Part shown: piece after piece, positions 1-64,000 of the stretch | Layout of the letters: each line of letters opens with the position of its first letter | Position numbering within the stretch: position 1 is the first letter of the stretch | Origin: Candidatus Latescibacterota bacterium | Lineage (GTDB): Bacteria > Latescibacterota > UBA2968 > UBA8231 | Direction: 5' to 3' | Assembly: GCA_965217585.1 (NCBI GenBank) | Contig: OZ244561.1 | Coordinates: 576,001-640,000, forward strand | Length of the DNA: 64,000 nt | Position numbers and translations under genes: made by a program | The notes under the pieces: generated by a model | The model's input: only the letters and a program-made list of their open reading frames with translations | Databases searched by the model: none | What the model was told of the DNA's origin: nothing

Positions 1-2000
1 AACAGGCCATCGCCGTCCAAATCGCCCAGGACCGGCGGCGCGGCTAGGGAATCGCCTAACTCGGCGCTATGAGATCCGATCTCGACCTGTCCGCCGGTCG
101 TGGCGAAGACCCATTCGACTTGGCCGTCGCCGTCCAAATCGCCTGTCGCCGGGGGTAACGAGGCCGCAGCCACCGGCGGCCTTTGCTCCTTTAACTCGCC
201 GCTTATGGCATCTACCACGTAGATCTGTTCCGCTCCGACGAGCAGCAGTTCAGCCTCTGCGCCCGCGCTGAAACTCGCGTCCAACGGCACCTCGTCCAGC
301 ACAAGCCGCCACCGCGGTTGGTCGGCCCCGGTGTCCCACGCGCTGATCTCTGCGTCGCGCCGCACAAAAACCTCGGGCCGGCCATCGCCGTCGCCGTCGC
401 CAGCAGCCAGCAGCCGCGCCCTTGGTACTTGCCACGCCGCCACGCCATCTCCGGTCGCATAGCTGACTCCACCCCCGGCCTCAAAGAGCAATTCATCCAC
501 TCCGTCGCCGTCCAAATCCGCAGCTTGCAGCCGGCCATCACCCGGCAAATCCCGTGGCCAACCCGGGCGGGCGCGCCCAAAGCGTATGGCCACCTGCATG
601 GTATCGCCGAGTGCGGAAAGCACTTCGATCTCAATGCCGGTTTCCCACTCTCGGTTGCTGCGCGAGTCAGGTTGAGTCGTCGGGCCGAACAGCGTTTGTC
701 CGCCGACAAAGAACGGATCGTCGGGCCATCCATCGACTTGCAACTCCCACGCACGGCGCGGATCACCAATGTCGCGGTACCCGTCGGCCTCTTCCAAGGC
801 AATCCCCTTCCAGTGGAGCTGATTGTTCGCGGCACTGGGGTCCGCAGCGCGAGCCATCACGCCCTCGTCTACATGCCATATCAGCACCCCCGACCCTGGG
901 ACAAAGGCGTCGTATTCCTCCATCGCCACCCACACGCCCTCGTCTATGGTGACCTGATCGAGATCGATCCACATCGTCTCTTCGTCTTCGCCCTCCACAA
1001 CGCCGCGCTGCCCACGCTGTTGCCTGTTCTCCAGCAAGAAGTATTCGCGTGCGTCAATGGGTATGCGCACTGCCTTGGGGAGATCGCCGCTGCGGTCGGT
1101 CGCCAGCAACGATAGTACAGTGTCGCGCCGCACCACCACCGGCTCAATCCACCCTAGCTGCATCTTGCTCCAAGCCATGGGATGCGGCGGCGCGAAGCCG
1201 CGTACCCACGCGAGGCTATCCGTCCGCACGTAGCCCCAAGCGTTGGCCCCCACGTCCATCAGGCTCCAGCTACCTAGGGCCGGCAGGCCGTCGGCAAAAT
1301 TGGACAACCCAGGCAGGCCCAACTGATGGCCAAAGAACTTGGCAAGCAAGCCATTGAGGCCAGCCCGGCCGTTGAGGCTAGGCGACTCCGGCAGGATCCA
1401 CGCCTCATCGATCGCTGCGTCGCCCACGGTCAGCGGACCGCCGTTAAAGAGCGCAAAATCGCCCTCGGATAGGAAAACCGAGCGAATATCGTTCAGCTCG
1501 CCGGTCTCGTGGCCGATCCCGGCATGGAACACGAGGAAGCTGTTGAATTCATCCAAACGCGGGCCGTCGGGATCAGCCAGCGCGGCATGAAGGGCATCGC
1601 TCACCAGCTCGATCCACTTCACACCGATCTCCTCAGTCGTGCGTCCGTTGCCGTAGTGGAGCATAGATTGGGGAAGCGTGTACGCCTGCCGAGCGGCGCG
1701 GGGGAACACCTCGGCGGAAATCGCCACCTGACCGGCAGAAACGACCTCGTAATAGCGCGCCAGCGCGGTCAGATGCCGCTCGAAATAAGCGCGGTCGTGC
1801 GGCGGCACGTCGTAGGGAAGCGCGTAGTCCTCGGCCGCTTCCTCTACCGAGCGCAAGTCAAAAGCCCCGACGCCAGTCGTCGTCAGCTCATCGGGATTTT
1901 CGCGCGGAAAATCGACGCGCAAGGCCAAGATTCGCCACTTGGCGTCGGCCGCGGTGGTCGCTGACAACAGCAGTGAGAAGCAGAAGCCTAAGAGGAGCAA
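1..2000 (-). CDS. Secreted M6/immune-inhibitor-A-like protein with FG-GAP repeats; runs off the window start, start codon uncertain (TTG at 2000)
   Basis: Absent from the ORF track, consistent with having no stop in the window. Manual translation of sampled segments in one frame gives a signal-peptide-like LLLLGFCFSLLLSATTAA, ILALRVDFP, FLVFHAGIG, AKFFGHQLGLPGL, WSLMDVG, and GDLDGDG repeats near 1-150. Confidence 0.75.
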   Translation of the reverse strand, partial: MLLLGFCFSLLLSATTAADAKWRILALRVDFPRENPDELTTTGVGAFDLRSVEEAAEDYALPYDVPPHDRAYFERHLTALARYYEVVSAGQVAISAEVFPRAARQAYTLPQSMLHYGNGRTTEEIGVKWIELVSDALHAALADPDGPRLDEFNSFLVFHAGIGHETGELNDIRSVFLSEGDFALFNGGPLTVGDAAIDEAWILPESPSLNGRAGLNGLLAKFFGHQLGLPGLSNFADGLPALGSWSLMDVGANAWGYVRTDSLAWVRGFAPPHPMAWSKMQLGWIEPVVVRRDTVLSLLATDRSGDLPKAVRIPIDAREYFLLENRQQRGQRGVVEGEDEETMWIDLDQVTIDEGVWVAMEEYDAFVPGSGVLIWHVDEGVMARAADPSAANNQLHWKGIALEEADGYRDIGDPRRAWELQVDGWPDDPFFVGGQTLFGPTTQPDSRSNREWETGIEIEVLSALGDTMQVAIRFGRARPGWPRDLPGDGRLQAADLDGDGVDELLFEAGGGVSYATGDGVAAWQVPRARLLAAGDGDGDGRPEVFVRRDAEISAWDTGADQPRWRLVLDEVPLDASFSAGAEAELLLVGAEQIYVVDAISGELKEQRPPVAAASLPPATGDLDGDGQVEWVFATTGGQVEIGSHSAELGDSLAAPPVLGDLDGDGL

Positions 2001-2064
2001 GGGGGCTAAATCGCAGCGTCGCCGCTCGGTGCGGCAACAGAACCAGCGTCCGATTGGAACACCC

Positions 2065-3117
2065 TCAGAAAATGATGTTCAGGGAAATTGGCGTATTGTC
2101 TCCCACCACCGCGTCTTCGCTGCCGATTATATACGCCACATCAAACTGGAAGCGATTGTATTTTAGGCCAACGCCAAAGGTCTTGGAATGTACCTCGCCG
2201 TCGCTGTCCCGCGAAAGGCCCGCACGCAACGCGATAAACGCCTCACCTTCGTGCGCGGAAAGCCCGTATTGGTATTCGCCGCCCACGTGCAGATCCATCT
2301 CCTTGAACTCGTTGCTCAAGCCCTCGTCGGCCCATGCCGTGGCCAAGTTGCTGACAAAAGACCCATCGGCAATCAGAGGTTTGTACAGGTCAAAAGAGAG
2401 CAGCAGGTCGTTGTATTGGGTATCCATCACGTCGTAGGCCACCCCGACGACGATATGTTGGGGCAGCGGGTCGGCCTGTTCGGCGTCGATATAGGCGATC
2501 TTGGGGCCTAGGTTGCGCAGGGCCGCGCCAAAGCTGAGGCTGGAGGTGGGCTTCCATAAAAATCCCAGATCCGCGGCAAAGCTGCTACCCACGCCCCGGC
2601 CCCGCTCAATGCCGGCCCCCGCATCGGCTAAGTTGCTGCGGATGAACTTCAAGCCGATGCCAGCGGACGTATTGTCGCCGATATCCGCCCCGTAGGCCAC
2701 AGACATAGCTACGTCATAGCTGCGGAAGGTGCCTTGTTGGTTGCCGCGTTCGTCTGTGCGGATCTGCTCGCCTAGATTTAGCAGCGCGACGTTGAGGCCG
2801 AAGTTGCCCCACCCCTCCACAGGCATGGAATAGGCCAGAAACTCGTAGGACAAGTCGTCAGCCAGCTTCGGCAGCCACGCGGTGTGGGAGAAGTGCATGT
2901 TTCTTTTTTGCTGCCCGACAAGCGCGGCTGGGTTGAAGTAGCTGGCCGTGGCGTCATCGGCCACCGCCACATAGGATTCGCCCATGGCAACGGCGCGGGA
3001 ACCCGGATTGATCAACAAAAAAAGCGGAGCACTTCGGCTCTCGGGCGTGGCCCGAACCCCATTGGGCAATGCGCCGACACAAAGGCCGACTAGCAGCAGG
3101 GTCGTCAGTTTCCTCAT
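2065..3117 (-). CDS. porV: PorV/PorQ-family type IX secretion outer-membrane protein
   Basis: FLLINPGSRAVAMGE, DDATASYFNPA and FSHTAWLPKLADDL motifs; C-terminal Phe; adjacent to porU. Confidence 0.85.
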   Translation of the reverse strand: MRKLTTLLLVGLCVGALPNGVRATPESRSAPLFLLINPGSRAVAMGESYVAVADDATASYFNPAALVGQQKRNMHFSHTAWLPKLADDLSYEFLAYSMPVEGWGNFGLNVALLNLGEQIRTDERGNQQGTFRSYDVAMSVAYGADIGDNTSAGIGLKFIRSNLADAGAGIERGRGVGSSFAADLGFLWKPTSSLSFGAALRNLGPKIAYIDAEQADPLPQHIVVGVAYDVMDTQYNDLLLSFDLYKPLIADGSFVSNLATAWADEGLSNEFKEMDLHVGGEYQYGLSAHEGEAFIALRAGLSRDSDGEVHSKTFGVGLKYNRFQFDVAYIIGSEDAVVGDNTPISLNIIF

Positions 3118-3214
3118 AGCGGAGTCCTCCTCAGCTAAGAATAAAAGTATAAAAATGATGCCTCCTAAGTATTAAGGCGATCTCACTGCTACAAAGGCAC
3201 TCCTCTCGCAACGC

Positions 3215-6200
3215 TCACTTGGCAACCTGCAAGACGGCGCGGCGCGCGACCGCAGCGCCACTTTCCCGTTCGGCTTCTATTCGGTATAAATACGAGCCGT
3301 TGGCCAAGCTCGGCGGCGGCGTCCAAGGCACTTGGTTGTAGCCAGCGTGTGTCTGTCCGTCTAGCTGGTCTATCAGCCGACCGGCCAGCGAAAAAACCTC
3401 TATCTGCACAGCGCGCATGTCGTCTTCTAGCTCATACGTGAAGTAGCCGCTATCGCGCATGGGATTCGGGTAAAACAGGACATTGGCAAGGCCCGCGTCG
3501 CCGGCGGCGTCCCCGACCGCGACCGACACCGTTGCACGCGACGAATTGTTGAAGTTGTCCCAGGCCTTCAGGCGGATCTCGTGTTTGCCCGCTTCCAGCT
3601 CGGGCAGGGGAAATTCAATGACCCCCTGACGGTAGTCCCCGCCTTGCACGCTGTAAAGCTCCGTCAATGTGAAGAACTGGCCGTCGATGGCCAGCTCGAT
3701 TTCGTGCCCGGTCTCTCCGGTGATGTTGATGCCGCTGGGATCTGCAATCGAGGCCAACAACACCGTCTGCCGCGGAATCGTGGTGCCTTTGGCCCCCTCG
3801 AAGCGCAGGGAAATTTCCGGCCCCTCCACGTCCGCTTCCACGCCTGCGGCCGTGCCCGCTAGCACCAATCCTTCGGCCGAGCCAAAGGCCGCCGGGCTGT
3901 CATCGCTCCAGACGTAGGCGCTGATGCGGCCGTTCTTCCCGCCGTAGGTAATGTCTTTAGGGACCCGAAACGCGGCGCGGAAGCGGCCCTCGGCTACTGG
4001 AAAGCGGCCGCGAAAGATGGGGGCACCGGTCTGCTGGTAAGTCAAGCCCTCCAAGTCGCTCTCTTCGCTCGAATCAAATGCCTGCAACCACACTTGGCCC
4101 TCATAGGTGGTGGCCGGCGCACCAGCCGCGTCGAGGACTTGGCCGGCCAGAGCCACTTCGCCTAGGGCGTGGAGCGAATCGGCCACGTCGATCTGCACCT
4201 GAAAGCGCGGCATGGCCAAGCGCGTCGCCGGGTCGCCGAAGAGCGTATAGCGCTGAATGTTGCGGAATGTACGGAATGCAGTGGGGCCACTGGGGGAATA
4301 CAGCGGCAGCAGTAATTGCTTAGCCTCGAAGAGGGCCAGCCCAATAGGCACGTGCTCCCGTCCGGTGTGGTACATCTGCCGGTAGAACTGGTTGGCCAAC
4401 TCGACATTGCTGTCGTGATATCCCACTCGGGCCGCGCAAATCATGCCGATCACGCCCCCGTCTTCCTTCTTCAAGAGCGCCTCGGGGATGGAGATGCGCA
4501 CTGGATCGTCGAACACCCCAACTTGACTGGCGGCCGTGAAAAACAAGGGCAGGCGACCGCCATTTCTGACATCGTCCAAATCGCGGGAAAGCAAGAACAT
4601 CCACTCGTGGGCCAAGCGGTCGTAGGTGCCGTGCCCCAAATAGGTCACAATAAGCGCGCCCTTGTTGAGGAGCCGGATGAACGCGTCCCGCGCCCGCGGT
4701 TTCTTCCCTCCCTCTAGGGGGAATTGGGCGATGTAGAGCTTGGTCACGTCCAACGCCTCAGGCATGACGTTTTGGGCCATGTATTCGCTGTCGTTGAGAA
4801 AGTATTTCTCGACATTAAGCGGCTTGTCTCGATTGAATAAATCATCCGCAACCAGCGCCACGCGGCTCTGCCAAGGCCCCAATTCAGGCGCGCGGTCGTA
4901 GGCGATGATTTTGTCGGCGAGCGCGTCGGCCTCAGCCGCGGTCTGCACCGTCAGCCGACCAATAGCCATGTCGGGGAACAAATCGCCGCCGACCACGCGC
5001 GTGTACCACTCGTCGTACGTGCTGTCGCCGTCTTGGAAGGCCGGGATCCAATTGCCCTGACTGAGGGCCGAATTGTTCTTGTAATCGTACGAGCCATCGC
5101 CGACCAAGACCACGAATAGGGGAGCGGGATCCCAGTGCTCGGCCGCATAGGCGAGAAAATTGCGGATCGCCGCTGGATCCAAAAGTCCGCCGGAAAATTC
5201 GTCGTAGATGTCTTGTACGTCGATGGCCACCGTCCGCAGGGGCGGACCGAAGCGGTCGTCTTCAGCCCGCCATTGCGCCAAGCGCTCGGCCGCGGCGCGG
5301 AAATCGCGGTGGTAAATCGCCACCCAATCGGCCCCCCAGCCCCCAGTCGTCAAATCGCCGGGCAAGTCAAGCTCGACCCGCACTGGTCGCTTCCAAGTCG
5401 CCGGACCGCCGACTATGTACTGACGCGGCACCTCCCCGGGTCGATCCTGAAAAGTTACCGTCCCGGCTTGCGCGTCGTACTCGAAGTCCACGACCTCGGC
5501 CAAGCCCGCAGTAACCTCAAAGACGCGCGGCTGCTCGTCGGCAAAACCAGCGAGACGGAATTGAGTGGTGCCCGTCAGCGGATAGGTGAAGATCAGCTCG
5601 CCGCGCTCGGCGACAAAGCCGCGGCTGTACTCCACCTCGTACCAGTCTAAGCGGGACGGATTACCGGAGTGAACGATCCCCAAGTGGTTCAGCCCCTCCT
5701 GCGCCCCCATCGGTGCCCACAGCGTATCGGATGCAACGGGCGTCTGGCGAGGTTCGTCTGGGATTGCAAAAGCCTCTCTTCCGATGGTCTCTTCGTTCCA
5801 GCGCACCTCAAACCGCGGCCGCGTCCCGGGTACCCCGATAAAGCCCAAACGCACGGCTACCGGCTCGGGCACGGCCTGCCGCACCACCACCGGAAAATTG
5901 CGCGCATTGCCGCGAAAGTCCTCCCAGTACCAAGTGTAGCCAGACTTGATGCTATAAAGCTGGTTGAGAACGAACTGCTCGGCTTCCTCGTGGACCCGCA
6001 CCCGATAGCTCGTGGGCTGCTGCGGGTCGGACGCCACCAGAGCACCACTCCTTTGCTCGGCCCGCCGCCCCTCGCCTCCACCGCCAAAACCCAGCCAGTA
6101 CGCGTTCTCGCGCGTGTAGAGGTTGTGCCGATATTGAAACGAGCGGCTAGTCTGGACGTATTCCCAGCGGCTGACCGGCTCGGCCCAAAACAAGACGAAG

Positions 6201-6940
6201 TCGTCCGCGTCCAAACGGCCATCGCCCCCATCTTCTACGACCAAGCCCACTTCTGGCATGGCTTGGGGTGGACCTACCTGACTGATGGACAAGGCTTTAC
6301 CACCTCCGTAGTGCAGGCGCAAACTCGCCGGATCGATGTCGTCGAGCGATACCCCGGCGGCCTCTAAGTCGGCACCCGATATCCTGTACATCCCCTCTTC
6401 CGAGACCAAGATCCGCAGCCAAGTCCCTTCTTGCAACGCGGCCTTGCGCGCTGGCCGCCGCTTGGGTGGCAATCGCCAGTTCCTAGCTTGCTCGGGATTG
6501 ACGAGCACCCCTCGGTAGAATGCTTCGCCCCAAGGGTCGGCAACGCGGGTGCCGCCACTGCCGGTCACGTGCAGGTCAACGACGATGCGATCATACAGGG
6601 TCCGCGTCCCATCTGCTTCGACGCGCGGGGCAAACGCCACCGGAACGACGCGCTGGCGACGCGCAAAACCACTCTCGCCGAGGAAGACCGGCTCGGGCGT
6701 AGACGCGTCGTCTTCAGCGGCGCGATCCGTCCGCGCCACGTGGGCTTCGATCAACTCCAAGCGAACCTGTCCGTCGATTGGGACGCCGATCAAGGCACCG
6801 CGCCCCCGCTCCAATTCTTGGCCCTCGGGGAGCCAAACCAACCGCAGGCGCTGTGGCGTCTGTTCGCTCACGCGCAATTCCGCCATGGCCGCACTCCCGC
6901 AAAAAAGCGCGAGCGCCCAAAAGCAGCATTTGAATCTCAT
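3215..6940 (-). CDS. porU: Type IX secretion sortase PorU-like protein (peptidase C25 family) with C-terminal CTD-like domain
   Basis: 1241 aa; QDIYDEFSGG..DPAAIRNFL, LVGDGSYDYK, MAIGRL, YLGHG, YTLFGDPA, LKAWDNFNNS, FYPNP motifs. Confidence 0.85.
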   Translation of the reverse strand: MRFKCCFWALALFCGSAAMAELRVSEQTPQRLRLVWLPEGQELERGRGALIGVPIDGQVRLELIEAHVARTDRAAEDDASTPEPVFLGESGFARRQRVVPVAFAPRVEADGTRTLYDRIVVDLHVTGSGGTRVADPWGEAFYRGVLVNPEQARNWRLPPKRRPARKAALQEGTWLRILVSEEGMYRISGADLEAAGVSLDDIDPASLRLHYGGGKALSISQVGPPQAMPEVGLVVEDGGDGRLDADDFVLFWAEPVSRWEYVQTSRSFQYRHNLYTRENAYWLGFGGGGEGRRAEQRSGALVASDPQQPTSYRVRVHEEAEQFVLNQLYSIKSGYTWYWEDFRGNARNFPVVVRQAVPEPVAVRLGFIGVPGTRPRFEVRWNEETIGREAFAIPDEPRQTPVASDTLWAPMGAQEGLNHLGIVHSGNPSRLDWYEVEYSRGFVAERGELIFTYPLTGTTQFRLAGFADEQPRVFEVTAGLAEVVDFEYDAQAGTVTFQDRPGEVPRQYIVGGPATWKRPVRVELDLPGDLTTGGWGADWVAIYHRDFRAAAERLAQWRAEDDRFGPPLRTVAIDVQDIYDEFSGGLLDPAAIRNFLAYAAEHWDPAPLFVVLVGDGSYDYKNNSALSQGNWIPAFQDGDSTYDEWYTRVVGGDLFPDMAIGRLTVQTAAEADALADKIIAYDRAPELGPWQSRVALVADDLFNRDKPLNVEKYFLNDSEYMAQNVMPEALDVTKLYIAQFPLEGGKKPRARDAFIRLLNKGALIVTYLGHGTYDRLAHEWMFLLSRDLDDVRNGGRLPLFFTAASQVGVFDDPVRISIPEALLKKEDGGVIGMICAARVGYHDSNVELANQFYRQMYHTGREHVPIGLALFEAKQLLLPLYSPSGPTAFRTFRNIQRYTLFGDPATRLAMPRFQVQIDVADSLHALGEVALAGQVLDAAGAPATTYEGQVWLQAFDSSEESDLEGLTYQQTGAPIFRGRFPVAEGRFRAAFRVPKDITYGGKNGRISAYVWSDDSPAAFGSAEGLVLAGTAAGVEADVEGPEISLRFEGAKGTTIPRQTVLLASIADPSGINITGETGHEIELAIDGQFFTLTELYSVQGGDYRQGVIEFPLPELEAGKHEIRLKAWDNFNNSSRATVSVAVGDAAGDAGLANVLFYPNPMRDSGYFTYELEDDMRAVQIEVFSLAGRLIDQLDGQTHAGYNQVPWTPPPSLANGSYLYRIEAERESGAAVARRAVLQVAK

Positions 6941-7031
6941 AAAATGGTATAGGTGGGATTGGTCATGTGGTCATGGCGATTGGCACTTTTAAGGTCATTC
7001 CAAGCCCCCTTTTTGTCAAGGGCATCTCACC

Positions 7032-7060
7032 TTGACTTATCGACTCAGCACCGCTATGTT
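7032..7060 (+). promoter_or_regulatory. Sigma70-like promoter of rpmB
   Basis: TTGACT-17 nt-TATGTT, followed by GGAGG and the ATG at 7088. Confidence 0.6.
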
Positions 7061-7087
7061 TTACTATTTCTTAACAGGGAGGCACTC

Positions 7088-7315
7088 ATGGCCAGACAAT
7101 GCAGCCTGACCAACGTTAAGGGCCTAGTTGGCAACAAAGTCAGCCACTCGCAGCGCAAAACCAAGCGTGTCCAACAGCCCAACCTCATCAAAAAGCGCAT
7201 CTTCATTCCCGAAGAAAACCGCACCGTCACCCTACGCCTGACCGCCCGCGCCCTACGCACTTTAAACAAAAAAGGCGTCCATCAGTTCCTCAAGGAAAAC
7301 GGGATCAAGGTCTGA
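7088..7315 (+). CDS. rpmB: 50S ribosomal protein L28
   Basis: MARQCSLT..GNKVSHSQRKTKRVQQPNL; GGAGG RBS. Confidence 0.95.
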   Translation: MARQCSLTNVKGLVGNKVSHSQRKTKRVQQPNLIKKRIFIPEENRTVTLRLTARALRTLNKKGVHQFLKENGIKV

Positions 7316-7338
7316 GCGGGCAAAAGCCCTCCGCGCAC

Positions 7339-8454
7339 ATGAACCAAGGTGACGACGTAGCCGACGCCATCCAAGAGCGAGTTCACCAAGCCCTAGCCGA
7401 AAACGCGGCCTTAAAAATTTTTGCCGGCCGCACTAAGTCCTTTCTCGGACGCCGACACGACGGAGCCCCACTCGACCTCTCCGCTCTGGCCGGCGTCGTC
7501 AGCTACGAGCCAAACGAATTGGTTTTAGTCGCCCGCCCGGGCACCAAGCTGAGCGAAATAGAAGCCCTGTGCCGTAGCGAAAACCAGTACTTCGCTTTCG
7601 AGCCGCCCGCTTGGGGTGCGGCCGCGACCATCGGCGGCACCGTGGCCTGCAACCTCTCGGGACCGCGGCGCTTCAAGATGGGCGCACTGCGCGATCACTT
7701 GCTCGGTGCCGAGCTAATCGACGGCCGCGGCGAGCGAATTCGCACCGGCGGCAAAGTCGTCAAGAACGTCACGGGCTACGATCTATCCAAGGTACTGGCC
7801 GGCTCCTTTGGGACGCTGGGGGTGCTTACCGAGGTTTGCCTCAAGGTCTGGCCGCGCCCTGAAACCCAAGCAACCCTGTTCATTCACGGACTGAGGCCCG
7901 CAGCGGCGTTGGAGCGGATTCTCGACTGGGCGGCGCGGCCCCTACAGATCACGGGCCTAGTCTGCGACGCCGACCAGTTAGCCGCCCGTGTCGAAGGCCC
8001 AGCACCAGCGGTGCTGGCGCAGCTAGCACCGCTGCGCGAAGGAGAAACAGCAGAGTCGGAGATAATAGAAGAGGCCGAGTCGCACGCCTTCTGGCGACGT
8101 TGGCGCGAGCTCGAATGGCTGGCCCCGGCCGAGGGCCAACAGCGCTGGCGCTTTTCTGGACCGCCGACCAAGATGGTGCAGCTAATGGAAGCGCTAGAGG
8201 CCGAGGGGCTAAGTCGCTGGGGGCTGGACTGGGCCGGCGGCTTGCTGTGGGTGCTGTTGCCGGTGGCCGCCCAAGCCTCGCGCTTGCACCGCATCGCAGC
8301 CCGCCACCAAGCCCTTGGCTGGCGCTTTGCAGCCGACGAGCACAACGAAGACGTCTTTACCCCACTCAGTGCCGGCGCGGCGCGCATGAACCAGATGCTC
8401 AAGCGCGCCCTCGACCCACAAGGCATTTTTAACCCAGGCAAGATGTACGCCTAA
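7339..8454 (+). CDS. glcE: Glycolate oxidase FAD-binding subunit GlcE-like
   Basis: ATIGGTVACNLSGPRR, GGKVVKNVTGYDLSK, GSFGTLG, DPQGIFNPGK. Confidence 0.85.
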   Translation: MNQGDDVADAIQERVHQALAENAALKIFAGRTKSFLGRRHDGAPLDLSALAGVVSYEPNELVLVARPGTKLSEIEALCRSENQYFAFEPPAWGAAATIGGTVACNLSGPRRFKMGALRDHLLGAELIDGRGERIRTGGKVVKNVTGYDLSKVLAGSFGTLGVLTEVCLKVWPRPETQATLFIHGLRPAAALERILDWAARPLQITGLVCDADQLAARVEGPAPAVLAQLAPLREGETAESEIIEEAESHAFWRRWRELEWLAPAEGQQRWRFSGPPTKMVQLMEALEAEGLSRWGLDWAGGLLWVLLPVAAQASRLHRIAARHQALGWRFAADEHNEDVFTPLSAGAARMNQMLKRALDPQGIFNPGKMYA

Positions 8455-9635
8455 TATATCTGGCCCGGGCGATAGTCCGGCGGCGGCGTTTCCCGTTCGC
8501 TGAGCCACAGCGCCCGCCCAACCCGCGCCTGGACGTATTGATAGTCATAGCTCGTGTCCGGAGCGGAGATGTTGCCCTGCGACGGGTATTGGGCAATAGC
8601 CTCCTCGACAAGGTCCACGCCCAACCCAGGAGTATCCGGCACCGCGATATGGCTATCGACGACTTCGGGCTGGCCAGTCATCACCTCGTAGCGTTGCGGC
8701 ACATCGTCGGCTAGGTGCTCCAAGATCAGGAAGTTGGGGAGCGTGGCCATTAGGTGTACGGCCGCCATTTCGGCCACCGGCCCCAACGAGCCGTCGTGCG
8801 GGGCTACCATGCAGTAGTGAGCCTCGGCCATAGCGGCGATCTTCTTCATCTGCCCCAAGCCCCCAGCCCGACCCGTATCGGGTTGGACCACATCGATGAT
8901 CTCGCGCTCAATCAGCTCCTTTACTCCCCAAATGGTGGCGTGGCGCTCGCCCGCGGCAATGGGAATATCCACTGCGTCGGCAACCCGAGCGAGGGCGTCG
9001 ATATTTTCAGGGGCTACTGGATCTTCGTAAAACAGCAGGTCGTATTCTTCAAGCGCGTGGCCCAAGGCAATGGCGTCACGCGTCGTCAACCAAGGCGGCC
9101 CGTGGACGTCGACCATGAGATCCACCTCGTCGCCGACCTCTTTGCGGATGGCGGCAACCGTTTCGACGCAGTTTTTGATTCCCCCGGTCTTTATCGCCGT
9201 ATAGCCTTGATCGACCAAAGCCCGCGCCCCCTCTTTCTCGTGCGCGTGGGCATAAACTCGCACCCGGTCGCGCATCTTGCCGCCCAAGAGGTTCCACACC
9301 GGCTGCTCAAGGGCCTTGCCCTTGATGTCCCACAGCGCCATCTCAATGCCGGTCATGGCACCAGAGCCGACGATGCCGGTCATGCCGTGGCCCATCATCG
9401 CCACCTGCATCTTGCCCCACAGCCGCTCGATGTGGAAGGGGTCCTCACCGATCATCAAAGGCGTCAGGTCGTGGATAGCCGTTTCGACCACGCGCGGCCA
9501 GCCCGAGGCCTCACCCACGCCGTAGATGCCTGCGTCGGTCTCGACCTTGACGAAGAGCCAGTTGCGCGCCGACCAACCGCTTGCCTGCGGGGGCGCACAC
9601 TGCATCAAATAGGTCTTGATCTGGGTAATTTTCAT
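8451..9635 (-). CDS. Mandelate racemase/galactonate dehydratase-like enolase superfamily enzyme
   Basis: NWLFVKVETDAGIYGVGE, IEMALWDIKGK, DVHG, YEDP, GER, QPD motifs. Confidence 0.85.
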   Translation of the reverse strand: MKITQIKTYLMQCAPPQASGWSARNWLFVKVETDAGIYGVGEASGWPRVVETAIHDLTPLMIGEDPFHIERLWGKMQVAMMGHGMTGIVGSGAMTGIEMALWDIKGKALEQPVWNLLGGKMRDRVRVYAHAHEKEGARALVDQGYTAIKTGGIKNCVETVAAIRKEVGDEVDLMVDVHGPPWLTTRDAIALGHALEEYDLLFYEDPVAPENIDALARVADAVDIPIAAGERHATIWGVKELIEREIIDVVQPDTGRAGGLGQMKKIAAMAEAHYCMVAPHDGSLGPVAEMAAVHLMATLPNFLILEHLADDVPQRYEVMTGQPEVVDSHIAVPDTPGLGVDLVEEAIAQYPSQGNISAPDTSYDYQYVQARVGRALWLSERETPPPDYRPGQIY

Positions 9636-9717
9636 AGAGGGCTCCCCATGTTGCGATGGAGCGACAAGTATAAGCCATAGAGCAAAATCAATCCATTGCC
9701 GGCACCCTGCGCGTAGA

Positions 9718-9746
9718 TTGACAGGTATATTTTCAATACTTAGCTT
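9718..9746 (+). promoter_or_regulatory. Sigma70-like promoter for the polyprenyl synthase-apbE-secDF run
   Basis: TTGACA-17 nt-TAGCTT in an AT-rich intergenic region. Confidence 0.65.
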
Positions 9747-9795
9747 CTAAATTTTCTATTTCTTTAGCGATTTAATTCTGATAGATGCCTTTCTC

Positions 9796-10764
9796 ATGGA
9801 TCCCTGCATAGGTCTGATCGATCAAGAACTATCCCTGTTTGAAAAGCGGCTCAACGCCGAGCTCAACGCCGATGTCGAGCTGGTCCACGTCATTGCTCGC
9901 TACATGGCCACGCTCAAGGGCAAGCGCCTCCGGCCAGCCCTCATCTTGCTCGTGGGCAAAGCGGCCGGTGCCTGGAACGAACAGCTAATCGACACGGCCG
10001 TGGCTGTCGAGATGATTCACGCCGCCACCATGGCTCACGACGACGTAGTGGACTCAGCGACCGTGCGCCGGGGTCGAGAGACGGTCAACGAGCGCTGGAG
10101 CGGGCAGATCGCCGTGCTCATGGGCGACTTTCTCCTCGCGCGTGCACTGCGCCTGCTGATCGAAGTCGGCAATCTACAGGTCCTAAGCGTGGTTGCGCAC
10201 GCCACCGAGCGGCTGAGCATAGGCGAAATATTTGAAATTCAGATCGGCACTCAGTGCGATACGCGCGAAGAGTCGTACTTTGCCATGGTCAGCGACAAGA
10301 CGGCTTCTCTGATCTCGGCCGCAGCGCGGATTGGCGCGATTCTTTCCGGCGCATCGGACGAGGTCGTGCAATCCATGGGGCGCTACGGAGAATCGCTCGG
10401 CCGCGCCTTCCAAGTCGCCGACGACATTCTCGATCTCACTAGCGATCAGGCGACCATGGGCAAGCCCGTCGGACACGACCTGCGCGAAGGCAAGATCACC
10501 TTGCCGTTGATACGTGCCTTACAGCAAGCCCCATCAGGAGCGCGGGCCGAGATGGAGGCTCTTTTGGCCCAGCCGGACAAAGACGAAGCGGAATGGGGGC
10601 AGATCGTGGCCTTTGTCGATAAGCACCAAGGAGTCGCCGCCGCCGCCGAGACCGCGCACGAATACGCCGCCCACGCTCAAGAATGCCTAGAGGTCCTGGC
10701 CCCTTCCCCGGCCCGCATAGCGCTAGAACGAGCCGTGCAGCTCGTCGTCGAACGCAACAATTGA
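9796..10764 (+). CDS. Polyprenyl (octa/heptaprenyl) diphosphate synthase
   Basis: GKRLRP, HDDVVD..RRG, KTA, FQVADDILD motifs. Confidence 0.9.
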   Translation: MDPCIGLIDQELSLFEKRLNAELNADVELVHVIARYMATLKGKRLRPALILLVGKAAGAWNEQLIDTAVAVEMIHAATMAHDDVVDSATVRRGRETVNERWSGQIAVLMGDFLLARALRLLIEVGNLQVLSVVAHATERLSIGEIFEIQIGTQCDTREESYFAMVSDKTASLISAAARIGAILSGASDEVVQSMGRYGESLGRAFQVADDILDLTSDQATMGKPVGHDLREGKITLPLIRALQQAPSGARAEMEALLAQPDKDEAEWGQIVAFVDKHQGVAAAAETAHEYAAHAQECLEVLAPSPARIALERAVQLVVERNN

Positions 10765-10776
10765 CGCAACCAGCCC

Positions 10777-11814
10777 ATGCTCAAGCGCAGTCTGCTGGCC
10801 ATAGGCGGTTTGGCCGTGGTCCTGTACTTTCTGCCGTCGCCTCGGCCCGCCGCACCGGTACGTGCAGACCGCCTCTTGTTGGGAACCCTCGTCACGGTCA
10901 AGCTCTACGGAGACGAAGCAGTGGTTCGCCCGCACATAGAAGCGGCGTACGCGGAGATCGCCCGCGTCGATTCGTCGATGAGCCACTACCGCGAGGACGG
11001 CGCATTGCGGCGGCTGGAACAGCAGGCGCGGCTCGCTCCAACGCGTGGCTCGGCCGGACTGATTGCGGTCTTGACGCGCAGCCAGCACTTCGCCGCGTTG
11101 ACAGATGGAGCTTTTGACTGCACGGTGGGAGCCTTGACGGGCCTGTGGAACTTCCCCGATGCGGTAGCGCCACCCACCTCGGCGCAGATTGATTCGGCGC
11201 TGGCGCTGGTGGACTACGAAGACCTAGAGGTTGCGGCCCAGTCATTTCGGATCAACAGGCCGGGGCTGCGGTTGGATCTGGGGGCGGCGGCCAAAGGCTA
11301 CGCGGTTGACCAAGCAGTGGCGGCGATGCAGGAGCTAGGAGTGGAGGCTGGGGTGATCGAGGCCGGGGGCGATATTCGCTATTGGGGCGAAAAACCGGAC
11401 GAGAGGCCTTGGCTCTTTGGGATCCAGCACCCGCGCGCCCCAGAGCAATACATATCAGTAGAGAACCTCGGGCTCGCGGCGATTGCGACCTCTGGCGACT
11501 ACGAGCAGTACTTTGATTGGGAGGGCGAGCGCTATCACCACCTGCTCGATCCCAAGATCGGCTATCCAGCGCGGGCGTGCATAAGCGCTACTGTGTGGTC
11601 TGCTACCGCACTAGACGCCGACATCCTGTCGACCGCGGTCTTCGTCTTAGGGCCCGATCAAGGGCTCGCGCTCGTCGAGGGCCTAGCGGACGTCGAAGGC
11701 TTCATTTTCTTTGAGCGAGATGGGCAGCTCATGCACCGGGCGTCAACCGGGATGCGCGGCCGCTTTCGCTTTTGCAATAGTAGCGAACTTTCGCCGGGCT
11801 GCGCCCGGCAATAG
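10777..11814 (+). CDS. apbE: FAD:protein FMN transferase (ApbE family)
   Basis: GAFDCTVG, DLGAAAKGYAVD, GGDI, ATSGDYE, HHLLDP motifs. Confidence 0.9.
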   Translation: MLKRSLLAIGGLAVVLYFLPSPRPAAPVRADRLLLGTLVTVKLYGDEAVVRPHIEAAYAEIARVDSSMSHYREDGALRRLEQQARLAPTRGSAGLIAVLTRSQHFAALTDGAFDCTVGALTGLWNFPDAVAPPTSAQIDSALALVDYEDLEVAAQSFRINRPGLRLDLGAAAKGYAVDQAVAAMQELGVEAGVIEAGGDIRYWGEKPDERPWLFGIQHPRAPEQYISVENLGLAAIATSGDYEQYFDWEGERYHHLLDPKIGYPARACISATVWSATALDADILSTAVFVLGPDQGLALVEGLADVEGFIFFERDGQLMHRASTGMRGRFRFCNSSELSPGCARQ

Positions 11815-11833
11815 CGGAGTAAAGACAACTCTT

Positions 11834-14356
11834 ATGAAACGCAACCGGAAACTCGTGCTGATCGTGGCACTGATCGCCGCCGCAGTGTACTACCTGCTGC
11901 CGAGTGTGGAATTTTACAGCATGACGGACGCCGAGCGAGAGGCCATAGGGCTGAAGGCCCCCGAGCAGCTCGCCGATCTGAAAAAGCGCTCGCTCAACTT
12001 GGGGCTAGACTTGCAAGGCGGCATCCACCTCGTCCTAGAGGTCAAAACCGAGGGGATGGAGCAACAGGAAGCCCAAGATGCGGTCGCCCAAGCACAGGAA
12101 GTCATCCGCAACCGCGTCGATCAGTTCGGGGTGGCCGAACCGACCATCCAGCGCCAAGGCGACAACCGCATCATCATCGAGTTGCCCGGCGTACAGGACG
12201 TGCAGCGCGCCAAGGATCTAGTGGGCCAGACCGCGCTCCTCGAATTCCAGCTCCTCGAACCCTCTGAGGATCGCACTCGCCTGATCCAGCGCATCGACCA
12301 AGTGCTGGCCCCGGAAGAAGAAGAGGAAGAAGAGGAAGAAGACCTCCTCCTTTCCTCCACAGCAGAAAGCGCCCCCCTCTCCTCCATGCTCAGCCTCGCC
12401 GGCGAAGACCTCACAGTCTCGGGCCGCGACTTGCAGCGCATCAAGAACTTGCTCAACACCCCAGAGGCCCAAGAGCTCATTCCCGCAGACGTGGAATTTA
12501 TCTTTTCGAGCAAGCCCGCCGGGGCCGAAGGCAATGAGTTTTACTTCCTCTACTTGGTGCGCAAGAAGCCGGAGATGACCGGGCACATGATTCAGGATGC
12601 CTTCGTCTCCATCGGCCAAGTCGTCGAGTACATGGGCCAGCCCATCGTCAATTTCTCGACCACCGACGAAGGAGTGAGGCTCTTCAGCCGCATCACGGGT
12701 TCGCACATCGGCGAGCGCATGGCCATCGTCCTCGACGAATCGGTGTACTCGGCCCCAGTCATCCAGAGCAAAATCAGCGAGGGTCGAGGCATCATCACCG
12801 GCAGCGGCACCCAAGAAGAGGCCAAAGACCTCGCTATCGTACTGCGGGCCGGCGCGCTACCGGCCGAGGTCGAGATCATCGAAGACCGCACGGTCGGCCC
12901 CTCGCTTGGACGCGACTCGATCGAGCAAGGCAAGACCGCAGCCATCTACAGCATGGTGCTGATAGCGATCTTCATGGTCCTCTACTACCGAGCTGTCGGG
13001 CTAATCGCCGACTTTGCCCTCCTGCTCAACATGTTCTTCATCATGGCGGTACTGGCCGGTTTTCACGCCACTTTGACCTTACCCGGCATCGCCGGCATCA
13101 TCCTGACCATCGGCATGGCCGTTGACGCCAATGTGCTGATCTTTGAGCGCATCCGCGAAGAACTGCGCTCGGGCAAAACCGTCCGCGCGGCCATAGATTC
13201 CGGCTTCGGCCACGCGCTCTCGGCCATCATCGACGCTAATGTGACCACGTTCCTAGTTGGCATCGTGCTCTATCAGTTCGGCACCGGGCCGATTCGCGGC
13301 TTTGCCTTGACCCTGTGCATCGGCATCGTCTCCAGCCTCTTTACGGCCTTCTTTGTGACCCGCACAATCTTCGATCTGATTACCCGGAAATCGCAGCAAT
13401 CGACCTTGAGCATCGGGCCAGTTGGGCTCTTCGCCAACCTGAACATCCGCTTCCTCTCGTTGCGCAACATTGGTTTCGGTGCCTCGGCGGCTGTACTGCT
13501 CCTCGGCGGCGTCTCCATTTTGGGCATCAATGGCATCCGGCAGGGCATTGACTTCGCCGGCGGCACCTTGCTGGAGTTGCACTTCGATCCAGCCGTACAA
13601 GTCGAGAATATCCGCAGCCAGCTCGGCCGCGTTCCCGTGGGCGATGCCGAGATCGATCTAAGCAAGAGCGAAATCAAGCAGTTCGGGTCGGCAAACGACA
13701 TCCTCATCCGCGTCAGCGAGAGTGGGGAAGGCACCGAGGTGGCCGATGGCATTATGGGGGTTCTCAAGTCCGGATTTGCCGACAGCATCGCGGAGATGGA
13801 GTGGATCCGGCGCCAAGAAAAGGTCGGCCCCAAAATCGGCAGCGAACTGAGCAGCGCGGCCGTGCGCGCGGTGTTGGTGGCCCTGGGACTGATTCTGCTC
13901 TACATGGCTTGGCGCTTCCACCGCTTCCTCTACGGCATCGCCGCGGTCGTCGCGCTCTTCCACGACGTGCTCATCACCCTCGGGCTGCTTTCGCTCTTCA
14001 ATATTGAGATTACCCTCGCGGTGGTCGCCGCCCTGCTGGCCATTGTCGGCTACTCGCTCAACGACACGATCGTGGTCTTCGACCGCATCCGCGAAAACCT
14101 GCACACGGCCCGCCGACAGGGCTTTGACGGCACAGTCAACCAGAGCATCAACGAGTGTCTGAGCCGTACGCTGATCACCTCGGCGACGACCCTCTTGGCG
14201 GTGCTAGTGCTGATGCTTTTTGGCGGCGAGGTCAACCGCGACTTCACTATCACCTTGATGATCGGCGTCGTGGTCGGTACCTATTCGTCTGTATTCGTCG
14301 CCAGCCCGGTGCTTTACCTAGGCCAACAGCGGGCCGCCGCAAAAGAGGGCGATTAA
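11834..14356 (+). CDS. secDF: Fused protein translocase subunit SecDF
   Basis: LGLDLQGG, GMAVDANVLIFERIREE, GIDFAGG, GYSLNDTIVVFDRIREN; start at ATG 11834 after GGAG. Confidence 0.95.
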   Translation: MKRNRKLVLIVALIAAAVYYLLPSVEFYSMTDAEREAIGLKAPEQLADLKKRSLNLGLDLQGGIHLVLEVKTEGMEQQEAQDAVAQAQEVIRNRVDQFGVAEPTIQRQGDNRIIIELPGVQDVQRAKDLVGQTALLEFQLLEPSEDRTRLIQRIDQVLAPEEEEEEEEEDLLLSSTAESAPLSSMLSLAGEDLTVSGRDLQRIKNLLNTPEAQELIPADVEFIFSSKPAGAEGNEFYFLYLVRKKPEMTGHMIQDAFVSIGQVVEYMGQPIVNFSTTDEGVRLFSRITGSHIGERMAIVLDESVYSAPVIQSKISEGRGIITGSGTQEEAKDLAIVLRAGALPAEVEIIEDRTVGPSLGRDSIEQGKTAAIYSMVLIAIFMVLYYRAVGLIADFALLLNMFFIMAVLAGFHATLTLPGIAGIILTIGMAVDANVLIFERIREELRSGKTVRAAIDSGFGHALSAIIDANVTTFLVGIVLYQFGTGPIRGFALTLCIGIVSSLFTAFFVTRTIFDLITRKSQQSTLSIGPVGLFANLNIRFLSLRNIGFGASAAVLLLGGVSILGINGIRQGIDFAGGTLLELHFDPAVQVENIRSQLGRVPVGDAEIDLSKSEIKQFGSANDILIRVSESGEGTEVADGIMGVLKSGFADSIAEMEWIRRQEKVGPKIGSELSSAAVRAVLVALGLILLYMAWRFHRFLYGIAAVVALFHDVLITLGLLSLFNIEITLAVVAALLAIVGYSLNDTIVVFDRIRENLHTARRQGFDGTVNQSINECLSRTLITSATTLLAVLVLMLFGGEVNRDFTITLMIGVVVGTYSSVFVASPVLYLGQQRAAAKEGD

Positions 14357-14389
14357 AGCCAGCCGATTGCGGCGGGATCGCCTCTCGCC

Positions 14390-15601
14390 ATGAAAACTAT
14401 AGTAGTAGCTGCCTTTGTCCTGTTCTTGATCTACCACGGACCGCCGCAGGATCGCTCCAGCCCCTTTGACGCCGCGTGGATGCTGGGCGCTCTGGCTCTC
14501 TTGGCCGCGGCTGGAGGCCAACTGGCGCAGGCGGTTCGTCTGCCGGCGCTGGTTGGGTGGATCGGAGCCGGGATGTTGCTGGGCACCGGCGGCTTACAGC
14601 TCGTCGATCTAGACGCGTTCTCCCTGCACCAAATGCTCTTTCTCACGGCGGGCCTCGGGGTCGGATTCCAAGTGGGGCTGCACGTGGTATGGCCAACGCA
14701 CGCTTGGCGCACGCTTGGGTTGGTAGCGGCGGCGACCGCGCTGGTCTTTGCCGCGGTGACCGCGGCCACCGCATTGCTCGGGCTGCCTTGGGAGCAGGCC
14801 GTACTCCTCGGCGCGTTGGCTAGCTTGTGGGGACCTTTCACCGGCGCACCGGAATTTGGCCGGCGCGGTGCGCTGGTGCTGGCTGTGCTGGGGACGGGCT
14901 GCGCCCTTGGGGCATTGGGGGGCGCGCTGGTCTGGCTAGAAATCGGAGCCGAGGGATGGGTCGGGCGCGTCGGCCTGTCGCTTGTGGCCGGCGGAGGGCT
15001 GGGGCTGGGGCTGCGCTTTTTAGGTCGGTTCGCCACCCCGAGTGCGACTATAGTCTCCGGCCTAGTAGGAGCTTTTTTCTTAGCGGCTCTCGTGCTGGAA
15101 ACCCTCGGGCTGATGGCTCTCCCCTGCGGGCTGATGGCGGGATTGGTGCAGAACAAGACGCAAAGCCGCCGCGTGCGGTTGCTGCTGCACCGGGGGGCGC
15201 CGGTCGCTTTCATGCTCTTTTTCGCACTCGTGGGGACCGCGCTCGACCTCGGCGCGCTGTGGCCTCCCGCAGCCGGACTGTACGAGGCCGCACTCGTGCT
15301 AGTGGCCGTACCGTTGCTTTTGCGGGGGTTGGCCCCCATGGCGTACTACCCGCTGCCCGGTCCCCATCCAGGGCGGCGCATTGGCTGGCGACTCTTGCCG
15401 CGCGGTGCGTTGCTGTTCGAGTTGTTCTGCGGCCCGCACGGGCTGGCTCCTTACGTAGAGGCTGGCGGTCTGTTAGCGCAGGCCGTGCTCTTGGACATTT
15501 TCGTTTCGACCCTGCTCTTCTCCTCCTTATCATCGCTCGTAGATGCGAGCCTTTTCGCGGCGGAAAAGGCTCGCTCCTCAGAAGACAGCGCAACGGCCTA
15601 A
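14390..15601 (+). CDS. Polytopic membrane protein, cation:proton antiporter-like
   Basis: Many hydrophobic segments; LPALVGWIGAGMLLG and FFALVGTALDL resemble CPA2 transporters. Confidence 0.55.
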   Translation: MKTIVVAAFVLFLIYHGPPQDRSSPFDAAWMLGALALLAAAGGQLAQAVRLPALVGWIGAGMLLGTGGLQLVDLDAFSLHQMLFLTAGLGVGFQVGLHVVWPTHAWRTLGLVAAATALVFAAVTAATALLGLPWEQAVLLGALASLWGPFTGAPEFGRRGALVLAVLGTGCALGALGGALVWLEIGAEGWVGRVGLSLVAGGGLGLGLRFLGRFATPSATIVSGLVGAFFLAALVLETLGLMALPCGLMAGLVQNKTQSRRVRLLLHRGAPVAFMLFFALVGTALDLGALWPPAAGLYEAALVLVAVPLLLRGLAPMAYYPLPGPHPGRRIGWRLLPRGALLFELFCGPHGLAPYVEAGGLLAQAVLLDIFVSTLLFSSLSSLVDASLFAAEKARSSEDSATA

Positions 15602-15665
15602 GTGCGCCGCTGCTCGTTTGTGTCCAACTAGGCTGATTTGTATCTTTAACGGTCTAACATTTTGT

Positions 15666-16358
15666 ATGGACCATATTCGCGACAACTGGGAATTGCTGCG
15701 CGGCCGCATCGAGCGGGCATCCGCGCGTAGCGGGCGCGCAGCGAGCGCGATTGAGGTCGTCGCCGTCAGCAAAACGCGCAGCGCACGCGAGATTGAGGCG
15801 GCTTACGCCTGCGGCTTGCGCCTCGTGGGCGAAAACCGCATCCAAGAAGCAGCGGCCAAGCGCCCGCAGGTCGCCGCGCCGCTTGCCTGGCACTTTGTCG
15901 GCCAGTTGCAGACGAATAAAGCCGGGCGGGCCGTCGAGCTTTTCGACCTCGTGCAATCGGTCGATTCCGCGCGGCTAGCGGAGGCACTCAGCCGCCGAGC
16001 TGGACAGGCAGGTCGCACCATTGAGGTGCTCTTGCAGGTAAACACGGCCGGCAGCCTGAGCCAAGCCGGAGTGGTGCCCGACCAGCTCGTCGATCTAGTC
16101 GCAGCCCTCGCACCGCTGCCGCACTTGCGGATCCGCGGCCTGATGACCATTGCCGCTCACAGCGAGGACGAGGCCACAGTCCGAGGCTGCTTTCGGACCT
16201 TGCGCGAGCTTGGCGAAAAAGTCGCCGAGTGCGAATTTGCGGGTGTATCCATGGACTACCTGTCCATGGGCATGAGCGGCGACTTTGAACTCGCCATAGC
16301 CGAAGGGGCCAATCTACTGCGCCTCGGCACGGCGATCTTCGGCCCGCGGCCGACCTGA
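15666..16358 (+). CDS. yggS: PLP homeostasis protein YggS
   Basis: VAVSKT, GENRIQE, WHFVGQLQTNK, GLMTI, LSMGMSGD, RLGTAIFG. Confidence 0.95.
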   Translation: MDHIRDNWELLRGRIERASARSGRAASAIEVVAVSKTRSAREIEAAYACGLRLVGENRIQEAAAKRPQVAAPLAWHFVGQLQTNKAGRAVELFDLVQSVDSARLAEALSRRAGQAGRTIEVLLQVNTAGSLSQAGVVPDQLVDLVAALAPLPHLRIRGLMTIAAHSEDEATVRGCFRTLRELGEKVAECEFAGVSMDYLSMGMSGDFELAIAEGANLLRLGTAIFGPRPT

Positions 16359-16374
16359 TTTACAGGAGATACTC

Positions 16375-16668
16375 GTGTTCGATTTCGGCGGTTTTTTTAC
16401 AGACGTCAAGGGCCTCATCATCACCCTCATTGAGATCTACAGCTATGTGGTCCTCATCCGGGTGCTGCTCTCGTGGTTCAACCCCAACCCCCACAACCCA
16501 CTCGTCCAATTCCTGCGCGGCGTCACCGATCCGGCCCTCGATACAGTGCGTTCCTTCTTGCCGAGGTTTTTTTGGTCAACCGGAATAGACTTTACGCCGA
16601 TAGTCCTGTTTTTCCTACTCAAGCTCGTCGTCATCTTTCTCCACCGTATCTTTCCCGCAGCCGGATGA
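16375..16668 (+). CDS. yggT: YggT family membrane protein
   Basis: RVLLSWFNPNPHNPLVQFLRGVTDP..IDFTP; follows yggS. Confidence 0.9.
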   Translation: MFDFGGFFTDVKGLIITLIEIYSYVVLIRVLLSWFNPNPHNPLVQFLRGVTDPALDTVRSFLPRFFWSTGIDFTPIVLFFLLKLVVIFLHRIFPAAG

Positions 16669-19600
16669 GCATGGCACCCCAAACCCCTTTTGCCCCGGTC
16701 CCGTCCCAAGTGGACTTTCCCGCTCAGGAGCGCCACATCCTCGAGTTCTGGCGCGCCGGCGACCTGTATCGCAAATCCGTCGATGCCCGTCCCATCGAGC
16801 AGCCCTTTCGGTTCTACGACGGACCGCCCTTTGCGACCGGACTGCCCCACTACGGACACCTGTTGGCGTCCATCACTAAGGACGTGGTGCCTCGCTACTG
16901 GACGATGCGCGGCTACCGGGTCGAGCGCCGCTGGGGCTGGGACTGCCACGGCCTGCCCGTCGAAAACGAAGTCGAGCAGCAACTCGGGCTCCGGTCTCGG
17001 CGCGATATTCTCGAATACGGCGTGTCCCAGTTCAACGAGGCTTGCCGAGACTTGGTGCTGCACTACACGGCCGAGTGGCAGCGGCTGATTGAGCGACTAG
17101 GGCGCTGGGTTGACTGGGACAACCAGTACCGGACGATGGACCCCAACTTCATGGAGTCCGTGTGGTGGGTGTTCAAGTCGCTGTGGGACAAGGGACTCGT
17201 CTATGAGGGCTACAAGTCCCTCGCCTACTGTCCCCGCTGCGCGACACCGCTGTCGAACTTCGAGGTCAACCAAGGCTACCAGGACACGCAGGACCCGTCG
17301 ATCACAGTGCGCTTCCGCGTCGTCGGCGAGCAGCGCCTGTCCCTGCTCGCTTGGACGACGACCCCGTGGACCCTGCCCTCCAACATGGGCTTAGCCATTG
17401 GCCGCGACATCGACTATGTGCGCGTCACCACCCGCGACGGAGAGCACTTAATCCTCGCCGCTTCCCTCGTCGAAAGCCTCTTCCGCCGGCACGACAGCGA
17501 AATCGCCGAGGTAACGCCAGTCGCCGTCGAAGATCTCGTCGGGCTGCGTTACGAGCCTCTGTTCGACTGCTTCGCCGACCGTGCCGAGGAGGGCGCTTTC
17601 CGCGTCGTGACGGCCGATTTTGTGTCCACCGACGACGGCACCGGCATCGTCCACATTGCCCCGGGGTTTGGCGAGGACGATTACCAACTCGGCCTAGCCG
17701 AGGGCTTGCCCGTGGTCTGCCCCATCGACGCCGACTGCTGCTTCACCGACGAGATCCCGGACTTTGAGGGCACTTTCGTGAAGGACACCGATACGCCCAT
17801 CATCCGCCGATTGCGCACCTCGGGTCAGCTATTCTCCGAGGGCTCCATCGAGCACTCGTACCCATTCTGCTGGCGCTGCGACTCGCCCCTCATCTACCGC
17901 ACGATCTCCACTTGGTTTGTGAAAATCGAAGGCGAGGTGAAGGAGAAGATGCTCGCCGCCAATCAGCAGATCTGGTGGATTCCCGAGCACATCCGCAATG
18001 GCCGCTTCGGCAAGGGCGTTGAGTCGGCACCGGACTGGGCCGTGAGCCGCAATCGCTACTGGGGAACGCCGCTGCCGATTTGGCGCAACGAGGAGACGGG
18101 CGAAGCCGTGTGCGTCGGCAGTCGCCAGGAGCTGTGCGAACTCGCCGGACGCGACGTGGACGACCTGCACAAGCACTTCATCGACGACCTCGAGATCCCA
18201 GCACCGTCCGGGAACGGCTCGCTGCGGCGCGTGCCCGAAGTCCTCGACTGCTGGTTCGAGTCCGGATCGATGCCGTACGCGCAGAACCACTACCCCTTTG
18301 GGCGGCGCGAGGACTTCGAAGCCTCTTTCCCAGCCGACTTCATCTCCGAGAACCTCGATATGACCCGCGGGTGGTTCTACACCCTGACGATCCTGGCTGC
18401 GGCGCTGTTCAACAAGCCAGCTTTCCACAACTGCATCGTCGGCGGCATGCTGCTAGCCACCGACGGACGCAAGCTGAGCAAGCGCTTGAAGAACTATCCC
18501 GATCCGGCTGAGATGCTCGAGACCTACGGCGCCGACGCCCTGCGCCTCTATCTGCTCAACTCGCCGGCCATGAAGGCCGAGGAGATGCGTCTTACTGAAG
18601 AGGGCATTAAGCAGAGCCTGCGCGATGTCATCATCCCCTTGTGGAATGCCTATAGCTTCTTTGTCACCTACGCGGCTATTGACGGTTGGACACCAGACGA
18701 GAGCCGTGTGCAGACGCTCGACCACCGCCTCGACCGCTGGATTCTTTCGGAGTTGCAGACCCTGCTCCGCGATCTCAACGCCGAAATGGAAGCATACCGG
18801 CTCTATCGCACAGTGCCGGCGATGGTGGCCTTTACCGAGAAGCTGACCAACTGGTACATCCGCCGCAGCCGTCGCCGCTTCTGGAAGTCCGAAGACGACC
18901 AAGACAAGGCGGCGGCGTACGACACTCTCTATCGGGTGCTAGTGACCTTCATCAAAGCCCTAGCTCCGGTCTTGCCCTTTATCACCGAGATTATCTACCA
19001 GAACTTGGTGCGCCGAGTGGACGCGGAGGCACCCGCAAGCGTCCATCTATGCGACATGCCGCAGGCCGACGAGCACTTGCGCGACGACGCCTTAGAGCAG
19101 CAAATGGAACTGGCGACGCGGGCCGTGGTCTTGGGCCGCTCGCTGCGCAGCAAGCACGAGCTCAAGGTGCGCCAGCCGCTGCGGCACCTCTGGCTTTTGC
19201 CCCCCAACGGGCACAGCCATCACGGACTGGAGCAGATGACTGACCTGCTAGCCGACGAGCTCAACGTCAAGGAGGTGGTGCTGGTGGAGGACGAGACCGA
19301 TTTCAGCGAGATCTCCTATCGGCCCGACTTCCGCGCCTTGGGGCCGCGCTTCGGCAAGCGGATGCCAGAAGTCGCCGCCCGCATCCAAGCCCTGACGACC
19401 GAGGATGTACACCTCCTCAAGAGCGGCGGCCAGCTCTCCGTGGCCGGCGGCGAGATCGGGCTGGCCGACATCGCCGTGCAGCGCCGGGAGAAAGAGGGCG
19501 TGGTGGTAGCCCTCGACAACAACCTCGGGGTGGGTCTAAACATCCAGCTCGACGACGAATTGATCGCCGAGTGCACTGCGCGCGAATTCGTCAACCGCGT

Positions 19601-19826
19601 GCAGAACATGCGCAAAGACGCCGGACTAGACGTCTCCGACCGCATCTACGTCTGGGTGCGAGGCGACACCGGGCTGGAAGAGGCTGTCGAGCAGCACCGC
19701 GAGTACATCGCCGCTGAAACCCTAGCGCTGACCCTCCACACCGAGAAACTGCCCCAAGAGGCACTCTTGCAGCAGGAGCGGCAGGTCAATGGCCAAGCCG
19801 GCACCATTGCCATCGCTAAGGCCTAG
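16665..19826 (+). CDS. ileS: Isoleucine--tRNA ligase, type 2 (start at 16665 or 16671)
   Basis: FYDGPPFATGLPHYGH, WGWDCHGLPVE, WTTTPWTLPSN, KLSKR, NWYIRRSRRRFW. Confidence 0.95.
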   Translation: MSMAPQTPFAPVPSQVDFPAQERHILEFWRAGDLYRKSVDARPIEQPFRFYDGPPFATGLPHYGHLLASITKDVVPRYWTMRGYRVERRWGWDCHGLPVENEVEQQLGLRSRRDILEYGVSQFNEACRDLVLHYTAEWQRLIERLGRWVDWDNQYRTMDPNFMESVWWVFKSLWDKGLVYEGYKSLAYCPRCATPLSNFEVNQGYQDTQDPSITVRFRVVGEQRLSLLAWTTTPWTLPSNMGLAIGRDIDYVRVTTRDGEHLILAASLVESLFRRHDSEIAEVTPVAVEDLVGLRYEPLFDCFADRAEEGAFRVVTADFVSTDDGTGIVHIAPGFGEDDYQLGLAEGLPVVCPIDADCCFTDEIPDFEGTFVKDTDTPIIRRLRTSGQLFSEGSIEHSYPFCWRCDSPLIYRTISTWFVKIEGEVKEKMLAANQQIWWIPEHIRNGRFGKGVESAPDWAVSRNRYWGTPLPIWRNEETGEAVCVGSRQELCELAGRDVDDLHKHFIDDLEIPAPSGNGSLRRVPEVLDCWFESGSMPYAQNHYPFGRREDFEASFPADFISENLDMTRGWFYTLTILAAALFNKPAFHNCIVGGMLLATDGRKLSKRLKNYPDPAEMLETYGADALRLYLLNSPAMKAEEMRLTEEGIKQSLRDVIIPLWNAYSFFVTYAAIDGWTPDESRVQTLDHRLDRWILSELQTLLRDLNAEMEAYRLYRTVPAMVAFTEKLTNWYIRRSRRRFWKSEDDQDKAAAYDTLYRVLVTFIKALAPVLPFITEIIYQNLVRRVDAEAPASVHLCDMPQADEHLRDDALEQQMELATRAVVLGRSLRSKHELKVRQPLRHLWLLPPNGHSHHGLEQMTDLLADELNVKEVVLVEDETDFSEISYRPDFRALGPRFGKRMPEVAARIQALTTEDVHLLKSGGQLSVAGGEIGLADIAVQRREKEGVVVALDNNLGVGLNIQLDDELIAECTAREFVNRVQNMRKDAGLDVSDRIYVWVRGDTGLEEAVEQHREYIAAETLALTLHTEKLPQEALLQQERQVNGQAGTIAIAKA

Positions 19827-19860
19827 TACAAACGGACGACGCGAAGAGAGGTAAAATCAA

Positions 19861-20265
19861 ATGGACGACAAACCCAAGCAGCTAGACAAAGAACACCTCG
19901 GCTTTTTTAAGAAATTGCTACTCAAAAAAATCGCCCAGACCTCAGACGACGTCGAAGCCATCGAAAACACCGCACGCAACGACGCCCGGGAAACGGCCTC
20001 CGAGGACCGCTCGACCTATTCGCTGCACATGGCCGACCACGGGACCGACGCCATGGAGCGAGAGAAATCCCTGCTTCTCGCCCAGCGCGGGGGTGATTAC
20101 ATCGACTACTTAAACGAGGCCCTGCAACGCATCGAGGACGGCACCTTCGGGATTTGCCGCATCTGCAAAGGGCCGATCGGCCGCGGCCGCCTAGAGGCCG
20201 TGCCCACTGCCACCCAGTGCATTAGCTGCAAGTCCAAGCGCGAGGAGGAGTCGGACTTAGAGTGA
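19861..20265 (+). CDS. dksA: TraR/DksA C4 zinc-finger protein
   Basis: HMADHGTD..ERE and CRIC..RLEAVP..CISC. Confidence 0.85.
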   Translation: MDDKPKQLDKEHLGFFKKLLLKKIAQTSDDVEAIENTARNDARETASEDRSTYSLHMADHGTDAMEREKSLLLAQRGGDYIDYLNEALQRIEDGTFGICRICKGPIGRGRLEAVPTATQCISCKSKREEESDLE

Positions 20266-20744
20266 CGTTCCTGTGGATCATACCACTGGCCGTGGCCATC
20301 GATCAAGCTAGTAAATTCATCGTCCGCGGCTCCATGGCGCTGCACCAGTCCGAGCCTGTGCTGGGCGACTTTTTCCGCCTGACCTACATCCACAACCCAG
20401 GCGCAGCCTTCGGGCTGAACGTGGGCAGCCCGCTTCTGCACACCGCCTTCTCGATCCTCGCACTCGGCATCCTCGTGTACCTCTATCGCTCGCTCGCCGA
20501 GAACGAGCGGCTCTTGCGCCTAGCCCTCTGCCTAGTACTAGGGGGTGCCGTGGGCAACATCATCGACCGCCTGTACTTGGGGGAAGTGGTGGATTTTTTC
20601 GACTTCGGCCTCGGGGATTTGCGCTGGCCGATCTTCAACTTTGCCGATTCCTTCGTCACCGTCGGCGTCTTGCTCTTGGCCTTGGGCTACTCGCGCCGCG
20701 AAAAAGCCCCGGCTGCCCCTGTAGAGGAAGCCGCCCCCAGTTAA
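20262..20744 (+). CDS. lspA: Lipoprotein signal peptidase II
   Basis: DQASK, NPGAAFG, GGAVGNIIDR, VVDF, FNFAD. Confidence 0.95.
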   Translation: MTFLWIIPLAVAIDQASKFIVRGSMALHQSEPVLGDFFRLTYIHNPGAAFGLNVGSPLLHTAFSILALGILVYLYRSLAENERLLRLALCLVLGGAVGNIIDRLYLGEVVDFFDFGLGDLRWPIFNFADSFVTVGVLLLALGYSRREKAPAAPVEEAAPS

Positions 20745-20748
20745 CGCC

Positions 20749-21699
20749 ATGCACCTCGCCGTTGACGCCGAGGCTCCCGAGCGGCTCGATCTCTTTCTAC
20801 GCCACCGCTGTCCCGAGCTTTCTCGGAGCCGCATCCAAACGCTGATCAAGTCCGGAGCGATTCGCGTCAATGGCGCGCAGACGCGCCCGGCCTACTTGAT
20901 CCAGTCCGGGGACGAGATCGCCGTCGAACTGCCCGCGCCCGAGCCGCTAGCCGCGCGCCCCGAGCCAGTGCCCCTATCCATCGCGTACGAAGACGACGAC
21001 CTGCTGGTCGTAGACAAGGCGGCCGGCATGACCGTACATCCGGCCCCGGGCGCAGCCGAGGGCACCCTCGTCAACGCGCTGTTGCACCACTGCCGCAACC
21101 TATCGGGCATCAACGGCACCCTCCGGCCGGGGATCGTCCACCGGCTCGATAAGGAAACGAGCGGTTTGCTCGTGGTGGCCAAGCGCGACACCGCCCACCG
21201 GACGCTGGCTGCAAAATTTCAAGCGCACCAGATCGAACGCCACTACGTAGCCTTGGTGTGGGGCGTCTTGCGCGGGGAAAGCGGGCGAATCGAAGCGCCG
21301 ATTGAGCGCCATCCCAAAAATCGCAAGAAGATGGCCGTAGTCGCCGACGGTCGAGCCGCGGCCACGAACTTCAAGGTCGTCGAGCGCGGCCCTTTTACGA
21401 CCTGGGTCGAGTGCCAGCTAGAAACGGGACGGACGCACCAGATTCGCGTCCACATGGCCCATATCGGCCATCCTGTCTTCGGCGATCTAGTGTACGGGGG
21501 CCGCGACCAAGCCAGAGGGATCCGCCCCGAGTACCGACGTCAAGCCAACTGGATGCTGAGCTTGATCAAACGCCAAGCCCTGCATGCAAAGGAACTGCGC
21601 TTCGCGCATCCGACCACCGGAGAAATGATGGAGTTTACCGCGCCGCTGCCGGAGGATTTGCGGGCCGTATTAGAGGCGGCGCGGATGGAGAGCGGATAG
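20749..21699 (+). CDS. rluD: RluA/RluD family pseudouridine synthase
   Basis: N-terminal S4-like domain, HRLDKETSG, TGRTHQIRVH. Confidence 0.9.
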   Translation: MHLAVDAEAPERLDLFLRHRCPELSRSRIQTLIKSGAIRVNGAQTRPAYLIQSGDEIAVELPAPEPLAARPEPVPLSIAYEDDDLLVVDKAAGMTVHPAPGAAEGTLVNALLHHCRNLSGINGTLRPGIVHRLDKETSGLLVVAKRDTAHRTLAAKFQAHQIERHYVALVWGVLRGESGRIEAPIERHPKNRKKMAVVADGRAAATNFKVVERGPFTTWVECQLETGRTHQIRVHMAHIGHPVFGDLVYGGRDQARGIRPEYRRQANWMLSLIKRQALHAKELRFAHPTTGEMMEFTAPLPEDLRAVLEAARMESG

Positions 21700-21738
21700 T
21701 GCGCGACGACTATAGACAACCGACGAGGAGTACAGCCT

Positions 21739-23100
21739 GTGGACTTTCGACTCAGTAACGACGAGATGCTCGCCTTTATCGCGCGGGGGTACCACATCTT
21801 CCACCCCGCGATCGACGCGGAGATACACCGAGCGGTTTGCGCCCAGACCCGCGCCGCCTTTGTCCAAGGCAAAAATCCCGGCAACGCCATCTACGAGCAG
21901 GTCCCGGCACTTGCGCAGGTATTGTCGCATCCACAGGTGGTGGGGGCGCTGACGAGCCTCTTGGGCGCGGATTATCACCTGCTCTGCCACCGCCATGCCC
22001 ACCTGACCCAACCCGGTCAAGCAGCCGGAGGGTTCCACCAAGACGGAACGCCTCGGGCCTTGCGGGGCTGGACCCGCCCCTGGCGCTATGGTCACCGGCC
22101 GCGCAAGGTGCTGCTGGTGTATTTCCCCCATGCGGTGCCCAAAGAGTTGGGGCCGACGACCTTGGCACCTGGGTCGCAGTACTATCGGCAGCGTCCCGAG
22201 GCGATGGAGGCCTTGGAATGCGGGGTCGAGGGCGAGGCTGGTGTGATGGCTATCTGCCATTTTTCTTGTTGGCACCGGGCTGGGGCCAATACAAGCGGCT
22301 CCGAGCGGATTATGCTCAAATTTGTCTTCGACCGCCGGGGCGAGCCGCGCGGGCCTAGCTGGAAGGCCGCAGCGGACTACAATCCCGATTTTGCGGCAAC
22401 CGCGCGCCAATGGTCGGCGCGCCCCGACGGGCGCTTGTTGTGCCTTCCCAAGACTTGGCAGACGATGTGGAACTGGCTTGGCGGCCGCGGGGCCGAACGG
22501 CTCGGAGGCACGGCGTCGGTGGACTCGCTATGCAAAGGCTTGGCGTCGGAGCAGGAGCACGAGGCCCTAGAGGCGGCCTATGGACTGGGTGGGCAAGTAG
22601 ATGCCGATGGGGCGAGGGCTTTAGTCGCCCGGATGCGCCACGGGGACGAGCAAGAGCGCGAGATGGCGGCGGTGGCGCTGAGTGCGGCGGGCCGCGTCGC
22701 CGTAGATGCGCTGCGCGAGACGCTGGCGGACCCCGATCCGTGGCTACGGGCGATGGCCGCGGATATCGCGGGTGATCTGGGGCGCGAAAGCCTAGCGCTG
22801 GTGCCCGATATGGAGCGCGCTATAGACGACGCGGATGTCTGGGTGCGGCACAATGCGCTACAGACGCTGTCACTATGGGGCCGGGAGGCGCGCGGTGCGG
22901 AGGAGCGGGTAGTAGAGGCGCTGACCGACGCCGAGCCTTTTGTGCGCTTTAACGCCCTCGGCGCGCTGATGAATATGCGTCCCTTGGATGCGCGTTGTGC
23001 CGAGTGGCTGCAGCACGTCGCCGCCAACGATGAAGCGCAGCCCCAATGGCAGGCACAAGATGCGTTGCGACGGTGGGATAACGCGGCGTTGCGCTATTAG
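21739..23100 (+). CDS. Phytanoyl-CoA dioxygenase-like domain fused to HEAT/PBS-lyase repeats
   Basis: FHQD and WHRAGAN..R Fe(II)/2OG motifs; C-terminal D.D.WVR..A repeats. Confidence 0.7.
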   Translation: MDFRLSNDEMLAFIARGYHIFHPAIDAEIHRAVCAQTRAAFVQGKNPGNAIYEQVPALAQVLSHPQVVGALTSLLGADYHLLCHRHAHLTQPGQAAGGFHQDGTPRALRGWTRPWRYGHRPRKVLLVYFPHAVPKELGPTTLAPGSQYYRQRPEAMEALECGVEGEAGVMAICHFSCWHRAGANTSGSERIMLKFVFDRRGEPRGPSWKAAADYNPDFAATARQWSARPDGRLLCLPKTWQTMWNWLGGRGAERLGGTASVDSLCKGLASEQEHEALEAAYGLGGQVDADGARALVARMRHGDEQEREMAAVALSAAGRVAVDALRETLADPDPWLRAMAADIAGDLGRESLALVPDMERAIDDADVWVRHNALQTLSLWGREARGAEERVVEALTDAEPFVRFNALGALMNMRPLDARCAEWLQHVAANDEAQPQWQAQDALRRWDNAALRY

Positions 23101-23152
23101 CCAAAGAACAGATAGAGAGCGGCCAGATCGGATTCAACTAAAAGGAAAAGCC

Positions 23153-24568
23153 ATGCACGAGACCAACCTACTGAGAGCCGGAGCGGCGATGATCGACATC
23201 ACCCCGCCCGCAGGTACGCATTTATCAGGTAGCGGGGCTGGCGAACACCGCCCTGCTCAGGCCGTGATGGATCCACTCTTTGCCAAAGCTATCGTCTTTG
23301 AGGTCGGCGCGCGGCGCATCTGCATGGTGATATTAGATCTCACCATTGTCACCGGCGACTACACGGACCAAATCCGCGCCGCCATCGGCGATCAAACGGG
23401 TCTAGCACCGGAGGCGATCATGGTCCAGGCGACCCAAACGCATTCCGCCCCGAGCCTCGGCTACTTTATGCTGGATCCAGATTTCCCATTGGAGACCACC
23501 GAGGAGACCGAGTATCTGCGCGGGGCCGAACGCGCCTACGGCGACCGGGCCGCTGCCGCCGCAGTCGAGGCCGCAGTCGAGGCGATGAGCAAGCTGCAAC
23601 CTGTGCGCATCGGTTTGGGGCGCGGCGTGTTGGGCGACTTGGCTTTCAATCGCCGTGGCGTGCGCCGCGACGGCACCATCGCCATGCCCAAGCCGCAGGG
23701 TCGGGAGCAGCAGCCGTTCGGGATCGCGGATATCTGCTATCTCGAAGGACCGATGGACCCGGAAGTCGGCGTGTGCTGTATACAGGATATGGACATGCAG
23801 CCGCTGGCCTTTCTCCTGCACTACACCTGTCACCCGGTCAATGCGTTCGGGTACCGCGAGACCTACCGGGCCGTGTCGGCGGATTGGCCTGGCGCTTGGG
23901 CGCGGGAGATGCAGCAGCTATTCGGTGGCAACACAGTACCGTTGGTCGTCAACGGCTGTTGCGGCAACATCAACCCCTGGCATCCCTTCGACTCGGACTG
24001 CCGGCCGGATCACCAGCGGATGGGGCGCGAATTGGCCCAGATGAGCGAACGAATCGTGCACAATATGGCGTTTGCCAGCGGCGCTGCGTTGGATTGTAGA
24101 ATCGAAAAGGTCGGCCTGCCCTTGCGCGAGATTCCGGCCGAGCGCTTGCGCGAGGTCAACGCGATTCTCGCTGAGAACCCGCAACCGCCGCGCGGATCAA
24201 ACGGCGAAGTGGATCCGCACTGGTTTCGGGCCGCATCGACCCACAGCGTCGAACTAGCCCGGCAGCGGGACGCTGAATTCCCCTATGAGATCCAGGCTTT
24301 CCGCATCGGCGACCTCGGCGTAATCGGCCTGCCTGGCGAACCTTTTGTCGAAGGACAACTCGCGCTCAAAACGAACTCAGCGGCACCGTTTCTCTTTCCG
24401 GCGCATCTCACGACGCACTATGTCGGCTACCTACCGACGCGAGCGGCCTACGCCCGAGGCGGACACGAGGCCAACGAAGACGTTACCTACTGGGCCAAGC
24501 TCGCCCCCGGCAGCCTCGAAACGGTCGTCGAGCAGGCCCGGACGCTGGTAGAAGAACTGTTTGTATAA
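23153..24568 (+). CDS. Neutral/alkaline ceramidase-like hydrolase
   Basis: AGAAMIDITPP, ATQTHSAP, HYTCHP, SADWPG, GCCGNINP, LPGEPFVE, GYLPT. Confidence 0.7.
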   Translation: MHETNLLRAGAAMIDITPPAGTHLSGSGAGEHRPAQAVMDPLFAKAIVFEVGARRICMVILDLTIVTGDYTDQIRAAIGDQTGLAPEAIMVQATQTHSAPSLGYFMLDPDFPLETTEETEYLRGAERAYGDRAAAAAVEAAVEAMSKLQPVRIGLGRGVLGDLAFNRRGVRRDGTIAMPKPQGREQQPFGIADICYLEGPMDPEVGVCCIQDMDMQPLAFLLHYTCHPVNAFGYRETYRAVSADWPGAWAREMQQLFGGNTVPLVVNGCCGNINPWHPFDSDCRPDHQRMGRELAQMSERIVHNMAFASGAALDCRIEKVGLPLREIPAERLREVNAILAENPQPPRGSNGEVDPHWFRAASTHSVELARQRDAEFPYEIQAFRIGDLGVIGLPGEPFVEGQLALKTNSAAPFLFPAHLTTHYVGYLPTRAAYARGGHEANEDVTYWAKLAPGSLETVVEQARTLVEELFV

Positions 24569-24629
24569 GCTAGGGGGATCGCAGGCGTTCACATGCGGGT
24601 GGATGGGGAACCAAATTTACTAAACAGAG

Positions 24630-25268
24630 CTAGCCGCTAAACGCCTTGAACGCTAGCCCGGCAATCGCTAAGATCGTCGTTATCTGAAGTGGTACAACCC
24701 AGCGGTATAATCGGTCAATTTTGGTTTCCAGCGACTCCCGAGTGGCGTCGATTTTGTCGTCCAGTGACTCGCGGGTAGTGTCGATCTTGGTTTCCAGCGA
24801 CTCCCGAGTGGCGTCGATTTTGTCGTCCAGTGACTCGCGGGTAGTGTCGATCTTGGTTTCCAACGACTCCCGAGTGGCGTCGATTTTGTCGTCCAGTGAC
24901 TCGCGGGTAGTGTCGATCTTGGTTTCCAACGACTCCCGAGTGGCGTCGATTTTGTTGTCTAACACCGCACGAGTGGCGTCGATTTTACCGTCGAATGCCT
25001 CGCGGGTGGCGTCGATTTTGCCGTCGAGCGCCGCATGATTGGCGTCGATTTTAGTTTCCAGCGACTCCCGGGTAGCGTCAATTTTGGTTTCCAGCGACTC
25101 CCGGGTAGCGTCAATTTTGCCGTCGAGTGCCGCATGATTGGCGTCGATTTTGGTTTCGATGCGACCCAGCCGCACGTCGATTTGCTCGACAATGCCCTCT
25201 AGCCGGGCGATGCGCCCCTCGTGGTCTAACGGATACGGACGCTCTGGCGGCGGATGGTGCTCACTCAC
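24630..25268 (-). CDS. Coiled-coil repeat protein with C-terminal transmembrane anchor (DUF1640/CCDC90-like)
   Basis: GTG start with GGAGG RBS; about 13 KIDATRESLET-type 11-aa repeats; hydrophobic C-terminus. Confidence 0.7.
   Translation of the reverse strand: MSEHHPPPERPYPLDHEGRIARLEGIVEQIDVRLGRIETKIDANHAALDGKIDATRESLETKIDATRESLETKIDANHAALDGKIDATREAFDGKIDATRAVLDNKIDATRESLETKIDTTRESLDDKIDATRESLETKIDTTRESLDDKIDATRESLETKIDTTRESLDDKIDATRESLETKIDRLYRWVVPLQITTILAIAGLAFKAFSG
24712..25160. repeat. In-frame 33-bp tandem repeat array, partly with a 66-bp higher-order period
   Basis: Recurring GTCGATTTT/GTCAATTTT..GACTCCCG units every 33 nt. Confidence 0.9.
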
Positions 25269-25348
25269 GATCCGACCTCCTCGGTGTTAAAGCGTGAACA
25301 GCGCGAAACCCCCGCCCCGGATACTCGCAAGATCCATGCCACGGCGGC

Positions 25349-25377
25349 AGTGTAGTGGGGAGGACGGGGCCGTGCAA
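25349..25377 (-). promoter_or_regulatory. Sigma70-like promoter of the repeat-protein gene
   Basis: Minus strand TTGCAC-17 nt-TACACT. Confidence 0.5.
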
Positions 25378-25498
25378 GTCAGACTGTATCGGGCACAACC
25401 CATCCATGAGACCTTTAGGGAGCACCCCCAAAAAGAGTAGTGCGTCAGGTTGAAAATTTCAATCCCTTGGTAAAGAGACAAAACATCCAAGAAAATTC

Positions 25499-25522
25499 AA
25501 ACTGACGGATTATCGTCAGTTT
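25499..25522. terminator. Intrinsic terminator hairpin at the end of the KAP NTPase gene
   Basis: AAACTGACG-gattat-CGTCAGTTT with flanking A/T runs, adjacent to the stop codon. Confidence 0.6.
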
Positions 25523-25524
25523 TT

Positions 25525-27579
25525 TTACTCAAAGGGATCGTCTCTCCAGCCGCCGAGGTATTTGTCTGCAAGTCCTAGAAGATCATCTGCGCCATCGAGC
25601 TTTGCAGCCTTCAGACTCTCAATCCGTTCCTTCAGCGTTGCCTCGTCGCCGTAAAGCTCAGTCAGAGCATCCCAAAATAAACGCGGAGAGCGTTGGACTG
25701 CCCGGCTTCCCTCTGCTTGGCTCTTGATCTCATCATAAGCAGCACGAAGCAGAGCTAACGTCAATTTAGGTGTGCTGTCGATTTTGAACGGGCTTTCCGA
25801 CGGACACGCAGCCTGCTTCATACAAAGAAAAATCCTTAAAAGTTCATGCTCACCCGCCAGAGTATCAACCGAGGCTGATCGCACTTCTTCACTCCAAGCC
25901 TTCTCAAACTCTGATGCCATTCGTTCCGATACCAACTTATGGCCGACGCGCTCGCGATACCCGACAATGTTGATTAGTTCCAATTTAGAAGATAGGGACC
26001 TTAGTTCAGGTAGGACTTGGCATACCGCTTTTTCGACTTTAGCAGGGTCATTCAGCGATCTCAAGAGGCGGAGTATGACACGAGTGACAGAACTTTTGGA
26101 AGGCCCACCAAACATGCCCCTCCGCCGCTCGGGAAGCGGTAAAAGATTGAGCAATACGATCGTTCCCGGTACTACGTGTTCTGAGGCGAACTCTTCCTCA
26201 AACATCTCTAATGATGCGATAACATCCTGTAGTTGTGCCTGGTCAATAGAACGCAAGTAGTTATCGAAAGCATCGCGGTCAGCGATGTATTTCCATGCCT
26301 GTTCTGCTCCCATAACGGCTTGCAGATTTTCATTTGTGAAACGCTCCAAGTAAAGCCGCAGAATATCCTCATGAGCGACGCGACGCTCCTTAAGCCATTC
26401 CTCCTTCCGGCTACTACCGAAGAGGTTGCCACCGATATAGTACTCCCCAGCCGGAAAGAGTAGTCTAATCATACTTTCAACGACGCGATTTTCATCTTTA
26501 GCGGTCTCAATCAAGCCATTGACCTGTGTCTTAAGGTGAGCCTGATCGCTGTGGGTGGCAGAGGCGGAATTGAAATCTGTTGTAAGACCGTCAATAGCAC
26601 CATGCAAGAGCTTGAAAACATCTGGAAGGAATATGCGAATAGCTTCGAGTGCGAGTAGGTCGGCAAGCGCAATTTGTCCATCGAGGGATGTTACAGCGCT
26701 GTGGATGGCAGCAGCGTATCGTCTAACATCTCGCATGTTTCGGATAAGTGGCCGGATGATCTCCATGAAGATATCTGGCCAGACTTGCTTATCAAACGGG
26801 CCGGTATTTTCGATGTTGTCAAGGGCCTTATCCAAGGCCGAGGTTACCTGCTGGTGTAGCACATGACTAGGCACTACAGGCAAATCCTCTGGGAATTGAA
26901 GGATTTTCTCCAAATAGTCGCGCCCCGGTATTCCCTGCTCATCGAGTGCCTTTTCGACGCGATCCCGGTCAAAGGCCACGATATAAATGATATTGGGAAA
27001 GTTGGCCGTTAGCCGAACTAGCTTGAAAACATCTCGAATTTCAGATGTCGCCAACCGATCAATGTCGTCGAGTACAACCACAATCGGTTCGTTGAGAGCA
27101 GAAAGAGCTTTTTCAATCTTGCGTCGCCGACCACCAACACCTTCCTTCCGACGCTGAAGGAACTTGCCTCCGATTTTCATTGCACTGCGAATTCGCTCAG
27201 ACCATACACCGACAACAGGCAACCATCCTAAGCCGGAGAATATCTCTCCATACGCCTCAAAATCTTTGCCTATCTCGGCAAGGTCACTATGAATCTTCAG
27301 TTGGGCGGCGAGTTCGATAAAAAACGACTCGACGAGTTGCGCTGCACCACTAAACATCCACGGATTAAAGTCGAGTATGGGGACTTCGGCCTTCTTAAAC
27401 TCATTCCGGGCAAGGTTGATAAAAGACGTTTTTCCAGAACCCCAAGGACCAAGGACGCCGACTACAACCCCCTCCTTGGTATCAAGGGCGAGTACATGCT
27501 GAGCAAAATTTTGAGCGGTAGAAATTCTACCGATAGCATCATCTTCGGGATTTTTTATAGGATTGTCGCCAACGATCAT
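25525..27579 (-). CDS. KAP-family P-loop NTPase
   Basis: DNPI..EDDAIGR, Walker A GPWGSGKTS, FNPWMFS, Walker B VVVLDDIDRL, YLEKILQ; lower GC than flanks; ATG 27579 has a GGAG RBS. Confidence 0.9.
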   Translation of the reverse strand: MIVGDNPIKNPEDDAIGRISTAQNFAQHVLALDTKEGVVVGVLGPWGSGKTSFINLARNEFKKAEVPILDFNPWMFSGAAQLVESFFIELAAQLKIHSDLAEIGKDFEAYGEIFSGLGWLPVVGVWSERIRSAMKIGGKFLQRRKEGVGGRRRKIEKALSALNEPIVVVLDDIDRLATSEIRDVFKLVRLTANFPNIIYIVAFDRDRVEKALDEQGIPGRDYLEKILQFPEDLPVVPSHVLHQQVTSALDKALDNIENTGPFDKQVWPDIFMEIIRPLIRNMRDVRRYAAAIHSAVTSLDGQIALADLLALEAIRIFLPDVFKLLHGAIDGLTTDFNSASATHSDQAHLKTQVNGLIETAKDENRVVESMIRLLFPAGEYYIGGNLFGSSRKEEWLKERRVAHEDILRLYLERFTNENLQAVMGAEQAWKYIADRDAFDNYLRSIDQAQLQDVIASLEMFEEEFASEHVVPGTIVLLNLLPLPERRRGMFGGPSKSSVTRVILRLLRSLNDPAKVEKAVCQVLPELRSLSSKLELINIVGYRERVGHKLVSERMASEFEKAWSEEVRSASVDTLAGEHELLRIFLCMKQAACPSESPFKIDSTPKLTLALLRAAYDEIKSQAEGSRAVQRSPRLFWDALTELYGDEATLKERIESLKAAKLDGADDLLGLADKYLGGWRDDPFE

Positions 27580-27734
27580 CACGTATCTCCTATGCAAATC
27601 GGGATGTTGTGGAATGAATCCGTATTCGCTCTTCCATGCAGCCTTCAAATAAAAAATAGGCTCCTTAGTAGAATGAGCATGACTTCCGGCCGAGAAAACT
27701 GATACCCGCGTCTTCGTCACGCCGCCTGTCGGGA

Positions 27735-27780
27735 TTGACGCGGTGCAGGCATGACAGTAGATTCATGATGTCATGCCTGC
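27735..27780 (+). promoter_or_regulatory. Toxin-antitoxin promoter with palindromic operator
   Basis: TTGACG-17 nt-TAGATT; perfect 12-bp inverted repeat GCAGGCATGACA (27745-27756) / TGTCATGCCTGC (27769-27780). Confidence 0.7.
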
Positions 27781-28018
27781 TACTCAGATTACCCTTCGCA
27801 ATGTCGATCCCGAACTCTCTCGGCGGCTTCGCGCTGTCAGCGCGGAACGCGGTGAGAGCCTGAACAGCACCGTGCTGCGCCTCCTGAAAGACGCGGTCGG
27901 CTTGGATGCGCGTCGCGACCGCCTGCGCCGATACGTCACATGGACGGCTGACGACCTCTCGGAGTTTACCGATGCGCTACGTGCGCAGCGAGTCGTCGAT
28001 GAACGGTACTGGCAGTGA
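27773..28018 (+). CDS. Ribbon-helix-helix (FitA/Arc-like) antitoxin
   Basis: QITLRNVDPELSRRLR..GESLN; overlaps the PIN gene by GTGA. Confidence 0.8.
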   Translation: MPATQITLRNVDPELSRRLRAVSAERGESLNSTVLRLLKDAVGLDARRDRLRRYVTWTADDLSEFTDALRAQRVVDERYWQ

Positions 28019-28425
28019 ACTCGACCGACCGACTTGTCCTCGACACCAGCGCGTACTCGCACCTGCGTACCGGACATCCTCAAGTGATCGACTATGTGGC
28101 GGACGCGCCGGTAGTCATCATGCCGGTGACAGTGCTCGGAGAGATTGAAGCGGGATTCGAGTTGGGGAGCCGTGTGCAGGAGAATCGCCACGCCCTCGCC
28201 GACTTCCTCAATGAGCCTTTCGTCAGCGTGTTGGACGTCACTTCCGAAACCGTTCGGCACTATGCCCGAATCTTCGTGGCGTTGCGTCGAGCCGGCACAC
28301 CAATCCCCATGAACGATGTGTGGATTGCGGCAGCAACGATGGAATGCCGCGGGTGCCTGTTGACCTTCGATAGCGACTATCGCCACGTCGCAGAACTCGA
28401 CTACACGTTGCTCGACGTGCCTTGA
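28015..28425 (+). CDS. vapC: PIN-domain toxin, VapC family
   Basis: VLDTSAY, VLGE, GTPIPMNDVWIAA, LLTFDSDY. Confidence 0.9.
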   Translation: MNSTDRLVLDTSAYSHLRTGHPQVIDYVADAPVVIMPVTVLGEIEAGFELGSRVQENRHALADFLNEPFVSVLDVTSETVRHYARIFVALRRAGTPIPMNDVWIAAATMECRGCLLTFDSDYRHVAELDYTLLDVP

Positions 28426-28489
28426 CAGCTATCGTTTGGAGCACAAGCATCCTCGCTCGCCGTAGGTTTTTCTCCCCACTTTTACCTCG

Positions 28490-29521
28490 TCAGCTACTGA
28501 ACCCAACTTCGCGCTCCCCTCTGTCGGCCGCCTCCTGAATGCGCAGGACGTTACGCGTCGAGCGCAGTACCGCAGCGGTGTCGAGGCCGTTGGCGGGCAT
28601 TTTGCCGGCGATGTCGTCGAGGAAGGAGCGCAGGTAGCCGCCCGCTTGAGCCGGGGGTAGTGGCTCGATTCGCACGGTGGCGTCTTCCCTGCCGAGCACT
28701 TGAATGTCCTTGGCCGTAGTCGAAGTCTCGATTACTCCATCCCTGCCCCAAAACGTGGTCCGCCAGTAGTAAGGCATCTTGTAGCCAGCCCTATCGGGTG
28801 CGAAGTACGACACGTCGCCCAAGACCCCGCAGCCGTTGTCCATCTCCAGCATCATCTGCCCCGCATCCTCCAAGTGAAGACCCTCGGGGGCAAAGGCTCT
28901 CCAGCAGCGGGCGGCGTTGATTTTCGCCCACTGGCGGCCAGTGACCCAAGGCAAAGCGTCGATGACGTGGATGCCAATATCGGTGATGGTGCCGCCGTGC
29001 TTGCCCTGTTCAAAGTACCAGCCGGGCCGCGAACCCAAGAGCAGCGGGTGTTGGCCACCAAAGGCGACGGCGTGGACCTCGCCGATGCGGCCGGCTTGGA
29101 TCAGGTTGCGCGCACCGATAACCGGGGCGGCATCGCGCATAGTCAACATGCAGCCGACCTTGAGGTTTTTCTCGCGCGCCAGCGCCTCAATGCGGTCGAG
29201 GTCGGCCATCTTAGTACACAGGGGTTTGTCGCTGATGACGTGTTTGCCGCGTGTGAGGGCTTCGATTAGCACCGGGCCGCGACCGGCGAAATAAGTGCCG
29301 GTCGCGACGATATCGCAGTCCACCTCGTCGAGCATCTGCTCGATCCGGTCGTGGGTGATCTCGGCGCGGCCCTTTGCGTGGATTTCGGCGCACGTCTCGG
29401 CGTGCTCCTCGCAGGCAGCTACCACTTCGAGCGCAGCCGAAGCGCGGGCCAGTGAGTAGAGGTCGAAGATGTGGCCGTGCCGGAAGCCGGCGAAGGCGAT
29501 CTTGTGAGGAGCTTCACCCAT
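28490..29521 (-). CDS. Gfo/Idh/MocA family oxidoreductase
   Basis: GKHVISDKP, GGTITDIGIHVID. Confidence 0.85.
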   Translation of the reverse strand: MGEAPHKIAFAGFRHGHIFDLYSLARASAALEVVAACEEHAETCAEIHAKGRAEITHDRIEQMLDEVDCDIVATGTYFAGRGPVLIEALTRGKHVISDKPLCTKMADLDRIEALAREKNLKVGCMLTMRDAAPVIGARNLIQAGRIGEVHAVAFGGQHPLLLGSRPGWYFEQGKHGGTITDIGIHVIDALPWVTGRQWAKINAARCWRAFAPEGLHLEDAGQMMLEMDNGCGVLGDVSYFAPDRAGYKMPYYWRTTFWGRDGVIETSTTAKDIQVLGREDATVRIEPLPPAQAGGYLRSFLDDIAGKMPANGLDTAAVLRSTRNVLRIQEAADRGEREVGFSS

Positions 29522-29533
29522 CCCTACCTCTGA

Positions 29534-30262
29534 TCACGATTCCTCTTCCTCGTCGCCGTATGAGTGCCCGCCGAAGATGGCCCGCAGTTCGGCAGCGGAT
29601 GTGGCTTGGCGCATCTGGGCCATGCGCTCGGCCTCGTGTTTTTGCAGGGCGCGGACGTTTTCCAGCACGTCGCTGAGCTTGTCGGCGGGGAATTTTACCG
29701 CGCCGTTTTCATCCATGTGGACGATCTCGCCTGGAGCCACATCCATACCGGCGACCGAGACGGGGACATTGACCGCGTGGACCGCCATGGCACCGTGACC
29801 GGCGGTGACGCCGCTGAGCAAGTACTGGAATTTCATCGGGCGAATCTCGTCGATGTCGCGCGAGGGGCCATTGGAAATCGCGCCGACGCAGCCGACAGCC
29901 TGCATGGCAGTGGTCATATTGCCGCCAGCCAAGCCGATCTTGCCCTCGATTTCGGGCGGAAACTTCTGCTGGAAGACGAAGATCGTCGGCTTAGGCGAGG
30001 CGTCGAGGGCGTCGAGAACGTCCATGAAGCCAACGCCGTTGTAATTGGGGTCAGGCAGGCCATAGGTGCAGGTGACCGCGTAGCCGACGGTAGGGCCGAG
30101 CTCGGGATACATGCAGCGCAGCGACTGGTCGGTGTACCAGTTTTCACTCCAGGGATTGTATAGCCCCAAGCACAAGGGATCGCCTGGATAGGTAGCGACG
30201 ACATTGGTGATCGAGGGCGTATCAAAGTTTCTCAGCTCGGCGAGCATTTCTTGTTCGGTCAT
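29534..30262 (-). CDS. RraA/HMG aldolase family protein
   Basis: VGYAVT, GGNM, GPSRDIDE, GEIVHMDENG. Confidence 0.8.
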   Translation of the reverse strand: MTEQEMLAELRNFDTPSITNVVATYPGDPLCLGLYNPWSENWYTDQSLRCMYPELGPTVGYAVTCTYGLPDPNYNGVGFMDVLDALDASPKPTIFVFQQKFPPEIEGKIGLAGGNMTTAMQAVGCVGAISNGPSRDIDEIRPMKFQYLLSGVTAGHGAMAVHAVNVPVSVAGMDVAPGEIVHMDENGAVKFPADKLSDVLENVRALQKHEAERMAQMRQATSAAELRAIFGGHSYGDEEEES

Positions 30263-30292
30263 AGGAAACTCCTGATTAGGTAATGGGAAAGG

Positions 30293-30697
30293 TCAACCCG
30301 CGTCCATCGCGTTTTTCTTTTGCGCACGATAAAATAGATTCGCAGAGATAATGAGCATCGCAAGTATGATCGCAACTTTGCCGCCTAGTAAGTTCTCAAC
30401 GGACAAGGACGGCAAGGTCGCTATAATTCCGATGAGTAACGCCGCGCCGTACAGCACAAGAACATGCCACAACTTAAAATGCCAACGGCTCATGTCACTC
30501 GTTCCTTGCGTCGTCGCTTTCTTCCTTCGCGCTTGGTAAAACATATTAGCAGATACGAGGAGCATAACGAGTATGTTCAATGCGCGTGAGTCCGCCAGGG
30601 ATGCAGACATCCATATCCATACTGTCACAGCACCGATGGTTAATGCCGCGCCGTACAGCACAAGAACATGCCACAACTTAAAATGCCAACGGTTCAT
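30293..30697 (-). CDS. Small membrane protein built from two tandem-duplicated units
   Basis: RWHFKLWHVLVLYGAAL occurs twice; lower GC; RBS-like sequence before both ATGs. Confidence 0.6.
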   Translation of the reverse strand: MNRWHFKLWHVLVLYGAALTIGAVTVWIWMSASLADSRALNILVMLLVSANMFYQARRKKATTQGTSDMSRWHFKLWHVLVLYGAALLIGIIATLPSLSVENLLGGKVAIILAMLIISANLFYRAQKKNAMDAG

Positions 30698-30711
30698 GTC
30701 ACTCGCTCCTT
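30437..30711. repeat. ~70-bp direct repeat (30437-30507 and 30641-30711)
   Basis: Near-identical GCCGCGCCGTACAGCACAAGAACATGCCACAACTTAAAATGCCAACGG.. copies 204 nt apart. Confidence 0.9.
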
Positions 30712-30763
30712 ATTCGCAGTGGTTCCAATGTGCGCGTCGCACTTAAAATTCCAACGGTTCTCG

Positions 30764-31576
30764 TCAATGCTGGTCGCGGCGCGGCAGGATCGGCTGATTC
30801 TTCAGCTCGCGGATTAGCTCTACAAGCCCCTCAGTTGCCGCTGCTAAAAATTTCTCGCCCTTTTCCTTGGTGGCTTTGGTCGCGTCGCCCATCACCCCGC
30901 TGGCCGTCTGCTGACTCCAGTAGGGTATCAGCCGCGCGCCCGATCCCTCGGGATGCGTGCCAGCCAACAGGTCGGTGCGAAAGCTGGACGACAAGGGCGA
31001 GCGCTCGTCAACGGCCTTGTCCATTTCGACGAGTTCCGGCTTGAGCGCGAGATAGAGCGAGGTCTCGTATTCTCCAGCGTGCGAGGTGCCGCCGTAGTCC
31101 GAGTCGCGCAGTTCGTTGCCCACGGTCTTGGCGCGGCGTATATCCCAGTGATTGACCGAGGCGCAGAGGATCTGGCCCTCGTATTCGAGGACGGTGAGAC
31201 GGGCCGCTAGGTCGAGCGGCGAGGTGTTGGAGCCGTGGCCATTGACGATGAGGATGCGCTCAAAGCCGTGGTGGGCCAAGCTGCAACACACGTCCTTGAC
31301 GTAGCGGATAAAGGTGTCCCACGTAATGGTCAGGGTGCCGTGGAAATCCATGTGGTGCGGGCTGTAGCCGTGGGTGACGGGCGGAGCGAGCACCGCTTCT
31401 TCTGGGATGCGGGCGACGGCGCGCTCGCAGATGCCGTGGCACAGCACCACGTCCGTATCCACCGGCAGATGCGGGCCGTGGTCTTCGTGGGTAGCGACGG
31501 GCAGCACGGCGACGCGGCCCGCGGCGGCGGCGTCCCGAGTCTCGTTCCAAATCATTTCGGCATAGCGGTATTTCAC
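30764..31576 (-). CDS. Creatininase family amidohydrolase
   Basis: EDHGPHLPVDTD, GYSPHHMDF.GT, NGHGSN, HAGEYETS. Confidence 0.9.
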   Translation of the reverse strand: MKYRYAEMIWNETRDAAAAGRVAVLPVATHEDHGPHLPVDTDVVLCHGICERAVARIPEEAVLAPPVTHGYSPHHMDFHGTLTITWDTFIRYVKDVCCSLAHHGFERILIVNGHGSNTSPLDLAARLTVLEYEGQILCASVNHWDIRRAKTVGNELRDSDYGGTSHAGEYETSLYLALKPELVEMDKAVDERSPLSSSFRTDLLAGTHPEGSGARLIPYWSQQTASGVMGDATKATKEKGEKFLAAATEGLVELIRELKNQPILPRRDQH

Positions 31577-31740
31577 GGGTTTCGCTCCTCACGGCAGTAG
31601 GGTTAGATATGGAGACGCGGAAAGAGGTACGCAATTCGCGCAGCAGGAGCAAGTTGCCATTCCTCGACAGTTTTCAGCATCCCTTCTATATTTTGGAAGG
31701 GGGAACTCTACTCGCAACTTAACTAAAGGAACAGCAATAC

Positions 31741-32835
31741 ATGGGTCGCAAGATACGCCTCGGAGTGCTCTGCGGTGGGCGCTCGGCCGAGCATGAAGTC
31801 TCGGTGATTTCGGCGCGCTCGATGTTGGAAGCCATCGACAAGGACAAGTACGAGCTGGTGATGATCGGCATCTCCAAGGAAGGGCTCTGGCTGTCCGCAA
31901 CGGACACGCAGCAGCTTCTGGCGTCTAGTCAGGTCCACGAGGATGGGCTAACGCCGGTAGCGCTGGACTATCTGGGGACGCGCACGCTCGTGGCGCAGCA
32001 AGGCGATGGGCAGGACCAAACCCTCGACGTGATCTTCCCCCTCCTGCACGGCCCCTACGGCGAGGACGGCACTATGCAGGGCCTGATGGAGCTCGCCAAT
32101 ATAGCGTATGTGGGGGCCGGGGTCGTCGGCTCGGCCGTGGGCATGGACAAGGAGATGATGAAGCGGGCTTTCAAGGCCGAGGGACTGCCGCAGGTGGACT
32201 ATCAGGTGGTGCGGCGCAGCCGTTGGGAAAAGGACCGCGCTGGAGTGCGGGCCGGGATCGAAGCCGCGCTGGCCTACCCCGTCTTCGTCAAGCCGGTGAA
32301 TCTTGGTTCGAGCGTCGGGGTGAGCAAGGCCCGCGATGGTGCCGAACTGGAGCAGGCCATCGACGAAGCAGCACAATACGATTACAAGGTCGTGGTCGAG
32401 GCCGAAGCGAGCGGCTGCCGCGAAGTCGAGGTGGCGATCTTGGGCAACGAGTCGCCAGAAGCGTCCATAGCCGGCGAGATCGTGCCGGGCAATGACTTTT
32501 ACGACTACAACGCCAAATACATCGACGACAACTCCGATCTAATTATTCCTGCGCGCATCTCGCCGGCCACCCAAGAGGCCGTGCGCGAAATGGGCATCCG
32601 GGCCTTTCAGGCGGTGGAAGCCTGGGGGTTGGCGCGGGTAGATTTTTTCGTGCGCGAAAGCGACGAAGCGATCTTTGTCAACGAGATCAACACCATGCCG
32701 GGGTTTACGCCCATTAGCATGTATCCCAAGCTGTGGGAGGCGAGCGGGGTGAGCTACGGGGCGTTGATTGACCGGTTGATTCAGTTGGGGATCGAACGGC
32801 ACGAAGACAAGCAGAAGACGAAGACGGCGCGGTAA
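31741..32835 (+). CDS. ddl: D-alanine--D-alanine ligase
   Basis: GGRSAEHEVS, LHGPYGEDG, GSSVG, FYDYNAKY, NEINTMPGFT. Confidence 0.95.
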   Translation: MGRKIRLGVLCGGRSAEHEVSVISARSMLEAIDKDKYELVMIGISKEGLWLSATDTQQLLASSQVHEDGLTPVALDYLGTRTLVAQQGDGQDQTLDVIFPLLHGPYGEDGTMQGLMELANIAYVGAGVVGSAVGMDKEMMKRAFKAEGLPQVDYQVVRRSRWEKDRAGVRAGIEAALAYPVFVKPVNLGSSVGVSKARDGAELEQAIDEAAQYDYKVVVEAEASGCREVEVAILGNESPEASIAGEIVPGNDFYDYNAKYIDDNSDLIIPARISPATQEAVREMGIRAFQAVEAWGLARVDFFVRESDEAIFVNEINTMPGFTPISMYPKLWEASGVSYGALIDRLIQLGIERHEDKQKTKTAR

Positions 32836-32840
32836 CTTCT

Positions 32841-33548
32841 ATGCAGAAAGCGCGTTGGGAAAAGGGCAACGTCAGCAACCTGATTTCGCTCGCCCTGTTG
32901 GTGGCGGGCCTCTGGGGGCGCGTTGAGGGCGTCGGCGGCAGCGAGTGGGTGTTGGCGGTTGGATTGTTTGGATTTGCCGGCGGGGCGACCAATTGGTTGG
33001 CAGTAAAGATGCTCTTCGACCGCGTGCCCCTGCTGTACGGATCCGGGGTGATTCCAGCGCGGTTTCGCGCCATCAGGGAAGCGGTCAAAGACGCCATCAT
33101 GCGCTACTTCTTCGACGAGGAATATCTAGAGCGATTCTTCGCCGAGCAGATGGCCGGCGAGGATGTCGGGGAAAAGGTGCAAACGGTGCTAGCGTCCGAT
33201 GAAGTTGACGCGATCATCGACCGCAAACTCGAAGAGTTGGCAGAATCGCCGCAAGGAATGATGATCCAGTTGGTGGGGACGCAGACGGTCAAGCCGCTGG
33301 TCAAGCAGTTCGTGATCGGGTTCGGGAGCGAGATTGCGCCGCTTTTGGCCGGCGGAGCGGGTACAGAAGTCAAAGCGATGCGGGCGCAGGTTGACGGACT
33401 GTTGGAGACCAAGCTAGAGGAACTGACACCCGACCGGGTCAAGGAGATGATGGAGGAAGTAATCCGCGAACACTTGGGCTGGCTAATCGTCTGGGGCAAT
33501 GTGTTCGGTGGCACTATTGGACTGTTATCTAAAGCACTGGGGTATTGA
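32841..33548 (+). CDS. DUF445-like membrane protein
   Basis: TNWLAVKMLF..GVIP and C-terminal HLGWLIVWGNVFGG. Confidence 0.75.
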   Translation: MQKARWEKGNVSNLISLALLVAGLWGRVEGVGGSEWVLAVGLFGFAGGATNWLAVKMLFDRVPLLYGSGVIPARFRAIREAVKDAIMRYFFDEEYLERFFAEQMAGEDVGEKVQTVLASDEVDAIIDRKLEELAESPQGMMIQLVGTQTVKPLVKQFVIGFGSEIAPLLAGGAGTEVKAMRAQVDGLLETKLEELTPDRVKEMMEEVIREHLGWLIVWGNVFGGTIGLLSKALGY

Positions 33549-33549
33549 A

Positions 33550-34356
33550 ATGAGTCAATGGAATTTGCGCGGCGAAGTAGCGGCAGTTATCGGTGGGACC
33601 GGCGTATTGGGCGGAGCGATGGCCCAGGGATTGGCCGAGGCCGGAGCCTCTGTAGCAGTGTTGGGACGAGACCACGACCGGGGGCATAAGCGAGTAGCGG
33701 CGATAGAGGCAGCAGGAGGCACGGGCGTTTTCGCCGCCTGCGACGCCACGGACAAAGCGTCGCTCAAGGCAGCCCATGAAGCGGTCGTCGCGGCATTGGG
33801 TCCCGTCAATGTGCTGCTCAACGCAGCCGGCGGCAATCAGCCGCAGGTGACCCTGAACGACGACCTAGACTTTGCCGCGATAACAACCGACGATTGGCAG
33901 CGCTGTTTCGACCTGAACTTGGGGGCTGGCGCGCTGTTGCCCTGCCAAGAATTCGGGTCGGCCATGGTCGCACGGGGCCGGGGCAGCATCATCAACATCG
34001 CCTCGGTTGCCGCCCACCTGCCGGTTTCGCGGGTGGTGGCGTACTCAGCGGCTAAAGCGGCTGTATTGAACCTAACGCAATTCCTCTCGCGGGAGTGGGC
34101 TGACAAAGGCGTGCGGGTCAACTCCATTACCCCGGGCTTCTTCCCCGCCGAGCAAAACCGCCGCTTGCTCTTTGAAGACGACGGCACCCCAACCGAACGC
34201 GGCCAACAAATCCTCTCCCACACCCCCATGGACCGCTTTGGCCGCCCCGAGGAACTGGTCGGCGCAGCGGTGTTCCTCGCATCGGACGCGGCCAGCGGCT
34301 TCGTCACCGGCACGGACATCCGCGTTGACGGAGGGTTTTTGGCGACGACGATCTAA
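33550..34356 (+). CDS. SDR oxidoreductase (D-mannonate oxidoreductase/gluconate 5-dehydrogenase-like)
   Basis: GGTGVLG, NAAGGN, YSAAK, VNSITPGFF, VDGGF. Confidence 0.9.
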   Translation: MSQWNLRGEVAAVIGGTGVLGGAMAQGLAEAGASVAVLGRDHDRGHKRVAAIEAAGGTGVFAACDATDKASLKAAHEAVVAALGPVNVLLNAAGGNQPQVTLNDDLDFAAITTDDWQRCFDLNLGAGALLPCQEFGSAMVARGRGSIINIASVAAHLPVSRVVAYSAAKAAVLNLTQFLSREWADKGVRVNSITPGFFPAEQNRRLLFEDDGTPTERGQQILSHTPMDRFGRPEELVGAAVFLASDAASGFVTGTDIRVDGGFLATTI

Positions 34357-34382
34357 AGAGCGGCGAGACGCCACGCTTTACA

Positions 34383-34613
34383 GTGAAGAAAAAAACATCA
34401 CAGTTTGCGATTTGTCTCAACAACGAGGGCTATGAGGCTTCTCTTGAAGTCGGAAAAGTGTATCGCGTACTTCCCGATCGGGAGGCCGCTGCGCACGGGT
34501 ACATTCGCATGGTGGATGAAAGTGGCGAAGATTACGCATTTGATGCCGACCGCTTTTACAAGATCGAATTCCCACCCCCGGTTGAAGCAACGCTAGATGC
34601 TGCTCTGCACTAG
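34383..34613 (+). CDS. Small hypothetical protein (76 aa)
   Basis: FAICLNNEGYEASLEVGKVY..VDESGEDY reads as a real small protein; function unknown. Confidence 0.65.
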   Translation: MKKKTSQFAICLNNEGYEASLEVGKVYRVLPDREAAAHGYIRMVDESGEDYAFDADRFYKIEFPPPVEATLDAALH

Positions 34614-34640
34614 GTTATCAGGCGGCTAGGAATATGGTCT

Positions 34641-34683
34641 CGGACATCCGCGTTGACGGAGGTTTTTGGCGACGACGATCTGA
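34641..34683 (+). repeat. Copy of the last ~44 nt of the SDR gene
   Basis: CGGACATCCGCGTTGACGGAGG-TTTTTGGCGACGACGATCT matches 34313-34356 with one G deleted and TGA in place of TAA. Confidence 0.9.
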
Positions 34684-34704
34684 GCTTCGATCACAGAAGC
34701 TTAA

Positions 34705-35121
34705 TCATGGAAATTTTCTGAAATATGTAGCTGATGCTTCATAGCCAATTGCCTTGTAAAACGCTTCAGCCCTTCGAGTTGCCAACGCGATCAATCTTGA
34801 ATTTCTCTCCTTAGCTTTCTTCTCAGCAATCTCCATGAGTCTTCTACCTATGCCTTGCTTCCGGCATTCATCTTCTACGAATAATTCCTCGACCCAACTC
34901 ACAGGACCATTGGCAAAAAAGGTCAGGTGGTGAAACACCAGAACATAGCCCTTAAGATCGGATTCGGATTCTGCCACTATCAGATCAACATTCTCATCTT
35001 TGATCAATCGCGAGAAGGAAGTTTCAAAGGAATGTGCGTCGATCTCAAAACTTGAGGCGAATTTCTTTACAAGAGTTAATAGCTGATCTTGATCTTGATC
35101 CATTGCTGTTCTATAGTGCAT
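34705..35121 (-). CDS. GNAT family N-acetyltransferase (cassette gene)
   Basis: VEELFVEDECRKQGIGRRLM, AFYKAIGY; low GC; ATG lies just after a GTTATAG core. Confidence 0.85.
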   Translation of the reverse strand: MHYRTAMDQDQDQLLTLVKKFASSFEIDAHSFETSFSRLIKDENVDLIVAESESDLKGYVLVFHHLTFFANGPVSWVEELFVEDECRKQGIGRRLMEIAEKKAKERNSRLIALATRRAEAFYKAIGYEASATYFRKFP

Positions 35122-35124
35122 TTT

Positions 35125-35253
35125 CTATAACTCCGAGCAAATACAGTTATATGCTATTTATGCGAAACGAAGGTACGTCTCTTGGTGCATAGTCGCAATC
35201 GCAACGAGCGACCGGATACGAGCCGACAAAGCCGTCCGGTCCTAGTGCGAGAG
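35125..35253 (-). promoter_or_regulatory. Cassette promoter/entry module, copy 1 (Pc-like promoter plus attI-like or collapsed-attC site)
   Basis: Minus strand TTGCGA(35198-35193)-17 nt-TACCTT(35175-35170), then ATATAAC-14 nt-GTTATAG; homologous to 44213-44314. Confidence 0.6.
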
Positions 35254-35522
35254 CGCGCGAGTGGGCCGACAAAGGCGTGCGGGTCAACTCCATCACCCCG
35301 GGCTTTTTCCCCGCCGAGCAAAACCGCCGCTTGCTCTTTGAAGACGACGGCACCCCAACCGAACGCGGCCAACAAATCCTCTCCCACACGCCCATGAACC
35401 GCTTTGGCCGCCCCGAGGAACTGGTCGGCGCAGCGGTGTTCCTCGCATCGGACGCGGCCAGCGGCTTCGTCACCGGCACGGACATCCGCGTTGACGGAGG
35501 GTTTTTGGCGACGACGATCTAA
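35254..35522 (+). pseudogene. Duplicated 3' 269 nt of the SDR gene
   Basis: Matches 34088-34356 with six substitutions counted by eye, five of them synonymous. Confidence 0.95.
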
Positions 35523-35561
35523 GACCACTTCCGCAGCAGCCGGAGGTAGAACAGCGGGTTG
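35523..35561 (-). repeat. Duplicated 3' end of the geranylgeranyl-reductase-family gene
   Basis: Minus strand encodes NPLFYLRLLRKWS*, versus NPLFYLRLLWK* at 44353-44389. Confidence 0.85.
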
Positions 35562-35611
35562 CCGGAGGCCAAGACGCTACAGGCACCGCAGCGCGAACCA
35601 TGCTGTTATTC
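35556..35611 (-). repeat. Truncated (half) attC-like site
   Basis: GGGTTGCCGGAGGCCAAG..CGCAGCGCGAACC-ATGCT-GTTATTC matches the right arms of the other sites; contains the stop codon of the adjacent methyltransferase. Confidence 0.75.
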
Positions 35612-36424
35612 GATGTCCCGCCTCTTCACAACAAGAAGAATGTGGCCACTCGCACCCAAGAGAGAGCGATCTCGATCGGTTCGGTCTATCATCTCGAGCA
35701 TGATAGCCCGTTGTCGCGGATCCGACCAAATTTGATCAAAATTCTGCCAAAACCACGCCACACCCTCGACGGCGATGTGATCCACAATCTGTAAATGTGC
35801 CTCCTCAGCTTCCCGTTCGATCTCATCCGGGTGGTGGAAATAGGCATCAGTAAAGTATCTGGTATTGTCCTTGTTGGGACGGTGGACACCTGTTTCTAAG
35901 TCTTGCCGCACAATATCCAGATATTCCGGATCCTCAAATAAGCCACTTATGAAACCATCGAACATCGACCCAAACCTCGAGATATATGCCACATACCCGA
36001 CCCCGTTGGGGGCAAGCCAATCGGCGACCTTCCGTAGCACTAGGCTGCGCTCGTTTGCATCGGTGAGATGGTACATGGGTCCCAAAAGTAGGACTACATC
36101 ATACTGCTGAGACTCAAGTTCGAGAGATCGTACATCGGCAGTTTCGATCCGAGAGAGCGGATTTGGCGCTTTCTTGTTGATCGACACGGCCTCTTCAACG
36201 TGGTTAGGCATCAAATCAAACAAGGCGACCTTGTGCCCCTTCTCGGCAAGCCAGAACGCGTACGGTCCAGATCCTCCACCAACGTCTACTATCGACAAAC
36301 CAGTTTCATCGGGGAGAAACTGCTCTATGATCTGTTTAGTGCGGAGGAATTCTAGCTCGCCCCGGCCACTGAAGAGACGTTGGCTCTCGTTCTTTCTGTT
36401 GTAATAGGTCGCTATTCGATCCAA
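35606..36424 (-). CDS. Class I SAM-dependent methyltransferase (cassette gene)
   Basis: VDVGGGSGPY, LLLGPMYHL; stop TAA lies within the TAAC core. Confidence 0.85.
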   Translation of the reverse strand: MDRIATYYNRKNESQRLFSGRGELEFLRTKQIIEQFLPDETGLSIVDVGGGSGPYAFWLAEKGHKVALFDLMPNHVEEAVSINKKAPNPLSRIETADVRSLELESQQYDVVLLLGPMYHLTDANERSLVLRKVADWLAPNGVGYVAYISRFGSMFDGFISGLFEDPEYLDIVRQDLETGVHRPNKDNTRYFTDAYFHHPDEIEREAEEAHLQIVDHIAVEGVAWFWQNFDQIWSDPRQRAIMLEMIDRTDRDRSLLGASGHILLVVKRRDIE

Positions 36425-36442
36425 TCAGCACCTCATCTGAGG

Positions 36443-36835
36443 CTATTCGTCGTGGGGCCTCTCAGCCATGAGTGCAAGGATGTTCATCTCGCTATCTCGA
36501 AAGAACGCCATCCACAACTCGTGGTCTTGAAGATCAGCAATCTTGTGAGGCCCTCCATCGAATGGCACGTTCCTACCCTTCAAAACCCGGTAGGCGTCAT
36601 GGATGTCGTCAACTCTGTAATACAGAACAGAGGAATGGATATCATCAGACTGCCCCTCCGGGATACTCAACATGAGGCGTACGCCTGAGCAATCAAAGAA
36701 CGCCATGTTCGGCACCCGAAACAGGAACTGCATTTCCAGTTGATCTCGGTAGAAGGTAACTGCCCTGTCGAGTTCCTTCACGGTGACAGATATTTGCCCT
36801 ATGGTCGATAGACCGAATCCACTATGCTGCGTCAT
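36443..36835 (-). CDS. VOC/glyoxalase/bleomycin-resistance family protein
   Basis: IGQISVTVKELDRAVTFYRD, AFFRDSEMN; GGAGG RBS before ATG 36835. Confidence 0.85.
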   Translation of the reverse strand: MTQHSGFGLSTIGQISVTVKELDRAVTFYRDQLEMQFLFRVPNMAFFDCSGVRLMLSIPEGQSDDIHSSVLYYRVDDIHDAYRVLKGRNVPFDGGPHKIADLQDHELWMAFFRDSEMNILALMAERPHDE

Positions 36836-36918
36836 TCTGGACCTCCTGTGGTGTGGGTTCAATAGCTGCTCCTACGAACCTAAACTACAGAATTCCTCGG
36901 CCGCAGACTTCTCTGAAA

Positions 36919-37791
36919 TCACCTTTTTGTTCTGCGGAATTGTCTCGGCGAGAGACCATAGTGCCGCCGAAAAAGCCAACTGAATGAACCAAGGCTTGCG
37001 AATCCGATTTCTAGGGCAATCTCTGTCACAGTCCGATCTGTAGTCTCCAATAGCCTGGCGGCTCGCTCCAGTCGCTTCATAACAAGATACTGGTGTGGGC
37101 TCTGACCGACTATCTGGCGAAATGTCCGCAGGAAGTGATTCGAGGAGAGACACGCCACCTTAGCCATCGCATCGAGGGAGATCGGCTCCGAGAGGGAGGA
37201 ACAGATATAGTCGCGAGCCATGTGGATGCGACGGTAAAGCTCCTTTCGCGTCGCCGCACGAACGGCCTCAACTGTCTCTACTTCCTTCAAAACCTGATGA
37301 TGTGCACTCAGAAGTCCAACCATCACCGCGTGCATCTGCTCCTCGACCCATCCAAGCTCTTCACTTCGCAGTGAGTACTCTGATCTGAACCGGCTCAGAG
37401 TCGGAGTCAGAACGCGATCCTGCGGGCGAGTGGTCTGGAAGAATTCCAACCGGCGCGACTGACGTGCTGGATCATCAAGAAGCTTGATAGCTCTAGAATT
37501 GATGGATGCGTAGACCTCCTCAGCAAATCCATCCCTGAAGAAGACACAAAATGACCCAACAATCGAAGGAGAGTCGATAGATACCGTGTATTCCTGTCCG
37601 TAATTCAGAATCAGATATGAATGCTCATCGACTTCGATCGCGTGATTGTCGATCTCATACTTTGCCGTGCCATTTGAGAATGACTTGACCGACAGACCTC
37701 CCTTGCCCGTCCACAGATGGTGTTTGCTGGCGGCATTCAGCACTTCGTTGGGGGCACCACTATCGTATGCAGGGCCATTCATGTCGATCAA
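36919..37791 (-). CDS. AraC family transcriptional regulator
   Basis: CLSSNHFLRTF..SPHQY and IALEIGFASLGSFSWLFRR..SPRQFR helix-turn-helix pair. Confidence 0.9.
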   Translation of the reverse strand: MIDMNGPAYDSGAPNEVLNAASKHHLWTGKGGLSVKSFSNGTAKYEIDNHAIEVDEHSYLILNYGQEYTVSIDSPSIVGSFCVFFRDGFAEEVYASINSRAIKLLDDPARQSRRLEFFQTTRPQDRVLTPTLSRFRSEYSLRSEELGWVEEQMHAVMVGLLSAHHQVLKEVETVEAVRAATRKELYRRIHMARDYICSSLSEPISLDAMAKVACLSSNHFLRTFRQIVGQSPHQYLVMKRLERAARLLETTDRTVTEIALEIGFASLGSFSWLFRRHYGLSPRQFRRTKR

Positions 37792-37834
37792 GGCATTCCC
37801 TCAGAGGCTTTTATGAGTTGGTTTTTTCCATTGC

Positions 37835-37928
37835 GGATAACGTTCTCGCCGTGCCCGAACCCCAAGCTTGTCGAGGGGTTGCCGGAGGCCAAGGCGCGAA
37901 GCGCCACAGTGCAAACACGGTGTTATAG
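37835..37928 (-). repeat. attC-like site (94 nt)
   Basis: GGATAAC...GTTATAG with internal AACCCC/GGGGTT, GCC-GGA-GGC and GGCGC-GAA-GCGCC hairpins. Confidence 0.8.
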
Positions 37929-38935
37929 GCTGTGGGAGATCCCGGCACTCTCCAGCAATTCGTCTCCCATCTCGATTCCTCGGTGTGGTAGGCGCATCAA
38001 CTCACCGTGGATATCAAAAGTCGAGAATGGAGGATCTGTGATTTTAGAACCCCACTTTCGGTAGAGGAAGCTGAGTCTATCTGCATAGTAGGCTGCCCAA
38101 ACCACCGGAACGCTCTTATTTCCGACTGAGATAGAGCTCTCCCCTCGTGATAGCCAAGCAATATCTCCCTCGCTTCCGCAACATTCAGCGGTCTAGATTC
38201 ACCCATAAGATCCCCCATTAACCACTGGTGACGCGTCATGACAAGATCCACCAAAGCTGGAGAAAACTCCCCGCTGCTGAAATCCGTGAACGCGACACAG
38301 CCAGTGCCGGCCCCGATCACATTACCTGCACGAACATCCCAATGGCAAAGGATCCAAGGGACGCTTGCGTCAAGAGCCGTTGCATGGCTGTTTTCCAGTA
38401 GTTGCGCTAATTCGTACACTGGCTGTGCGATTTCCGTATCAAGCCGACCGAGCGCGCTGGAAAGTCGATCTTGCGCCCAGCGGCGGACAGGTCGCTCGCG
38501 CACTGGCTGTTCCTGAAATAATCCGGCAGCATTATGAATGCTCGCAAGAACCTTGCCCGTCTTCTTCAGATAGTCGAGATGGCGAGAATCTAACGGCTGG
38601 CCTGGAAGTAGGCTCTCCAAGGAGACTGTATAGTCCCGATATGGAACTGAGAATTCGCCGTTAAGGGTTGGTACAATCTTGGGAACTGGTGCTCTCGAAG
38701 ATGAAAGGTGGTCCACAAATCGAACGATCAACTCTGGCGGCGAGGGACCATCCCACCCTGGATTGGTGCGAAGAACAGAATTTCCTTGCGCGCTGCGCAC
38801 AAAATGGACGTTCCTGGAAGTGGGCGTTTCTACTTGAACGGCTGCGACACCCCAGTGCTTCCAGAGAATGTCTGAAGCTTCCTCAGTCGTCACCATCGGT
38901 GACGTAGATTCTCGATCACGGGGGAATGAAGTCAT
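37923..38935 (-). pseudogene. APH/homoserine-kinase-II-like phosphotransferase, frameshifted near 38108
   Basis: LASIH, HWDVRAGN (HGD expected), FTDF; coding-like sequence VWAAYYADRL..SL* continues in another frame to a stop inside the attC core at 37923. Confidence 0.65.
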
Positions 38936-40178
38936 GACTCTTACTGTTTTTGCGAAACTGGCGTTGTAGTATTTTCCACAAGGGGTTCATTCCTCGTGGC
39001 TTGAATTGCTCGGGATCTTTGCCCTGTTCGACAGCTTGCCAATAATGCCAACCCATCTTGTGACTCGATGCGATTTCATAATCTAACCCCGTCCATGATC
39101 CATCACCGCGAAAGGCGTAAAACGACCAATGCCAACCTTGGCTGTTATAGATTTCTATTAGGTCGCTCAGGTAGGCCGCAGCGCCTTCGAGCCGGCGGTC
39201 GTACCAGAATTCTGAAGCTATGATTCGGTGAGAAGGTATCTCATATCGCTCAGAAAACCGCTGCACCGCGTTGATCTCCTCCGCAAGACGATCGATAGTC
39301 CACGACTCTATAGGACCGTTCCACCACTTCGGAACTCGGTCTGGATAGGCGTACCGGTCCTTATTGGCTCGATAAGTCACCATCTGCCACGGACCGGGGT
39401 TGTGAAAAGCGTACAACACTTTGTCATCATCTACAGGGCGATTGAAGTCGAACGCTTGAGGAGCGGCATAGAACCAGCCATCGAGCATGATGGGCGTATC
39501 TGCGTCTACTGAACGGATGGATTCGACCATCCGCTGGTTAAATCGGTTGAGGTCAGCTGGCGTATTCTGGATGTCCTGAAACCATTGGCTGAAATTCTCG
39601 TCCGGTTCTGCAAAACCGAATACCTTCTCTGGATGTGGTTCATTGAGAGGGTTGTAAGCCACGATTGCAGGATGCTTTTCCAAACGCATTGCTAACTGAC
39701 GCCAGAAATTGAAGGCTTGCTTATGGTAGCTTTCGTCACGCCAGAGCCGGCCATCATCTTGGTTCTCATTCAGCTGCTTCCAGCGTCCACCGGGCAAGCT
39801 GGCCATCGCAAGGACAACTTTGATACCATTGCTCTCGGCTTCATTGAGTGCTTCTACCAACAGGGCTAGATCGGTCTCATTGATTGCTGCGAAATTATCT
39901 GCGTTGCCGATTAGGAAGTCTCTATTATCGGCGGGCCATGCATCGGGTAAAATCCGAACATAATCCAGTCCCAGTTCACCTGCCGCCCTGTACCACTCAG
40001 GACGATGTCGCTCGTTTTGCTGATTAGCTCCCTTACGCTGCTTTTCCCAAAAGCCAATCTTGGGAGCATCGGCCATAACGCCGCTGGTGAAGCACAAAAT
40101 AGATATCATTGAAACTATGTATCTATAAATACCCCGTTGCCGCCCTTCTTTACGACCGTTTCCGTTCCTAATAAGCAT
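38916..40178 (-). CDS. Glycoside hydrolase family 5 (cellulase-like); start may be 40109
   Basis: YNPLNEPHPE acid/base motif, YAFH, IIASEF nucleophile, WHWSFYAF. Confidence 0.8.
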   Translation of the reverse strand: MLIRNGNGRKEGRQRGIYRYIVSMISILCFTSGVMADAPKIGFWEKQRKGANQQNERHRPEWYRAAGELGLDYVRILPDAWPADNRDFLIGNADNFAAINETDLALLVEALNEAESNGIKVVLAMASLPGGRWKQLNENQDDGRLWRDESYHKQAFNFWRQLAMRLEKHPAIVAYNPLNEPHPEKVFGFAEPDENFSQWFQDIQNTPADLNRFNQRMVESIRSVDADTPIMLDGWFYAAPQAFDFNRPVDDDKVLYAFHNPGPWQMVTYRANKDRYAYPDRVPKWWNGPIESWTIDRLAEEINAVQRFSERYEIPSHRIIASEFWYDRRLEGAAAYLSDLIEIYNSQGWHWSFYAFRGDGSWTGLDYEIASSHKMGWHYWQAVEQGKDPEQFKPRGMNPLWKILQRQFRKNSKSHDFIPP

Positions 40179-40201
40179 CTGTGCTTTATGGCTTCACGTT
40201 C

Positions 40202-40273
40202 CTGTAACGTTTCAGGGTTTGCGAACCCCGAAGGGATTGCCAAGGCCAAGCCGCCGCAGTTCGCTCTAAACTT
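40202..40273 (-). repeat. Degenerate attC-like site (right GTTA core missing)
   Basis: CTGTAAC-GTTTCAG-GGTTTGCGAACCCCGAAGGGATTGCCAAGGCCAAG.. shares its left arm with the sites at 42919 and 43582. Confidence 0.7.
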
Positions 40274-40276
40274 CAA

Positions 40277-41000
40277 TCAGGCTTTCTTCCTGCGAAATGC
40301 CAAAGCAGTTTCGTAGTGCTTGGTGATCGATCCTCCGTAGTTCTTGTTTATCAGGTCAGCGATGCCGTCAAATAGATGCGTGCGATTGAATTCGGGCAGC
40401 GCGATATGGTCAGAATAGGTGCCAATGAGTTTGATGTACTGTTCCGCAGAATAGTTCGCTGTCCATGCGTACACTCGGTGGATAGGATCGGCAAAAGCAG
40501 TAGTTCCAGGTTCTGGGGACTCTGATGTCGTCGGAGTACTGGGATCCCGAGGGGAATCTGAAACTACATAATGCTTGCTATAAACTTCCTGGACTTCCGC
40601 AAAGAAACCTTCGTCTTTTCTTACGTGTTGGTTGGAGAAGATGGCCAATGATCCCCTAGCCTTCAGGGTGTCACGGGCTCTAATGAATCTGACTCTTGGA
40701 CTCACCCAGCGGAATGCAGTCGCGGAGATCACAAGGTCAAACTTGCTAGCCGAGTCCCAATCTGCGAAAGGACACAGGACGAAGCGAACGTTCTTGTAGT
40801 TGTTGAGTCGCGCCCGCGCAACCTCGATCAAATCTTGGCCAATATCCAAACAGGTCATTTCGCAACCGAGGGTAGCAAATAATCTCGAAGCCTGTCCGAT
40901 TCCACACCCGACTTCCAGGATTTTTCCGCTCCTATCGATTCCGGACGTCATAGAGCGAGGCAATGGTATTGAAAGTAGTTCTGAGATCAGGGCGGGGCAT
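40277..41000 (-). pseudogene. Class I SAM methyltransferase with a frameshifting lesion near its N-terminus
   Basis: ATG 41000 gives MPRPDLRTTFNTIASLYD and then goes out of frame with SGIDRSGKILEVGCGIGQA..SATAFRW. Confidence 0.65.
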
Positions 41001-41025
41001 TAGAATTCCCATGACACGCAAACGC

Positions 41026-41790
41026 CTATGATGGCAGGGCGATTGCCTTGGCAATCAAGAGTGTCGGCACTATGCTTTCTCGACGCCTCTCCACCAAGTC
41101 TGCTACAGAATCAAGCGGTTCAGAGATCTCGGCAAGTTGGAATCCACTTCTGATCAAGGTATTGAAGTACGTTGAAAGCGTTCGGTGGTGGCTACCAAGC
41201 GTGCCACACATCCCGATTCCATCCGAGTACCATTTGCCTTCAAGGCCATACCGTGAAACACGCAATGCCTTGAAATTTCCCTCTTCGTCAAACTCCTCCT
41301 GTGGATTCTCTGCATTGAACGGAGGGAAAAGGCACGGATGAAGAATTGTGAAGATGAACTTGCCATTGTCGAGAAGTATCCGACGGACATTGAACAATGT
41401 TGCCGTTAGGTCAGGGATATCCATGAGTGCCATGTTGCAAGTAACGGCATCCATGCTGGCGTCGGACACCTGATTCAGCGATTGTGCATCGTCCAGGACA
41501 TAGGTGATGCCGTGGTCAGCAGAATGCTCCTTTGCATGCCGCAGCAGCATCTGTGAAATATCAACACCCGTAACGAGAGCACCTCGACTCGCTAGGATGC
41601 GAGACAGATACCCTTCACCGCATCCCAAGTCACATATACTGGTCCCTTGGACATCGCCCAGCATAGTCAGCATGACTTCTACCGAGGGCTGGATACGCCT
41701 ATTCCTATCCGGAACATTCCTATCCAGCCAGTTGAGATAGAAATCACCTACCTTGTCATATTCAGAATCTGCCACCTCATCGATTCCCAT
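41026..41790 (-). CDS. Class I SAM-dependent methyltransferase
   Basis: CDLGCGEG, CNMALMDIPD, ILHPC, HRTLSTY. Confidence 0.85.
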   Translation of the reverse strand: MGIDEVADSEYDKVGDFYLNWLDRNVPDRNRRIQPSVEVMLTMLGDVQGTSICDLGCGEGYLSRILASRGALVTGVDISQMLLRHAKEHSADHGITYVLDDAQSLNQVSDASMDAVTCNMALMDIPDLTATLFNVRRILLDNGKFIFTILHPCLFPPFNAENPQEEFDEEGNFKALRVSRYGLEGKWYSDGIGMCGTLGSHHRTLSTYFNTLIRSGFQLAEISEPLDSVADLVERRRESIVPTLLIAKAIALPS

Positions 41791-41869
41791 GGTATCAGTC
41801 CCGTTGGGACACGGGATCTTCGACCGTCCAAGCTACGCGTTATAAAACAAGTGACCTTTCCCAGCGACA

Positions 41870-41985
41870 TATAGCAATCCTGAATGACTTGAACGATTAG
41901 AGCTGCGGATCGTCTTGTGCATACTATTCTGTGTCCATCTGCGTCCATCTGCGGATTATCTTATGAATGATTTAGGATTGCTATA
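41870..41985. mobile_element. MITE-like element (~116 bp) with terminal inverted repeats and TA ends
   Basis: Left end TATAGCAATCCTGAATGA, right end TGATTTAGGATTGCTATA (reverse complement TATAGCAATCCTAAATCA); internal 10-nt repeats GTGTCCATCT/GCGTCCATCT/GCGG. Confidence 0.7.
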
Positions 41986-42018
41986 TCACATTATTCTCTG
42001 CATTTCTGATTCAATTTC

Positions 42019-42072
42019 AGCTAACGTTTTCGCCATGCCCGAACCGCGAAGCCAGGCACGGACGTGTTATGT
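42019..42072 (-). repeat. Short attC-like site (54 nt)
   Basis: AGCTAAC-GTTTTCG-CCATGCC...GGCACGG-ACGT-GTTATGT. Confidence 0.75.
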
Positions 42073-42091
42073 GAAGTGCACTATTTCCCTC

Positions 42092-42886
42092 TTAGTCTAC
42101 GAAGTCATGGATCCTTTGATACACGCTCAACTTGGCCTGATCCAATTCTTGCCCATACTCCCGGAAAAACAAGGGAACCCACTCACCACCCAGATTTCTG
42201 CGAATCGTGTTGTACGCGGCGACAAAGTCGAGATAGCGATCTCCTATTCCTGCATAACCCCAATCAATGTAGCCACTCAGGTGGCCATTGACGATCATGA
42301 CGTTGGGAAGGCAATAATCCCCGTGGGTGAACACCACGTCTTCTGGCGGCAGGTCGGCTCGTATGCTTGCCAGTTCATCCCGCAGGACATTTCTAGTGCC
42401 GCCTTTGGGGATCTGACCATCCAGCACTCCTGAATCAATCAGGTCTGTCGCCCACGCAAAATAGCGTTCAAAGCGCCAATCCAATGGGCACGAATCAACT
42501 GGAATTGCGTGAATCTCGCGAAGTCCATGAGCGAACATACGTATTAGACCTGGGGTATCTGTCTTGGCGTCTTCGTGGACACCAGAGACGCCAGCGATTC
42601 GGGTCATCAGCAGATACTGAGTATTGTTTTCCTCGTGGAAGCAGACCACGCTAGGCACACTCAGTTTGTCGTGCAACCAAGACATCGCCGCTTTTTCGGC
42701 GCGAAGATCAGATTCTTGCGGCGCAGCGAGCGCATCTCTGATTTTGAGGAACAAACTCTGCTTGCTCGGGTGAGTAAATGAGAATACATCGGCGCACGAT
42801 TCAGTCCTGAGGTTGTCGCCATTTGAGGCGAAACCCTTCAGATGGGCTTGGACCGGATCTGGTAGATCTTGGACTATCAACGTCAA
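42092..42886 (-). CDS. Aminoglycoside 3'-phosphotransferase (APH(3'))-like protein, cassette gene
   Basis: LFLK, YLLMTRIAG, IHAIPVDSCP, VFTHGDYCLPNV, GYIDWGYAGIGDRYLD. Confidence 0.85.
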   Translation of the reverse strand: MTLIVQDLPDPVQAHLKGFASNGDNLRTESCADVFSFTHPSKQSLFLKIRDALAAPQESDLRAEKAAMSWLHDKLSVPSVVCFHEENNTQYLLMTRIAGVSGVHEDAKTDTPGLIRMFAHGLREIHAIPVDSCPLDWRFERYFAWATDLIDSGVLDGQIPKGGTRNVLRDELASIRADLPPEDVVFTHGDYCLPNVMIVNGHLSGYIDWGYAGIGDRYLDFVAAYNTIRRNLGGEWVPLFFREYGQELDQAKLSVYQRIHDFVD

Positions 42887-42918
42887 CCTGCGTTCGAGGA
42901 TTGCCTAAAATTCATTTC

Positions 42919-43010
42919 ACATAACGGTTCTCCGGTTTGCGAACCCCCGGAGGGGGTTGCCCGAAGGGCCAATCCGCGAATGTGCCGCAGCGTAAACTGC
43001 GCTGTTAAAT
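42919..43010 (-). repeat. attC-like site (92 nt)
   Basis: ACATAAC-8 nt-GGTTTGCG...CGTAAACT-5 nt-GTTAAAT with AACCCCC-GGA-GGGGGTT and GCCC-GAA-GGGC hairpins. Confidence 0.85.
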
Positions 43011-43043
43011 GACGTGGGCCAATCCGCGGCAAGATATAACGGG

Positions 43044-43550
43044 CTAAACCTCCTCGGCGAAGTCCGATGAGAGAGCTCCCCGAAATCCAATGCGTTTGTG
43101 CGGATCTCTATATTGAGTCAATTCGTGATGTCCGATCATGAAGCCTTGGGACTTCCAGAACGTCAGGGCGCTCGGATTGTCGCGGCGTACATTCAAGTCA
43201 ATCCGATCGATACCCAAGCCGTCGGTGATTTCCGTTACGGCTTGTACAAGGAATGACCCAATGCCCTCCCGGCGTTGCGCAGGAATAACGTAGAAGTCAT
43301 TGATCTTCGCGCTAGTGCCACTAATTGAAAATGAAACAAATCCAACTGGGGACCCTTCGCTGAGGCACCAGAAAATCCTTGGTTCCGGACTGGAAAGGGG
43401 AAACCGATCTGCGAAATACACATCGCGGCGATCCGATGAACGTACTGTATCAGCAGTTGGCATTGTCTCCAACCAGTAGGCATCAACCAGTGGCCGAAAC
43501 CTATTCTCATCGGAAGGAAGCACCTGCTCGAATTCAAGGCGAACGCTCAA
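43044..43550 (-). CDS. GNAT family N-acetyltransferase (cassette gene)
   Basis: FYVIPAQRREGIGS, NPSALTFWKSQGF. Confidence 0.85.
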   Translation of the reverse strand: MSVRLEFEQVLPSDENRFRPLVDAYWLETMPTADTVRSSDRRDVYFADRFPLSSPEPRIFWCLSEGSPVGFVSFSISGTSAKINDFYVIPAQRREGIGSFLVQAVTEITDGLGIDRIDLNVRRDNPSALTFWKSQGFMIGHHELTQYRDPHKRIGFRGALSSDFAEEV

Positions 43551-43581
43551 AACTCATTTCCTCTCACATAAGACCCATGTC

Positions 43582-43675
43582 ATTTAACGTTTTCACGGTT
43601 TGCGAACCCAAGAAGCGAGTTGCCCGTAGGCCAAGCCGCCTGAAGGGCGGCGCAGCGCGAGCCGAGCCGTTATAG
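43582..43675 (-). repeat. attC-like site (94 nt)
   Basis: ATTTAAC-8 nt-GGTTTGCG...CGCGAGCC-5 nt-GTTATAG with internal hairpins. Confidence 0.85.
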
Positions 43676-43685
43676 GACGTGTGTT

Positions 43686-44126
43686 CTACTTACGAGCTTC
43701 CATTAAATGTAGCAGTAAGTCGATCTTGTCGTCATAATTGGCGACAAGTTTGGGAAGTGCTCTGACATCGGCCCAAAAGAAATCGAATGGATGGACTATC
43801 GATCCGTCCTCCGCGTATTCTCCATGGCACCAGTTGTCCTTTGTTGGTCCTTCTACAGACAAATGAAAGAACCAGCGGTACTGTAGTTCATCGGTCCCGC
43901 AATCCCGCATGTCCCGGGTATCCTGGGCCAGGAACTGCTCATATCTGAGATCGGACAACCCGGTTTCCTCTTCTGCTTCCCGCATCACGGCATCCTGGGG
44001 ATTCTCTCCGGGCTCAATCGTTCCGGCTGGAACTTGAATGCCAGCTTCCGGTGCCTCGGGTTGAGTAAAGAGGAGCAGGCGGCTCCCGTTGGTGATATAG
44101 GCGTAAGCTCTGTGCCGGATTTTCAT
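43686..44126 (-). CDS. NUDIX hydrolase (first cassette gene)
   Basis: GTIEPGENPQDAVMREAEEETGL Nudix box. Confidence 0.9.
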   Translation of the reverse strand: MKIRHRAYAYITNGSRLLLFTQPEAPEAGIQVPAGTIEPGENPQDAVMREAEEETGLSDLRYEQFLAQDTRDMRDCGTDELQYRWFFHLSVEGPTKDNWCHGEYAEDGSIVHPFDFFWADVRALPKLVANYDDKIDLLLHLMEARK

Positions 44127-44170
44127 CTCAATTGGAGAACTATGAAGTCACAGTGTTTGTTTCTCATGTC

Positions 44171-44314
44171 CTATAACTGCTTGCACCCGAACAAGTAGTT
44201 CGGGTAACGGCCGCTAGATGCTATTTATGCGCAACGAAGGTATATCTCTTGGTGCATAGTCGCAATCGCAACGAGCGGCTGAGCGGACAAGGCCGTCCGG
44301 TCCCCGTGCGAGAG
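44171..44314 (-). promoter_or_regulatory. Cassette promoter/entry module, copy 2
   Basis: Minus strand TTGCGA(44265-44260)-17 nt-TACCTT(44242-44237), then the hairpin ACCCGAAC/GTTCGGGT and a GTTATAG core at 44177-44171. Confidence 0.6.
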
Positions 44315-44339
44315 CGCGGGAGTGGGCCGACCAAGGCGT
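44315..44339 (+). repeat. 25-nt remnant of the SDR gene starting at the same breakpoint as the 35254 copy
   Basis: CGCGGGAGTGGGCCGACCAAGGCGT versus CGCGGGAGTGGGCTGACAAAGGCGT at 34088. Confidence 0.8.
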
Positions 44340-44352
44340 TCTGAGACCGTGC

Positions 44353-45594
44353 CTACTTCCACAGCAACCGGAGGTAAAACAGCGGGTTGGTCAACACCTT
44401 GCGCGGCACGGCGTCGGCCATCATGCCGCAGATCAGGTCGCTGACCTCGGCGTTTTTGGCGGCCTTGCGAATGACCAAGTTCATCAGATAGGGCCAGCAG
44501 CCCAAATTGTGCAGCTTGGTGCTCAGCTTCAGCTCGCTGCCCAGCGCATCCCACAGCCGATCCTCGTAGCGCCGCAAAAAGCCAGCCGAATAATCCCCCG
44601 CCTCCCGGGCCTGAGTTGCAGTCTCCACGGCAAAGCGGGCCGAGTACAGAGCATTGCCAATGCCCTCGCCCGTGAACGGGTCAATCAGGCCGGCTGCGTC
44701 GCCCAAGAGCAAAAAGCCGTTGCCGTGCGCCGGTCGCCGCCGCGAGCCAACCGGCAAGTTCCAGCCGACCGGGGCTTCGAGGGGACGGGCGTCGCGAAAG
44801 CGCGCGCCAAAGGTCGTACTCGCCACTGCGGCTGCGAGCGCGTCCTTGAGATCGATGCCGCGCGCCTTGATATCTCGGTGATCCATGCCGATGCCGACAT
44901 TGGCGCGGTTGCCCTCTAAAGGAAAGATCCAAAAATACCCGGGCCGCACCTCGTCTATAAAGTGCAATTCTATCTGATCGCTCAGGTCCGCCACGCCCCC
45001 GAAGTACTGCCGCAGAGCCACCATCCAATCGCGGCCCTCGTGGCGGTATAATCCGCTCTTGCGGGCGACGATCGAATTAAAGCCATCGCACCCTAACACC
45101 AAGGGCGCGCGAAATTCCAAGCGCGTGCCATCGGCTGTACGCCCCCGCACCCCGCAGACCTGCTCGCCTTCTCTCAGGAGATCGCGCACGTTAAAACCCT
45201 CTACGGTATGGGCGGCTGCGGCCTGCGCCTTGGCAAAGAGAAAGTCGTCGAAGACCTCGCGGCGGATGACAAAGCCCTCCATCGGCAGCACCCGACCAGT
45301 CAGGGCGTTGTGCAGATCGTAGCTGCTCAGGTCAATGGACGCGGCGGTCGCGTCTGGGCTGCCGAAGACAATACGGGCAACGGTCGCCCCAGGCAGATTG
45401 CACACCTCCTCGAAAAGCCCCAGATCGTGGAGGATGGCCACCGTCTTGCCAGAGAGGGCGTCGCCGCAGATCTTGTCGCGGGGGAAGCACTGCTTGTCCA
45501 GCAGCAGAGCCGCCAGCCCGTGACGCTGCGCATACAGCGCGGCCGTGGCACCAGCCGGACCGCCGCCGACGATAATTAGGTCGTAGGTTTGCAC
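44353..45594 (-). CDS. Geranylgeranyl reductase family FAD-dependent oxidoreductase
   Basis: GGGPAG, FPRDKICGD, GYFWIFP, GDAAGLIDPFTGEGI. Confidence 0.9.
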   Translation of the reverse strand: MQTYDLIIVGGGPAGATAALYAQRHGLAALLLDKQCFPRDKICGDALSGKTVAILHDLGLFEEVCNLPGATVARIVFGSPDATAASIDLSSYDLHNALTGRVLPMEGFVIRREVFDDFLFAKAQAAAAHTVEGFNVRDLLREGEQVCGVRGRTADGTRLEFRAPLVLGCDGFNSIVARKSGLYRHEGRDWMVALRQYFGGVADLSDQIELHFIDEVRPGYFWIFPLEGNRANVGIGMDHRDIKARGIDLKDALAAAVASTTFGARFRDARPLEAPVGWNLPVGSRRRPAHGNGFLLLGDAAGLIDPFTGEGIGNALYSARFAVETATQAREAGDYSAGFLRRYEDRLWDALGSELKLSTKLHNLGCWPYLMNLVIRKAAKNAEVSDLICGMMADAVPRKVLTNPLFYLRLLWK

Positions 45595-45715
45595 GTGGCC
45601 CAGAAAATAGTCCGTCCAGCCCTCGCTACAAGGGCGCAGGCCGAACTTGCTTTGTAGATGATCTTCCTTACATTTTCGGTTTTGTCAACGCAATCGCCAA
45701 AGGAGCCACAACGCG

Positions 45716-47614
45716 ATGTCCGAAGACGTCCACACCGAAAATCCACAAGTCGAAAAACGGGCTTTTCAAACCGAGGTCCAACAGGTACTGCACCTGCTGG
45801 TCCATTCGCTGTACACCCAAAAAGAAATTTTCTTGCGCGAGCTGATCTCCAATGCCTCAGACGCGCTGGACAAAATTCACCACCGCTCGCTGACCGACCG
45901 CAATATCCGCGACCCCGACGCCGAATTGGACATTGAGCTCGAGGTGTCGAGCAGCAACAAGACCCTGACCATCCGCGACCGGGGGATCGGCATGACCCGC
46001 GACGAGGTCAATGAGAATATCGGCACCATTGCCCGCTCCGGCTCGGCTGAGTTTACCGCCAAGCTGGCCGACGCCGACGATGAGCAAGAGAAGCTCAAAC
46101 TGATCGGCCAATTCGGGGTGGGCTTCTACTCGGTCTTCATGGTGGCCGACCGAGTGGTGCTCACCACGCGCTCGGCCGACCCAGAAGCCGACGGGGTGCT
46201 GTGGGAATCCACCGGCGACGGGGCCTACACCCTATCCCACGCCGACAAGGCCGACCGCGGCACCGAGATCAAGCTCTACATCCGTTCGGACTGCGAGGAA
46301 TTTCTCGATGCCCACCAGCTAGAGGCCATCATCCGCAAGCACTCGGATTTTGTCGCGTACCCCATCAAGGTCGCCGGCAAACAGGTCAACGACACGGCCG
46401 CGCTGTGGACCCGGCCGCGCAACGAAATTACTCCCGAACAATACAACGAGTTTTACACGCACCTGACCGGCGACCCCGACGAGCCACTCGCGTCCGAGCA
46501 CATCGTCGTGGATGTGCCGATCCAATTCTACGCCGTGCTCTACATTCCCAAGCGCGCACCGGTCCAATGGCTGCACGCAGAGCCGACGATCTCGCTCAAC
46601 CTGCACGTCGCACGGGTTTTTATCCAAGACGACTGCAAGGAGCTTTTGCCGCTGTGGCTGCGCTTTGTGCGCGGCGTGGTTGACTGCGACGACCTGCCGC
46701 TCAACGTCTCGCGCGAAACCCTCCAGCAAAATCCCATCATCACCAAAATCCGCGCCACCTTAGTCCGGCGCATCATCGGCATGTTGGAGGGAATGGCGAA
46801 GAAGGATGAAGAGCAGTACATGGCCTTTTGGCACGCCTGCGGCACCATCCTCAAAGAGGGCGTGGCCACCGATGCCGCGCACCAAGCCCAGCTCGCCAAG
46901 CTCCTGCGCTACCGCTCCTCGCTAGCCGACGACGACACGCCCTACATTTCGTTGCAGAACTACGTCGATCGGATGCAGAGCGAGCAGGACAAGATCTACT
47001 ACCTCGCCGGCGAGAACAAAGAGGCCATCGCCCAAAGCCCCCTGTTGGAGGCCTTCCGCAAGCGCGGCATAGAGGTGCTCTACTTCGACGAACCGGTCGA
47101 TGAATGGGTCATCCAAGGGCTGCAAAAGTTCGCCGACAAAGAGTTTGCGGGCGTGGATGCGGCCGAGCTGAACCTGGACGAGGATGCGGTCAAGTTGGAA
47201 GGGGTCGACGATCAGAAGGCCGAAGCCATCGAGCTGCTCGCCTTTCTCAAGCAGAAGCTCGCCGGCCGGGTCGAGGACGTGGTCGAGTCCAAGCGGCTGA
47301 CCGACAGCCCCTGCCTGCTAGTCGCCAGCCAAGGCGGCTTGAGCCGCAACATGGAGCGGCTGATGAAAATGACCGATCGCGAATTCAAAGGATCACTGCG
47401 CACGCTAGAAATCAATCGCCAACACCCGATCATCCGCAACATGGCCGCCGTACTCAAGCGCGACCGCGACTCCGAGCAATTGGCGAACTGGGCCCATTTT
47501 CTGGTTGATTTCGTATTGTTAGGCGAGGGCACAGTCGAGGATCCACAGCGGCTGAGCCAGAGCTTGCAGTCCATCATGGGAGCGGCCACCGCGCATGCCG
47601 CCGAGGAGAGTTAG
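45716..47614 (+). CDS. htpG: Chaperone HtpG (Hsp90)
   Basis: IFLRELISNASDA, IGQFGVGFYS, LPLNVSRE. Confidence 0.95.
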   Translation: MSEDVHTENPQVEKRAFQTEVQQVLHLLVHSLYTQKEIFLRELISNASDALDKIHHRSLTDRNIRDPDAELDIELEVSSSNKTLTIRDRGIGMTRDEVNENIGTIARSGSAEFTAKLADADDEQEKLKLIGQFGVGFYSVFMVADRVVLTTRSADPEADGVLWESTGDGAYTLSHADKADRGTEIKLYIRSDCEEFLDAHQLEAIIRKHSDFVAYPIKVAGKQVNDTAALWTRPRNEITPEQYNEFYTHLTGDPDEPLASEHIVVDVPIQFYAVLYIPKRAPVQWLHAEPTISLNLHVARVFIQDDCKELLPLWLRFVRGVVDCDDLPLNVSRETLQQNPIITKIRATLVRRIIGMLEGMAKKDEEQYMAFWHACGTILKEGVATDAAHQAQLAKLLRYRSSLADDDTPYISLQNYVDRMQSEQDKIYYLAGENKEAIAQSPLLEAFRKRGIEVLYFDEPVDEWVIQGLQKFADKEFAGVDAAELNLDEDAVKLEGVDDQKAEAIELLAFLKQKLAGRVEDVVESKRLTDSPCLLVASQGGLSRNMERLMKMTDREFKGSLRTLEINRQHPIIRNMAAVLKRDRDSEQLANWAHFLVDFVLLGEGTVEDPQRLSQSLQSIMGAATAHAAEES

Positions 47615-47616
47615 AC

Positions 47617-48930
47617 ATGTCCGATCAAGTGCGCCAACAAGCCCAAGCGGCACGCGCAGCGTCGCGCACCCTCGCCGCAACTTCCGAAGAGGTGCGCAAC
47701 CAAGCCCTCGAAGCTATTGCCGCGGCCCTCGAAGCAAATCGCGAGCGCATCTTGGGCGCCAACGCCGAGGACCTAAAAGCTGGCGAGCAAGATGGGCTGG
47801 CCTCCCCCTTGCTCAAGCGGCTCGACCTGAGCGGGCGCAAATTCGCCAGCACAGTGGAGATGGTGCGCGGCGTCTGCGCCCAGCCCGATCCCCTCGGCCA
47901 GACCCAGAGCGCGACTGAGCTAGACGACCGACTCCACCTCTACCGAGTGACCGTGCCTATCGGCGTGATCGGCGTGATCTTTGAATCCCGGCCCGACGCC
48001 TTGGTGCAGATCGCCGCCCTGTGCCTCAAGTCCGGCAATGCCGCCCTGCTCAAGGGAGGGCGCGAGGCCACCGTGACCAACCAGACCCTCGCCGAAGTAA
48101 TGTGCCAAGCCACGCATGGCATCCTGCCAGAGGGGTGGATGGCGCTCTTGTCCGGCCGCGAGGAAGTCCGCGCCCTCCTCGGCGAGGAAGACCTGATTGA
48201 CCTAATTATCCCGCGCGGCAGCAACGAGTTCGTGCAATACATCATGCACAACACCAAAATCCCGGTCATGGGCCACGCCGACGGAATCTGCCACGTGTAC
48301 GTCGATGCCAGCGCAGATCTAGACAAGGCCGTGCAAATCGCCGTCGATGCCAAGACTCAGTACGTGGCCGTGTGCAACGCGGCTGAGACCCTGCTCGTCC
48401 ACAGTGGCATTGCCCCAGCCTTCTTGCCGCGGGCCGTGCCGGCGCTACTCGCAAGGGACGTGGAACTGCGCGGCGACGAGCGCGCCATTGCCCTCGCCAA
48501 CGCCAACGGGCAAGTCAAGCCGGCCGCCGAATCCGACTGGTCCACCGAATACCTAGACTTGATGCTGGCGGTAAAAGTCGTCGATAGCACGGCCGAGGCC
48601 ATCGAGCACATCAACGCGTACGGCAGCCACCACACCGACGCGATCGTGACCGAGGACCCAGAGGCCGCGCGCACCTTTTTGCGCGAGGTGGATTCAGCGT
48701 CGGTGATTCACAATGCTTCGACGCGCTTTGCCGATGGCTTCAAATACGGGCTAGGGGCCGAGGTCGGCATCAGCACCAACCGCCTGCATAGCCGCGGCCC
48801 GGTGGGGCTGGAGGGCCTCGTCATCTACAAGTACATTCTCCAAGGGGACGGCCACATCGTCGATATGTACGACGGCCAGCAGCAGCGCCCCTTCACCCAT
48901 CGCCCCCTCGACCAACACTGGCAGGCCTAA
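47617..48930 (+). CDS. proA: Glutamate-5-semialdehyde dehydrogenase
   Basis: [43 protein letters not shown]. Confidence 0.95.
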
Positions 48931-48931
48931 C

Positions 48932-49294
48932 ATGAGCGAGCACACCACGGATTCGACCTATACTCCGGTGGAGCGCCACATCTTTCTCTGCGCCACCCCC
49001 ACCAAGCCCAAGTGCCACAGCGACGGCACTGGGGCCGACTGCTGGGAGTACCTAAAAAAGCGGTTGTCCGAATTGGGCTACGGCCATCCGGGCCGCGGCG
49101 GCATCCACCGCACCAAGGCCGACTGTCTGCGCGTCTGCGAGTCCGGGCCGACGGTCGTGGTGTATCCCGAAGGCGTCTGGTACCACTCCATGACCGTCGA
49201 AAAGCTGGAGCGCATCATCCAAGAGCACTTGATCGGCGGGCAGGTCGTAGAAGAGCTGGTCAACCGCGAGCCGTTCCGCAGCCTGAGCCTGTAG
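48932..49294 (+). CDS. Thioredoxin-like [2Fe-2S] ferredoxin
   Basis: [26 protein letters not shown]. Confidence 0.9.
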
Positions 49295-49330
49295 TCGCAC
49301 AGGGACACCCTCAACCGGCCACAAAAGCGC

Positions 49331-50515
49331 ATGGCGAGCAAATCCAAATCCAAACACATCGACCTAGAGATCAAGGACGCCAGCCTGATCTTCGACAGCG
49401 TCTGGAGCGACCTAGAGCAAGAGTTCGGTCGCGCCAAGCTCTGCTTTCCCGGGGAAATTATCTGGCTCGGCGGCGCACCCGGCGCCGGCAAGGGTACCAA
49501 TACCCCCTTCATCCTCGAGGCGCGGGGCATTACGGCCGCAGCCGTGGTAGTCAGCAACTTGCTCGACAGCCCCCGCGCCCAACAGATCAAGAACGCCGGC
49601 GGCTTAGTCGGCGATGAGGAAGTCACCTACCTGCTCTTGCACAAGCTGCTCGACCCGATATACGAGCGCGGCGTGATCGTCGATGGCTTCCCGCGCACCC
49701 AAGTGCAGGTCGAGTGCCTCAAGCTGTTCTACGACAAGATGACCGAATTGCGCGAGGAATTCCGCAATCACAACTTCCCGCGCCCCCTCTTCCGCAGCGT
49801 GTTGCTCTTCGTCGATGAAGAGGTCAGCATCGAGCGCCAGCTCCACCGCGGCCGAGAAGCCCAAGAGCAAAACCGCAAGACCACGGAGTCAGGCGTCGGC
49901 CAGCTCGCCGAGATCCGCGCCACCGACCTCGACCCGGCGGCTGCGCGCAAGCGCTACCAAGTATTCAAGGAAACGACCTTTGAAGCACTGCGCTCGCTGC
50001 GCGCCATTTTTCACTTTCGCTTCATCGACGCCAGCCAGCCGCTCGTCGAGGTGCAACAGGAGATTGAAGAGGAGTTTTCCTACCAGAGTTCGCTGGAGCT
50101 GTCGCACAAGACCTTCGACCGCGTCCGCACCATCATGCCGGCCAGCCGCCTCGTGCTCTACGCCCGCCAAGAACTGGTCAAGCGGCTAGAGATCTACAAC
50201 GAGGACTATCCCGAGCTGTTTCAGCGGGTCATCGACAAAGTCAACTCCAAGTTCATGCCCATTGTCACCCGCTATGCCATTACCGGCATGACGCTCGTCA
50301 ACTCCGAGGACACGCTCTTTGACGACCCTTTGGCCTTAGCTATGCTAATCGACATCTTTTCCGAGCGCGGCTATCAGGCTCTCGTCGATGTCAACCACGT
50401 CGAGGTCCCCCACCGCATCGACCCCCACACGCACGAAATCATCTGCCAGCAAAAGCGCGTCTATCGCTTTCAGATTCGCTTTGCAGCCTCGGCCATTCGG
50501 CACGGGAACTACTAG
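49331..50515 (+). CDS. Adenylate kinase-like nucleoside monophosphate kinase with long C-terminal extension
   Basis: GGAPGAGKGT, GGLVGD, DGFPRT..Q. Confidence 0.8.
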   Translation: MASKSKSKHIDLEIKDASLIFDSVWSDLEQEFGRAKLCFPGEIIWLGGAPGAGKGTNTPFILEARGITAAAVVVSNLLDSPRAQQIKNAGGLVGDEEVTYLLLHKLLDPIYERGVIVDGFPRTQVQVECLKLFYDKMTELREEFRNHNFPRPLFRSVLLFVDEEVSIERQLHRGREAQEQNRKTTESGVGQLAEIRATDLDPAAARKRYQVFKETTFEALRSLRAIFHFRFIDASQPLVEVQQEIEEEFSYQSSLELSHKTFDRVRTIMPASRLVLYARQELVKRLEIYNEDYPELFQRVIDKVNSKFMPIVTRYAITGMTLVNSEDTLFDDPLALAMLIDIFSERGYQALVDVNHVEVPHRIDPHTHEIICQQKRVYRFQIRFAASAIRHGNY

Positions 50516-51534
50516 CCCGGCCCGATCTGCCCCTCTGCGAGCATGGTAATCAGGGCCGAGTCGTCCACGTCGAGGGGGAGCAACACCCGGCCACGGCGGC
50601 GACTCGACTCATAGGTAGCAAAAATCAGTTCGGTCGCTTGCAGGGCCTTGCGTGCCGACAGACGCGGCTCCGCACCGCTTGCGAGACAGGCGATCAGGTC
50701 GAGCACCGACAGCACGGTGTCGCCACCTGGCGGGACGACATCGGCGATCTCTTCATCCGCAAAGTCCTGCCACGCCGCACCCACGCGCAACAGCCGCAGT
50801 GGTGCGCGCGCCGCGCCGCCGATTTCGATGATGCCCTCGCTGCCGATGAGGCGGTTGCGCGGGCCTTGCACGTGCGCGCCCCCCGTGCCGAGCAGGCCCT
50901 CGACGCCGTTTTGCCAGCGGACCCACGACAGGCCGCTGCTCTCTAAGGGCACGCCAAAGACCGCGTGTTCGGATTCGACGGCAATCTGGCCCATGACCCA
51001 TTCGGCGGGCACTTCGTCGTTGTAAAAGAAGAACATGTCAAACCAATGCGTGCCCCAATCAAACAGGTTGGAACACGCGCCTTCGAGCCGCTGGAGCGCG
51101 CCTATGGCCCCTGCGTCGAGCAATTGTTTGGCCTTGACAAACGGGGCACCAAAGCGGCGCTGGTGGCTGAAAGTGAGGAGCACGTCGCGGTCGGCGCAGG
51201 CCTGGGCCAGCGCCTTGGCGTCGCCCCACGTGCTGGCCATGGGCTTTTCGCAGTGGATGGCTTTGACGCCGGCTGCGGCCGCGGCTTCGACCATTTCGCG
51301 GTGCTGGCCGGTCCACGTGCAGACGCTCACCACATCGAGGGCTTCGCGCTCTAGCATGGCGCGGTAATCTTCGTACGGGGATGCTACGGCAAAGTCCTCG
51401 GCAAAGGACGCGCGCACCGCGGCCACTGGGTCGGCACAGGCGGCGATTGCAACTTGGGCGGCGGCTTGGTAGCCCTCGGCGTGGCGGCGACCGCGATTGC
51501 CGCAGCCGATCACACCGGCTTTGTACATAGTCAT
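50512..51534 (-). CDS. Gfo/Idh/MocA family oxidoreductase
   Basis: GVIGCG, CEKPMA, HQRRF, DWGTH. Confidence 0.85.
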   Translation of the reverse strand: MTMYKAGVIGCGNRGRRHAEGYQAAAQVAIAACADPVAAVRASFAEDFAVASPYEDYRAMLEREALDVVSVCTWTGQHREMVEAAAAAGVKAIHCEKPMASTWGDAKALAQACADRDVLLTFSHQRRFGAPFVKAKQLLDAGAIGALQRLEGACSNLFDWGTHWFDMFFFYNDEVPAEWVMGQIAVESEHAVFGVPLESSGLSWVRWQNGVEGLLGTGGAHVQGPRNRLIGSEGIIEIGGAARAPLRLLRVGAAWQDFADEEIADVVPPGGDTVLSVLDLIACLASGAEPRLSARKALQATELIFATYESSRRRGRVLLPLDVDDSALITMLAEGQIGPG

Positions 51535-51550
51535 TTTCTTACCGCGTTCC

Positions 51551-51802
51551 TCAGCCTCCGGCTTTAGACACAAGAATGGACAAATGAACCCACATAGCGG
51601 CGATTATGGTCATTATGCCCAAAATTCCGACAACTAGTCGGTTATTGGTCTCCTTGTTGGCATCGGCTATAACCTTCCGCAGCTCGGCCATGTCTTGCCT
51701 GTGGGCGTCCTCAAAACGGTCTAACTGCTTTGATACCTGTCTAAATTCTCCCCGCATTTCGCTTTGTTGTTCCCTAATATCGGCTTGGGTTTGCTCGGTC
51801 AT
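51551..51802 (-). CDS. Small coiled-coil protein with C-terminal transmembrane helix
   Basis: GGAG RBS before ATG 51802; amphipathic N-terminus followed by LVVGILGIMTIIAAMWV; lower GC. Confidence 0.6.
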   Translation of the reverse strand: MTEQTQADIREQQSEMRGEFRQVSKQLDRFEDAHRQDMAELRKVIADANKETNNRLVVGILGIMTIIAAMWVHLSILVSKAGG

Positions 51803-51926
51803 GGCGTAGTCTCCTGTGGCTTGGGTTTCGCCGTCCTGCTCGGCAAGCAAATATCTAAGGGGCTTTACGACCTAAAGGCTTAGAGGTAAGATAGGAAATC
51901 AACCCTACTATCAACAGGAGAACGCC

Positions 51927-52754
51927 ATGCCCATCACCGACGCCCTCCCCGACATGGAGCGCGTGCTCAAATTTTTCAGCGCGACCAACGACAACCCCCA
52001 AAAGCTCACCCACGCCCAGATCCACCAGTTCAACGAACAGGGCTACATCTGCCCCTTGGACGTGTTTACGCCAGAGGAAGCAGCGGCCAATCGCCGCTAT
52101 TTCGACGCGCTCATGGACCAAGCCAAGGCCCACGGACACAACAGCTACTCGATCAACGGCTGGCATCGCCACTGCCGGGGCATCTACGACTTGTTGCACG
52201 AGCCGCGCATTCTCGATTACGTCGCAGACCTCCTCGGCCCCAACCTCGTCAGCGTTATGACCCACTACTTTTGCAAGGAGCCGGGCGAACAAAAACAAGT
52301 CGTCTGGCACCAAGACGCCTCGTACTGGCCGCTGACCCCGAGCAAGGTGGTGACCGCTTGGCTGGCCATCGACGATGTGGACGAAGAAACCGGGCCGATG
52401 ACCGTCGTCCCCGGCTCGCATTTGCACGGGCAGATTCCCTTTGAGCACAGCACCGCCGAGGAGCAAAATGTCTTGGGACAGAGCGTACACGATCCGCTCC
52501 AGTGGGGCGGTGAGCCAGTGGCCTTTACCATGCGCGCCGGCCAGATGTCCCTGCACACCGACCTGCTCTTGCACGGCTCGGTCCCCAACCGCTCCACGCG
52601 CCGCCGCTGCGGCCTGACGCTGCGCTACATGCCGCCCGAGGTGCGCACCCGCGAAGAGAAACGCGCCAACGGTTACATCTGCCGGGGCACCGACCCGTGC
52701 GGCTACTGGATCAACCTCCCCGTGCCGACCGGCGACGAGGTGCCACCGAGGTAG
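51927..52754 (+). CDS. Phytanoyl-CoA dioxygenase family protein
   Basis: WHQDASYW, TAWLAIDD, PGSH, LLHGS.PN...RR. Confidence 0.9.
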   Translation: MPITDALPDMERVLKFFSATNDNPQKLTHAQIHQFNEQGYICPLDVFTPEEAAANRRYFDALMDQAKAHGHNSYSINGWHRHCRGIYDLLHEPRILDYVADLLGPNLVSVMTHYFCKEPGEQKQVVWHQDASYWPLTPSKVVTAWLAIDDVDEETGPMTVVPGSHLHGQIPFEHSTAEEQNVLGQSVHDPLQWGGEPVAFTMRAGQMSLHTDLLLHGSVPNRSTRRRCGLTLRYMPPEVRTREEKRANGYICRGTDPCGYWINLPVPTGDEVPPR

Positions 52755-52759
52755 CTTCC

Positions 52760-53725
52760 GTGCCCCTGCCGGAAACCTTTCGCGCCCGCTTGCAGGCCAT
52801 ACTTCCGGCCGAGCACTTTGCCGCCTGCTGGCAGAGCTTGGCCTCCGAGCAGCCTACGGCCTTCCGCGTCAACTCTCTCAAAGGCACGCCTGACGCTCTC
52901 GTTGCCGATCTAACGGCTGCGGGCTTCGCGCTGACGCCATTGAGTTGGAAGGCCGACGCCTTTGTCGTCCCGGCTGACCAGCGCCGCGCCCTCACCGAGT
53001 GCACAGCCTACCGCGAAGGCCGGCTCTACATCCAAAACCCCTCCAGCATGGTGCCGCCGATGCTCCTGTCACCGCAAAGCGAGGAGTGCATTCTCGATCT
53101 CGGGGCCGCTCCGGGCAGCAAGACCTTGCAGCTCGCCGAGCTGATGGGCAATCAAGGACGCATCTGGGCTGTGGAGTCCGTGCGCGGCCGCTTCTTTCGC
53201 CTGCGGGACAATCTGGCGCGGCACGGAGCCGAAAACGTGCAAGCCCATCTCGCTGACGGAACCCGCATCTGGCGTCGCCACTCAGAGCGCTTCGACCGCG
53301 TGCTCCTCGACGCGCCGTGCTCGTCCGAAGGACGGTTCCGCGCCGATGCGCCCAAGACCTATGCCTATTGGAGCGGGAAGAAGATCGCCGAGGCCAGCCG
53401 CAAACAGCGGCGGCTCTGCTACTCGGCCGTGCAATGCCTCAAGCCGGGCGGGGTGTTGGTCTATTCGACCTGCACCTTCGCGCCCGAAGAAAACGAGGCC
53501 ATCATCAACCGAGTGCTGCGGCAGTTCGCCGGTGCCCTAACCGTCGAGGACATCGCGCTGCCTTTTGCCAATGCGGCACCGGGCTTGAGCGAGTGGCGAG
53601 GGAAGGCGTTTGACGATCAGGTGCAGCGGGCCAAGCGGATTTTGCCGCTGGGGGGAATGGAGGGATTTTTCGTGTGCCGGTTGCGGAAGACGGAGAGTAC
53701 CGTTAGCGACCCACCTCGGCGCTAA
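52760..53725 (+). CDS. RsmB/RsmF/NOP2 family RNA m5C methyltransferase
   Basis: LDLGAAPGSKT, LDAPCS.EG, VYSTCTFAPEENE. Confidence 0.9.
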   Translation: MPLPETFRARLQAILPAEHFAACWQSLASEQPTAFRVNSLKGTPDALVADLTAAGFALTPLSWKADAFVVPADQRRALTECTAYREGRLYIQNPSSMVPPMLLSPQSEECILDLGAAPGSKTLQLAELMGNQGRIWAVESVRGRFFRLRDNLARHGAENVQAHLADGTRIWRRHSERFDRVLLDAPCSSEGRFRADAPKTYAYWSGKKIAEASRKQRRLCYSAVQCLKPGGVLVYSTCTFAPEENEAIINRVLRQFAGALTVEDIALPFANAAPGLSEWRGKAFDDQVQRAKRILPLGGMEGFFVCRLRKTESTVSDPPRR

Positions 53726-55799
53726 GCCCCAAGCGCCAAGTACGGCCTGGAGCAGGTTCAAAGAAGCGGCCTCCAAAGGCGTTGGGCACCACCGAGCCGT
53801 TGTACTGGGTGTCAAACAGGTTCTCGACCGCGACAAAGGCCCTCGCGGTGCGATAGTCGATCCCCAACCGCAGATCCACCCGCATATACGCGCGGTTGAA
53901 AAACTCGTCAGGCGCGGACTCGCTCCCGGGCGGTGGGCCGTTGAAATCGTTTGCCCAGTAGCGGCCGACCTGCTCTAATTCGACCTCGGTAAACAGGCCC
54001 TGCGGACTCTCGTAACTCAGCGCGGCGAAGAGCCGGTGGCGCGGCACGCCCGGCACCTCATTGCCAGCGAGCTGAACAAGTTCACCAGCGGTCTCAACCT
54101 CGTAGTCCTCAAAAACATAGTCGCCAAAGGTGTACGCGAGAGTAGTCCGTAGCCCGGGATGCGGCACCGCCGAGAGCGAGAGCTCCAACCCTCGATTGCG
54201 CGCTTGGCCGGCGTTGCGGAAGTAAATCTCCTCGCTGTCTTCACTCTCGACCTGAAAGGGAATCAGCGCGTCGGCGATCTGGAGTTGATACAAGGCCACC
54301 TCCAAATCCAAGCGCGCCCGGCGCACGTGGCGACGCAATCCCGTCTCCAACCCGAGCACGCGCTCAGGGCCTAGATCCGGATTGAAGCCGCCCTCCCCGC
54401 TGGGCCGGTTGCCCAACTCAGAGGTGGTGGGCGTTTGGAAGGCCGTGGCAACATGGGCGTACCAGCGGGAGAAAGGGTCGAGGCGGTACACCACGCCCGC
54501 CATCGGACTGAACTGGCCCATGTCGCGCGCGAGGTCGTCCACGGCAAAGCGGTAGCGGTCGTAGCGACCGCCGACGGTCGCAGTCAACGAGGCCCCAAAA
54601 TCTTGCTCCAAGGAGACAAACGGCCCGAAGCTCCGCACCTGTTCCTCTTGATTTATCTGCTCCTCACCGTATTGCACGAGTTCGAATACGCGCTCGTCGT
54701 CCACGCGCACGTCCTCGGGCAAGCCCTCGTTGGCGAACTCGCGGCGGTCGTCGCGCTGAAAATCCAAATCGAGGCCGGTCACAAGGCGCGTACCGGCCCA
54801 AGCAAATTGATGCTCGGTGCGCAGGCCGCCGGCGCGGCGGTCGAGCTCGACAATGCGGCCTGGAATGGGGTTTTTGAGTGCGCGGCCAACGCCGTATAGC
54901 ACGAGACTCGACGCGCGGTGGTGCGGCGCGTGCGGCGGGCGATATTCGAGGCGGATGCCGCCTTGGCCCTGGCGAACCTGCTTGGATGCCCCCTGCCCCA
55001 CCACGAATCCGCGGACGCTACGCGGGCTGGTCCGCGCGGCTTCCGCAGCGAGCGAACTCGGATTGAACAAATAGGGGGCATCGTATAAATGCAGCAGGAG
55101 CGTCAACTCCGTATGGGGAGTTAGGGAATGGCCAACGCGCGCGTTAAGGCCTCGGGCGCGGGCGTCGGCGTAGTCGCGGTAGCCCTCGCTGCGCAGGTCG
55201 TACAAGCTGGCGAATACGTGGGTTTTAGCGGCGCGACCCGAAAAGTTCGTCTGCGCGCGGAGCAGACCATTGCTGCCGGCGATCAAGCGCGGCTCCACGC
55301 GCCAAGCAGCTTCTACCGGAGCTTGGGTGTGGGCCGCGAGCACGCCGCCGCCCGCATTGCCGTACAGCGAAGAGCTGGGGCCGCGCAAGATCTCGATGCG
55401 GCCGGTTGACCCCAAGTCGAGGTTGTTGAGCTGGCTCTGGCCGTCGGGCATGGTCAGGGGAATGCCGTCGAGCAAGACCTTGATCCCGCGGACGCCAAAG
55501 GCCGCGCGCGCCCCTAAGCCGCGCACGCTAAGCCGATCGCCTTGGGAAAGATTGTGGCGATTGGCGATGAACAGCCCGGGCACCGGACGCAGCGACTCGG
55601 CCAGCGAGAGCCCGGGCCGGGCACGCCCGACATCCGCGATCACGGTCGTGGCAAGCGGCAGATCAAATCCCTCGCGGGGCGCACGCGTCGCCGTGACTTC
55701 GGTGGGGGGCATTTGGTAGCGGGGCTCAGGATCGGCGGCGCGGGCAACTGCGGCGATCAGGATTAGCGCTAGGCACTGGATTAACTGGTTTTTTTTCAT
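53703..55799 (-). CDS. TonB-dependent receptor
   Basis: VTATR, RGLGARAAFGVRGI..DGIP, EILRGPSSSLYGNAGGG, ENLFD, PAPGR. Confidence 0.9.
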   Translation of the reverse strand: MKKNQLIQCLALILIAAVARAADPEPRYQMPPTEVTATRAPREGFDLPLATTVIADVGRARPGLSLAESLRPVPGLFIANRHNLSQGDRLSVRGLGARAAFGVRGIKVLLDGIPLTMPDGQSQLNNLDLGSTGRIEILRGPSSSLYGNAGGGVLAAHTQAPVEAAWRVEPRLIAGSNGLLRAQTNFSGRAAKTHVFASLYDLRSEGYRDYADARARGLNARVGHSLTPHTELTLLLHLYDAPYLFNPSSLAAEAARTSPRSVRGFVVGQGASKQVRQGQGGIRLEYRPPHAPHHRASSLVLYGVGRALKNPIPGRIVELDRRAGGLRTEHQFAWAGTRLVTGLDLDFQRDDRREFANEGLPEDVRVDDERVFELVQYGEEQINQEEQVRSFGPFVSLEQDFGASLTATVGGRYDRYRFAVDDLARDMGQFSPMAGVVYRLDPFSRWYAHVATAFQTPTTSELGNRPSGEGGFNPDLGPERVLGLETGLRRHVRRARLDLEVALYQLQIADALIPFQVESEDSEEIYFRNAGQARNRGLELSLSAVPHPGLRTTLAYTFGDYVFEDYEVETAGELVQLAGNEVPGVPRHRLFAALSYESPQGLFTEVELEQVGRYWANDFNGPPPGSESAPDEFFNRAYMRVDLRLGIDYRTARAFVAVENLFDTQYNGSVVPNAFGGRFFEPAPGRTWRLGLSAEVGR

Positions 55800-55856
55800 A
55801 GCATTTAAAGAACACCACGAAGAAATACAGACGCAAACCGAGAGTTGGGACCAGCC

Positions 55857-56306
55857 ATGATCATGGGGATCTCACTAGTGCTGTTGCTGGGCGGGTGTTT
55901 TGCCACAGAAGACGTACCGAGCGGCTCGGTGGACGTGCTGCGTAGCGAAGTAGAGTTTGTCGAAGACGAGGGACTGGAGGGCAGCGTGTCGATCGACAGC
56001 TTGACTTGGTGGCCGTTTTTTCCACAGCCGGGCTTCGGAGAAACAGCAGAAGTCGAGGGAGTCTTTGTGGCCGTGTTTCGCAATGTCGGCGAATCTACCG
56101 TGTGGGTGCGCTACGACTTGCGGTTTTTCGACCAAGAGGAATTTCTAATCGACGCGTATATACCGCTTGGGCAGCCGGTAGTCCTCAGCGCCGGAGAAGA
56201 ACAACGCGTGGAGGGAGATTTTCTAATTCGCACCGACGATCCGCGCGACTTTGGGCGGCTCGCCCTGATGAGGCTCGTAGCGCGCATCAGACGGCCCGAG
56301 GAGTAG
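55857..56306 (+). CDS. Putative lipoprotein
   Basis: Hydrophobic N-terminus with an LGGC lipobox. Confidence 0.55.
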   Translation: MIMGISLVLLLGGCFATEDVPSGSVDVLRSEVEFVEDEGLEGSVSIDSLTWWPFFPQPGFGETAEVEGVFVAVFRNVGESTVWVRYDLRFFDQEEFLIDAYIPLGQPVVLSAGEEQRVEGDFLIRTDDPRDFGRLALMRLVARIRRPEE

Positions 56307-56345
56307 GACAACCCCTATGGCTGTTCCTTGTTTGAACTATAGCCC

Positions 56346-57143
56346 TCAAAACGCCACGAACCCCCCGCACACGGGAATGCACTGCCCGGTGACGTAATCC
56401 GAAAGGTCGGACGCCAAAAACTCCACCACCCGAGCGCAGTCCTCGGGCGTGCCCAAGCGGCGGAGGGGAATCTGCGGCTCTAGGTGCCGGCGCGATTCCT
56501 CGCTGTTGCGGCCTTGGGCCACGGCGCGGGACGACAAAATTAGGCCTGGGGCGATGCAGTTGACGTGGATGCCATAAGGGCCTAGCTCGGCGGCGAGCAC
56601 CCGCGTGTAGTGGACGATGCCGGCCTTGGCCACCTTGTAGGGCATACCGCCGCCATCGCGCCCGCTCCACAAGCCCGCTTGCGAGGCCACGTTGATGATC
56701 TTGCCGGACTGGGCCTCCTTCATCGCCGCGCTGACCGCTTGGCAACAGTGGATGGTGGCGGTGAGGTTGATGTCCATTATGTAGCGGTAGTGGGCCTCCT
56801 CAGCTAAGGACGCGGCTTGTTCCTCGTGCGAGCGCAAGTTGCCGCCGGCGTTGTTGACGAGTACGTCGATGCGGCCAAAGGCGTCGAGAGCCTCGGCGAC
56901 CAAGGCGTCCACAGCTTGGCGGTCGGTGACATCTACGGCAATGCCCACGGCGCGGCGGCCTAGATTGACGACTTCGGCTTCTACGGTCTCGGCCGTGAGT
57001 TCTTCGCCATATTCGCGGGCGGCCTGCAGGTCTATGTCGGCGATGACAATGTCCGCGCCCAAGCGGGCGAGATGGAGGACGTAGGCGCGGCCCAAGCCAC
57101 GCGCGCCACCTGTGATGAGAGCTACTTTGCCTTCGAGCGACAT
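56346..57143 (-). CDS. SDR family oxidoreductase
   Basis: TGGARGLG, NNAG, YKVAK, VNCIAPG; GGAG RBS before ATG 57143. Confidence 0.9.
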   Translation of the reverse strand: MSLEGKVALITGGARGLGRAYVLHLARLGADIVIADIDLQAAREYGEELTAETVEAEVVNLGRRAVGIAVDVTDRQAVDALVAEALDAFGRIDVLVNNAGGNLRSHEEQAASLAEEAHYRYIMDINLTATIHCCQAVSAAMKEAQSGKIINVASQAGLWSGRDGGGMPYKVAKAGIVHYTRVLAAELGPYGIHVNCIAPGLILSSRAVAQGRNSEESRRHLEPQIPLRRLGTPEDCARVVEFLASDLSDYVTGQCIPVCGGFVAF

Positions 57144-57298
57144 CGAAAATCTCCTTTTAGACCAAATAATTAGGACATGGCGTCGGTCGTCGGCAACCAA
57201 CAAGGGGCCAGAGGAATTGAGGAAAACTTGCATGGGAAGGGGAGCGTTTGGCAGATTAGGTGCTGACCAGTAAACGCTATTCATCAGAAAGAGATCCA

Positions 57299-58681
57299 AT
57301 GGAAGAGCAAATCGGGGCAATTATTGAACAGGGGCCAGAGGACTGGCAGATCGTGCAGCAGGACGAGCGTAGAGAGGGAAGCATTAAGTTGGGAGGGAAG
57401 TGGAAATTCGAGACCCCCGGACAAGTGGAGGTGCGCTTGGTGTGGGAGGATACGGGGGTGGCTGTTGCGGCCGGTTTGGACTGGCAGGCGGCGCAGACAG
57501 CGGAGGATGGTGCTTGGAAAGCTGTGTTGGAACACATCCCTGCGGGAGGGCTTTACCGGCTGGAGACGCGATTGCGGACGGCGGAGAATCCGGCCGGGGA
57601 GTGGTCGCCGCGAGGGGATATGCGGCACTTTTTGGGGGTAGGCGATTTGTGGGTGATCGCCGGACAGAGCAATTCGGCGGGCTACGGGCGCGGGCCTTAC
57701 GAGGATCCAGCGGAATTGGGAGTGCATCTGTTCAAAAATAGCGAGCGCTGGGCACTGGCGACGCATCCAATGAACGAATCGACGGATACCCAACACGCGG
57801 TGAACCGAGAGGCCGCCAATCCAGGGCACTCGCCCTATCTGCAATTTGGCCGCACGCTCAAAAGGACGCTCTCGCACCCGGTGGGTTTGGTGCAGACGGC
57901 GTTGGGAGGCTCCCCGCTCACTCGGTGGAATCCCGGCGAGCCTAGAGCGGCGGACCTGTTTGACAATATGGTGCAGTGCGTGGAAAAGGTTGGAGGAAAG
58001 GTCCGGGGGATTGTGTGGTACCAAGGAGAAAGCGATACGGGGACGGACGCGGACGCGACCAGTTACGCGCAGCGGTTCCAGCAAGCGGTCGCCGCCTGGC
58101 GGGAGGCCCTTGCAGACGCGGAGTTGCCGGTGCTCACCGTGCAGCTAAACCGCGTGTACCAACCCGCCGACCCGGATGCCGACCGGCGCTGGAGCCAAGT
58201 GCGCGAGGCGCAGCGGCAGGTGGCGCGGCAGACGCCGGGGATAGGCGTGGTGCCGGCGCTCGACTTGCCGCTTGCGGATCTGATCCACACCAGTCCCGCC
58301 GGCAACATGCTCTTGGGCGAGCGGTTGGCGCAGGCGGCTTTAGGGCTAGTCTATGGCCAAGCGGTAGCTTGGCAGGCACCGGATTTGGCCGCGGCCCGGC
58401 GGCACCAAGACCGCGTCGAACTGAAGTTTACTGCCGTCGAGAGCCGGATGGACACCATCGACTTAGAGGCCAACAGCTTCCGAGTTGAGGATGCGGCCGG
58501 CGAGGTGCCGGTTGCGGAGGTGGTCTATCCCCAGGACCACAGCGTCGAGCTGGTCTTGGAGCGGCCCTTGCAAGGGTCGGCTAGGGTCCACGGCGGCTAC
58601 GGCAAGGCCCCGGCGACCGTGCCAGCGGATATGGAGCGATTCTTGCCCATGTTGGGCTTTTGGGGCATGGAGATCGTCTGA
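57299..58681 (+). CDS. Sialate O-acetylesterase (SASA/CE6-like SGNH hydrolase)
   Basis: VGDLWVIAGQSN, WYQGESD, VREAQ, DLIH. Confidence 0.85.
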   Translation: MEEQIGAIIEQGPEDWQIVQQDERREGSIKLGGKWKFETPGQVEVRLVWEDTGVAVAAGLDWQAAQTAEDGAWKAVLEHIPAGGLYRLETRLRTAENPAGEWSPRGDMRHFLGVGDLWVIAGQSNSAGYGRGPYEDPAELGVHLFKNSERWALATHPMNESTDTQHAVNREAANPGHSPYLQFGRTLKRTLSHPVGLVQTALGGSPLTRWNPGEPRAADLFDNMVQCVEKVGGKVRGIVWYQGESDTGTDADATSYAQRFQQAVAAWREALADAELPVLTVQLNRVYQPADPDADRRWSQVREAQRQVARQTPGIGVVPALDLPLADLIHTSPAGNMLLGERLAQAALGLVYGQAVAWQAPDLAAARRHQDRVELKFTAVESRMDTIDLEANSFRVEDAAGEVPVAEVVYPQDHSVELVLERPLQGSARVHGGYGKAPATVPADMERFLPMLGFWGMEIV

Positions 58682-59397
58682 TGATTACGGTACGCGCAAG
58701 CATCTTTTCGGTTGCCCTGCTGTTCGGCAGCGCTGAGGCGCAGGCGAATATAGTAGGTGCCTGGGAGGGCTGCCGGAGCGAGTTCGGCACCTTCGTAGAG
58801 CATTTCTATATAGAGTTCAATAGCGCTGGGCGCTTCCGCCGCGTCGCACTCCGGGACGACCCCGAGCAGCCGATGGCGGAAAACCAAGGCCAGTACGAGG
58901 CCACTGACGGCGTTGTGACCCTGCGCTACACCGCGGCCGTCGGCGGGGTGCTAACCGAGCAAAGCGAAACCGTGCCCTTCCAGCTAGAGGACGACATTCT
59001 GTATTGGGGGGTTGAACCCGCAATCGCCTTGGCGCGAGCGCAAGACTTAGGCGACGAGCTGTTGGGTCGGTGGGGCATCGTCAATTTTGCCGATGGGACG
59101 CTGGTCGGGCACGTGGTCTTCCGGGCGGATGGAACCTACGAGCTAGAATTGGGCGGCGTCGGGCACAGCGGGGTTTGGGCACAGGCGGGATCGGGCGTGG
59201 TCCACTGGCCGACCGCGGCCGACGACGCCGGGATCGTCGGGTTGCCAGCCGTGTGGACCAATGTCCGCGTCGAGGGCGACCAACTCTTCTACGATATCGC
59301 CTGTAGCTTCACCATCGAGGCCGTGCGGTTGGCCACAGCCGTGGCAGAGGTGTCTTGGGGGGCGATCAAGCGCCGTCTCGCAGACCCGCCAAAATAG
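58681..59397 (+). CDS. Secreted hypothetical protein with C-terminal TAV..SWGAIK motif
   Basis: Signal peptide; two similar G.W..F..G.F/Y beta-type domains; ends TAVAEVSWGAIKRR. Confidence 0.7.
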   Translation: MITVRASIFSVALLFGSAEAQANIVGAWEGCRSEFGTFVEHFYIEFNSAGRFRRVALRDDPEQPMAENQGQYEATDGVVTLRYTAAVGGVLTEQSETVPFQLEDDILYWGVEPAIALARAQDLGDELLGRWGIVNFADGTLVGHVVFRADGTYELELGGVGHSGVWAQAGSGVVHWPTAADDAGIVGLPAVWTNVRVEGDQLFYDIACSFTIEAVRLATAVAEVSWGAIKRRLADPPK

Positions 59398-60319
59398 CCG
59401 TCGCAAGCTCCATAGTAGCGATAGCCTCGTCCAAGTCCGCAGCCGGTGGGCCGATGGGACGACCGGCCTTGATGCAGTCAAAGAAGTGGGCGGCTTGGGC
59501 TAGGGTGCTGTCCGTACCCTCCTTTTGCAAGTGCTTGCGCTCCCCGTCGCACACCAACTCGCAGGTGGAAATCCCCTCTAAATAGGCCGAAATGTCGCGG
59601 CCGTGGATTTCGTAGCGCTCTAGGCGGGCGTCGGTGGTATAGTTCGCGCAGATCTGGGCGACGCAACCATTCTCAAAGACGACCAAAGCGGCGTGGACAT
59701 CCTTGTAGGCGGATGCGCGCCGGACGAAGCTGTGGACTTCGGCAACCGGCGCACCACCCAAGTGGCGCACCAAATCAATCGCGTGGATCGGGCTTTCGAG
59801 CAGCATGTTGTCCATGACGATCTCGGGAAAGCGGCCAGCGGCGACAAAACGGCTCATGCTCTTGTGGAACTCGCCGACTAGCTGGTAGATCGGACCGCGG
59901 GCGGCGATCTCCTTGTGCACTTGCCGCACCAGCGGATCAAAGCGGCGATTCCAGCCGACCATGCCACGGGCACCGCTGGCCCCAGCAGCCGCTTTGAGCG
60001 CGCGAGTCTGGTCCAAGCTCATACCCGGAGGCTTTTCCAACAGGGTATCGATGCCTCGCTCCAAGCACGGCAGGGCCGCCTCGGCGTTGAGATGGGCCGG
60101 AGTAGCGACGATCGCCGCGGCCAATTGCTCGGCGTCGAGCATGGCCTCTATGGTTGTGTAGCGGCGCTCAATGCCCCACTCGTCGCCCACCTGTTCGCGG
60201 TTTGCCGCAACGGGGTCACAGATGGCGACCAACTCGACGTCCTCTAGCGATTGCAGGGCGCGTACGTGACCCCGACCGCGGCCACCGCAGCCAATTAATC
60301 CGACAGGTATATTCGCCAT
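59366..60319 (-). CDS. Gfo/Idh/MocA family oxidoreductase
   Basis: GLIGCGG, LEKPPG, GWNRRF, IHAID. Confidence 0.85.
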   Translation of the reverse strand: MANIPVGLIGCGGRGRGHVRALQSLEDVELVAICDPVAANREQVGDEWGIERRYTTIEAMLDAEQLAAAIVATPAHLNAEAALPCLERGIDTLLEKPPGMSLDQTRALKAAAGASGARGMVGWNRRFDPLVRQVHKEIAARGPIYQLVGEFHKSMSRFVAAGRFPEIVMDNMLLESPIHAIDLVRHLGGAPVAEVHSFVRRASAYKDVHAALVVFENGCVAQICANYTTDARLERYEIHGRDISAYLEGISTCELVCDGERKHLQKEGTDSTLAQAAHFFDCIKAGRPIGPPAADLDEAIATMELATAILAGLRDGA

Positions 60320-60385
60320 GACTAGTTCCCCTTTCTCGCCAAAGCAAAACGGGCTACGCCTTTTGACGTAACCCATTGTTTTTAA

Positions 60386-60462
60386 TGGCGCGCCCATAGG
60401 GATTCGAACCCCAAACCTCCTGATCCGTAGTCAGGTGCTCTATCCAATTGAGCTATGGGCGC
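60386..60462 (-). tRNA. tRNA-Arg(ACG)
   Basis: Minus strand GCGCCCATAGCTCAATTGGATAGAGCACCTGACT-ACG-GATCAGGAGGTTTGGGGTTCGAATCCCTATGGGCGCGCCA forms a cloverleaf with encoded CCA. Confidence 0.97.
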
Positions 60463-60482
60463 ATAGCAAAATGTGGTGCTAT

Positions 60483-60511
60483 AAAATAGACGCAACCCCC
60501 CCTCTCGTCAA
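60483..60511 (-). promoter_or_regulatory. Sigma70-like promoter of the tRNA
   Basis: Minus strand TTGACG-17 nt-TATTTT, 20 nt upstream of the tRNA. Confidence 0.6.
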
Positions 60512-61677
60512 GGCACAAGCCCCTCGGATAAAGCCTCCAAGTACTTGTAGCCCGACCCCGTATTGAAGAGCACCACGCGCTCGTCCGGGGCCACTAGTCC
60601 CTGCTCCTTGAGCTTGATTAGGGCTGCCAGCGTTGCCCCGCCTTCGGGCGCGGGGAAAATGCCCGCGTGCGCCGCCATGCTGTGCGAATACGCGAGCAGT
60701 TCTTCGTCGCTGACGGCAATGGCTGTGCCGCCGCTCTCCCGCAACACCTGCAACATCAGAAAGTCACCGACCGCGCTGGGGACGCGCAGGCCCGAGGCCA
60801 CCGTATGGGCGTCTTCCCACATCTGGGCAGATTCATCACCGCGAGCAAAAGCCCGGACAATCGGCGCACAGCCCTCGGCCTGCACCGAGATCATCCGCGG
60901 CCTGTGCCGGCCAATCCAGCCGAGTTCCTCCAGCTCGGCGAATGCCTTCCACATCCCGATCAGCCCCGTGCCCCCGCCGGTCGGATAGATCACCACGTCG
61001 GGCAGGGACCAATCCATCTGCTCGGCCAGCTCGTAGCCCAAGGTCTTCTTGCCCTCGATGCGGTACGGCTCCTTCAGGGTCGATACCTCGAACCACCCCT
61101 CGGCTTCCTTGCGCTCGCCGACGATGCGGCCGCAATCGCTGATTAGCCCGTCAACCAGCTCGACCTCGGCACCGCAGGACTGGCACTCGGCGACAAAGGC
61201 CACCGGCGTATCGCGGGGCATAAAGACAATCGCCGGCAGGCCACAGGCGGCCGCGTAAGCCGCCAGCGCACCACCGGCGTTGCCCGCCGTGGGAATAGCT
61301 AACTTTTTCGCGCCCCGAGCGCGGGCGCAAGTGACGGCAGCCGAGAGGCCGCGGGCCTTAAAGGAGCCGGTGGGATTGGGCGATTCGTCCTTAATATAGA
61401 GCTGGGAAAAGCCCGTCCAGCGACCCAAGCGCTCCGGGCGGTGCAGCGGGGTCCAGCCCTCGCCGAGGGAGACGATTTCCGCAGGCGAGCGGACGGGCAT
61501 GACTTCCCGGTAGCGCCACATCGTCGGCGGGCGGGTGCCGAGCGCGGCGCGGTCCAGCGCGTGGCCAGCCCGGTCAAGATCGTAGCGGGCGAGGAGAGGC
61601 GCACCAACCTCCGAGAGGTTGTGCAGCGCGTCGGCGTTGTAGCGCGCGCCCGTGCGGGCGCACTCTAAATGCGTCAT
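60508..61677 (-). CDS. thrC: Threonine synthase
   Basis: SLGEGWTPL, NPTGSFKARG, PTAGNAG, EGKKT, PTGGG; ATGA overlap with nadD. Confidence 0.9.
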   Translation of the reverse strand: MTHLECARTGARYNADALHNLSEVGAPLLARYDLDRAGHALDRAALGTRPPTMWRYREVMPVRSPAEIVSLGEGWTPLHRPERLGRWTGFSQLYIKDESPNPTGSFKARGLSAAVTCARARGAKKLAIPTAGNAGGALAAYAAACGLPAIVFMPRDTPVAFVAECQSCGAEVELVDGLISDCGRIVGERKEAEGWFEVSTLKEPYRIEGKKTLGYELAEQMDWSLPDVVIYPTGGGTGLIGMWKAFAELEELGWIGRHRPRMISVQAEGCAPIVRAFARGDESAQMWEDAHTVASGLRVPSAVGDFLMLQVLRESGGTAIAVSDEELLAYSHSMAAHAGIFPAPEGGATLAALIKLKEQGLVAPDERVVLFNTGSGYKYLEALSEGLVP

Positions 61678-62261
61678 AAACACGGGGCGGCGTACAATCC
61701 TTTCGCAAGTATGTGGGCCTCGACCGCTTCGGGCACCATGTAGCGGATGGGCAGGCCAGCGGCCCGGCGCGTCCTAATCTCGGTCGAGGATAGCTCAATG
61801 AGCGGGGTATCTATGAAGCGTAGGCGAGCCAGTAGCTTGGGGTCGCCACCCGTCACCTCGCCCGGACGCGCGCCCGCCACCACCGTACACTGGGCAAAAA
61901 CGCCCTCGAGGTCGTGCCAAGCGTCGAGCTGGGCGGTGTTGTCCGCGCCGATGATGAAGAACAGCGCGGCATGGGGATGAAGCTGGTGCAGCAGGCGTAG
62001 GGTTTCGACGGTATAGGACTTGCCCGGGCGGTCTAGCTCCAAGCGCGAGGCCGCAAAGTCAACGCAGCCAGCCACGGCCAACTCGACCATGGCCCAACGC
62101 TCCTCGGCCGGCGCGCACGCGCCCTGCTTGAGCGGCGGATCGGCCGCCGGAATGAAGAGCACTTCGTCGAGGGGAATTTTCTCTACGGCGAAGCGGGCCA
62201 AGAGCAGGTGGCCGTGGTGGATGGGGTCAAAGGTGCCGCCGATGACGCCGATGCGCCGCAT
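61674..62261 (-). CDS. nadD: Nicotinate-nucleotide adenylyltransferase
   Basis: GGTFDPIHHGH, SYTVETL, IIGAD, LSSTEIR. Confidence 0.95.
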   Translation of the reverse strand: MRRIGVIGGTFDPIHHGHLLLARFAVEKIPLDEVLFIPAADPPLKQGACAPAEERWAMVELAVAGCVDFAASRLELDRPGKSYTVETLRLLHQLHPHAALFFIIGADNTAQLDAWHDLEGVFAQCTVVAGARPGEVTGGDPKLLARLRFIDTPLIELSSTEIRTRRAAGLPIRYMVPEAVEAHILAKGLYAAPCL

Positions 62262-62263
62262 CT

Positions 62264-63010
62264 TCAGCCCGGCGATTGGCTCAGCCCAGACAGGTGCTTT
62301 TGCACATCCTCGACCAACTCCGGGTCGCCGCTGTCTTGTAGTACTTCCTTCCAGTAGCGCACCGCTAGATCCACATCGCCTTGGGCGCGGGCGATTTCGC
62401 CCATGCGGAAGAGAGTAGTGTAATACCACTCGTTAACATCCGGGTACTCGCGCAGGACTTCCTCGTAGATCATTTTGGCCGCGTCGAGATGTCCCTGTTT
62501 GTGGTACAGGCGGCCGCTCAGGTACTGCTTCTTGGCCAAGCGGCTCCGGCAATCGACGATGCGCTGGCGAGCCTGTTCAGCCAAGGGCGAGTCGGAATGG
62601 TCCTCGATGAAATTGCGGAAGGCCGTCAGGGCCTCAAAGGTCTCCTTCTGATCGAGCTCCGGGCGGCGCAATTGCTTGAAGTACGACTCGCCGATCTTGA
62701 ACTGCGCCTCGACTGCCCACTCGCTAGACGGGTAAATATCGACGATGCGCTGATACTCAAAGGCTGCGTTGACCCAATCGCGATTGCAAAAGTACGCTTC
62801 GGCGAGGAGGAATTGCGCCTCGGCAACCCGGCGCGAGCCAGGAAAGTTGCTGACTAAGCGCTTGAAGTGCTCGGATGCCTCGAGGCAGCGGTTCTTCTCC
62901 ATGGCCTTTTGGCCTTCTTCAAAGTAGTAATCCGCGCCTTGGAGTTTCTCGGGCGGCGTGCTGGCGCAGGCGGCGACGCACAGGGCGAGCAGAAAAGCGA
63001 GGTATTTCAT
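62264..63010 (-). CDS. bamD: Outer membrane protein assembly factor BamD (TPR lipoprotein)
   Basis: Lipobox VAAC, TPR repeats, LDQKET.EA, RLAKK. Confidence 0.85.
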   Translation of the reverse strand: MKYLAFLLALCVAACASTPPEKLQGADYYFEEGQKAMEKNRCLEASEHFKRLVSNFPGSRRVAEAQFLLAEAYFCNRDWVNAAFEYQRIVDIYPSSEWAVEAQFKIGESYFKQLRRPELDQKETFEALTAFRNFIEDHSDSPLAEQARQRIVDCRSRLAKKQYLSGRLYHKQGHLDAAKMIYEEVLREYPDVNEWYYTTLFRMGEIARAQGDVDLAVRYWKEVLQDSGDPELVEDVQKHLSGLSQSPG

Positions 63011-63012
63011 GG

Positions 63013-63639
63013 CTAGCGATTAGAAAAGAATAAATAGATAAGCCCACCGAGCACGGTGGATACGATCACAGGTTCGACAAATTTGCTCCACGTTTGTTCC
63101 TCTAACTCGGTCTTGGCGAATTTGAATTGGTCGTGCTGAAGCATTTCTAACTGCTTCTTGGGGATCCGATCGCGCTGCGTGCGGGTGATTTCGTCCTGCC
63201 AGTGCACCACGTCGTCGCGCTCGTCGCTCAAGCGCAGGGCGAGCGTTACCCGGCCCTGGCGGCTGACCTCGCTACCGCGCAATCCCGAATGCGCGGAGAC
63301 GCCGAGGTCAAGCACCCGGTAGGACAGGCGCATACTCGTCGGTTGGGCCGCAGTCGAATCCAAGGTCACGCTAAAGCCGCGCGTCAGCAGCCGGTTGGCC
63401 AGCAGGTGCTCGACCATCCAATTGGCGTCGTGCTTGCTCTGCGCCACGACCAACAAGGGGGCCATCGCGGCGTCGGCCGGCATCTCAATGCGCGCCAAAC
63501 TCTCATCGACCGCACTCGCCACGGTCTCGACCAACAAGTCCATATTGGTGGGAAAAGGAACGGCGACCGACGCGGTGGCACAGACCATCAGCGCGGCCAA
63601 AAGGCGATAACAGAATCGGAGCAAGATCGTTCGCATCAA
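63013..63639 (-). CDS. Hypothetical exported/membrane protein
   Basis: Signal-like N-terminus; C-terminal EPVIVSTVLGGLIYLFFSNR helix; operonic spacing. Confidence 0.7.
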   Translation of the reverse strand: MMRTILLRFCYRLLAALMVCATASVAVPFPTNMDLLVETVASAVDESLARIEMPADAAMAPLLVVAQSKHDANWMVEHLLANRLLTRGFSVTLDSTAAQPTSMRLSYRVLDLGVSAHSGLRGSEVSRQGRVTLALRLSDERDDVVHWQDEITRTQRDRIPKKQLEMLQHDQFKFAKTELEEQTWSKFVEPVIVSTVLGGLIYLFFSNR

Positions 63640-64000
63640 CCGCCGAGTTGCTTTATTTGTTCGCGGGCAGCGGGCGCGTATTCGCTGTCTGGATATTCGT
63701 TGAGCAGCTTGCGCAAGGCCGCAAGCGCTCGGTCGCGCTCGTCCAAGGCGAGGTGGCAGCGGGCGATTTTTAGCTGGGCGTCGTCGGCCTTACCCGTGTT
63801 GCTGAAGGCAAACACCTTGGTGAATTCGATGAGCGATTGCTGGTATTTGCGCAGCCCGTAATAGCACTCGCCCTTCCAGTACTGGGCGTTATCGGACCAT
63901 TCGCTCATGGGTGCTTCCTGCAGCAAGCGGTCAAACTCGGCCAAGGCACGGTCGTATTGTTCGTGGCGATAGTAGTAGAGCGCACCTTGGTACATGTTGA
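63636..64000 (-). CDS. cpoB: Tol-Pal associated TPR protein CpoB/YbgF (5' truncated)
   Basis: DNAQYWKGECYY, KADDAQLK, YPDS. Confidence 0.8.
   Translation of the reverse strand, partial: NMYQGALYYYRHEQYDRALAEFDRLLQEAPMSEWSDNAQYWKGECYYGLRKYQQSLIEFTKVFAFSNTGKADDAQLKIARCHLALDERDRALAALRKLLNEYPDSEYAPAAREQIKQLGG

Follow-up and report, generated by a model that had tools for sequence, protein, structure and literature searches.

The window analysed here is a stretch of 64,000 nt from the genome (G000) of an uncultured, sponge-associated Candidatus Latescibacterota bacterium. This genome is a 7.3-Mb single-contig assembly; it is metagenome-assembled, and the records of close relatives are titled MAG. 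Within the window two converging housekeeping genes, a short-chain dehydrogenase gene (SDR) and a gene for a geranylgeranyl-reductase-like, FAD-dependent oxidoreductase (GGR), enclose an integron-type array of minus-strand cassettes that lacks an integrase (CALIN). Orthologues of SDR with 91-99% identity are present in 24 genomes of the genus and GGR was found in all 31 genus genomes. The latter has the orientation of the cassettes, and its protein scored 26.9 bits against GGR_cat, marginally below the cut-off of 27. Read from the SDR side, the order is SDR, small-ORF unit, tail44, GNAT cassette with module M1, s269b with g35, ten cassette genes with module M2, a remnant and GGR (Table 1).

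Table 1. Features between and including SDR and GGR, in window coordinates
Feature	Position	Strand	Remarks
SDR gene (short-chain dehydrogenase), intact	33547..34356	+	Pfam adh_short_C2, E 1.5e-48
s269a, last 269 nt of the resident SDR gene	34088-34356		
Small-ORF unit, directly 3' of the SDR stop	34357..34640	+	76-aa ORF at 34383-34613
tail44, copy of the last 42-44 nt of SDR	34641..34683	+	97.6% over 42 nt; TGA replaces TAA
GNAT acetyltransferase cassette gene, first (SDR-proximal) unit	34705..35121	-	Pfam Acetyltransf_10/7/1
Module M1	35148..35253	.	conserved core 35148-35217, then 36-nt linker x40 (35218-35253) joining SDR sequence
s269b, copy of the last 269 nt of SDR including TAA	35254..35522	+	97.8% identical to 34088-34356
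GACC (decayed spacer) and g35 (35527-35561), copy of the last 35 nt of GGR	35523..35561	-	91% identical to 44355-44389
Truncated attC of the last cassette	35554..35612	-	fused to g35 over 8-nt microhomology GCGGGTTG (35554-35561)
Second array unit, ten ORFs	35606..44126	-	ORF list and Pfam
Five complete attC-like sites	37832-37929, 40199-40272, 42016-42073, 42916-43011, 43579-43676		second unit
Module M2, array head	44165..44314	.	boundary ctataac 44171-44177; palindrome/hairpin 44184-44206; core 44215-44277; x40 44278-44314
s25, TCTGA and spacer GACCGTGC	44315..44352	+	s25 = first 25 nt of the 269-nt SDR segment
GGR (FAD-dependent oxidoreductase, geranylgeranyl-reductase-like), intact	44353..45594	-	Pfam FAD_binding_3, E 1.1e-19

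The array consists of two units that have no cassette in common. The GNAT gene of the first unit has a GTTATAG cassette boundary (35130-35124) and no homologue in the arrays of relatives; contigs of two sequencing runs span 34583-35180, that of X19 without a difference and that of X20 with one. The ORFs of the second unit encode a methyltransferase, a glyoxalase, AraC, an APH-like protein, GH5, two further methyltransferases, APH, GNAT and NUDIX, and blocks of this unit are shared with relatives at 94-99% identity. Repeats with TAAC...GTTA inverse cores lie directly 3' of ORFs; they are called attC-like from these sequence features and not from the IntegronFinder covariance model, and the DNA folds of the five complete sites were not clearly better than those of shuffled sequences (z +0.5 to -2.2). 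The GC content is ~50-54% in the array and ~60-64% in the flanks. The 76-aa ORF of the small-ORF unit matched no Pfam family. The small-ORF sequence also lies 3' of the SDR stop in G001, G010, G002, G012, G011, G019, G029, G005 and G003; tail44 forms the direct repeat on the right-hand side of the unit, and the joint between the two is common to G000 and G005.

The module beside both long SDR breakpoints, pointed out in the preliminary description, is a real repeat: M1 (35148-35253) and M2 (44215-44314) are 95% identical over a 60-nt core and 85% over 106 nt. Their x40 linkers differ, and each type is nearer to a copy in G029. The M core heads arrays in G001, G010, G013, G002, G012, G029, G003 and G021. 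Conservation ends at GTTA in an alignment of 19 copies, and the hairpin stem shows compensatory changes. Copies at the SDR/GGR locus end in ...CCAGAT, and at other loci the module runs on for ~110 nt. Its earlier designation as a promoter is unproven, as a search of the module for sigma-70-type promoters gave no match.

The 3' end of SDR occurs four times, namely in the intact gene, in 42-44 nt and 269-nt copies and as the 25-nt remnant s25 (44315-44339; 92% identical to the SDR segment). These copies and the one of the GGR end had already been listed, and all were recovered at the same positions. SDR pieces were found nowhere else in the 7.3-Mb genome by whole-genome BLAST, and the repeated gene ends are not due to chance. 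The GGR-end copy g35 abuts s269b, and s269b, GACC and g35 together are a fossil of the ancestral abutment of SDR and GGR. It had been suggested that the two stop codons overlapped in this junction. The abutment stands, but the overlap (35520-35526) is not the ancestral state, as the empty site of G025 reads TAA-CGC-CTA; it results from decay of the copy, which has lost one base and carries a mutated GGR stop. The remnant is likewise real and more complete than first described: TCTGA (44340-44344) corresponds to the final bases of an SDR end and is followed by the spacer, which matches the right ends of G010, G002, G028 and G019. It is therefore a module-plus-SDR-end unit with an internal deletion of ~240 nt. 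At the opposite end of the second unit, the microhomology GCGGGTTG occurs in the GGR end as well as in full-length attC of G001 and G021, and the joint between truncated attC and GGR end is identical in G013.

Comparison within the genus identifies the SDR/GGR junction as a genus-wide insertion hotspot. In 21 contiguous loci the insert measures from 3 nt to 14,572 nt; G025 is a true empty site with a 3-nt gap, and the 20 other loci have gaps of 155 to 14,572 nt. Relatives with abutting stops, differing cassette sets and a common ~34088 breakpoint had been anticipated, and all three were found: G025 provides the first and many relatives the second, and the M-x40-s269 arrangement with this breakpoint occurs twice in G000 and twice in G029, another species. 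This breakpoint is probably a single junction that was inherited or transferred and not a target site. Of the 21 contiguous loci, 9 contain internal SDR-end copies and 12 do not; the two split loci examined both contain them. The copies have lengths of 12, 25, 30-33, 42-44, 51-54, 61, 69, 251, 269 and ~350 nt. A joint of M to a 54-nt tail (tail54) is found in G001 (three copies), G010, G013 and G012, and also in run X23. Internal SDR ends are followed by the small-ORF leader in G001, G012 and G029 (twice) and by spacer and GGR end in G000 and G012, sequences that elsewhere stand behind a complete SDR gene. The GACCA spacer variant and the SDR-end/GGR-end joint of G000 are also present in G012, so the stacking may be old or transferred and not recent in G000. 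Other inserts have target duplications of 44 nt (small-ORF unit), ~72 nt (G007) and 32 nt over both gene ends (G004). The layout of G013, SDR-CGC-g37-truncated attC...cassettes...M-tail54-CGC-GGR, is founder-like.

The two long SDR copies differ at six positions as reported before, five differences being synonymous and the sixth D229N; at least five synonymous changes out of six have a probability of 0.005 under random change. Judged from this pattern, the bias shows that at least one copy diverged within a working gene and no more, and the earlier claim that both alleles had been functional was too strong. All six s269b alleles are found in SDR-end sequences of the genus, each in 6 to 24 of 27, and s269b looks like a young, recently functional allele. 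It is nearer to the SDR end of G000 itself (97.8%) than to that of any other species. At four of the six sites s269b has the majority allele of the genus and the resident gene the minority allele, and these four look derived in the resident gene. One G029 fragment is nearest to SDR of G028 (97.8%), compared with 94.8% for SDR of G029 itself. Between G000 and G001, cassette blocks are 97.4-98.7% identical and most flanking segments 94-95% (one 92%, one 85%); between G000 and G012, the values are ~95% for cassette blocks and 86-92% for the flanks. This fits an exchange of cassette blocks between species.

To account for these arrangements, we lean towards a founding illegitimate insertion, followed by homologous crossovers that stacked unlike arrays. 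The founding insert would have been a piece of a cassette array reaching from mid-attC to head module M, joined by a microhomology-type process, as deduced from the one joint that can be reconstructed. Its insertion would have duplicated ~307 bp of target (269 nt from the SDR end and 35 nt from the GGR end, with the spacer between them) and left both genes whole. The SDR-end copy closing the array beside M could then have served as a homology anchor. In an ectopic RecA-type crossover, this copy would have recombined with the genuine SDR end preceding another array, the partner DNA most likely coming from a related strain. Such a crossover would concatenate the arrays head to tail and strand the SDR-end/spacer/GGR-end junction of the donor in mid-array; later deletions would have trimmed the copies from 269 to 54 and 25 nt and from 35 to 12 nt. 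Homology-anchored stacking, one of the two routes proposed in the preliminary description, agrees with internal SDR ends that precede sequence otherwise found behind the complete gene, with the affinities of M1 and M2, with the recently functional look of s269b, and with cassette blocks that are more similar between species than the flanking core genes. For s269b it is the substitution pattern that points to a donor in another strain.

A tandem duplication in situ, in which the SDR gene end and the SDR end of the array recombined by unequal sister-chromatid crossover within one lineage, appears unlikely. Its crossover geometry equals that of the preferred history and it predicts the same junctions; the halves would have diverged via gain and loss of cassettes, gene conversion would have kept s269b resident-like, and foreign DNA would be unnecessary. 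Both the closeness of s269b to the resident SDR end and its majority alleles at four sites agree with this, and an old duplication with gene conversion could equally give the four resident-derived differences. However, M1 and M2 are only 85% identical and have different x40 variants, each better matched in G029, the units have no cassette in common, the first-unit GNAT cassette lacks a homologue in arrays of relatives, and cassette blocks are more similar between species than the flanks.

It is distinctly improbable that the simple arrays of two strains were joined by the metagenome assembler through the shared 269-nt SDR sequence. An assembler path via this sequence predicts exactly the order seen in G000, s269b resembles a functional allele, and the runs containing the stretch are metagenomes with several variants. 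Among the runs examined, no contig bridges the 269-nt repeat and no read or contig spans M1-s269b-g35-attC; these short-read contigs break at the repeat, so it is the single-contig assembly that links the two units. On the other hand, the repeat comprises only 269 nt within a 7.3-Mb single-contig assembly, and a like internal junction is present in three further single-contig genomes (G012, G001 and G029). Many SDR-end copies are decayed (frameshifts, 83-93% identity, internal deletions) and therefore cannot be strain alleles. In none of four runs was an SDR end reported to run directly into the full GGR end. As a weak hint in the same direction, contigs specific to one or the other unit (A/B) were of similar depth in each of four runs, at 11.6/11.3, 7.5/10.7, 9.3/9.1 and 46.8/47.8.

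Integrative elements such as e14 in icd insert in the 3' end of a gene, carry a replacement end and can accrete in tandem. By analogy, the preliminary description had proposed site-specific insertion at 34088 as its other route, and a tyrosine recombinase acting in trans could have placed successive module-plus-cassettes units at one particular position within the 3' end of SDR. As in such elements, direct repeats of a target-gene 3' end flank and separate stacked units and the target genes are intact; the M/SDR breakpoint recurs in G000 and G029, and the M-tail54 joint in four genomes and run X23. Nevertheless, this mechanism is scarcely probable. Insertion at 34088 is unsupported because breakpoints vary, no recombinase gene was found within the five arrays tested and the joint in attC is an 8-nt microhomology joint. 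SDR copies of 12 to ~350 nt have no common core, and wherever a joint recurs its sequence context is identical, which is what a single inherited or transferred junction would show. The arrays and their immediate surroundings contain no integrase; the five genomes searched have 19 PF00589 matches (3-4 tyrosine-recombinase matches each), 0 of them inside an array and all distant from arrays. Moreover, the array differs from e14 in its cargo, an attC cassette array, and in that the ends of both convergent genes are duplicated. The preliminary interpretation as a whole is partly supported, and its statement that no integrase is linked to the array was confirmed.

Integron integrases occur in 9 of 61 family genomes, insertion by such enzymes at non-att genomic sites is on record in the source cited (10.1101/2022.09.11.507474), and an SDR fragment in G012 abuts a cassette at most 2 nt from the GTTA boundary, yet cassette insertion by IntI in trans at secondary (attG-type) sites in the SDR and GGR ends is the least credible explanation, as it would not duplicate hundreds of target bases, the g35/attC joint lies mid-attC and not at the attC GTT, the reconstructed joints do not follow a pattern of attC GTT joined to a GNT-type target, and no IntI in the 31 genus genomes exceeded the cut-off score.

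The array resembles CALINs in its short ORFs of one orientation, each with an imperfect-palindrome repeat behind it that has TAAC/GTTA inverse cores, in typical cassette functions (GNAT, methyltransferases, glyoxalase, APH, NUDIX) and in the lack of intI nearby or genome-wide in G000. As outlined for CALINs of Xanthomonas (10.1101/2025.06.18.660453), one locus is used across species. Proposals in PMC4889954 for how CALINs arise include loss of the integrase, rearrangement, insertion at secondary sites and IS elements. The G000 array differs in that it is bounded and internally punctuated by 3'-end copies of both flanking genes, that one founding junction is readable as a microhomology joint and that two unlike arrays are concatenated; within the accessible portions of the literature searched, no CALIN with host-gene-end punctuation and concatenated unlike arrays was described. 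Sedentary chromosomal integrons, as far as summarised in the same Xanthomonas source, hold a fixed locus, for example downstream of ilvD (10.1101/2025.06.18.660453). Conserved position, species-variable cassettes and conservation of the head region in front of the first cassette recall these integrons, but at this locus the genus genomes have no intI or recognisable pseudogene, and a comparison of M with the sequence upstream of intI in six family genomes showed no similarity. PMC12614218 outlines how integron cassettes are acquired from transformed DNA, with IntI acting on attC. On that outline, both cases would draw on horizontally acquired DNA to change the cassettes of chromosomal arrays, whereas the array of G000 is proposed to have used host-gene ends as anchors and the enzymes of general homologous recombination. 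Homologues of ComEC and DprA are present in G000, and both families are also common across the control-set genomes.

The two converging host genes that bound the array, SDR and GGR, are both full length despite their duplicated 3' ends. A repeat search, together with BLAST against the whole 7.32-Mb single-contig genome (G000, the genome of the window), recovered the repeated gene ends as the preliminary description had reported them, and the SDR pieces were confined to this one locus. The long copy of the SDR end differs from the gene by five synonymous changes and the replacement D229N. A GGR-end copy abuts it, as had been noted; the overlap of the two stop codons (35520-35526), which had been read as the original junction preserved inside the island, is a decayed state. 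The short SDR remnant next to GGR is likewise present, but it is not bare: TCTGA and a spacer come after it, which makes it a module-plus-SDR-end unit from which ~240 nt were deleted. The module in front of both SDR pieces had been called a promoter. However, a sigma-70 scan of both module copies (M1 and M2) gave no site inside them, and the lone plus-strand site (35089-35117) lies within the GNAT gene and is at shuffle level.

Coordinates of features in the window and at related loci; positions without prefix refer to the window, and repeat pairs and triplets are those of the repeat search
Feature	Position	Strand	Remark
SDR gene	33547-34356	+	left boundary of the array
SDR end and long copy	34088-34356 / 35254-35522		269 nt, 98% identity
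Last 24-27 nt of SDR, three copies	34313/34334, 34641/34661, 35479/35500
Small-ORF unit	34357-34640		after the SDR stop
Head module, copy M1	35148-35253
Head module, copy M2	44165-44314
Module repeat, first part	35148-35210 / 44215-44277		94% identity
Module repeat, second part	35220-35278 / 44281-44339		90% identity
Spacer, GGR end, truncated attC	35520-35612		after the long SDR copy
GGR-end copy and GGR end	35527-35561 / 44355-44389		35 nt, 91% identity
Joint of GGR-end copy and attC	35554-35561
Ten cassette ORFs	35606-44126	-	methyltransferase, glyoxalase, AraC regulator, APH-like, GH5, two methyltransferases, APH, GNAT, NUDIX
Glyoxalase-AraC-attC segment	36437-37919
GNAT cassette	43044-43550
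Palindrome of the module	44184-44206
SDR remnant	44315-44339		25 nt
GGR gene	44353-45594	-	right boundary of the array
Right flank, first spot	~51540-51910		~370 nt
Right flank, second spot	~53700-53725
Second cassette array of G000	G000:C1:4303072-4303772		outside the window
Third module core of G000	G000:C1:3327728-3327790		outside the window
SDR and GGR in G029	G029:C1:2933330-2934136 / 3543573-3566000		610 kb apart
SDR and GGR in G005	G005:C1:2078642 / 3006128		927 kb apart
GGR and second GGR 3' end in G015	G015:C109:4924-6380		residues 351-412
Split integron integrase in G015	G015:C156:6-886		251 + 161 bits

The sequence between SDR and GGR is an integron-type cassette array, with its attC-like sites called by their features. 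Immediately 3' of ORFs there are attC-like repeats of 58-98 nt, five of them complete and one truncated; their 3' half is conserved and TAAC...GTTA inverse cores were seen in four of the five complete sites. The GC content is ~50-54% in the array versus ~60-64% in the flanks. With at least two such sites, assigned by features, and no integron integrase gene (intI) within a few kb, the array classifies as a CALIN, an attC cluster without integron integrase, while the adjacent intI of a complete integron is missing. An Rfam scan of 33000-46000 with E-values up to 1 gave no match, folding the bottom strands of the five attC sites as DNA gave no clear advantage over shuffled sequences (z +0.54 to -2.23), and MAFFT produced no structurally consistent alignment of the five sites. 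With a profile (nhmmer) built from the 3' halves of the attC sites, too narrow for mapping the arrays of relatives, only the five input sites, one more in G000 and four in relatives were found.

In G000 the best match to the integrase family TIGR02249 scored 84 bits (cut-off 265) and was located far from the window, and an integron integrase above the cut-off was found in none of the 31 genus genomes and in nine of 61 sampled family genomes. The divergent genus member G015 carries an integron integrase that is split in two frames and cut by the contig start. G000 encodes ComEC and DprA, families which are also present in most control genomes and therefore have little bearing on competence.

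To compare the junction across the genus, SDR and GGR were located and 20 contiguous loci of relatives were fetched, giving 21 with G000. The stop-to-stop distances were 3, 155, 460, 461, 1044, 1164, 1213, 2045, 3386, 3716, 3722, 3779, 4759, 5279, 5318, 5778, 9615, 9996, 11378, 11653 and 14572 nt; the SDR-GGR junction is a genus-wide hotspot. In agreement with the proposal that relatives with abutting stops should exist, G025 harbors an empty site, ...GATCTAA-CGC-CTACTTCC..., with intact SDR and GGR 3 nt apart, and inserts of differing size are found elsewhere. Whereas this empty site of the core clade has just 3 nt between the stops, the 155-nt spacer of G017 (locus L052), from a divergent subclade, contains a strong GC-rich hairpin resembling a bidirectional terminator. 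Internal copies of the SDR end were present in nine of the 21 contiguous loci (G000, G001, G010, G013, G012, G027, G019, G007 and G004) and in both split loci (G029 and G005), and none were seen in the other 12 contiguous loci. Their lengths are 12, 25, 30-33, 42-44, 51-54, 61, 69, 251, 269 and ~350 nt. GGR-end copies are 35 nt long in G000, 32-37 nt in G013, 17 nt in G004 and 12 nt in G012. In the single-contig genomes G029 and G005, SDR and GGR are far apart and array sequence is still joined to GGR, which suggests large rearrangements that had one breakpoint within the array. In G015 a second GGR 3' end lies behind the GGR gene. Among the 80 loci listed by an SDR search of genome contigs, three belong to close relatives and the rest are distant SDR homologues. 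The sequencing runs containing the stretch include metagenomes, those from sponge and marine sources contributing small shares.

A mis-join through the common SDR end during assembly would yield the identical tandem order, and such an artefact would mimic a stacked-array architecture in metagenome assemblies. Four runs were mapped on 33400-45000 as short-read contigs (Logan), and no listed contig bridges either 269-nt copy. Contigs do cover 34583-35180, from the end of the small ORF through the 44-nt SDR tail and the GNAT gene to the start of M1, with no difference in run X19 and one in X20. We nevertheless regard a mis-join as improbable: the 269-nt repeat is short compared to long reads, G000 was assembled as a single contig, comparable internal junctions are present in a further three single-contig genomes, and many of the SDR-end copies are decayed. 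Moreover, among the joints listed for the four runs, none leads directly from an SDR end into the full GGR end, and the similar depth of first-unit and second-unit contigs in all of them gives a weak hint in the same direction. The short-sided contig joints 34007>35274, 34196>35615, 42972>43585 and 42926>44215 were kept out of all inference, and the 13 metagenome-contig stretches recovered with the internal joint motif all lack homology to the locus.

Elements of the e14/icd type insert in the 3' end of a gene and can accrete in tandem. The locus resembles them in that the insert lies between direct repeats of the target 3' end while the interrupted locus retains an intact target gene. It differs from them in that the array neither encodes nor is linked to a site-specific recombinase and in that there is no fixed att core, the SDR copies beginning 12 to ~350 nt from the stop. 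No recombinase family was matched by the ten array ORFs, the GNAT of the first unit or the small ORF, and of 19 tyrosine-recombinase (PF00589) matches in five relatives, 3-4 in each, none was inside an array. A dedicated recombinase, and with it the e14-like insertion at 34088 considered in the preliminary description, is considered unlikely in view of the many breakpoints and the lack of a recombinase among the scanned ORFs.

The sequences following the internal SDR ends are informative about how the arrays may have become stacked. Internal SDR ends precede sequence that elsewhere follows the complete SDR gene. The small-ORF leader is found in this position in G001 (unit b), G012 (251-nt copy) and G029 (both copies), and a spacer with GGR end and truncated attC in G000 and G012, which also have the GACCA variant of the spacer in common. 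In a third context, which occurs three times, the stop is followed by GCT. Exactly this pattern would result if the SDR end closing one array recombined, by crossover, with the genuine SDR end in front of a second array, and the reciprocal crossover would excise an array precisely, so that empty sites may be either ancestral or restored.

The two units of G000, GNAT with M1 and ten cassette genes with M2, have no cassette in common and M1 and M2 are 85% identical; for both variants of the 36-nt linker that joins the module to SDR sequence (x40) a better match exists in a G029 copy. At least five synonymous changes out of six, as in the 269-nt copy, have P = 0.005 under random change, and each of the six alleles of the copy recurs among the genus's other SDR-end sequences, the replacement being polymorphic. 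Changes this few and mostly synonymous, unlike the many random ones expected of a drifting pseudogene, indicate a recent origin from a working gene for one or both copies. Older SDR copies are more diverged (G012 90% with frameshifts, second copy of G029 93%, G005 86-90%), and one G029 fragment is nearest to the SDR of G028 (97.8%) and not to that of G029 itself (94.8%). Cassette blocks of G000 and G001 are 97.4-98.7% identical, and their flanks mostly 94-95%, one piece being 92% and another 85%; for G012, G029 and G010 the values are ~95% in the cassette blocks and 86-93% in the flanks. We tentatively consider, as a possibility on the doubtful side, that arrays carrying their own homology arms, namely the terminal copies of the 3' ends of both host genes, are mobile as whole units. 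Homologous recombination alone could then insert whole arrays at the SDR-GGR junction of a related genome, stack them behind a resident array, or excise them and restore the empty site. In this genus it would take the role of the integron integrase, acting on whole arrays instead of single cassettes.

With regard to a probable founding insertion, G013 has the simplest layout: SDR, CGC, a 37-nt GGR-end copy, a truncated attC, cassettes, the head module, a 54-nt SDR tail, CGC and GGR. The joint between GGR-end copy and attC in G000 is the same as in G013. It lies on the 8-nt GCGGGTTG, which the GGR end shares with the intact form of this attC in G001 and G021; there it sits mid-site, away from the attC crossover point. 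In addition, the breakpoint from the module through the linker into SDR is identical in both G000 and both G029 copies (SDR position ~538-543). The form with the 54-nt tail (G001, G010, G013 and G012) starts at the same module end and could be derived from the linker form by a ~255-nt deletion. From the shared joint and the identical breakpoint we infer that an array piece was probably inserted once, duplicating ~307 bp of the target (269 + spacer + 35). Short microhomology and a flanking target duplication, as expected of microhomology-mediated insertion, are both present at this single reconstructed joint. Other inserts at the junction have target duplications of 44 nt (flanking the small-ORF unit, also present in G005), ~72 nt (G007) and 32 nt (G004, where both gene ends are spanned). 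Illegitimate or template-switch insertion, or the integration of circles with a piece of the junction, would all fit as founding route.

The head module is located at the GGR-proximal array head in G001 (three copies), G010, G013, G002, G012, G029, G003 and G021, and in at least seven genomes it is found elsewhere too. Alignment of 19 copies showed conservation through the palindrome up to ...AAGCAGTTA, past which every copy has a different cassette. In the palindrome (alignment columns 16-57) pairing is kept via compensatory changes, with CG, UA and UG at three stem positions; 12 compensatory cells were counted versus 6.5 expected, a value reached by one of 500 shuffles, and slid controls were much lower. 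This covariation suggests that a hairpin is under selection, and not a fixed sequence to which a protein binds. At non-SDR loci the module continues for ~110 further conserved nt (long form) before the sequence varies, while its copies between SDR and GGR end at ...CCAGAT, where SDR sequence is fused to them. By its position and its GTTA boundary the module is putatively attI-like, and if arrays do move as units, it might represent an orphaned platform that travels with each of them. The regions upstream of true intI in six family genomes, and the wider intI surroundings in four of them (~10 kb in three, 2 kb in a fourth), had no similarity to it beyond chance, and no attC of the type of this array was seen there. 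The third module core of G000 has the long form (also seen at loci L070-L076) and is situated upstream of a minus-strand gene, adjoining a transposase-like ORF.

CALINs, also at conserved loci, are described in two reports (PMC4889954; 10.1101/2025.06.18.660453), the first of which, a 2016 survey, gives 95% of them as lacking a nearby intI pseudogene (PMC4889954). Two further reports cover cassette insertion at non-att genomic sites (10.1101/2022.09.11.507474) and cassette uptake from transformed DNA (PMC12614218). In the literature searched, we found no array interrupted by end copies of the two genes beside it and no comparable founding joint of a CALIN. The origin of attC cassette clusters far from any integrase is largely unexplained, and the SDR-GGR locus offers a case in which the founding joints are still readable, in a genus that has no integron integrase and yet differs greatly in cassette content at one junction. 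Should the gene-end copies indeed serve as homology anchors, ordinary recombination would be sufficient to spread, grow and remove cassette arrays, with consequences for accessory-gene movement in uncultured symbionts and for the interpretation of CALINs in surveys.

Apart from the window array, G000 has a second cassette array at 4.30 Mb. It contains a near-identical copy of the GNAT cassette (97.8% over 89 nt aligned, extending into the gene) with a longer attC and other neighbours. The glyoxalase-AraC-attC segment is shared by G000 and G001 and missing, with identical end points, in G012, G029, G003, G002 and one X19 contig; these end points are not at a canonical attC GTT. In the right flank, the first spot has no counterpart in five relatives and at the second spot G001 has ~12.5 kb extra, which may mark more variable spots near the hotspot.

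Follow-up and report, generated by a model that had tools for sequence, protein, structure and literature searches.

The stretch of DNA analysed here (64 kb, 576001-640000, hereafter the window) very probably carries the cassette array of an integron that has lost its integrase gene (CALIN), with the attI-type site and its platform kept. The host genome, a single 7.3-Mb contig representing the chromosome of an uncultured Latescibacterota, is a MAG with a completeness of 94.6% and a contamination of 6.9%. The array lies between two convergent genes, which form its conserved flanks: GGR on the upstream side (geranylgeranyl-reductase-like flavoprotein, 44353..45594, minus strand, Pfam FAD_binding_3 and GGR_cat; 90-95% amino acid identity in about 20 Latescibacterota MAGs) and SDR (short-chain dehydrogenase, 33499..34356, plus strand, Pfam adh_short). 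Across 34-44 kb the GC content is 0.49-0.54, compared to about 0.60-0.65 in the flanks.

The eleven co-oriented minus-strand genes described in the first-pass annotation were borne out by the ORF listing and Pfam (34705-44126). Cassettes 1 to 3 carry one gene each, encoding a NUDIX hydrolase (43686..44126), a GNAT acetyltransferase (43044..43550) and an APH-family phosphotransferase (42092..42886; Pfam APH, 117.5 bits), respectively. Cassette 4 (40277..41790) contains two methyltransferase genes, MT1 (41026-41790) and MT2 (40277-40963), and an approximately 120-nt MITE-like repeat with more than 25 genome copies (83-95%) is inserted in its leader (41868..41987). In cassette 5 (37923..40178) a GH5 glycosidase gene (38916-40178) is followed by a gene for an APH-family kinase (37997-38935), and cassette 6 (35606..37791) encodes an AraC regulator (36919-37791), a VOC/glyoxalase protein (36443-36862) and the methyltransferase MT3 (35606-36424). 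The remaining gene specifies a small GNAT acetyltransferase (34705..35121, Pfam), behind which no attC was found in the search with the model R1. On the plus strand, the ORF listing shows a 76-aa ORF, unit B (34383..34613), which has no family match in Pfam and is also present between HSP90 and GGR in the relatives L023, L027, L028 and L030.

Six palindromic sites stand where the first-pass annotation had placed them, and its reading of them as integron attC sites is supported by their paired cores, their covarying inner stems and the match of their outer bases to the start of their own cassette. All are on the minus strand: attC1 (43575..43686, 89.4 bits), attC2 (42912..43021, 87.5 bits), attC3, which is of a short type (42006..42078, 45.5 bits), attC4 with a degenerate left (R'') box (40192..40280, 41.8 bits), attC5 (37822..37938, 73.1 bits) and the truncated attC6 (35556..35618). 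The scores, as well as the match to attC6, were obtained with R1, a covariance model trained on sites of the host genome itself. In the 64-kb window R1 had exactly six matches, all of them to these sites, and when both strands of 25 sources, 510 kb in total, were scanned, its 23 matches were all located downstream of GGR and on the GGR strand. About 20 attC sites in seven loci were counted in the host genome. The AAC/GTT cores are conserved and paired in every site. In the inner stem both sides have changed in 7 of the 10 pairs, and 72.8% of the cells are paired, compared to 25-37% when the partner is slid, although the shuffle control on this percentage was modest (the value was reached by 12 of 500 shuffles). 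In attC3 the inner stem differs from that of the long type by compensatory changes. At the same time, the outer R positions are unpaired within the site in 11-13 of 19 sequences, and RNAalifold did not predict the outer stem unaided.

Within a site, just 3-4 of the 6 variable positions agree between the arms; these outer bases match the start of the site's own cassette and not the other arm, which is the signature of a G|TT crossover. The cassettes may be regarded as promoterless gene units, each ending in a folded attC, which a tyrosine recombinase cutting at G|TT would have inserted in succession at the attI-like site at 44177. Insertion at G|TT would make the cassette start complementary to the left arm of its own attC. 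The ends of the NUDIX, GNAT and APH cassettes are indeed complementary in 10 of 10 positions, as previously proposed for these cassettes. The complementarity claimed for two distal cassettes does not stand out: their ends match in 7 of 10 positions (7 of 8 in the 8-nt frame of the first-pass annotation), their agreement in 3 of 6 variable positions lies within the non-cognate background (mean 2.76, maximum 4, n=25), and one non-cognate pair scores 8/8 in the 8-nt frame. Only the three perfect cassettes exceed the background. Two stop codons had been reported to fall inside the TAAC core. This is true for MT3 (35606-35608), and also for the frame of the kinase tail (ORF 37923-38105, stop 37923-37925), although the latter stop can be reached only across a frameshift. 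In addition, the start of the MT1 cassette, which in the window is joined to attC3, follows the attI-like site in L066, with the joint at GTTA, and the same joint was seen in the run X8 when assembled contigs of the runs were compared (42021->44174, side 39).

Upstream of the first cassette there is a platform of about 150 nt with the attI-like site. The site (44171..44214, minus strand, DNA fold z -2.4) consists of an 8-bp hairpin, CCCGAAC..GTTCGGG, followed by GCAAGCA and the crossover G|TTATAGGAC with its G at 44177, and in alignment A6 it is nearly invariant over TTCG..TACAAGCAGTTA. The conserved non-coding block upstream of it, platform copy 1 (X-core, 44215..44313, minus strand, repeats D2 and D5), may be the promoter region of the cassettes; since a search of the platform yielded no sigma-70-type promoter, expression from it is a conjecture. 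Platform copy 2 (35131..35253, minus strand, repeats D2 and D5) precedes the small GNAT gene, is 86% identical to copy 1 (BLAST) and has a shortened attI-like end with the crossover GTTATAGAAA (G at 35131). The host genome contains about ten copies of the platform, and other copies match the window platform at E 6e-18. In seven relatives (L013, L014, L015, L018, L022, L079 and L091) the platform directly follows GGR. The window platform (genome 620174-620265) is also 72% identical over 92 nt (E 1.6e-6) to a region beside an IntI-like gene in the same-family relative G032, where the platform separates this gene from 17 attC hits spread over 18 kb, which belong to an array with 45 or more attC sites. 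The platform-integrase link rests on an atypical and possibly dead gene, because the G032 recombinase lacks the IntI-specific domain and has an in-frame stop. The first-pass annotation did not mention the attI-type site with its platform, nor a second copy of the platform, the duplicated pieces of the flanks or the arrays elsewhere in the genome.

The description of the array as integrase-less proved true not only of the window but of the whole 7.3-Mb contig. The genome has only five PF00589 genes, all of them outside 576001-640000, which leaves the window without a tyrosine recombinase, as had been stated before. The three examined with NCBIfam are XerD, XerC-like and a weaker Xer-like gene; the other two lie at 3.360 and 1.233 Mb. 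None of the five is an integron integrase, the NCBIfam classification covering the first three. No match over the cut-off of TIGR02249 was detected in the whole genome (best 84 bits), tblastn with the IntI and IntI-like proteins of relatives matched only the XerD, XerC-like and Xer-like genes at an identity of only 26-39%, and no integrase remnant was found within 1.5 kb of 12 platform copies (all E > 0.03). Since there is no integron integrase in the genome, the array would be unable to shuffle on its own. As the genome is a MAG, an integrase-bearing plasmid or unbinned element could be absent from the assembly.

Sites of the window's attC family also occur in relatives, in arrays with 19 to 80 hits that adjoin IntI-like genes. 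Canonical IntI proteins (TIGR02249) have an extra domain with the I2 helix (PMC7790495). The array-linked recombinases of the relatives resemble IntI in that TIGR02249 ranks first or second among their NCBIfam models (216-241 bits; in L097 NF040815 comes first at 229.6 bits) and that the N-terminal SAM-like domain and the catalytic residues are present. They differ in lacking about 41 residues at the position of the ALARKYP..REWGWQYVFP block of IntI and in scoring under the 265-bit cut-off of TIGR02249. These recombinases belong to a very large family spread over many phyla; of 8000 candidates that were scored, 6933 proteins reached E<=1e-30. The pairing of such arrays with IntI-like recombinases devoid of the hallmark extra domain is in our opinion more interesting than the array itself.

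The interval between GGR and SDR is a genus-wide hot spot. The two genes abut in eight distant or empty-site relatives (L024, L051, L065, L067, L076, L080, L081 and L090), whereas in close relatives the distance between them ranges from 1 to >10 kb. The comparison across relatives that the first-pass annotation had suggested revealed that the gene order is not conserved: cassettes have been gained, lost and reordered, the shared ones occurring at GGR-SDR in other orders and combinations, with breakpoints at the crossover in the GTTA core. For example, the APH cassette is present at other positions in L013, L019 and L020, GH5 is not accompanied by the kinase in L014, L016 and L018, and MT3 alone stands behind GH5 in L014 and L018 and behind the kinase in L019. 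Homologues of the NUDIX cassette (86-89%) were detected in 11 of 30 same-genus genomes, and the three whose flanks were read (L114-L116; five searched) have neither GGR nor SDR nor the platform beside them. A paralogue of the GNAT cassette (96.5%) is located in another array of the host genome (4303372-4304026). The identity of shared cassettes is 93-99% (93.5-98.8%), whereas that of GGR, HSP90 and SDR is 87-94%.

The distal half of the array is in decay, with one attC deleted, another truncated, a third degenerate and two genes damaged. In L013 an attC (95.7 bits) with its spacer, about 150 nt in total, separates MT1 from MT2, and in the window this segment is missing, the two genes being fused through the loss of the intervening attC. 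The 5' end of MT2 is damaged as well, the window diverging and lacking about 50 nt early in the gene in comparison to L013. Intact counterparts of attC4 and attC6 are found in L013 (16867-16974) and L018 (13259-13372, 88.5 bits), respectively, and L013 has a site that scores 73.1 bits like attC5, in a block sharing 98.8% identity with the window. The kinase gene 37997-38935 continues in another frame to 37923, and the assembled contigs of three other runs have an extra A behind 38108. The three attI-proximal cassettes are intact. These cassettes had been proposed to be the newest, and their position next to the attI-like site supports this in part.

An alternative that we consider unlikely is that the array is serviced in trans, either by a resident tyrosine recombinase other than a canonical IntI (XerC, XerD or one of the remaining three) or by integrases passing through the population. 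The perfect ends of the three attI-proximal cassettes would agree with such service, as would the presence of attC hits in 20 of the 30 other same-genus genomes when only two (G015 and G017) have an IntI or IntI-like gene. Moreover, the arrays of related genera abut IntI-like recombinases without the extra domain, which implies that this attC family may recombine without a canonical IntI. However, the host's own genome has no member of the IntI-like group, and several junctions are not site-specific (the breakpoints in SDR fall at 44, at about 57 and at 269 nt, and in one case the parts are joined at a short shared stretch). The similarity of cassettes between species, which is above that of core genes, also speaks for in-trans service, but homologous exchange of whole segments between strains can equally raise it. 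The decay of the distal sites favours a stranded array over a serviced one.

In its present form the array consists of two modules, each headed by a platform (six cassettes in X1, a single gene in X2), and it contains copied fragments of both flanking genes. A remnant of the SDR 3' part (a 26-nt piece and tail; 44314..44352, minus strand, alignment A1, repeat D5) lies between the GGR stop and the platform. A 269-nt copy of the SDR 3' part (35254..35522, plus strand, repeat D1, alignment A1) is 98% identical to 34088-34356 and is followed by a 35-nt copy of the GGR 3' end (35527..35561, minus strand, repeat D11, 91%); a third copy of the SDR 3' end, 44 nt long, is found at 34641..34684 (plus strand, repeats D8 and D9). 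As read from the sequences, attC6 is fused to the GGR 3' end copy via the short shared stretch CAACCCGC, and the overlap between the repeats D4 and D11 is GGGTTG. In an independent run, X12, an assembled contig (record 11, small gaps) extends across the place where the SDR 3' copy, the GGR fragment and attC6 meet, and this junction is partly common to L019. The modules would have been joined by events that were not site-specific, through homology on one side and the short attC6/GGR 3' end stretch on the other, leaving duplicated pieces of both flanking genes. It is considerably less probable that these copies mark a genomic island, in which an integrative element targeted the SDR 3' end and brought a replacement end, the SDR repeats being attachment sites and the cassettes cargo. 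The presence of the SDR 3' end in three or four copies, the short SDR 3' fragment adjoining GGR in most insert-carrying relatives and the drop in GC over the whole insert would fit an island. An attachment site would fix the boundary, so the variable ends of the SDR fragments (one copy is even internally deleted) argue against it; besides, no integrase or other mobility gene was found in the insert, and the GGR 3' end is duplicated too, via the short-stretch join. That the palindromes are ordinary intergenic repeats or operon terminators unrelated to integrons can be practically dismissed: although Rfam gave no match to the sites and their individual folds are little more stable than shuffles (z -0.3 to -2.4; attC3 +0.66), the perfectly complementary ends of three cassettes, the covarying stems, the recurrence of the site family beside the IntI-like genes of relatives and the site-bounded gene units in differing orders and loci all contradict it.

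The array of the window, read as an integron remnant, can be compared with three known systems. Sedentary chromosomal integrons occupy a conserved locus and frequently show integrase decay, as in Xanthomonas. The window array resembles them in its fixed chromosomal site across the genus, its lineage-homogeneous attC sites and a cassette content that differs between close relatives, but its integrase is gone from the locus and the whole genome with no trace found, and it is built of two platform-headed modules in tandem, accompanied by duplicated pieces of the flanks. CALIN have two or more attC sites on the same strand, spaced by under 4 kb, and lack a neighbouring intI, and 95% of the 279 CALIN described in 2016 had no recognisable intI pseudogene nearby (PMC4889954). 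The window array shares with CALIN the same-strand attC sites without a nearby intI or recognisable pseudogene, as well as cassette functions that are mostly unknown or unrelated to resistance. It differs in that the attI-type site and the platform have been kept and are recognisable by homology, IntegronFinder being unable to score attI and platform of unknown integron classes, and in that the platform is present in about ten genome copies and the host is a member of Latescibacterota. A known kind of element is met here in a little-studied phylum; among full-text literature hits for Latescibacterota and 'integron', no title or abstract opening pointed to work on the integrons of the phylum. 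A route to cassettes remote from an integrase is offered by isolated cassettes (SALIN) and the insertion of cassettes at genomic attG sites (Loot et al., bioRxiv 10.1101/2022.09.11.507474). In contrast to these, the window array begins not at an arbitrary genomic GTT but at a conserved attI-like site, which is homologous to the one beside the recombinase gene of a relative.

The interval between two converging genes, one for a geranylgeranyl-reductase-like protein (GGR, minus strand) and the other for a short-chain dehydrogenase (SDR, plus strand), was found to contain eleven genes, all on the minus strand: those for a NUDIX protein, a GNAT, an APH-family phosphotransferase, two methyltransferases (MT1 and MT2), a GH5 glycosidase, an APH-family kinase, an AraC protein, a VOC/glyoxalase protein, a third methyltransferase (MT3) and a small GNAT. 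The GC content is 0.49-0.54 across 34.3-44.4 kb, whereas the flanks have about 0.60-0.65. Equally low GC values (0.49-0.54) occur at 25525-27720, where a 731-aa KAP-family P-loop NTPase lies beside ORFs without a family match; this region is possibly another acquired island. With R1, a covariance model that we built ourselves from sites of the attC kind and that is not the model of IntegronFinder, six attC sites were detected on the minus strand at a spacing of 0.7-2.4 kb. These distances lie within the limit of less than 4 kb that defines an integrase-free cluster of at least two same-strand attC sites, and the neighbourhood has no integron integrase. The array is not a complete integron because an adjacent intI, with the IntI-specific extra domain, is absent; it is a CALIN, an attC cluster without integrase, in the sense of Cury et al. 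2016 (PMC4889954). The first-pass annotation had described a cassette array here and interpreted it as integron-like and integrase-free. The sites and the eleven co-oriented genes were found where it had placed them, and the interpretation is supported by the properties of the attC sites and by those of the CALIN.

The six sites are related imperfect palindromes that stand behind gene units, start with ..TAAC and end with GTTA..; a stop codon precedes every one of them, and long inner motifs are common to four of the six. An alignment of 19 sites was compiled from the five complete window sites and 14 similar ones (nine from elsewhere in the own genome, five from relatives), in which the R''/R' and L''/L' structure was named by hand and then counted. 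The paired cells amounted to 72.8-74%, versus 25-37% when the partner was slid by 1-3 columns. The AAC/GTT core (TAAC, GTTA) was paired in 18-19 of the 19 sites, and seven of the ten inner-stem pairs varied on both sides, with compensatory variants between short and long site types. As is characteristic of attC, R'' (..YAAC) and R' (GTTR..) cores surround an imperfect palindrome at the 3' end of the cassette gene, and the L''/L' stem is kept by structure rather than by sequence. In attC4 the R'' is degenerate, and attC6 has no right half. R1 matched exactly these six sites in the 64-kb window, and when 25 sources (510 kb) were scanned on both strands, all 23 matches lay downstream of GGR on the GGR strand. 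The Rfam 15 scan of 33000-46000 at E ≤ 1 gave no match, and RNAalifold, applied to the 19 sites, yielded an inner stem of no more than two pairs and did not predict the outer one. The single-strand DNA folds of the sites were little more stable than those of shuffles; thus, stability alone is no argument for the sites.

The variable bases beside the core were unpaired within one site in 11-13 of the 19 cases. At the same time, they were complementary to the start of the same cassette at all ten positions (10/10) in the NUDIX, GNAT and APH cassettes, compared with an agreement of only 7-8/10 between the two arms of one site. Such complementarity of cassette ends is expected if the recombinase cuts at G|TT, since the bases after GTT then belong to the next cassette. 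The breakpoints with relatives cluster at the crossover as well (e.g., homology begins at 40203-40208 around G 40208), so that cognate ends and breakpoints both place the exchange between G and TT. Complementary ends had initially been reported for the distal cassettes too; the observation holds for the three cassettes with 10/10, but the two distal ones reached 7/10, no more than non-cognate pairs do.

Upstream of the first cassette there is a conserved non-coding block of about 150 nt, the platform, which ends with a small hairpin, GCAAGCA and G|TTATAGGAC and which carries at the head of the array a candidate attI site (attI-like, 44171-44214). A second copy at 35131-35253, 86% identical to the first, precedes the small GNAT gene. 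In seven close relatives the platform directly follows GGR, and differing cassettes come after it. In G032, a relative of the same family and another genus, a homologous block, the attI-like site included, was located with an attC array on one side and, on the other, an IntI-like gene that is transcribed divergently; R1 matched 17 sites in the 18 kb beside this block and 80 sites genome-wide, at least 45 of the 80 falling in a run (2,011,268-2,060,610) that extends up to the recombinase gene. On this homology, the block is the attI platform of this integron lineage, with a putative promoter. The sigma-70 consensus is absent from 44170-44350, in a scan that does not cover the promoter types of Latescibacterota.

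In the window the MT1 cassette start (GTTAGCTGAAATTGAATCAG..) adjoins attC3, and in the locus L066 of a relative it is joined at GTTA to the attI-like site. A comparison with metagenome runs, of which all 23 available are assembled contigs, revealed the same attI-like junction in a contig of the independent run X8 (joint 42021->44174, shorter side 39 nt, four shared letters). The contig joints between attC sites 35609->37837, 37860->42047 and 42972->43585 were discarded due to sides shorter than 30 nt or intervening unknown letters. The own genome has about ten platform copies, several of them interleaved with attC clusters: the two in the window (the first at 44171-44313) and those at 3290.4, 3284.5, 3276.5, 2189.5, 2187.7, 2167.8, 1998.6 and 1778.5 kb. 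Elsewhere in this genome, a PhyH-family dioxygenase gene is preceded at a distance of about 20 nt by the platform core (3327728-3327795) without the attI-like hairpin, a position in keeping with a promoter or leader role for the block.

A comparison of the SDR-GGR interval across relatives, proposed in the first-pass annotation, showed that the order and combinations of cassettes differ, with breakpoints at the crossover. GGR and SDR abut in eight relatives, with 0-15 nt between the stop codons, and in close relatives their distance ranges from 1 to more than 10 kb with differing contents. In L013, MT1, an attC, MT2 and an extra cassette are followed by GH5-kinase-AraC-VOC-MT3 at 98.8% identity; MT3 comes directly after GH5 in L014 and L018, and in L016 GH5 is followed by SDR. 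L019 has MT2, GH5-kinase, MT3, the platform and then APH and a GNAT, and L091 the platform, MT2 and MT3. The identity to relatives was 93.5-98.8% for the common cassettes versus 87-94% for GGR, HSP90 and the 5' part of SDR. That the cassettes are closer than the flanking core genes points to cassette exchange after the species split.

Within the own genome, a paralogue of the GNAT cassette (4303273-4304030, 96.5% identical) was found in an attC cluster at 4.30 Mb; it is bounded on the left by the same crossover sequence and on the right by its own attC, whose central loop is enlarged by about 50 nt. Homologues of NUDIX (86-89%) are present in 11 of 30 genomes of the genus; for three of them the flanks were inspected (L114-L116), and these three are remote from GGR, SDR and the platform. 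In the window, a 76-aa ORF without a family match (unit B, 34383-34613) separates the SDR stop codon from a 44-nt duplicate of the end of SDR. Its counterpart in L023, L027, L028 and L030, of about 90% identity, is situated between HSP90 and GGR; therefore, this small unit has moved.

With respect to REARRANGEMENT and decay, two platform-headed modules in tandem make up the locus. On the minus strand the first module comes after GGR and a small remnant of SDR, and it consists of platform 1 and six cassettes up to the truncated attC6. Next are 35 nt duplicated from the GGR 3' end and 269 nt from the SDR 3' part (98% identity to the real gene), and then the second module, with platform 2 and the small GNAT. 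Another 44 nt from the SDR 3' end and then unit B lead up to SDR. The join between attC6, of which L018 has an intact counterpart, and the GGR fragment passes through a short shared stretch (an overlap of GGGTTG according to the repeat finder, CAACCCGC by eye). The SDR fragments differ in where they end, from copy to copy and from genome to genome (at 44, about 57 and 269 nt), which argues against a fixed attachment site. The arrangement fits a joining of the modules by recombination that was homology-anchored on one side and illegitimate on the other, through rearrangement events whose order we infer. A contig of metagenome run X12 spans 35469-36436 with small gaps, and the order MT3/attC6/SDR fragment/platform is common to the window and L019. 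Thus, the junction does not stem from misassembly in this metagenome-assembled genome (MAG) alone.

Several elements of the array are damaged. Relative to L013, about 150 nt with the attC between MT1 and MT2 have been deleted, and the 5' end of MT2 is impaired; attC4 has lost its left box and attC6 is cut. The two parts of the APH-family kinase gene (37923-38935) lie in different frames. In contigs from three further runs, an additional A behind 38108 would carry the kinase frame to a stop inside the TAAC of attC5; the frameshift may be genuine or due to a homopolymer error in the present assembly. In addition, the leader of the MT1 cassette contains a MITE-like repeat (41868-41987) that measures about 120 nt and has terminal inverted repeats; more than 25 copies with 83-95% identity are scattered over the genome. 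Taken together, the deleted, degenerate and cut attC sites, the damaged MT2, the possible kinase frameshift and the MITE-like insertion are signs of erosion in the distal half.

The absence of a tyrosine recombinase from the 64 kb, already reported at first reading, was borne out: PF00589 had no match in the window. The whole 7.32-Mb contig encodes five such recombinases, two of them at 3.360 and 1.233 Mb; the NCBIfam classification covered the other three. It identified XerD (347 bits), a XerC-like gene at 657027-657548 (313 bits, just below the XerC cut-off) and a weaker Xer-like protein at 6.416 Mb. The XerC-like gene is the tyrosine recombinase nearest to the array, about 36 kb away and 17 kb past the window end. 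No match to the integron-integrase model TIGR02249 in the genome exceeded the cut-off (best 84 bits), and six relatives' proteins of the IntI or IntI-like kind, used as tblastn queries, matched only XerD, the XerC-like and the weaker Xer-like protein, with 26-39% identity over the longer matches. Within 1.5 kb of any of 12 platform copies we detected no recombinase gene or integrase remnant, the matches being noise only. The MAG is 94.6% complete with 6.9% contamination, and an extrachromosomal integrase would be compatible with this completeness. R1 found 20 sites at seven loci in the own genome (E ≤ 0.01). Among 30 other genomes of the genus, attC matches were present in 20 and an IntI or IntI-like gene in only two, G015, whose canonical IntI is split in two frames, and G017.

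IntI-like recombinases adjoin large arrays of the window's attC family in the relatives G032 (L098/L105), G052 (L109), G056 (L110) and G059 (L112), and weakly in G042; in G032 and G056 gene and array diverge, and in G052 and G059 they have the same orientation. In G032 and G056, the ones scanned, the integron-integrase model was the top NCBIfam match (TIGR02249, 216-241 bits versus a cut-off of 265), and in G017 (L097) it scored 222 bits, second to NF040815. The recombinase contigs of G017 and G015 are about 2.4 kb long, too short to show an array. When aligned with the canonical IntI of G038 and G015, the proteins of G032, G056, G017 and G052 lack about 41 residues at the ALARKYP..REWGWQYVFP block, in gaps of 25, 6 and 10 residues at the position of the extra domain, and thus do not have the IntI-specific domain of an integron integrase. 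In the literature (PMC7790495), this extra domain (I2 helix) is treated as the innovation allowing the recombination of single-stranded attC sites. The homologue search placed the group without it within a recombinase family that is very large and occurs in many phyla, and an integron-specific label on sequence alone was therefore rejected. The recombinase copy of G032 has an in-frame stop (TAA). No R1-type attC was found in the 16-kb stretch around the canonical IntI of G038, so that this protein gives no link to the site family of the window.

The adjacency of such recombinases to large arrays raises the alternative that the attC system of Latescibacterota is run by an IntI-related recombinase without the I2/extra domain, that platform and cassettes persist and multiply as integrase-free modules exchanged between species by such a recombinase in trans or by homology-anchored recombination, and that the window array is one module pair and not just a fossil. 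We regard this combined scenario as rather unlikely. If these array-linked recombinases are working integrases, the significance of the array would be greater and integron searches would change, since current tools would call such integrons integrase-less.

We consider it likely that the array arose by capture at the attI-like site, followed by integrase loss or import without an integrase. According to this explanation, the cassettes would have been captured by an integron-type tyrosine recombinase and would probably have been transcribed from the platform, and the integrase would then have been lost or the modules imported without one. The proximal cassettes of the integrase-free array may still be recombination-competent substrates, the distal part would be fusing into ordinary operon-like DNA, and any further change would depend on a recombinase in trans or on homologous exchange between strains. 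The genus could serve as a natural series for the origin of cassette arrays, their spread between species and their decay after integrase loss.

The array extends integron-type cassette arrays to an uncultured phylum. A full-text literature search for Latescibacter and integron returned no work on integrons of the phylum, as judged by titles and the openings of abstracts. CALIN themselves are common: two surveys give 279 in 2,484 genomes, 95% of which lack a neighbouring intI pseudogene (Cury et al. 2016, PMC4889954), and 2,961 in 21,105 genomes (Loot et al., bioRxiv 10.1101/2022.09.11.507474). Such attC clusters without integrase are poorly explained, but here the origin can be read directly, because the attI platform has been kept, a relative has the platform beside a recombinase gene, and the site is seen empty, filled or differently filled in about twenty related chromosomes. 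What is new here in comparison with the known CALIN is the host phylum, a recognisable retained attI platform, the multiplication of this platform and a dense comparative series.
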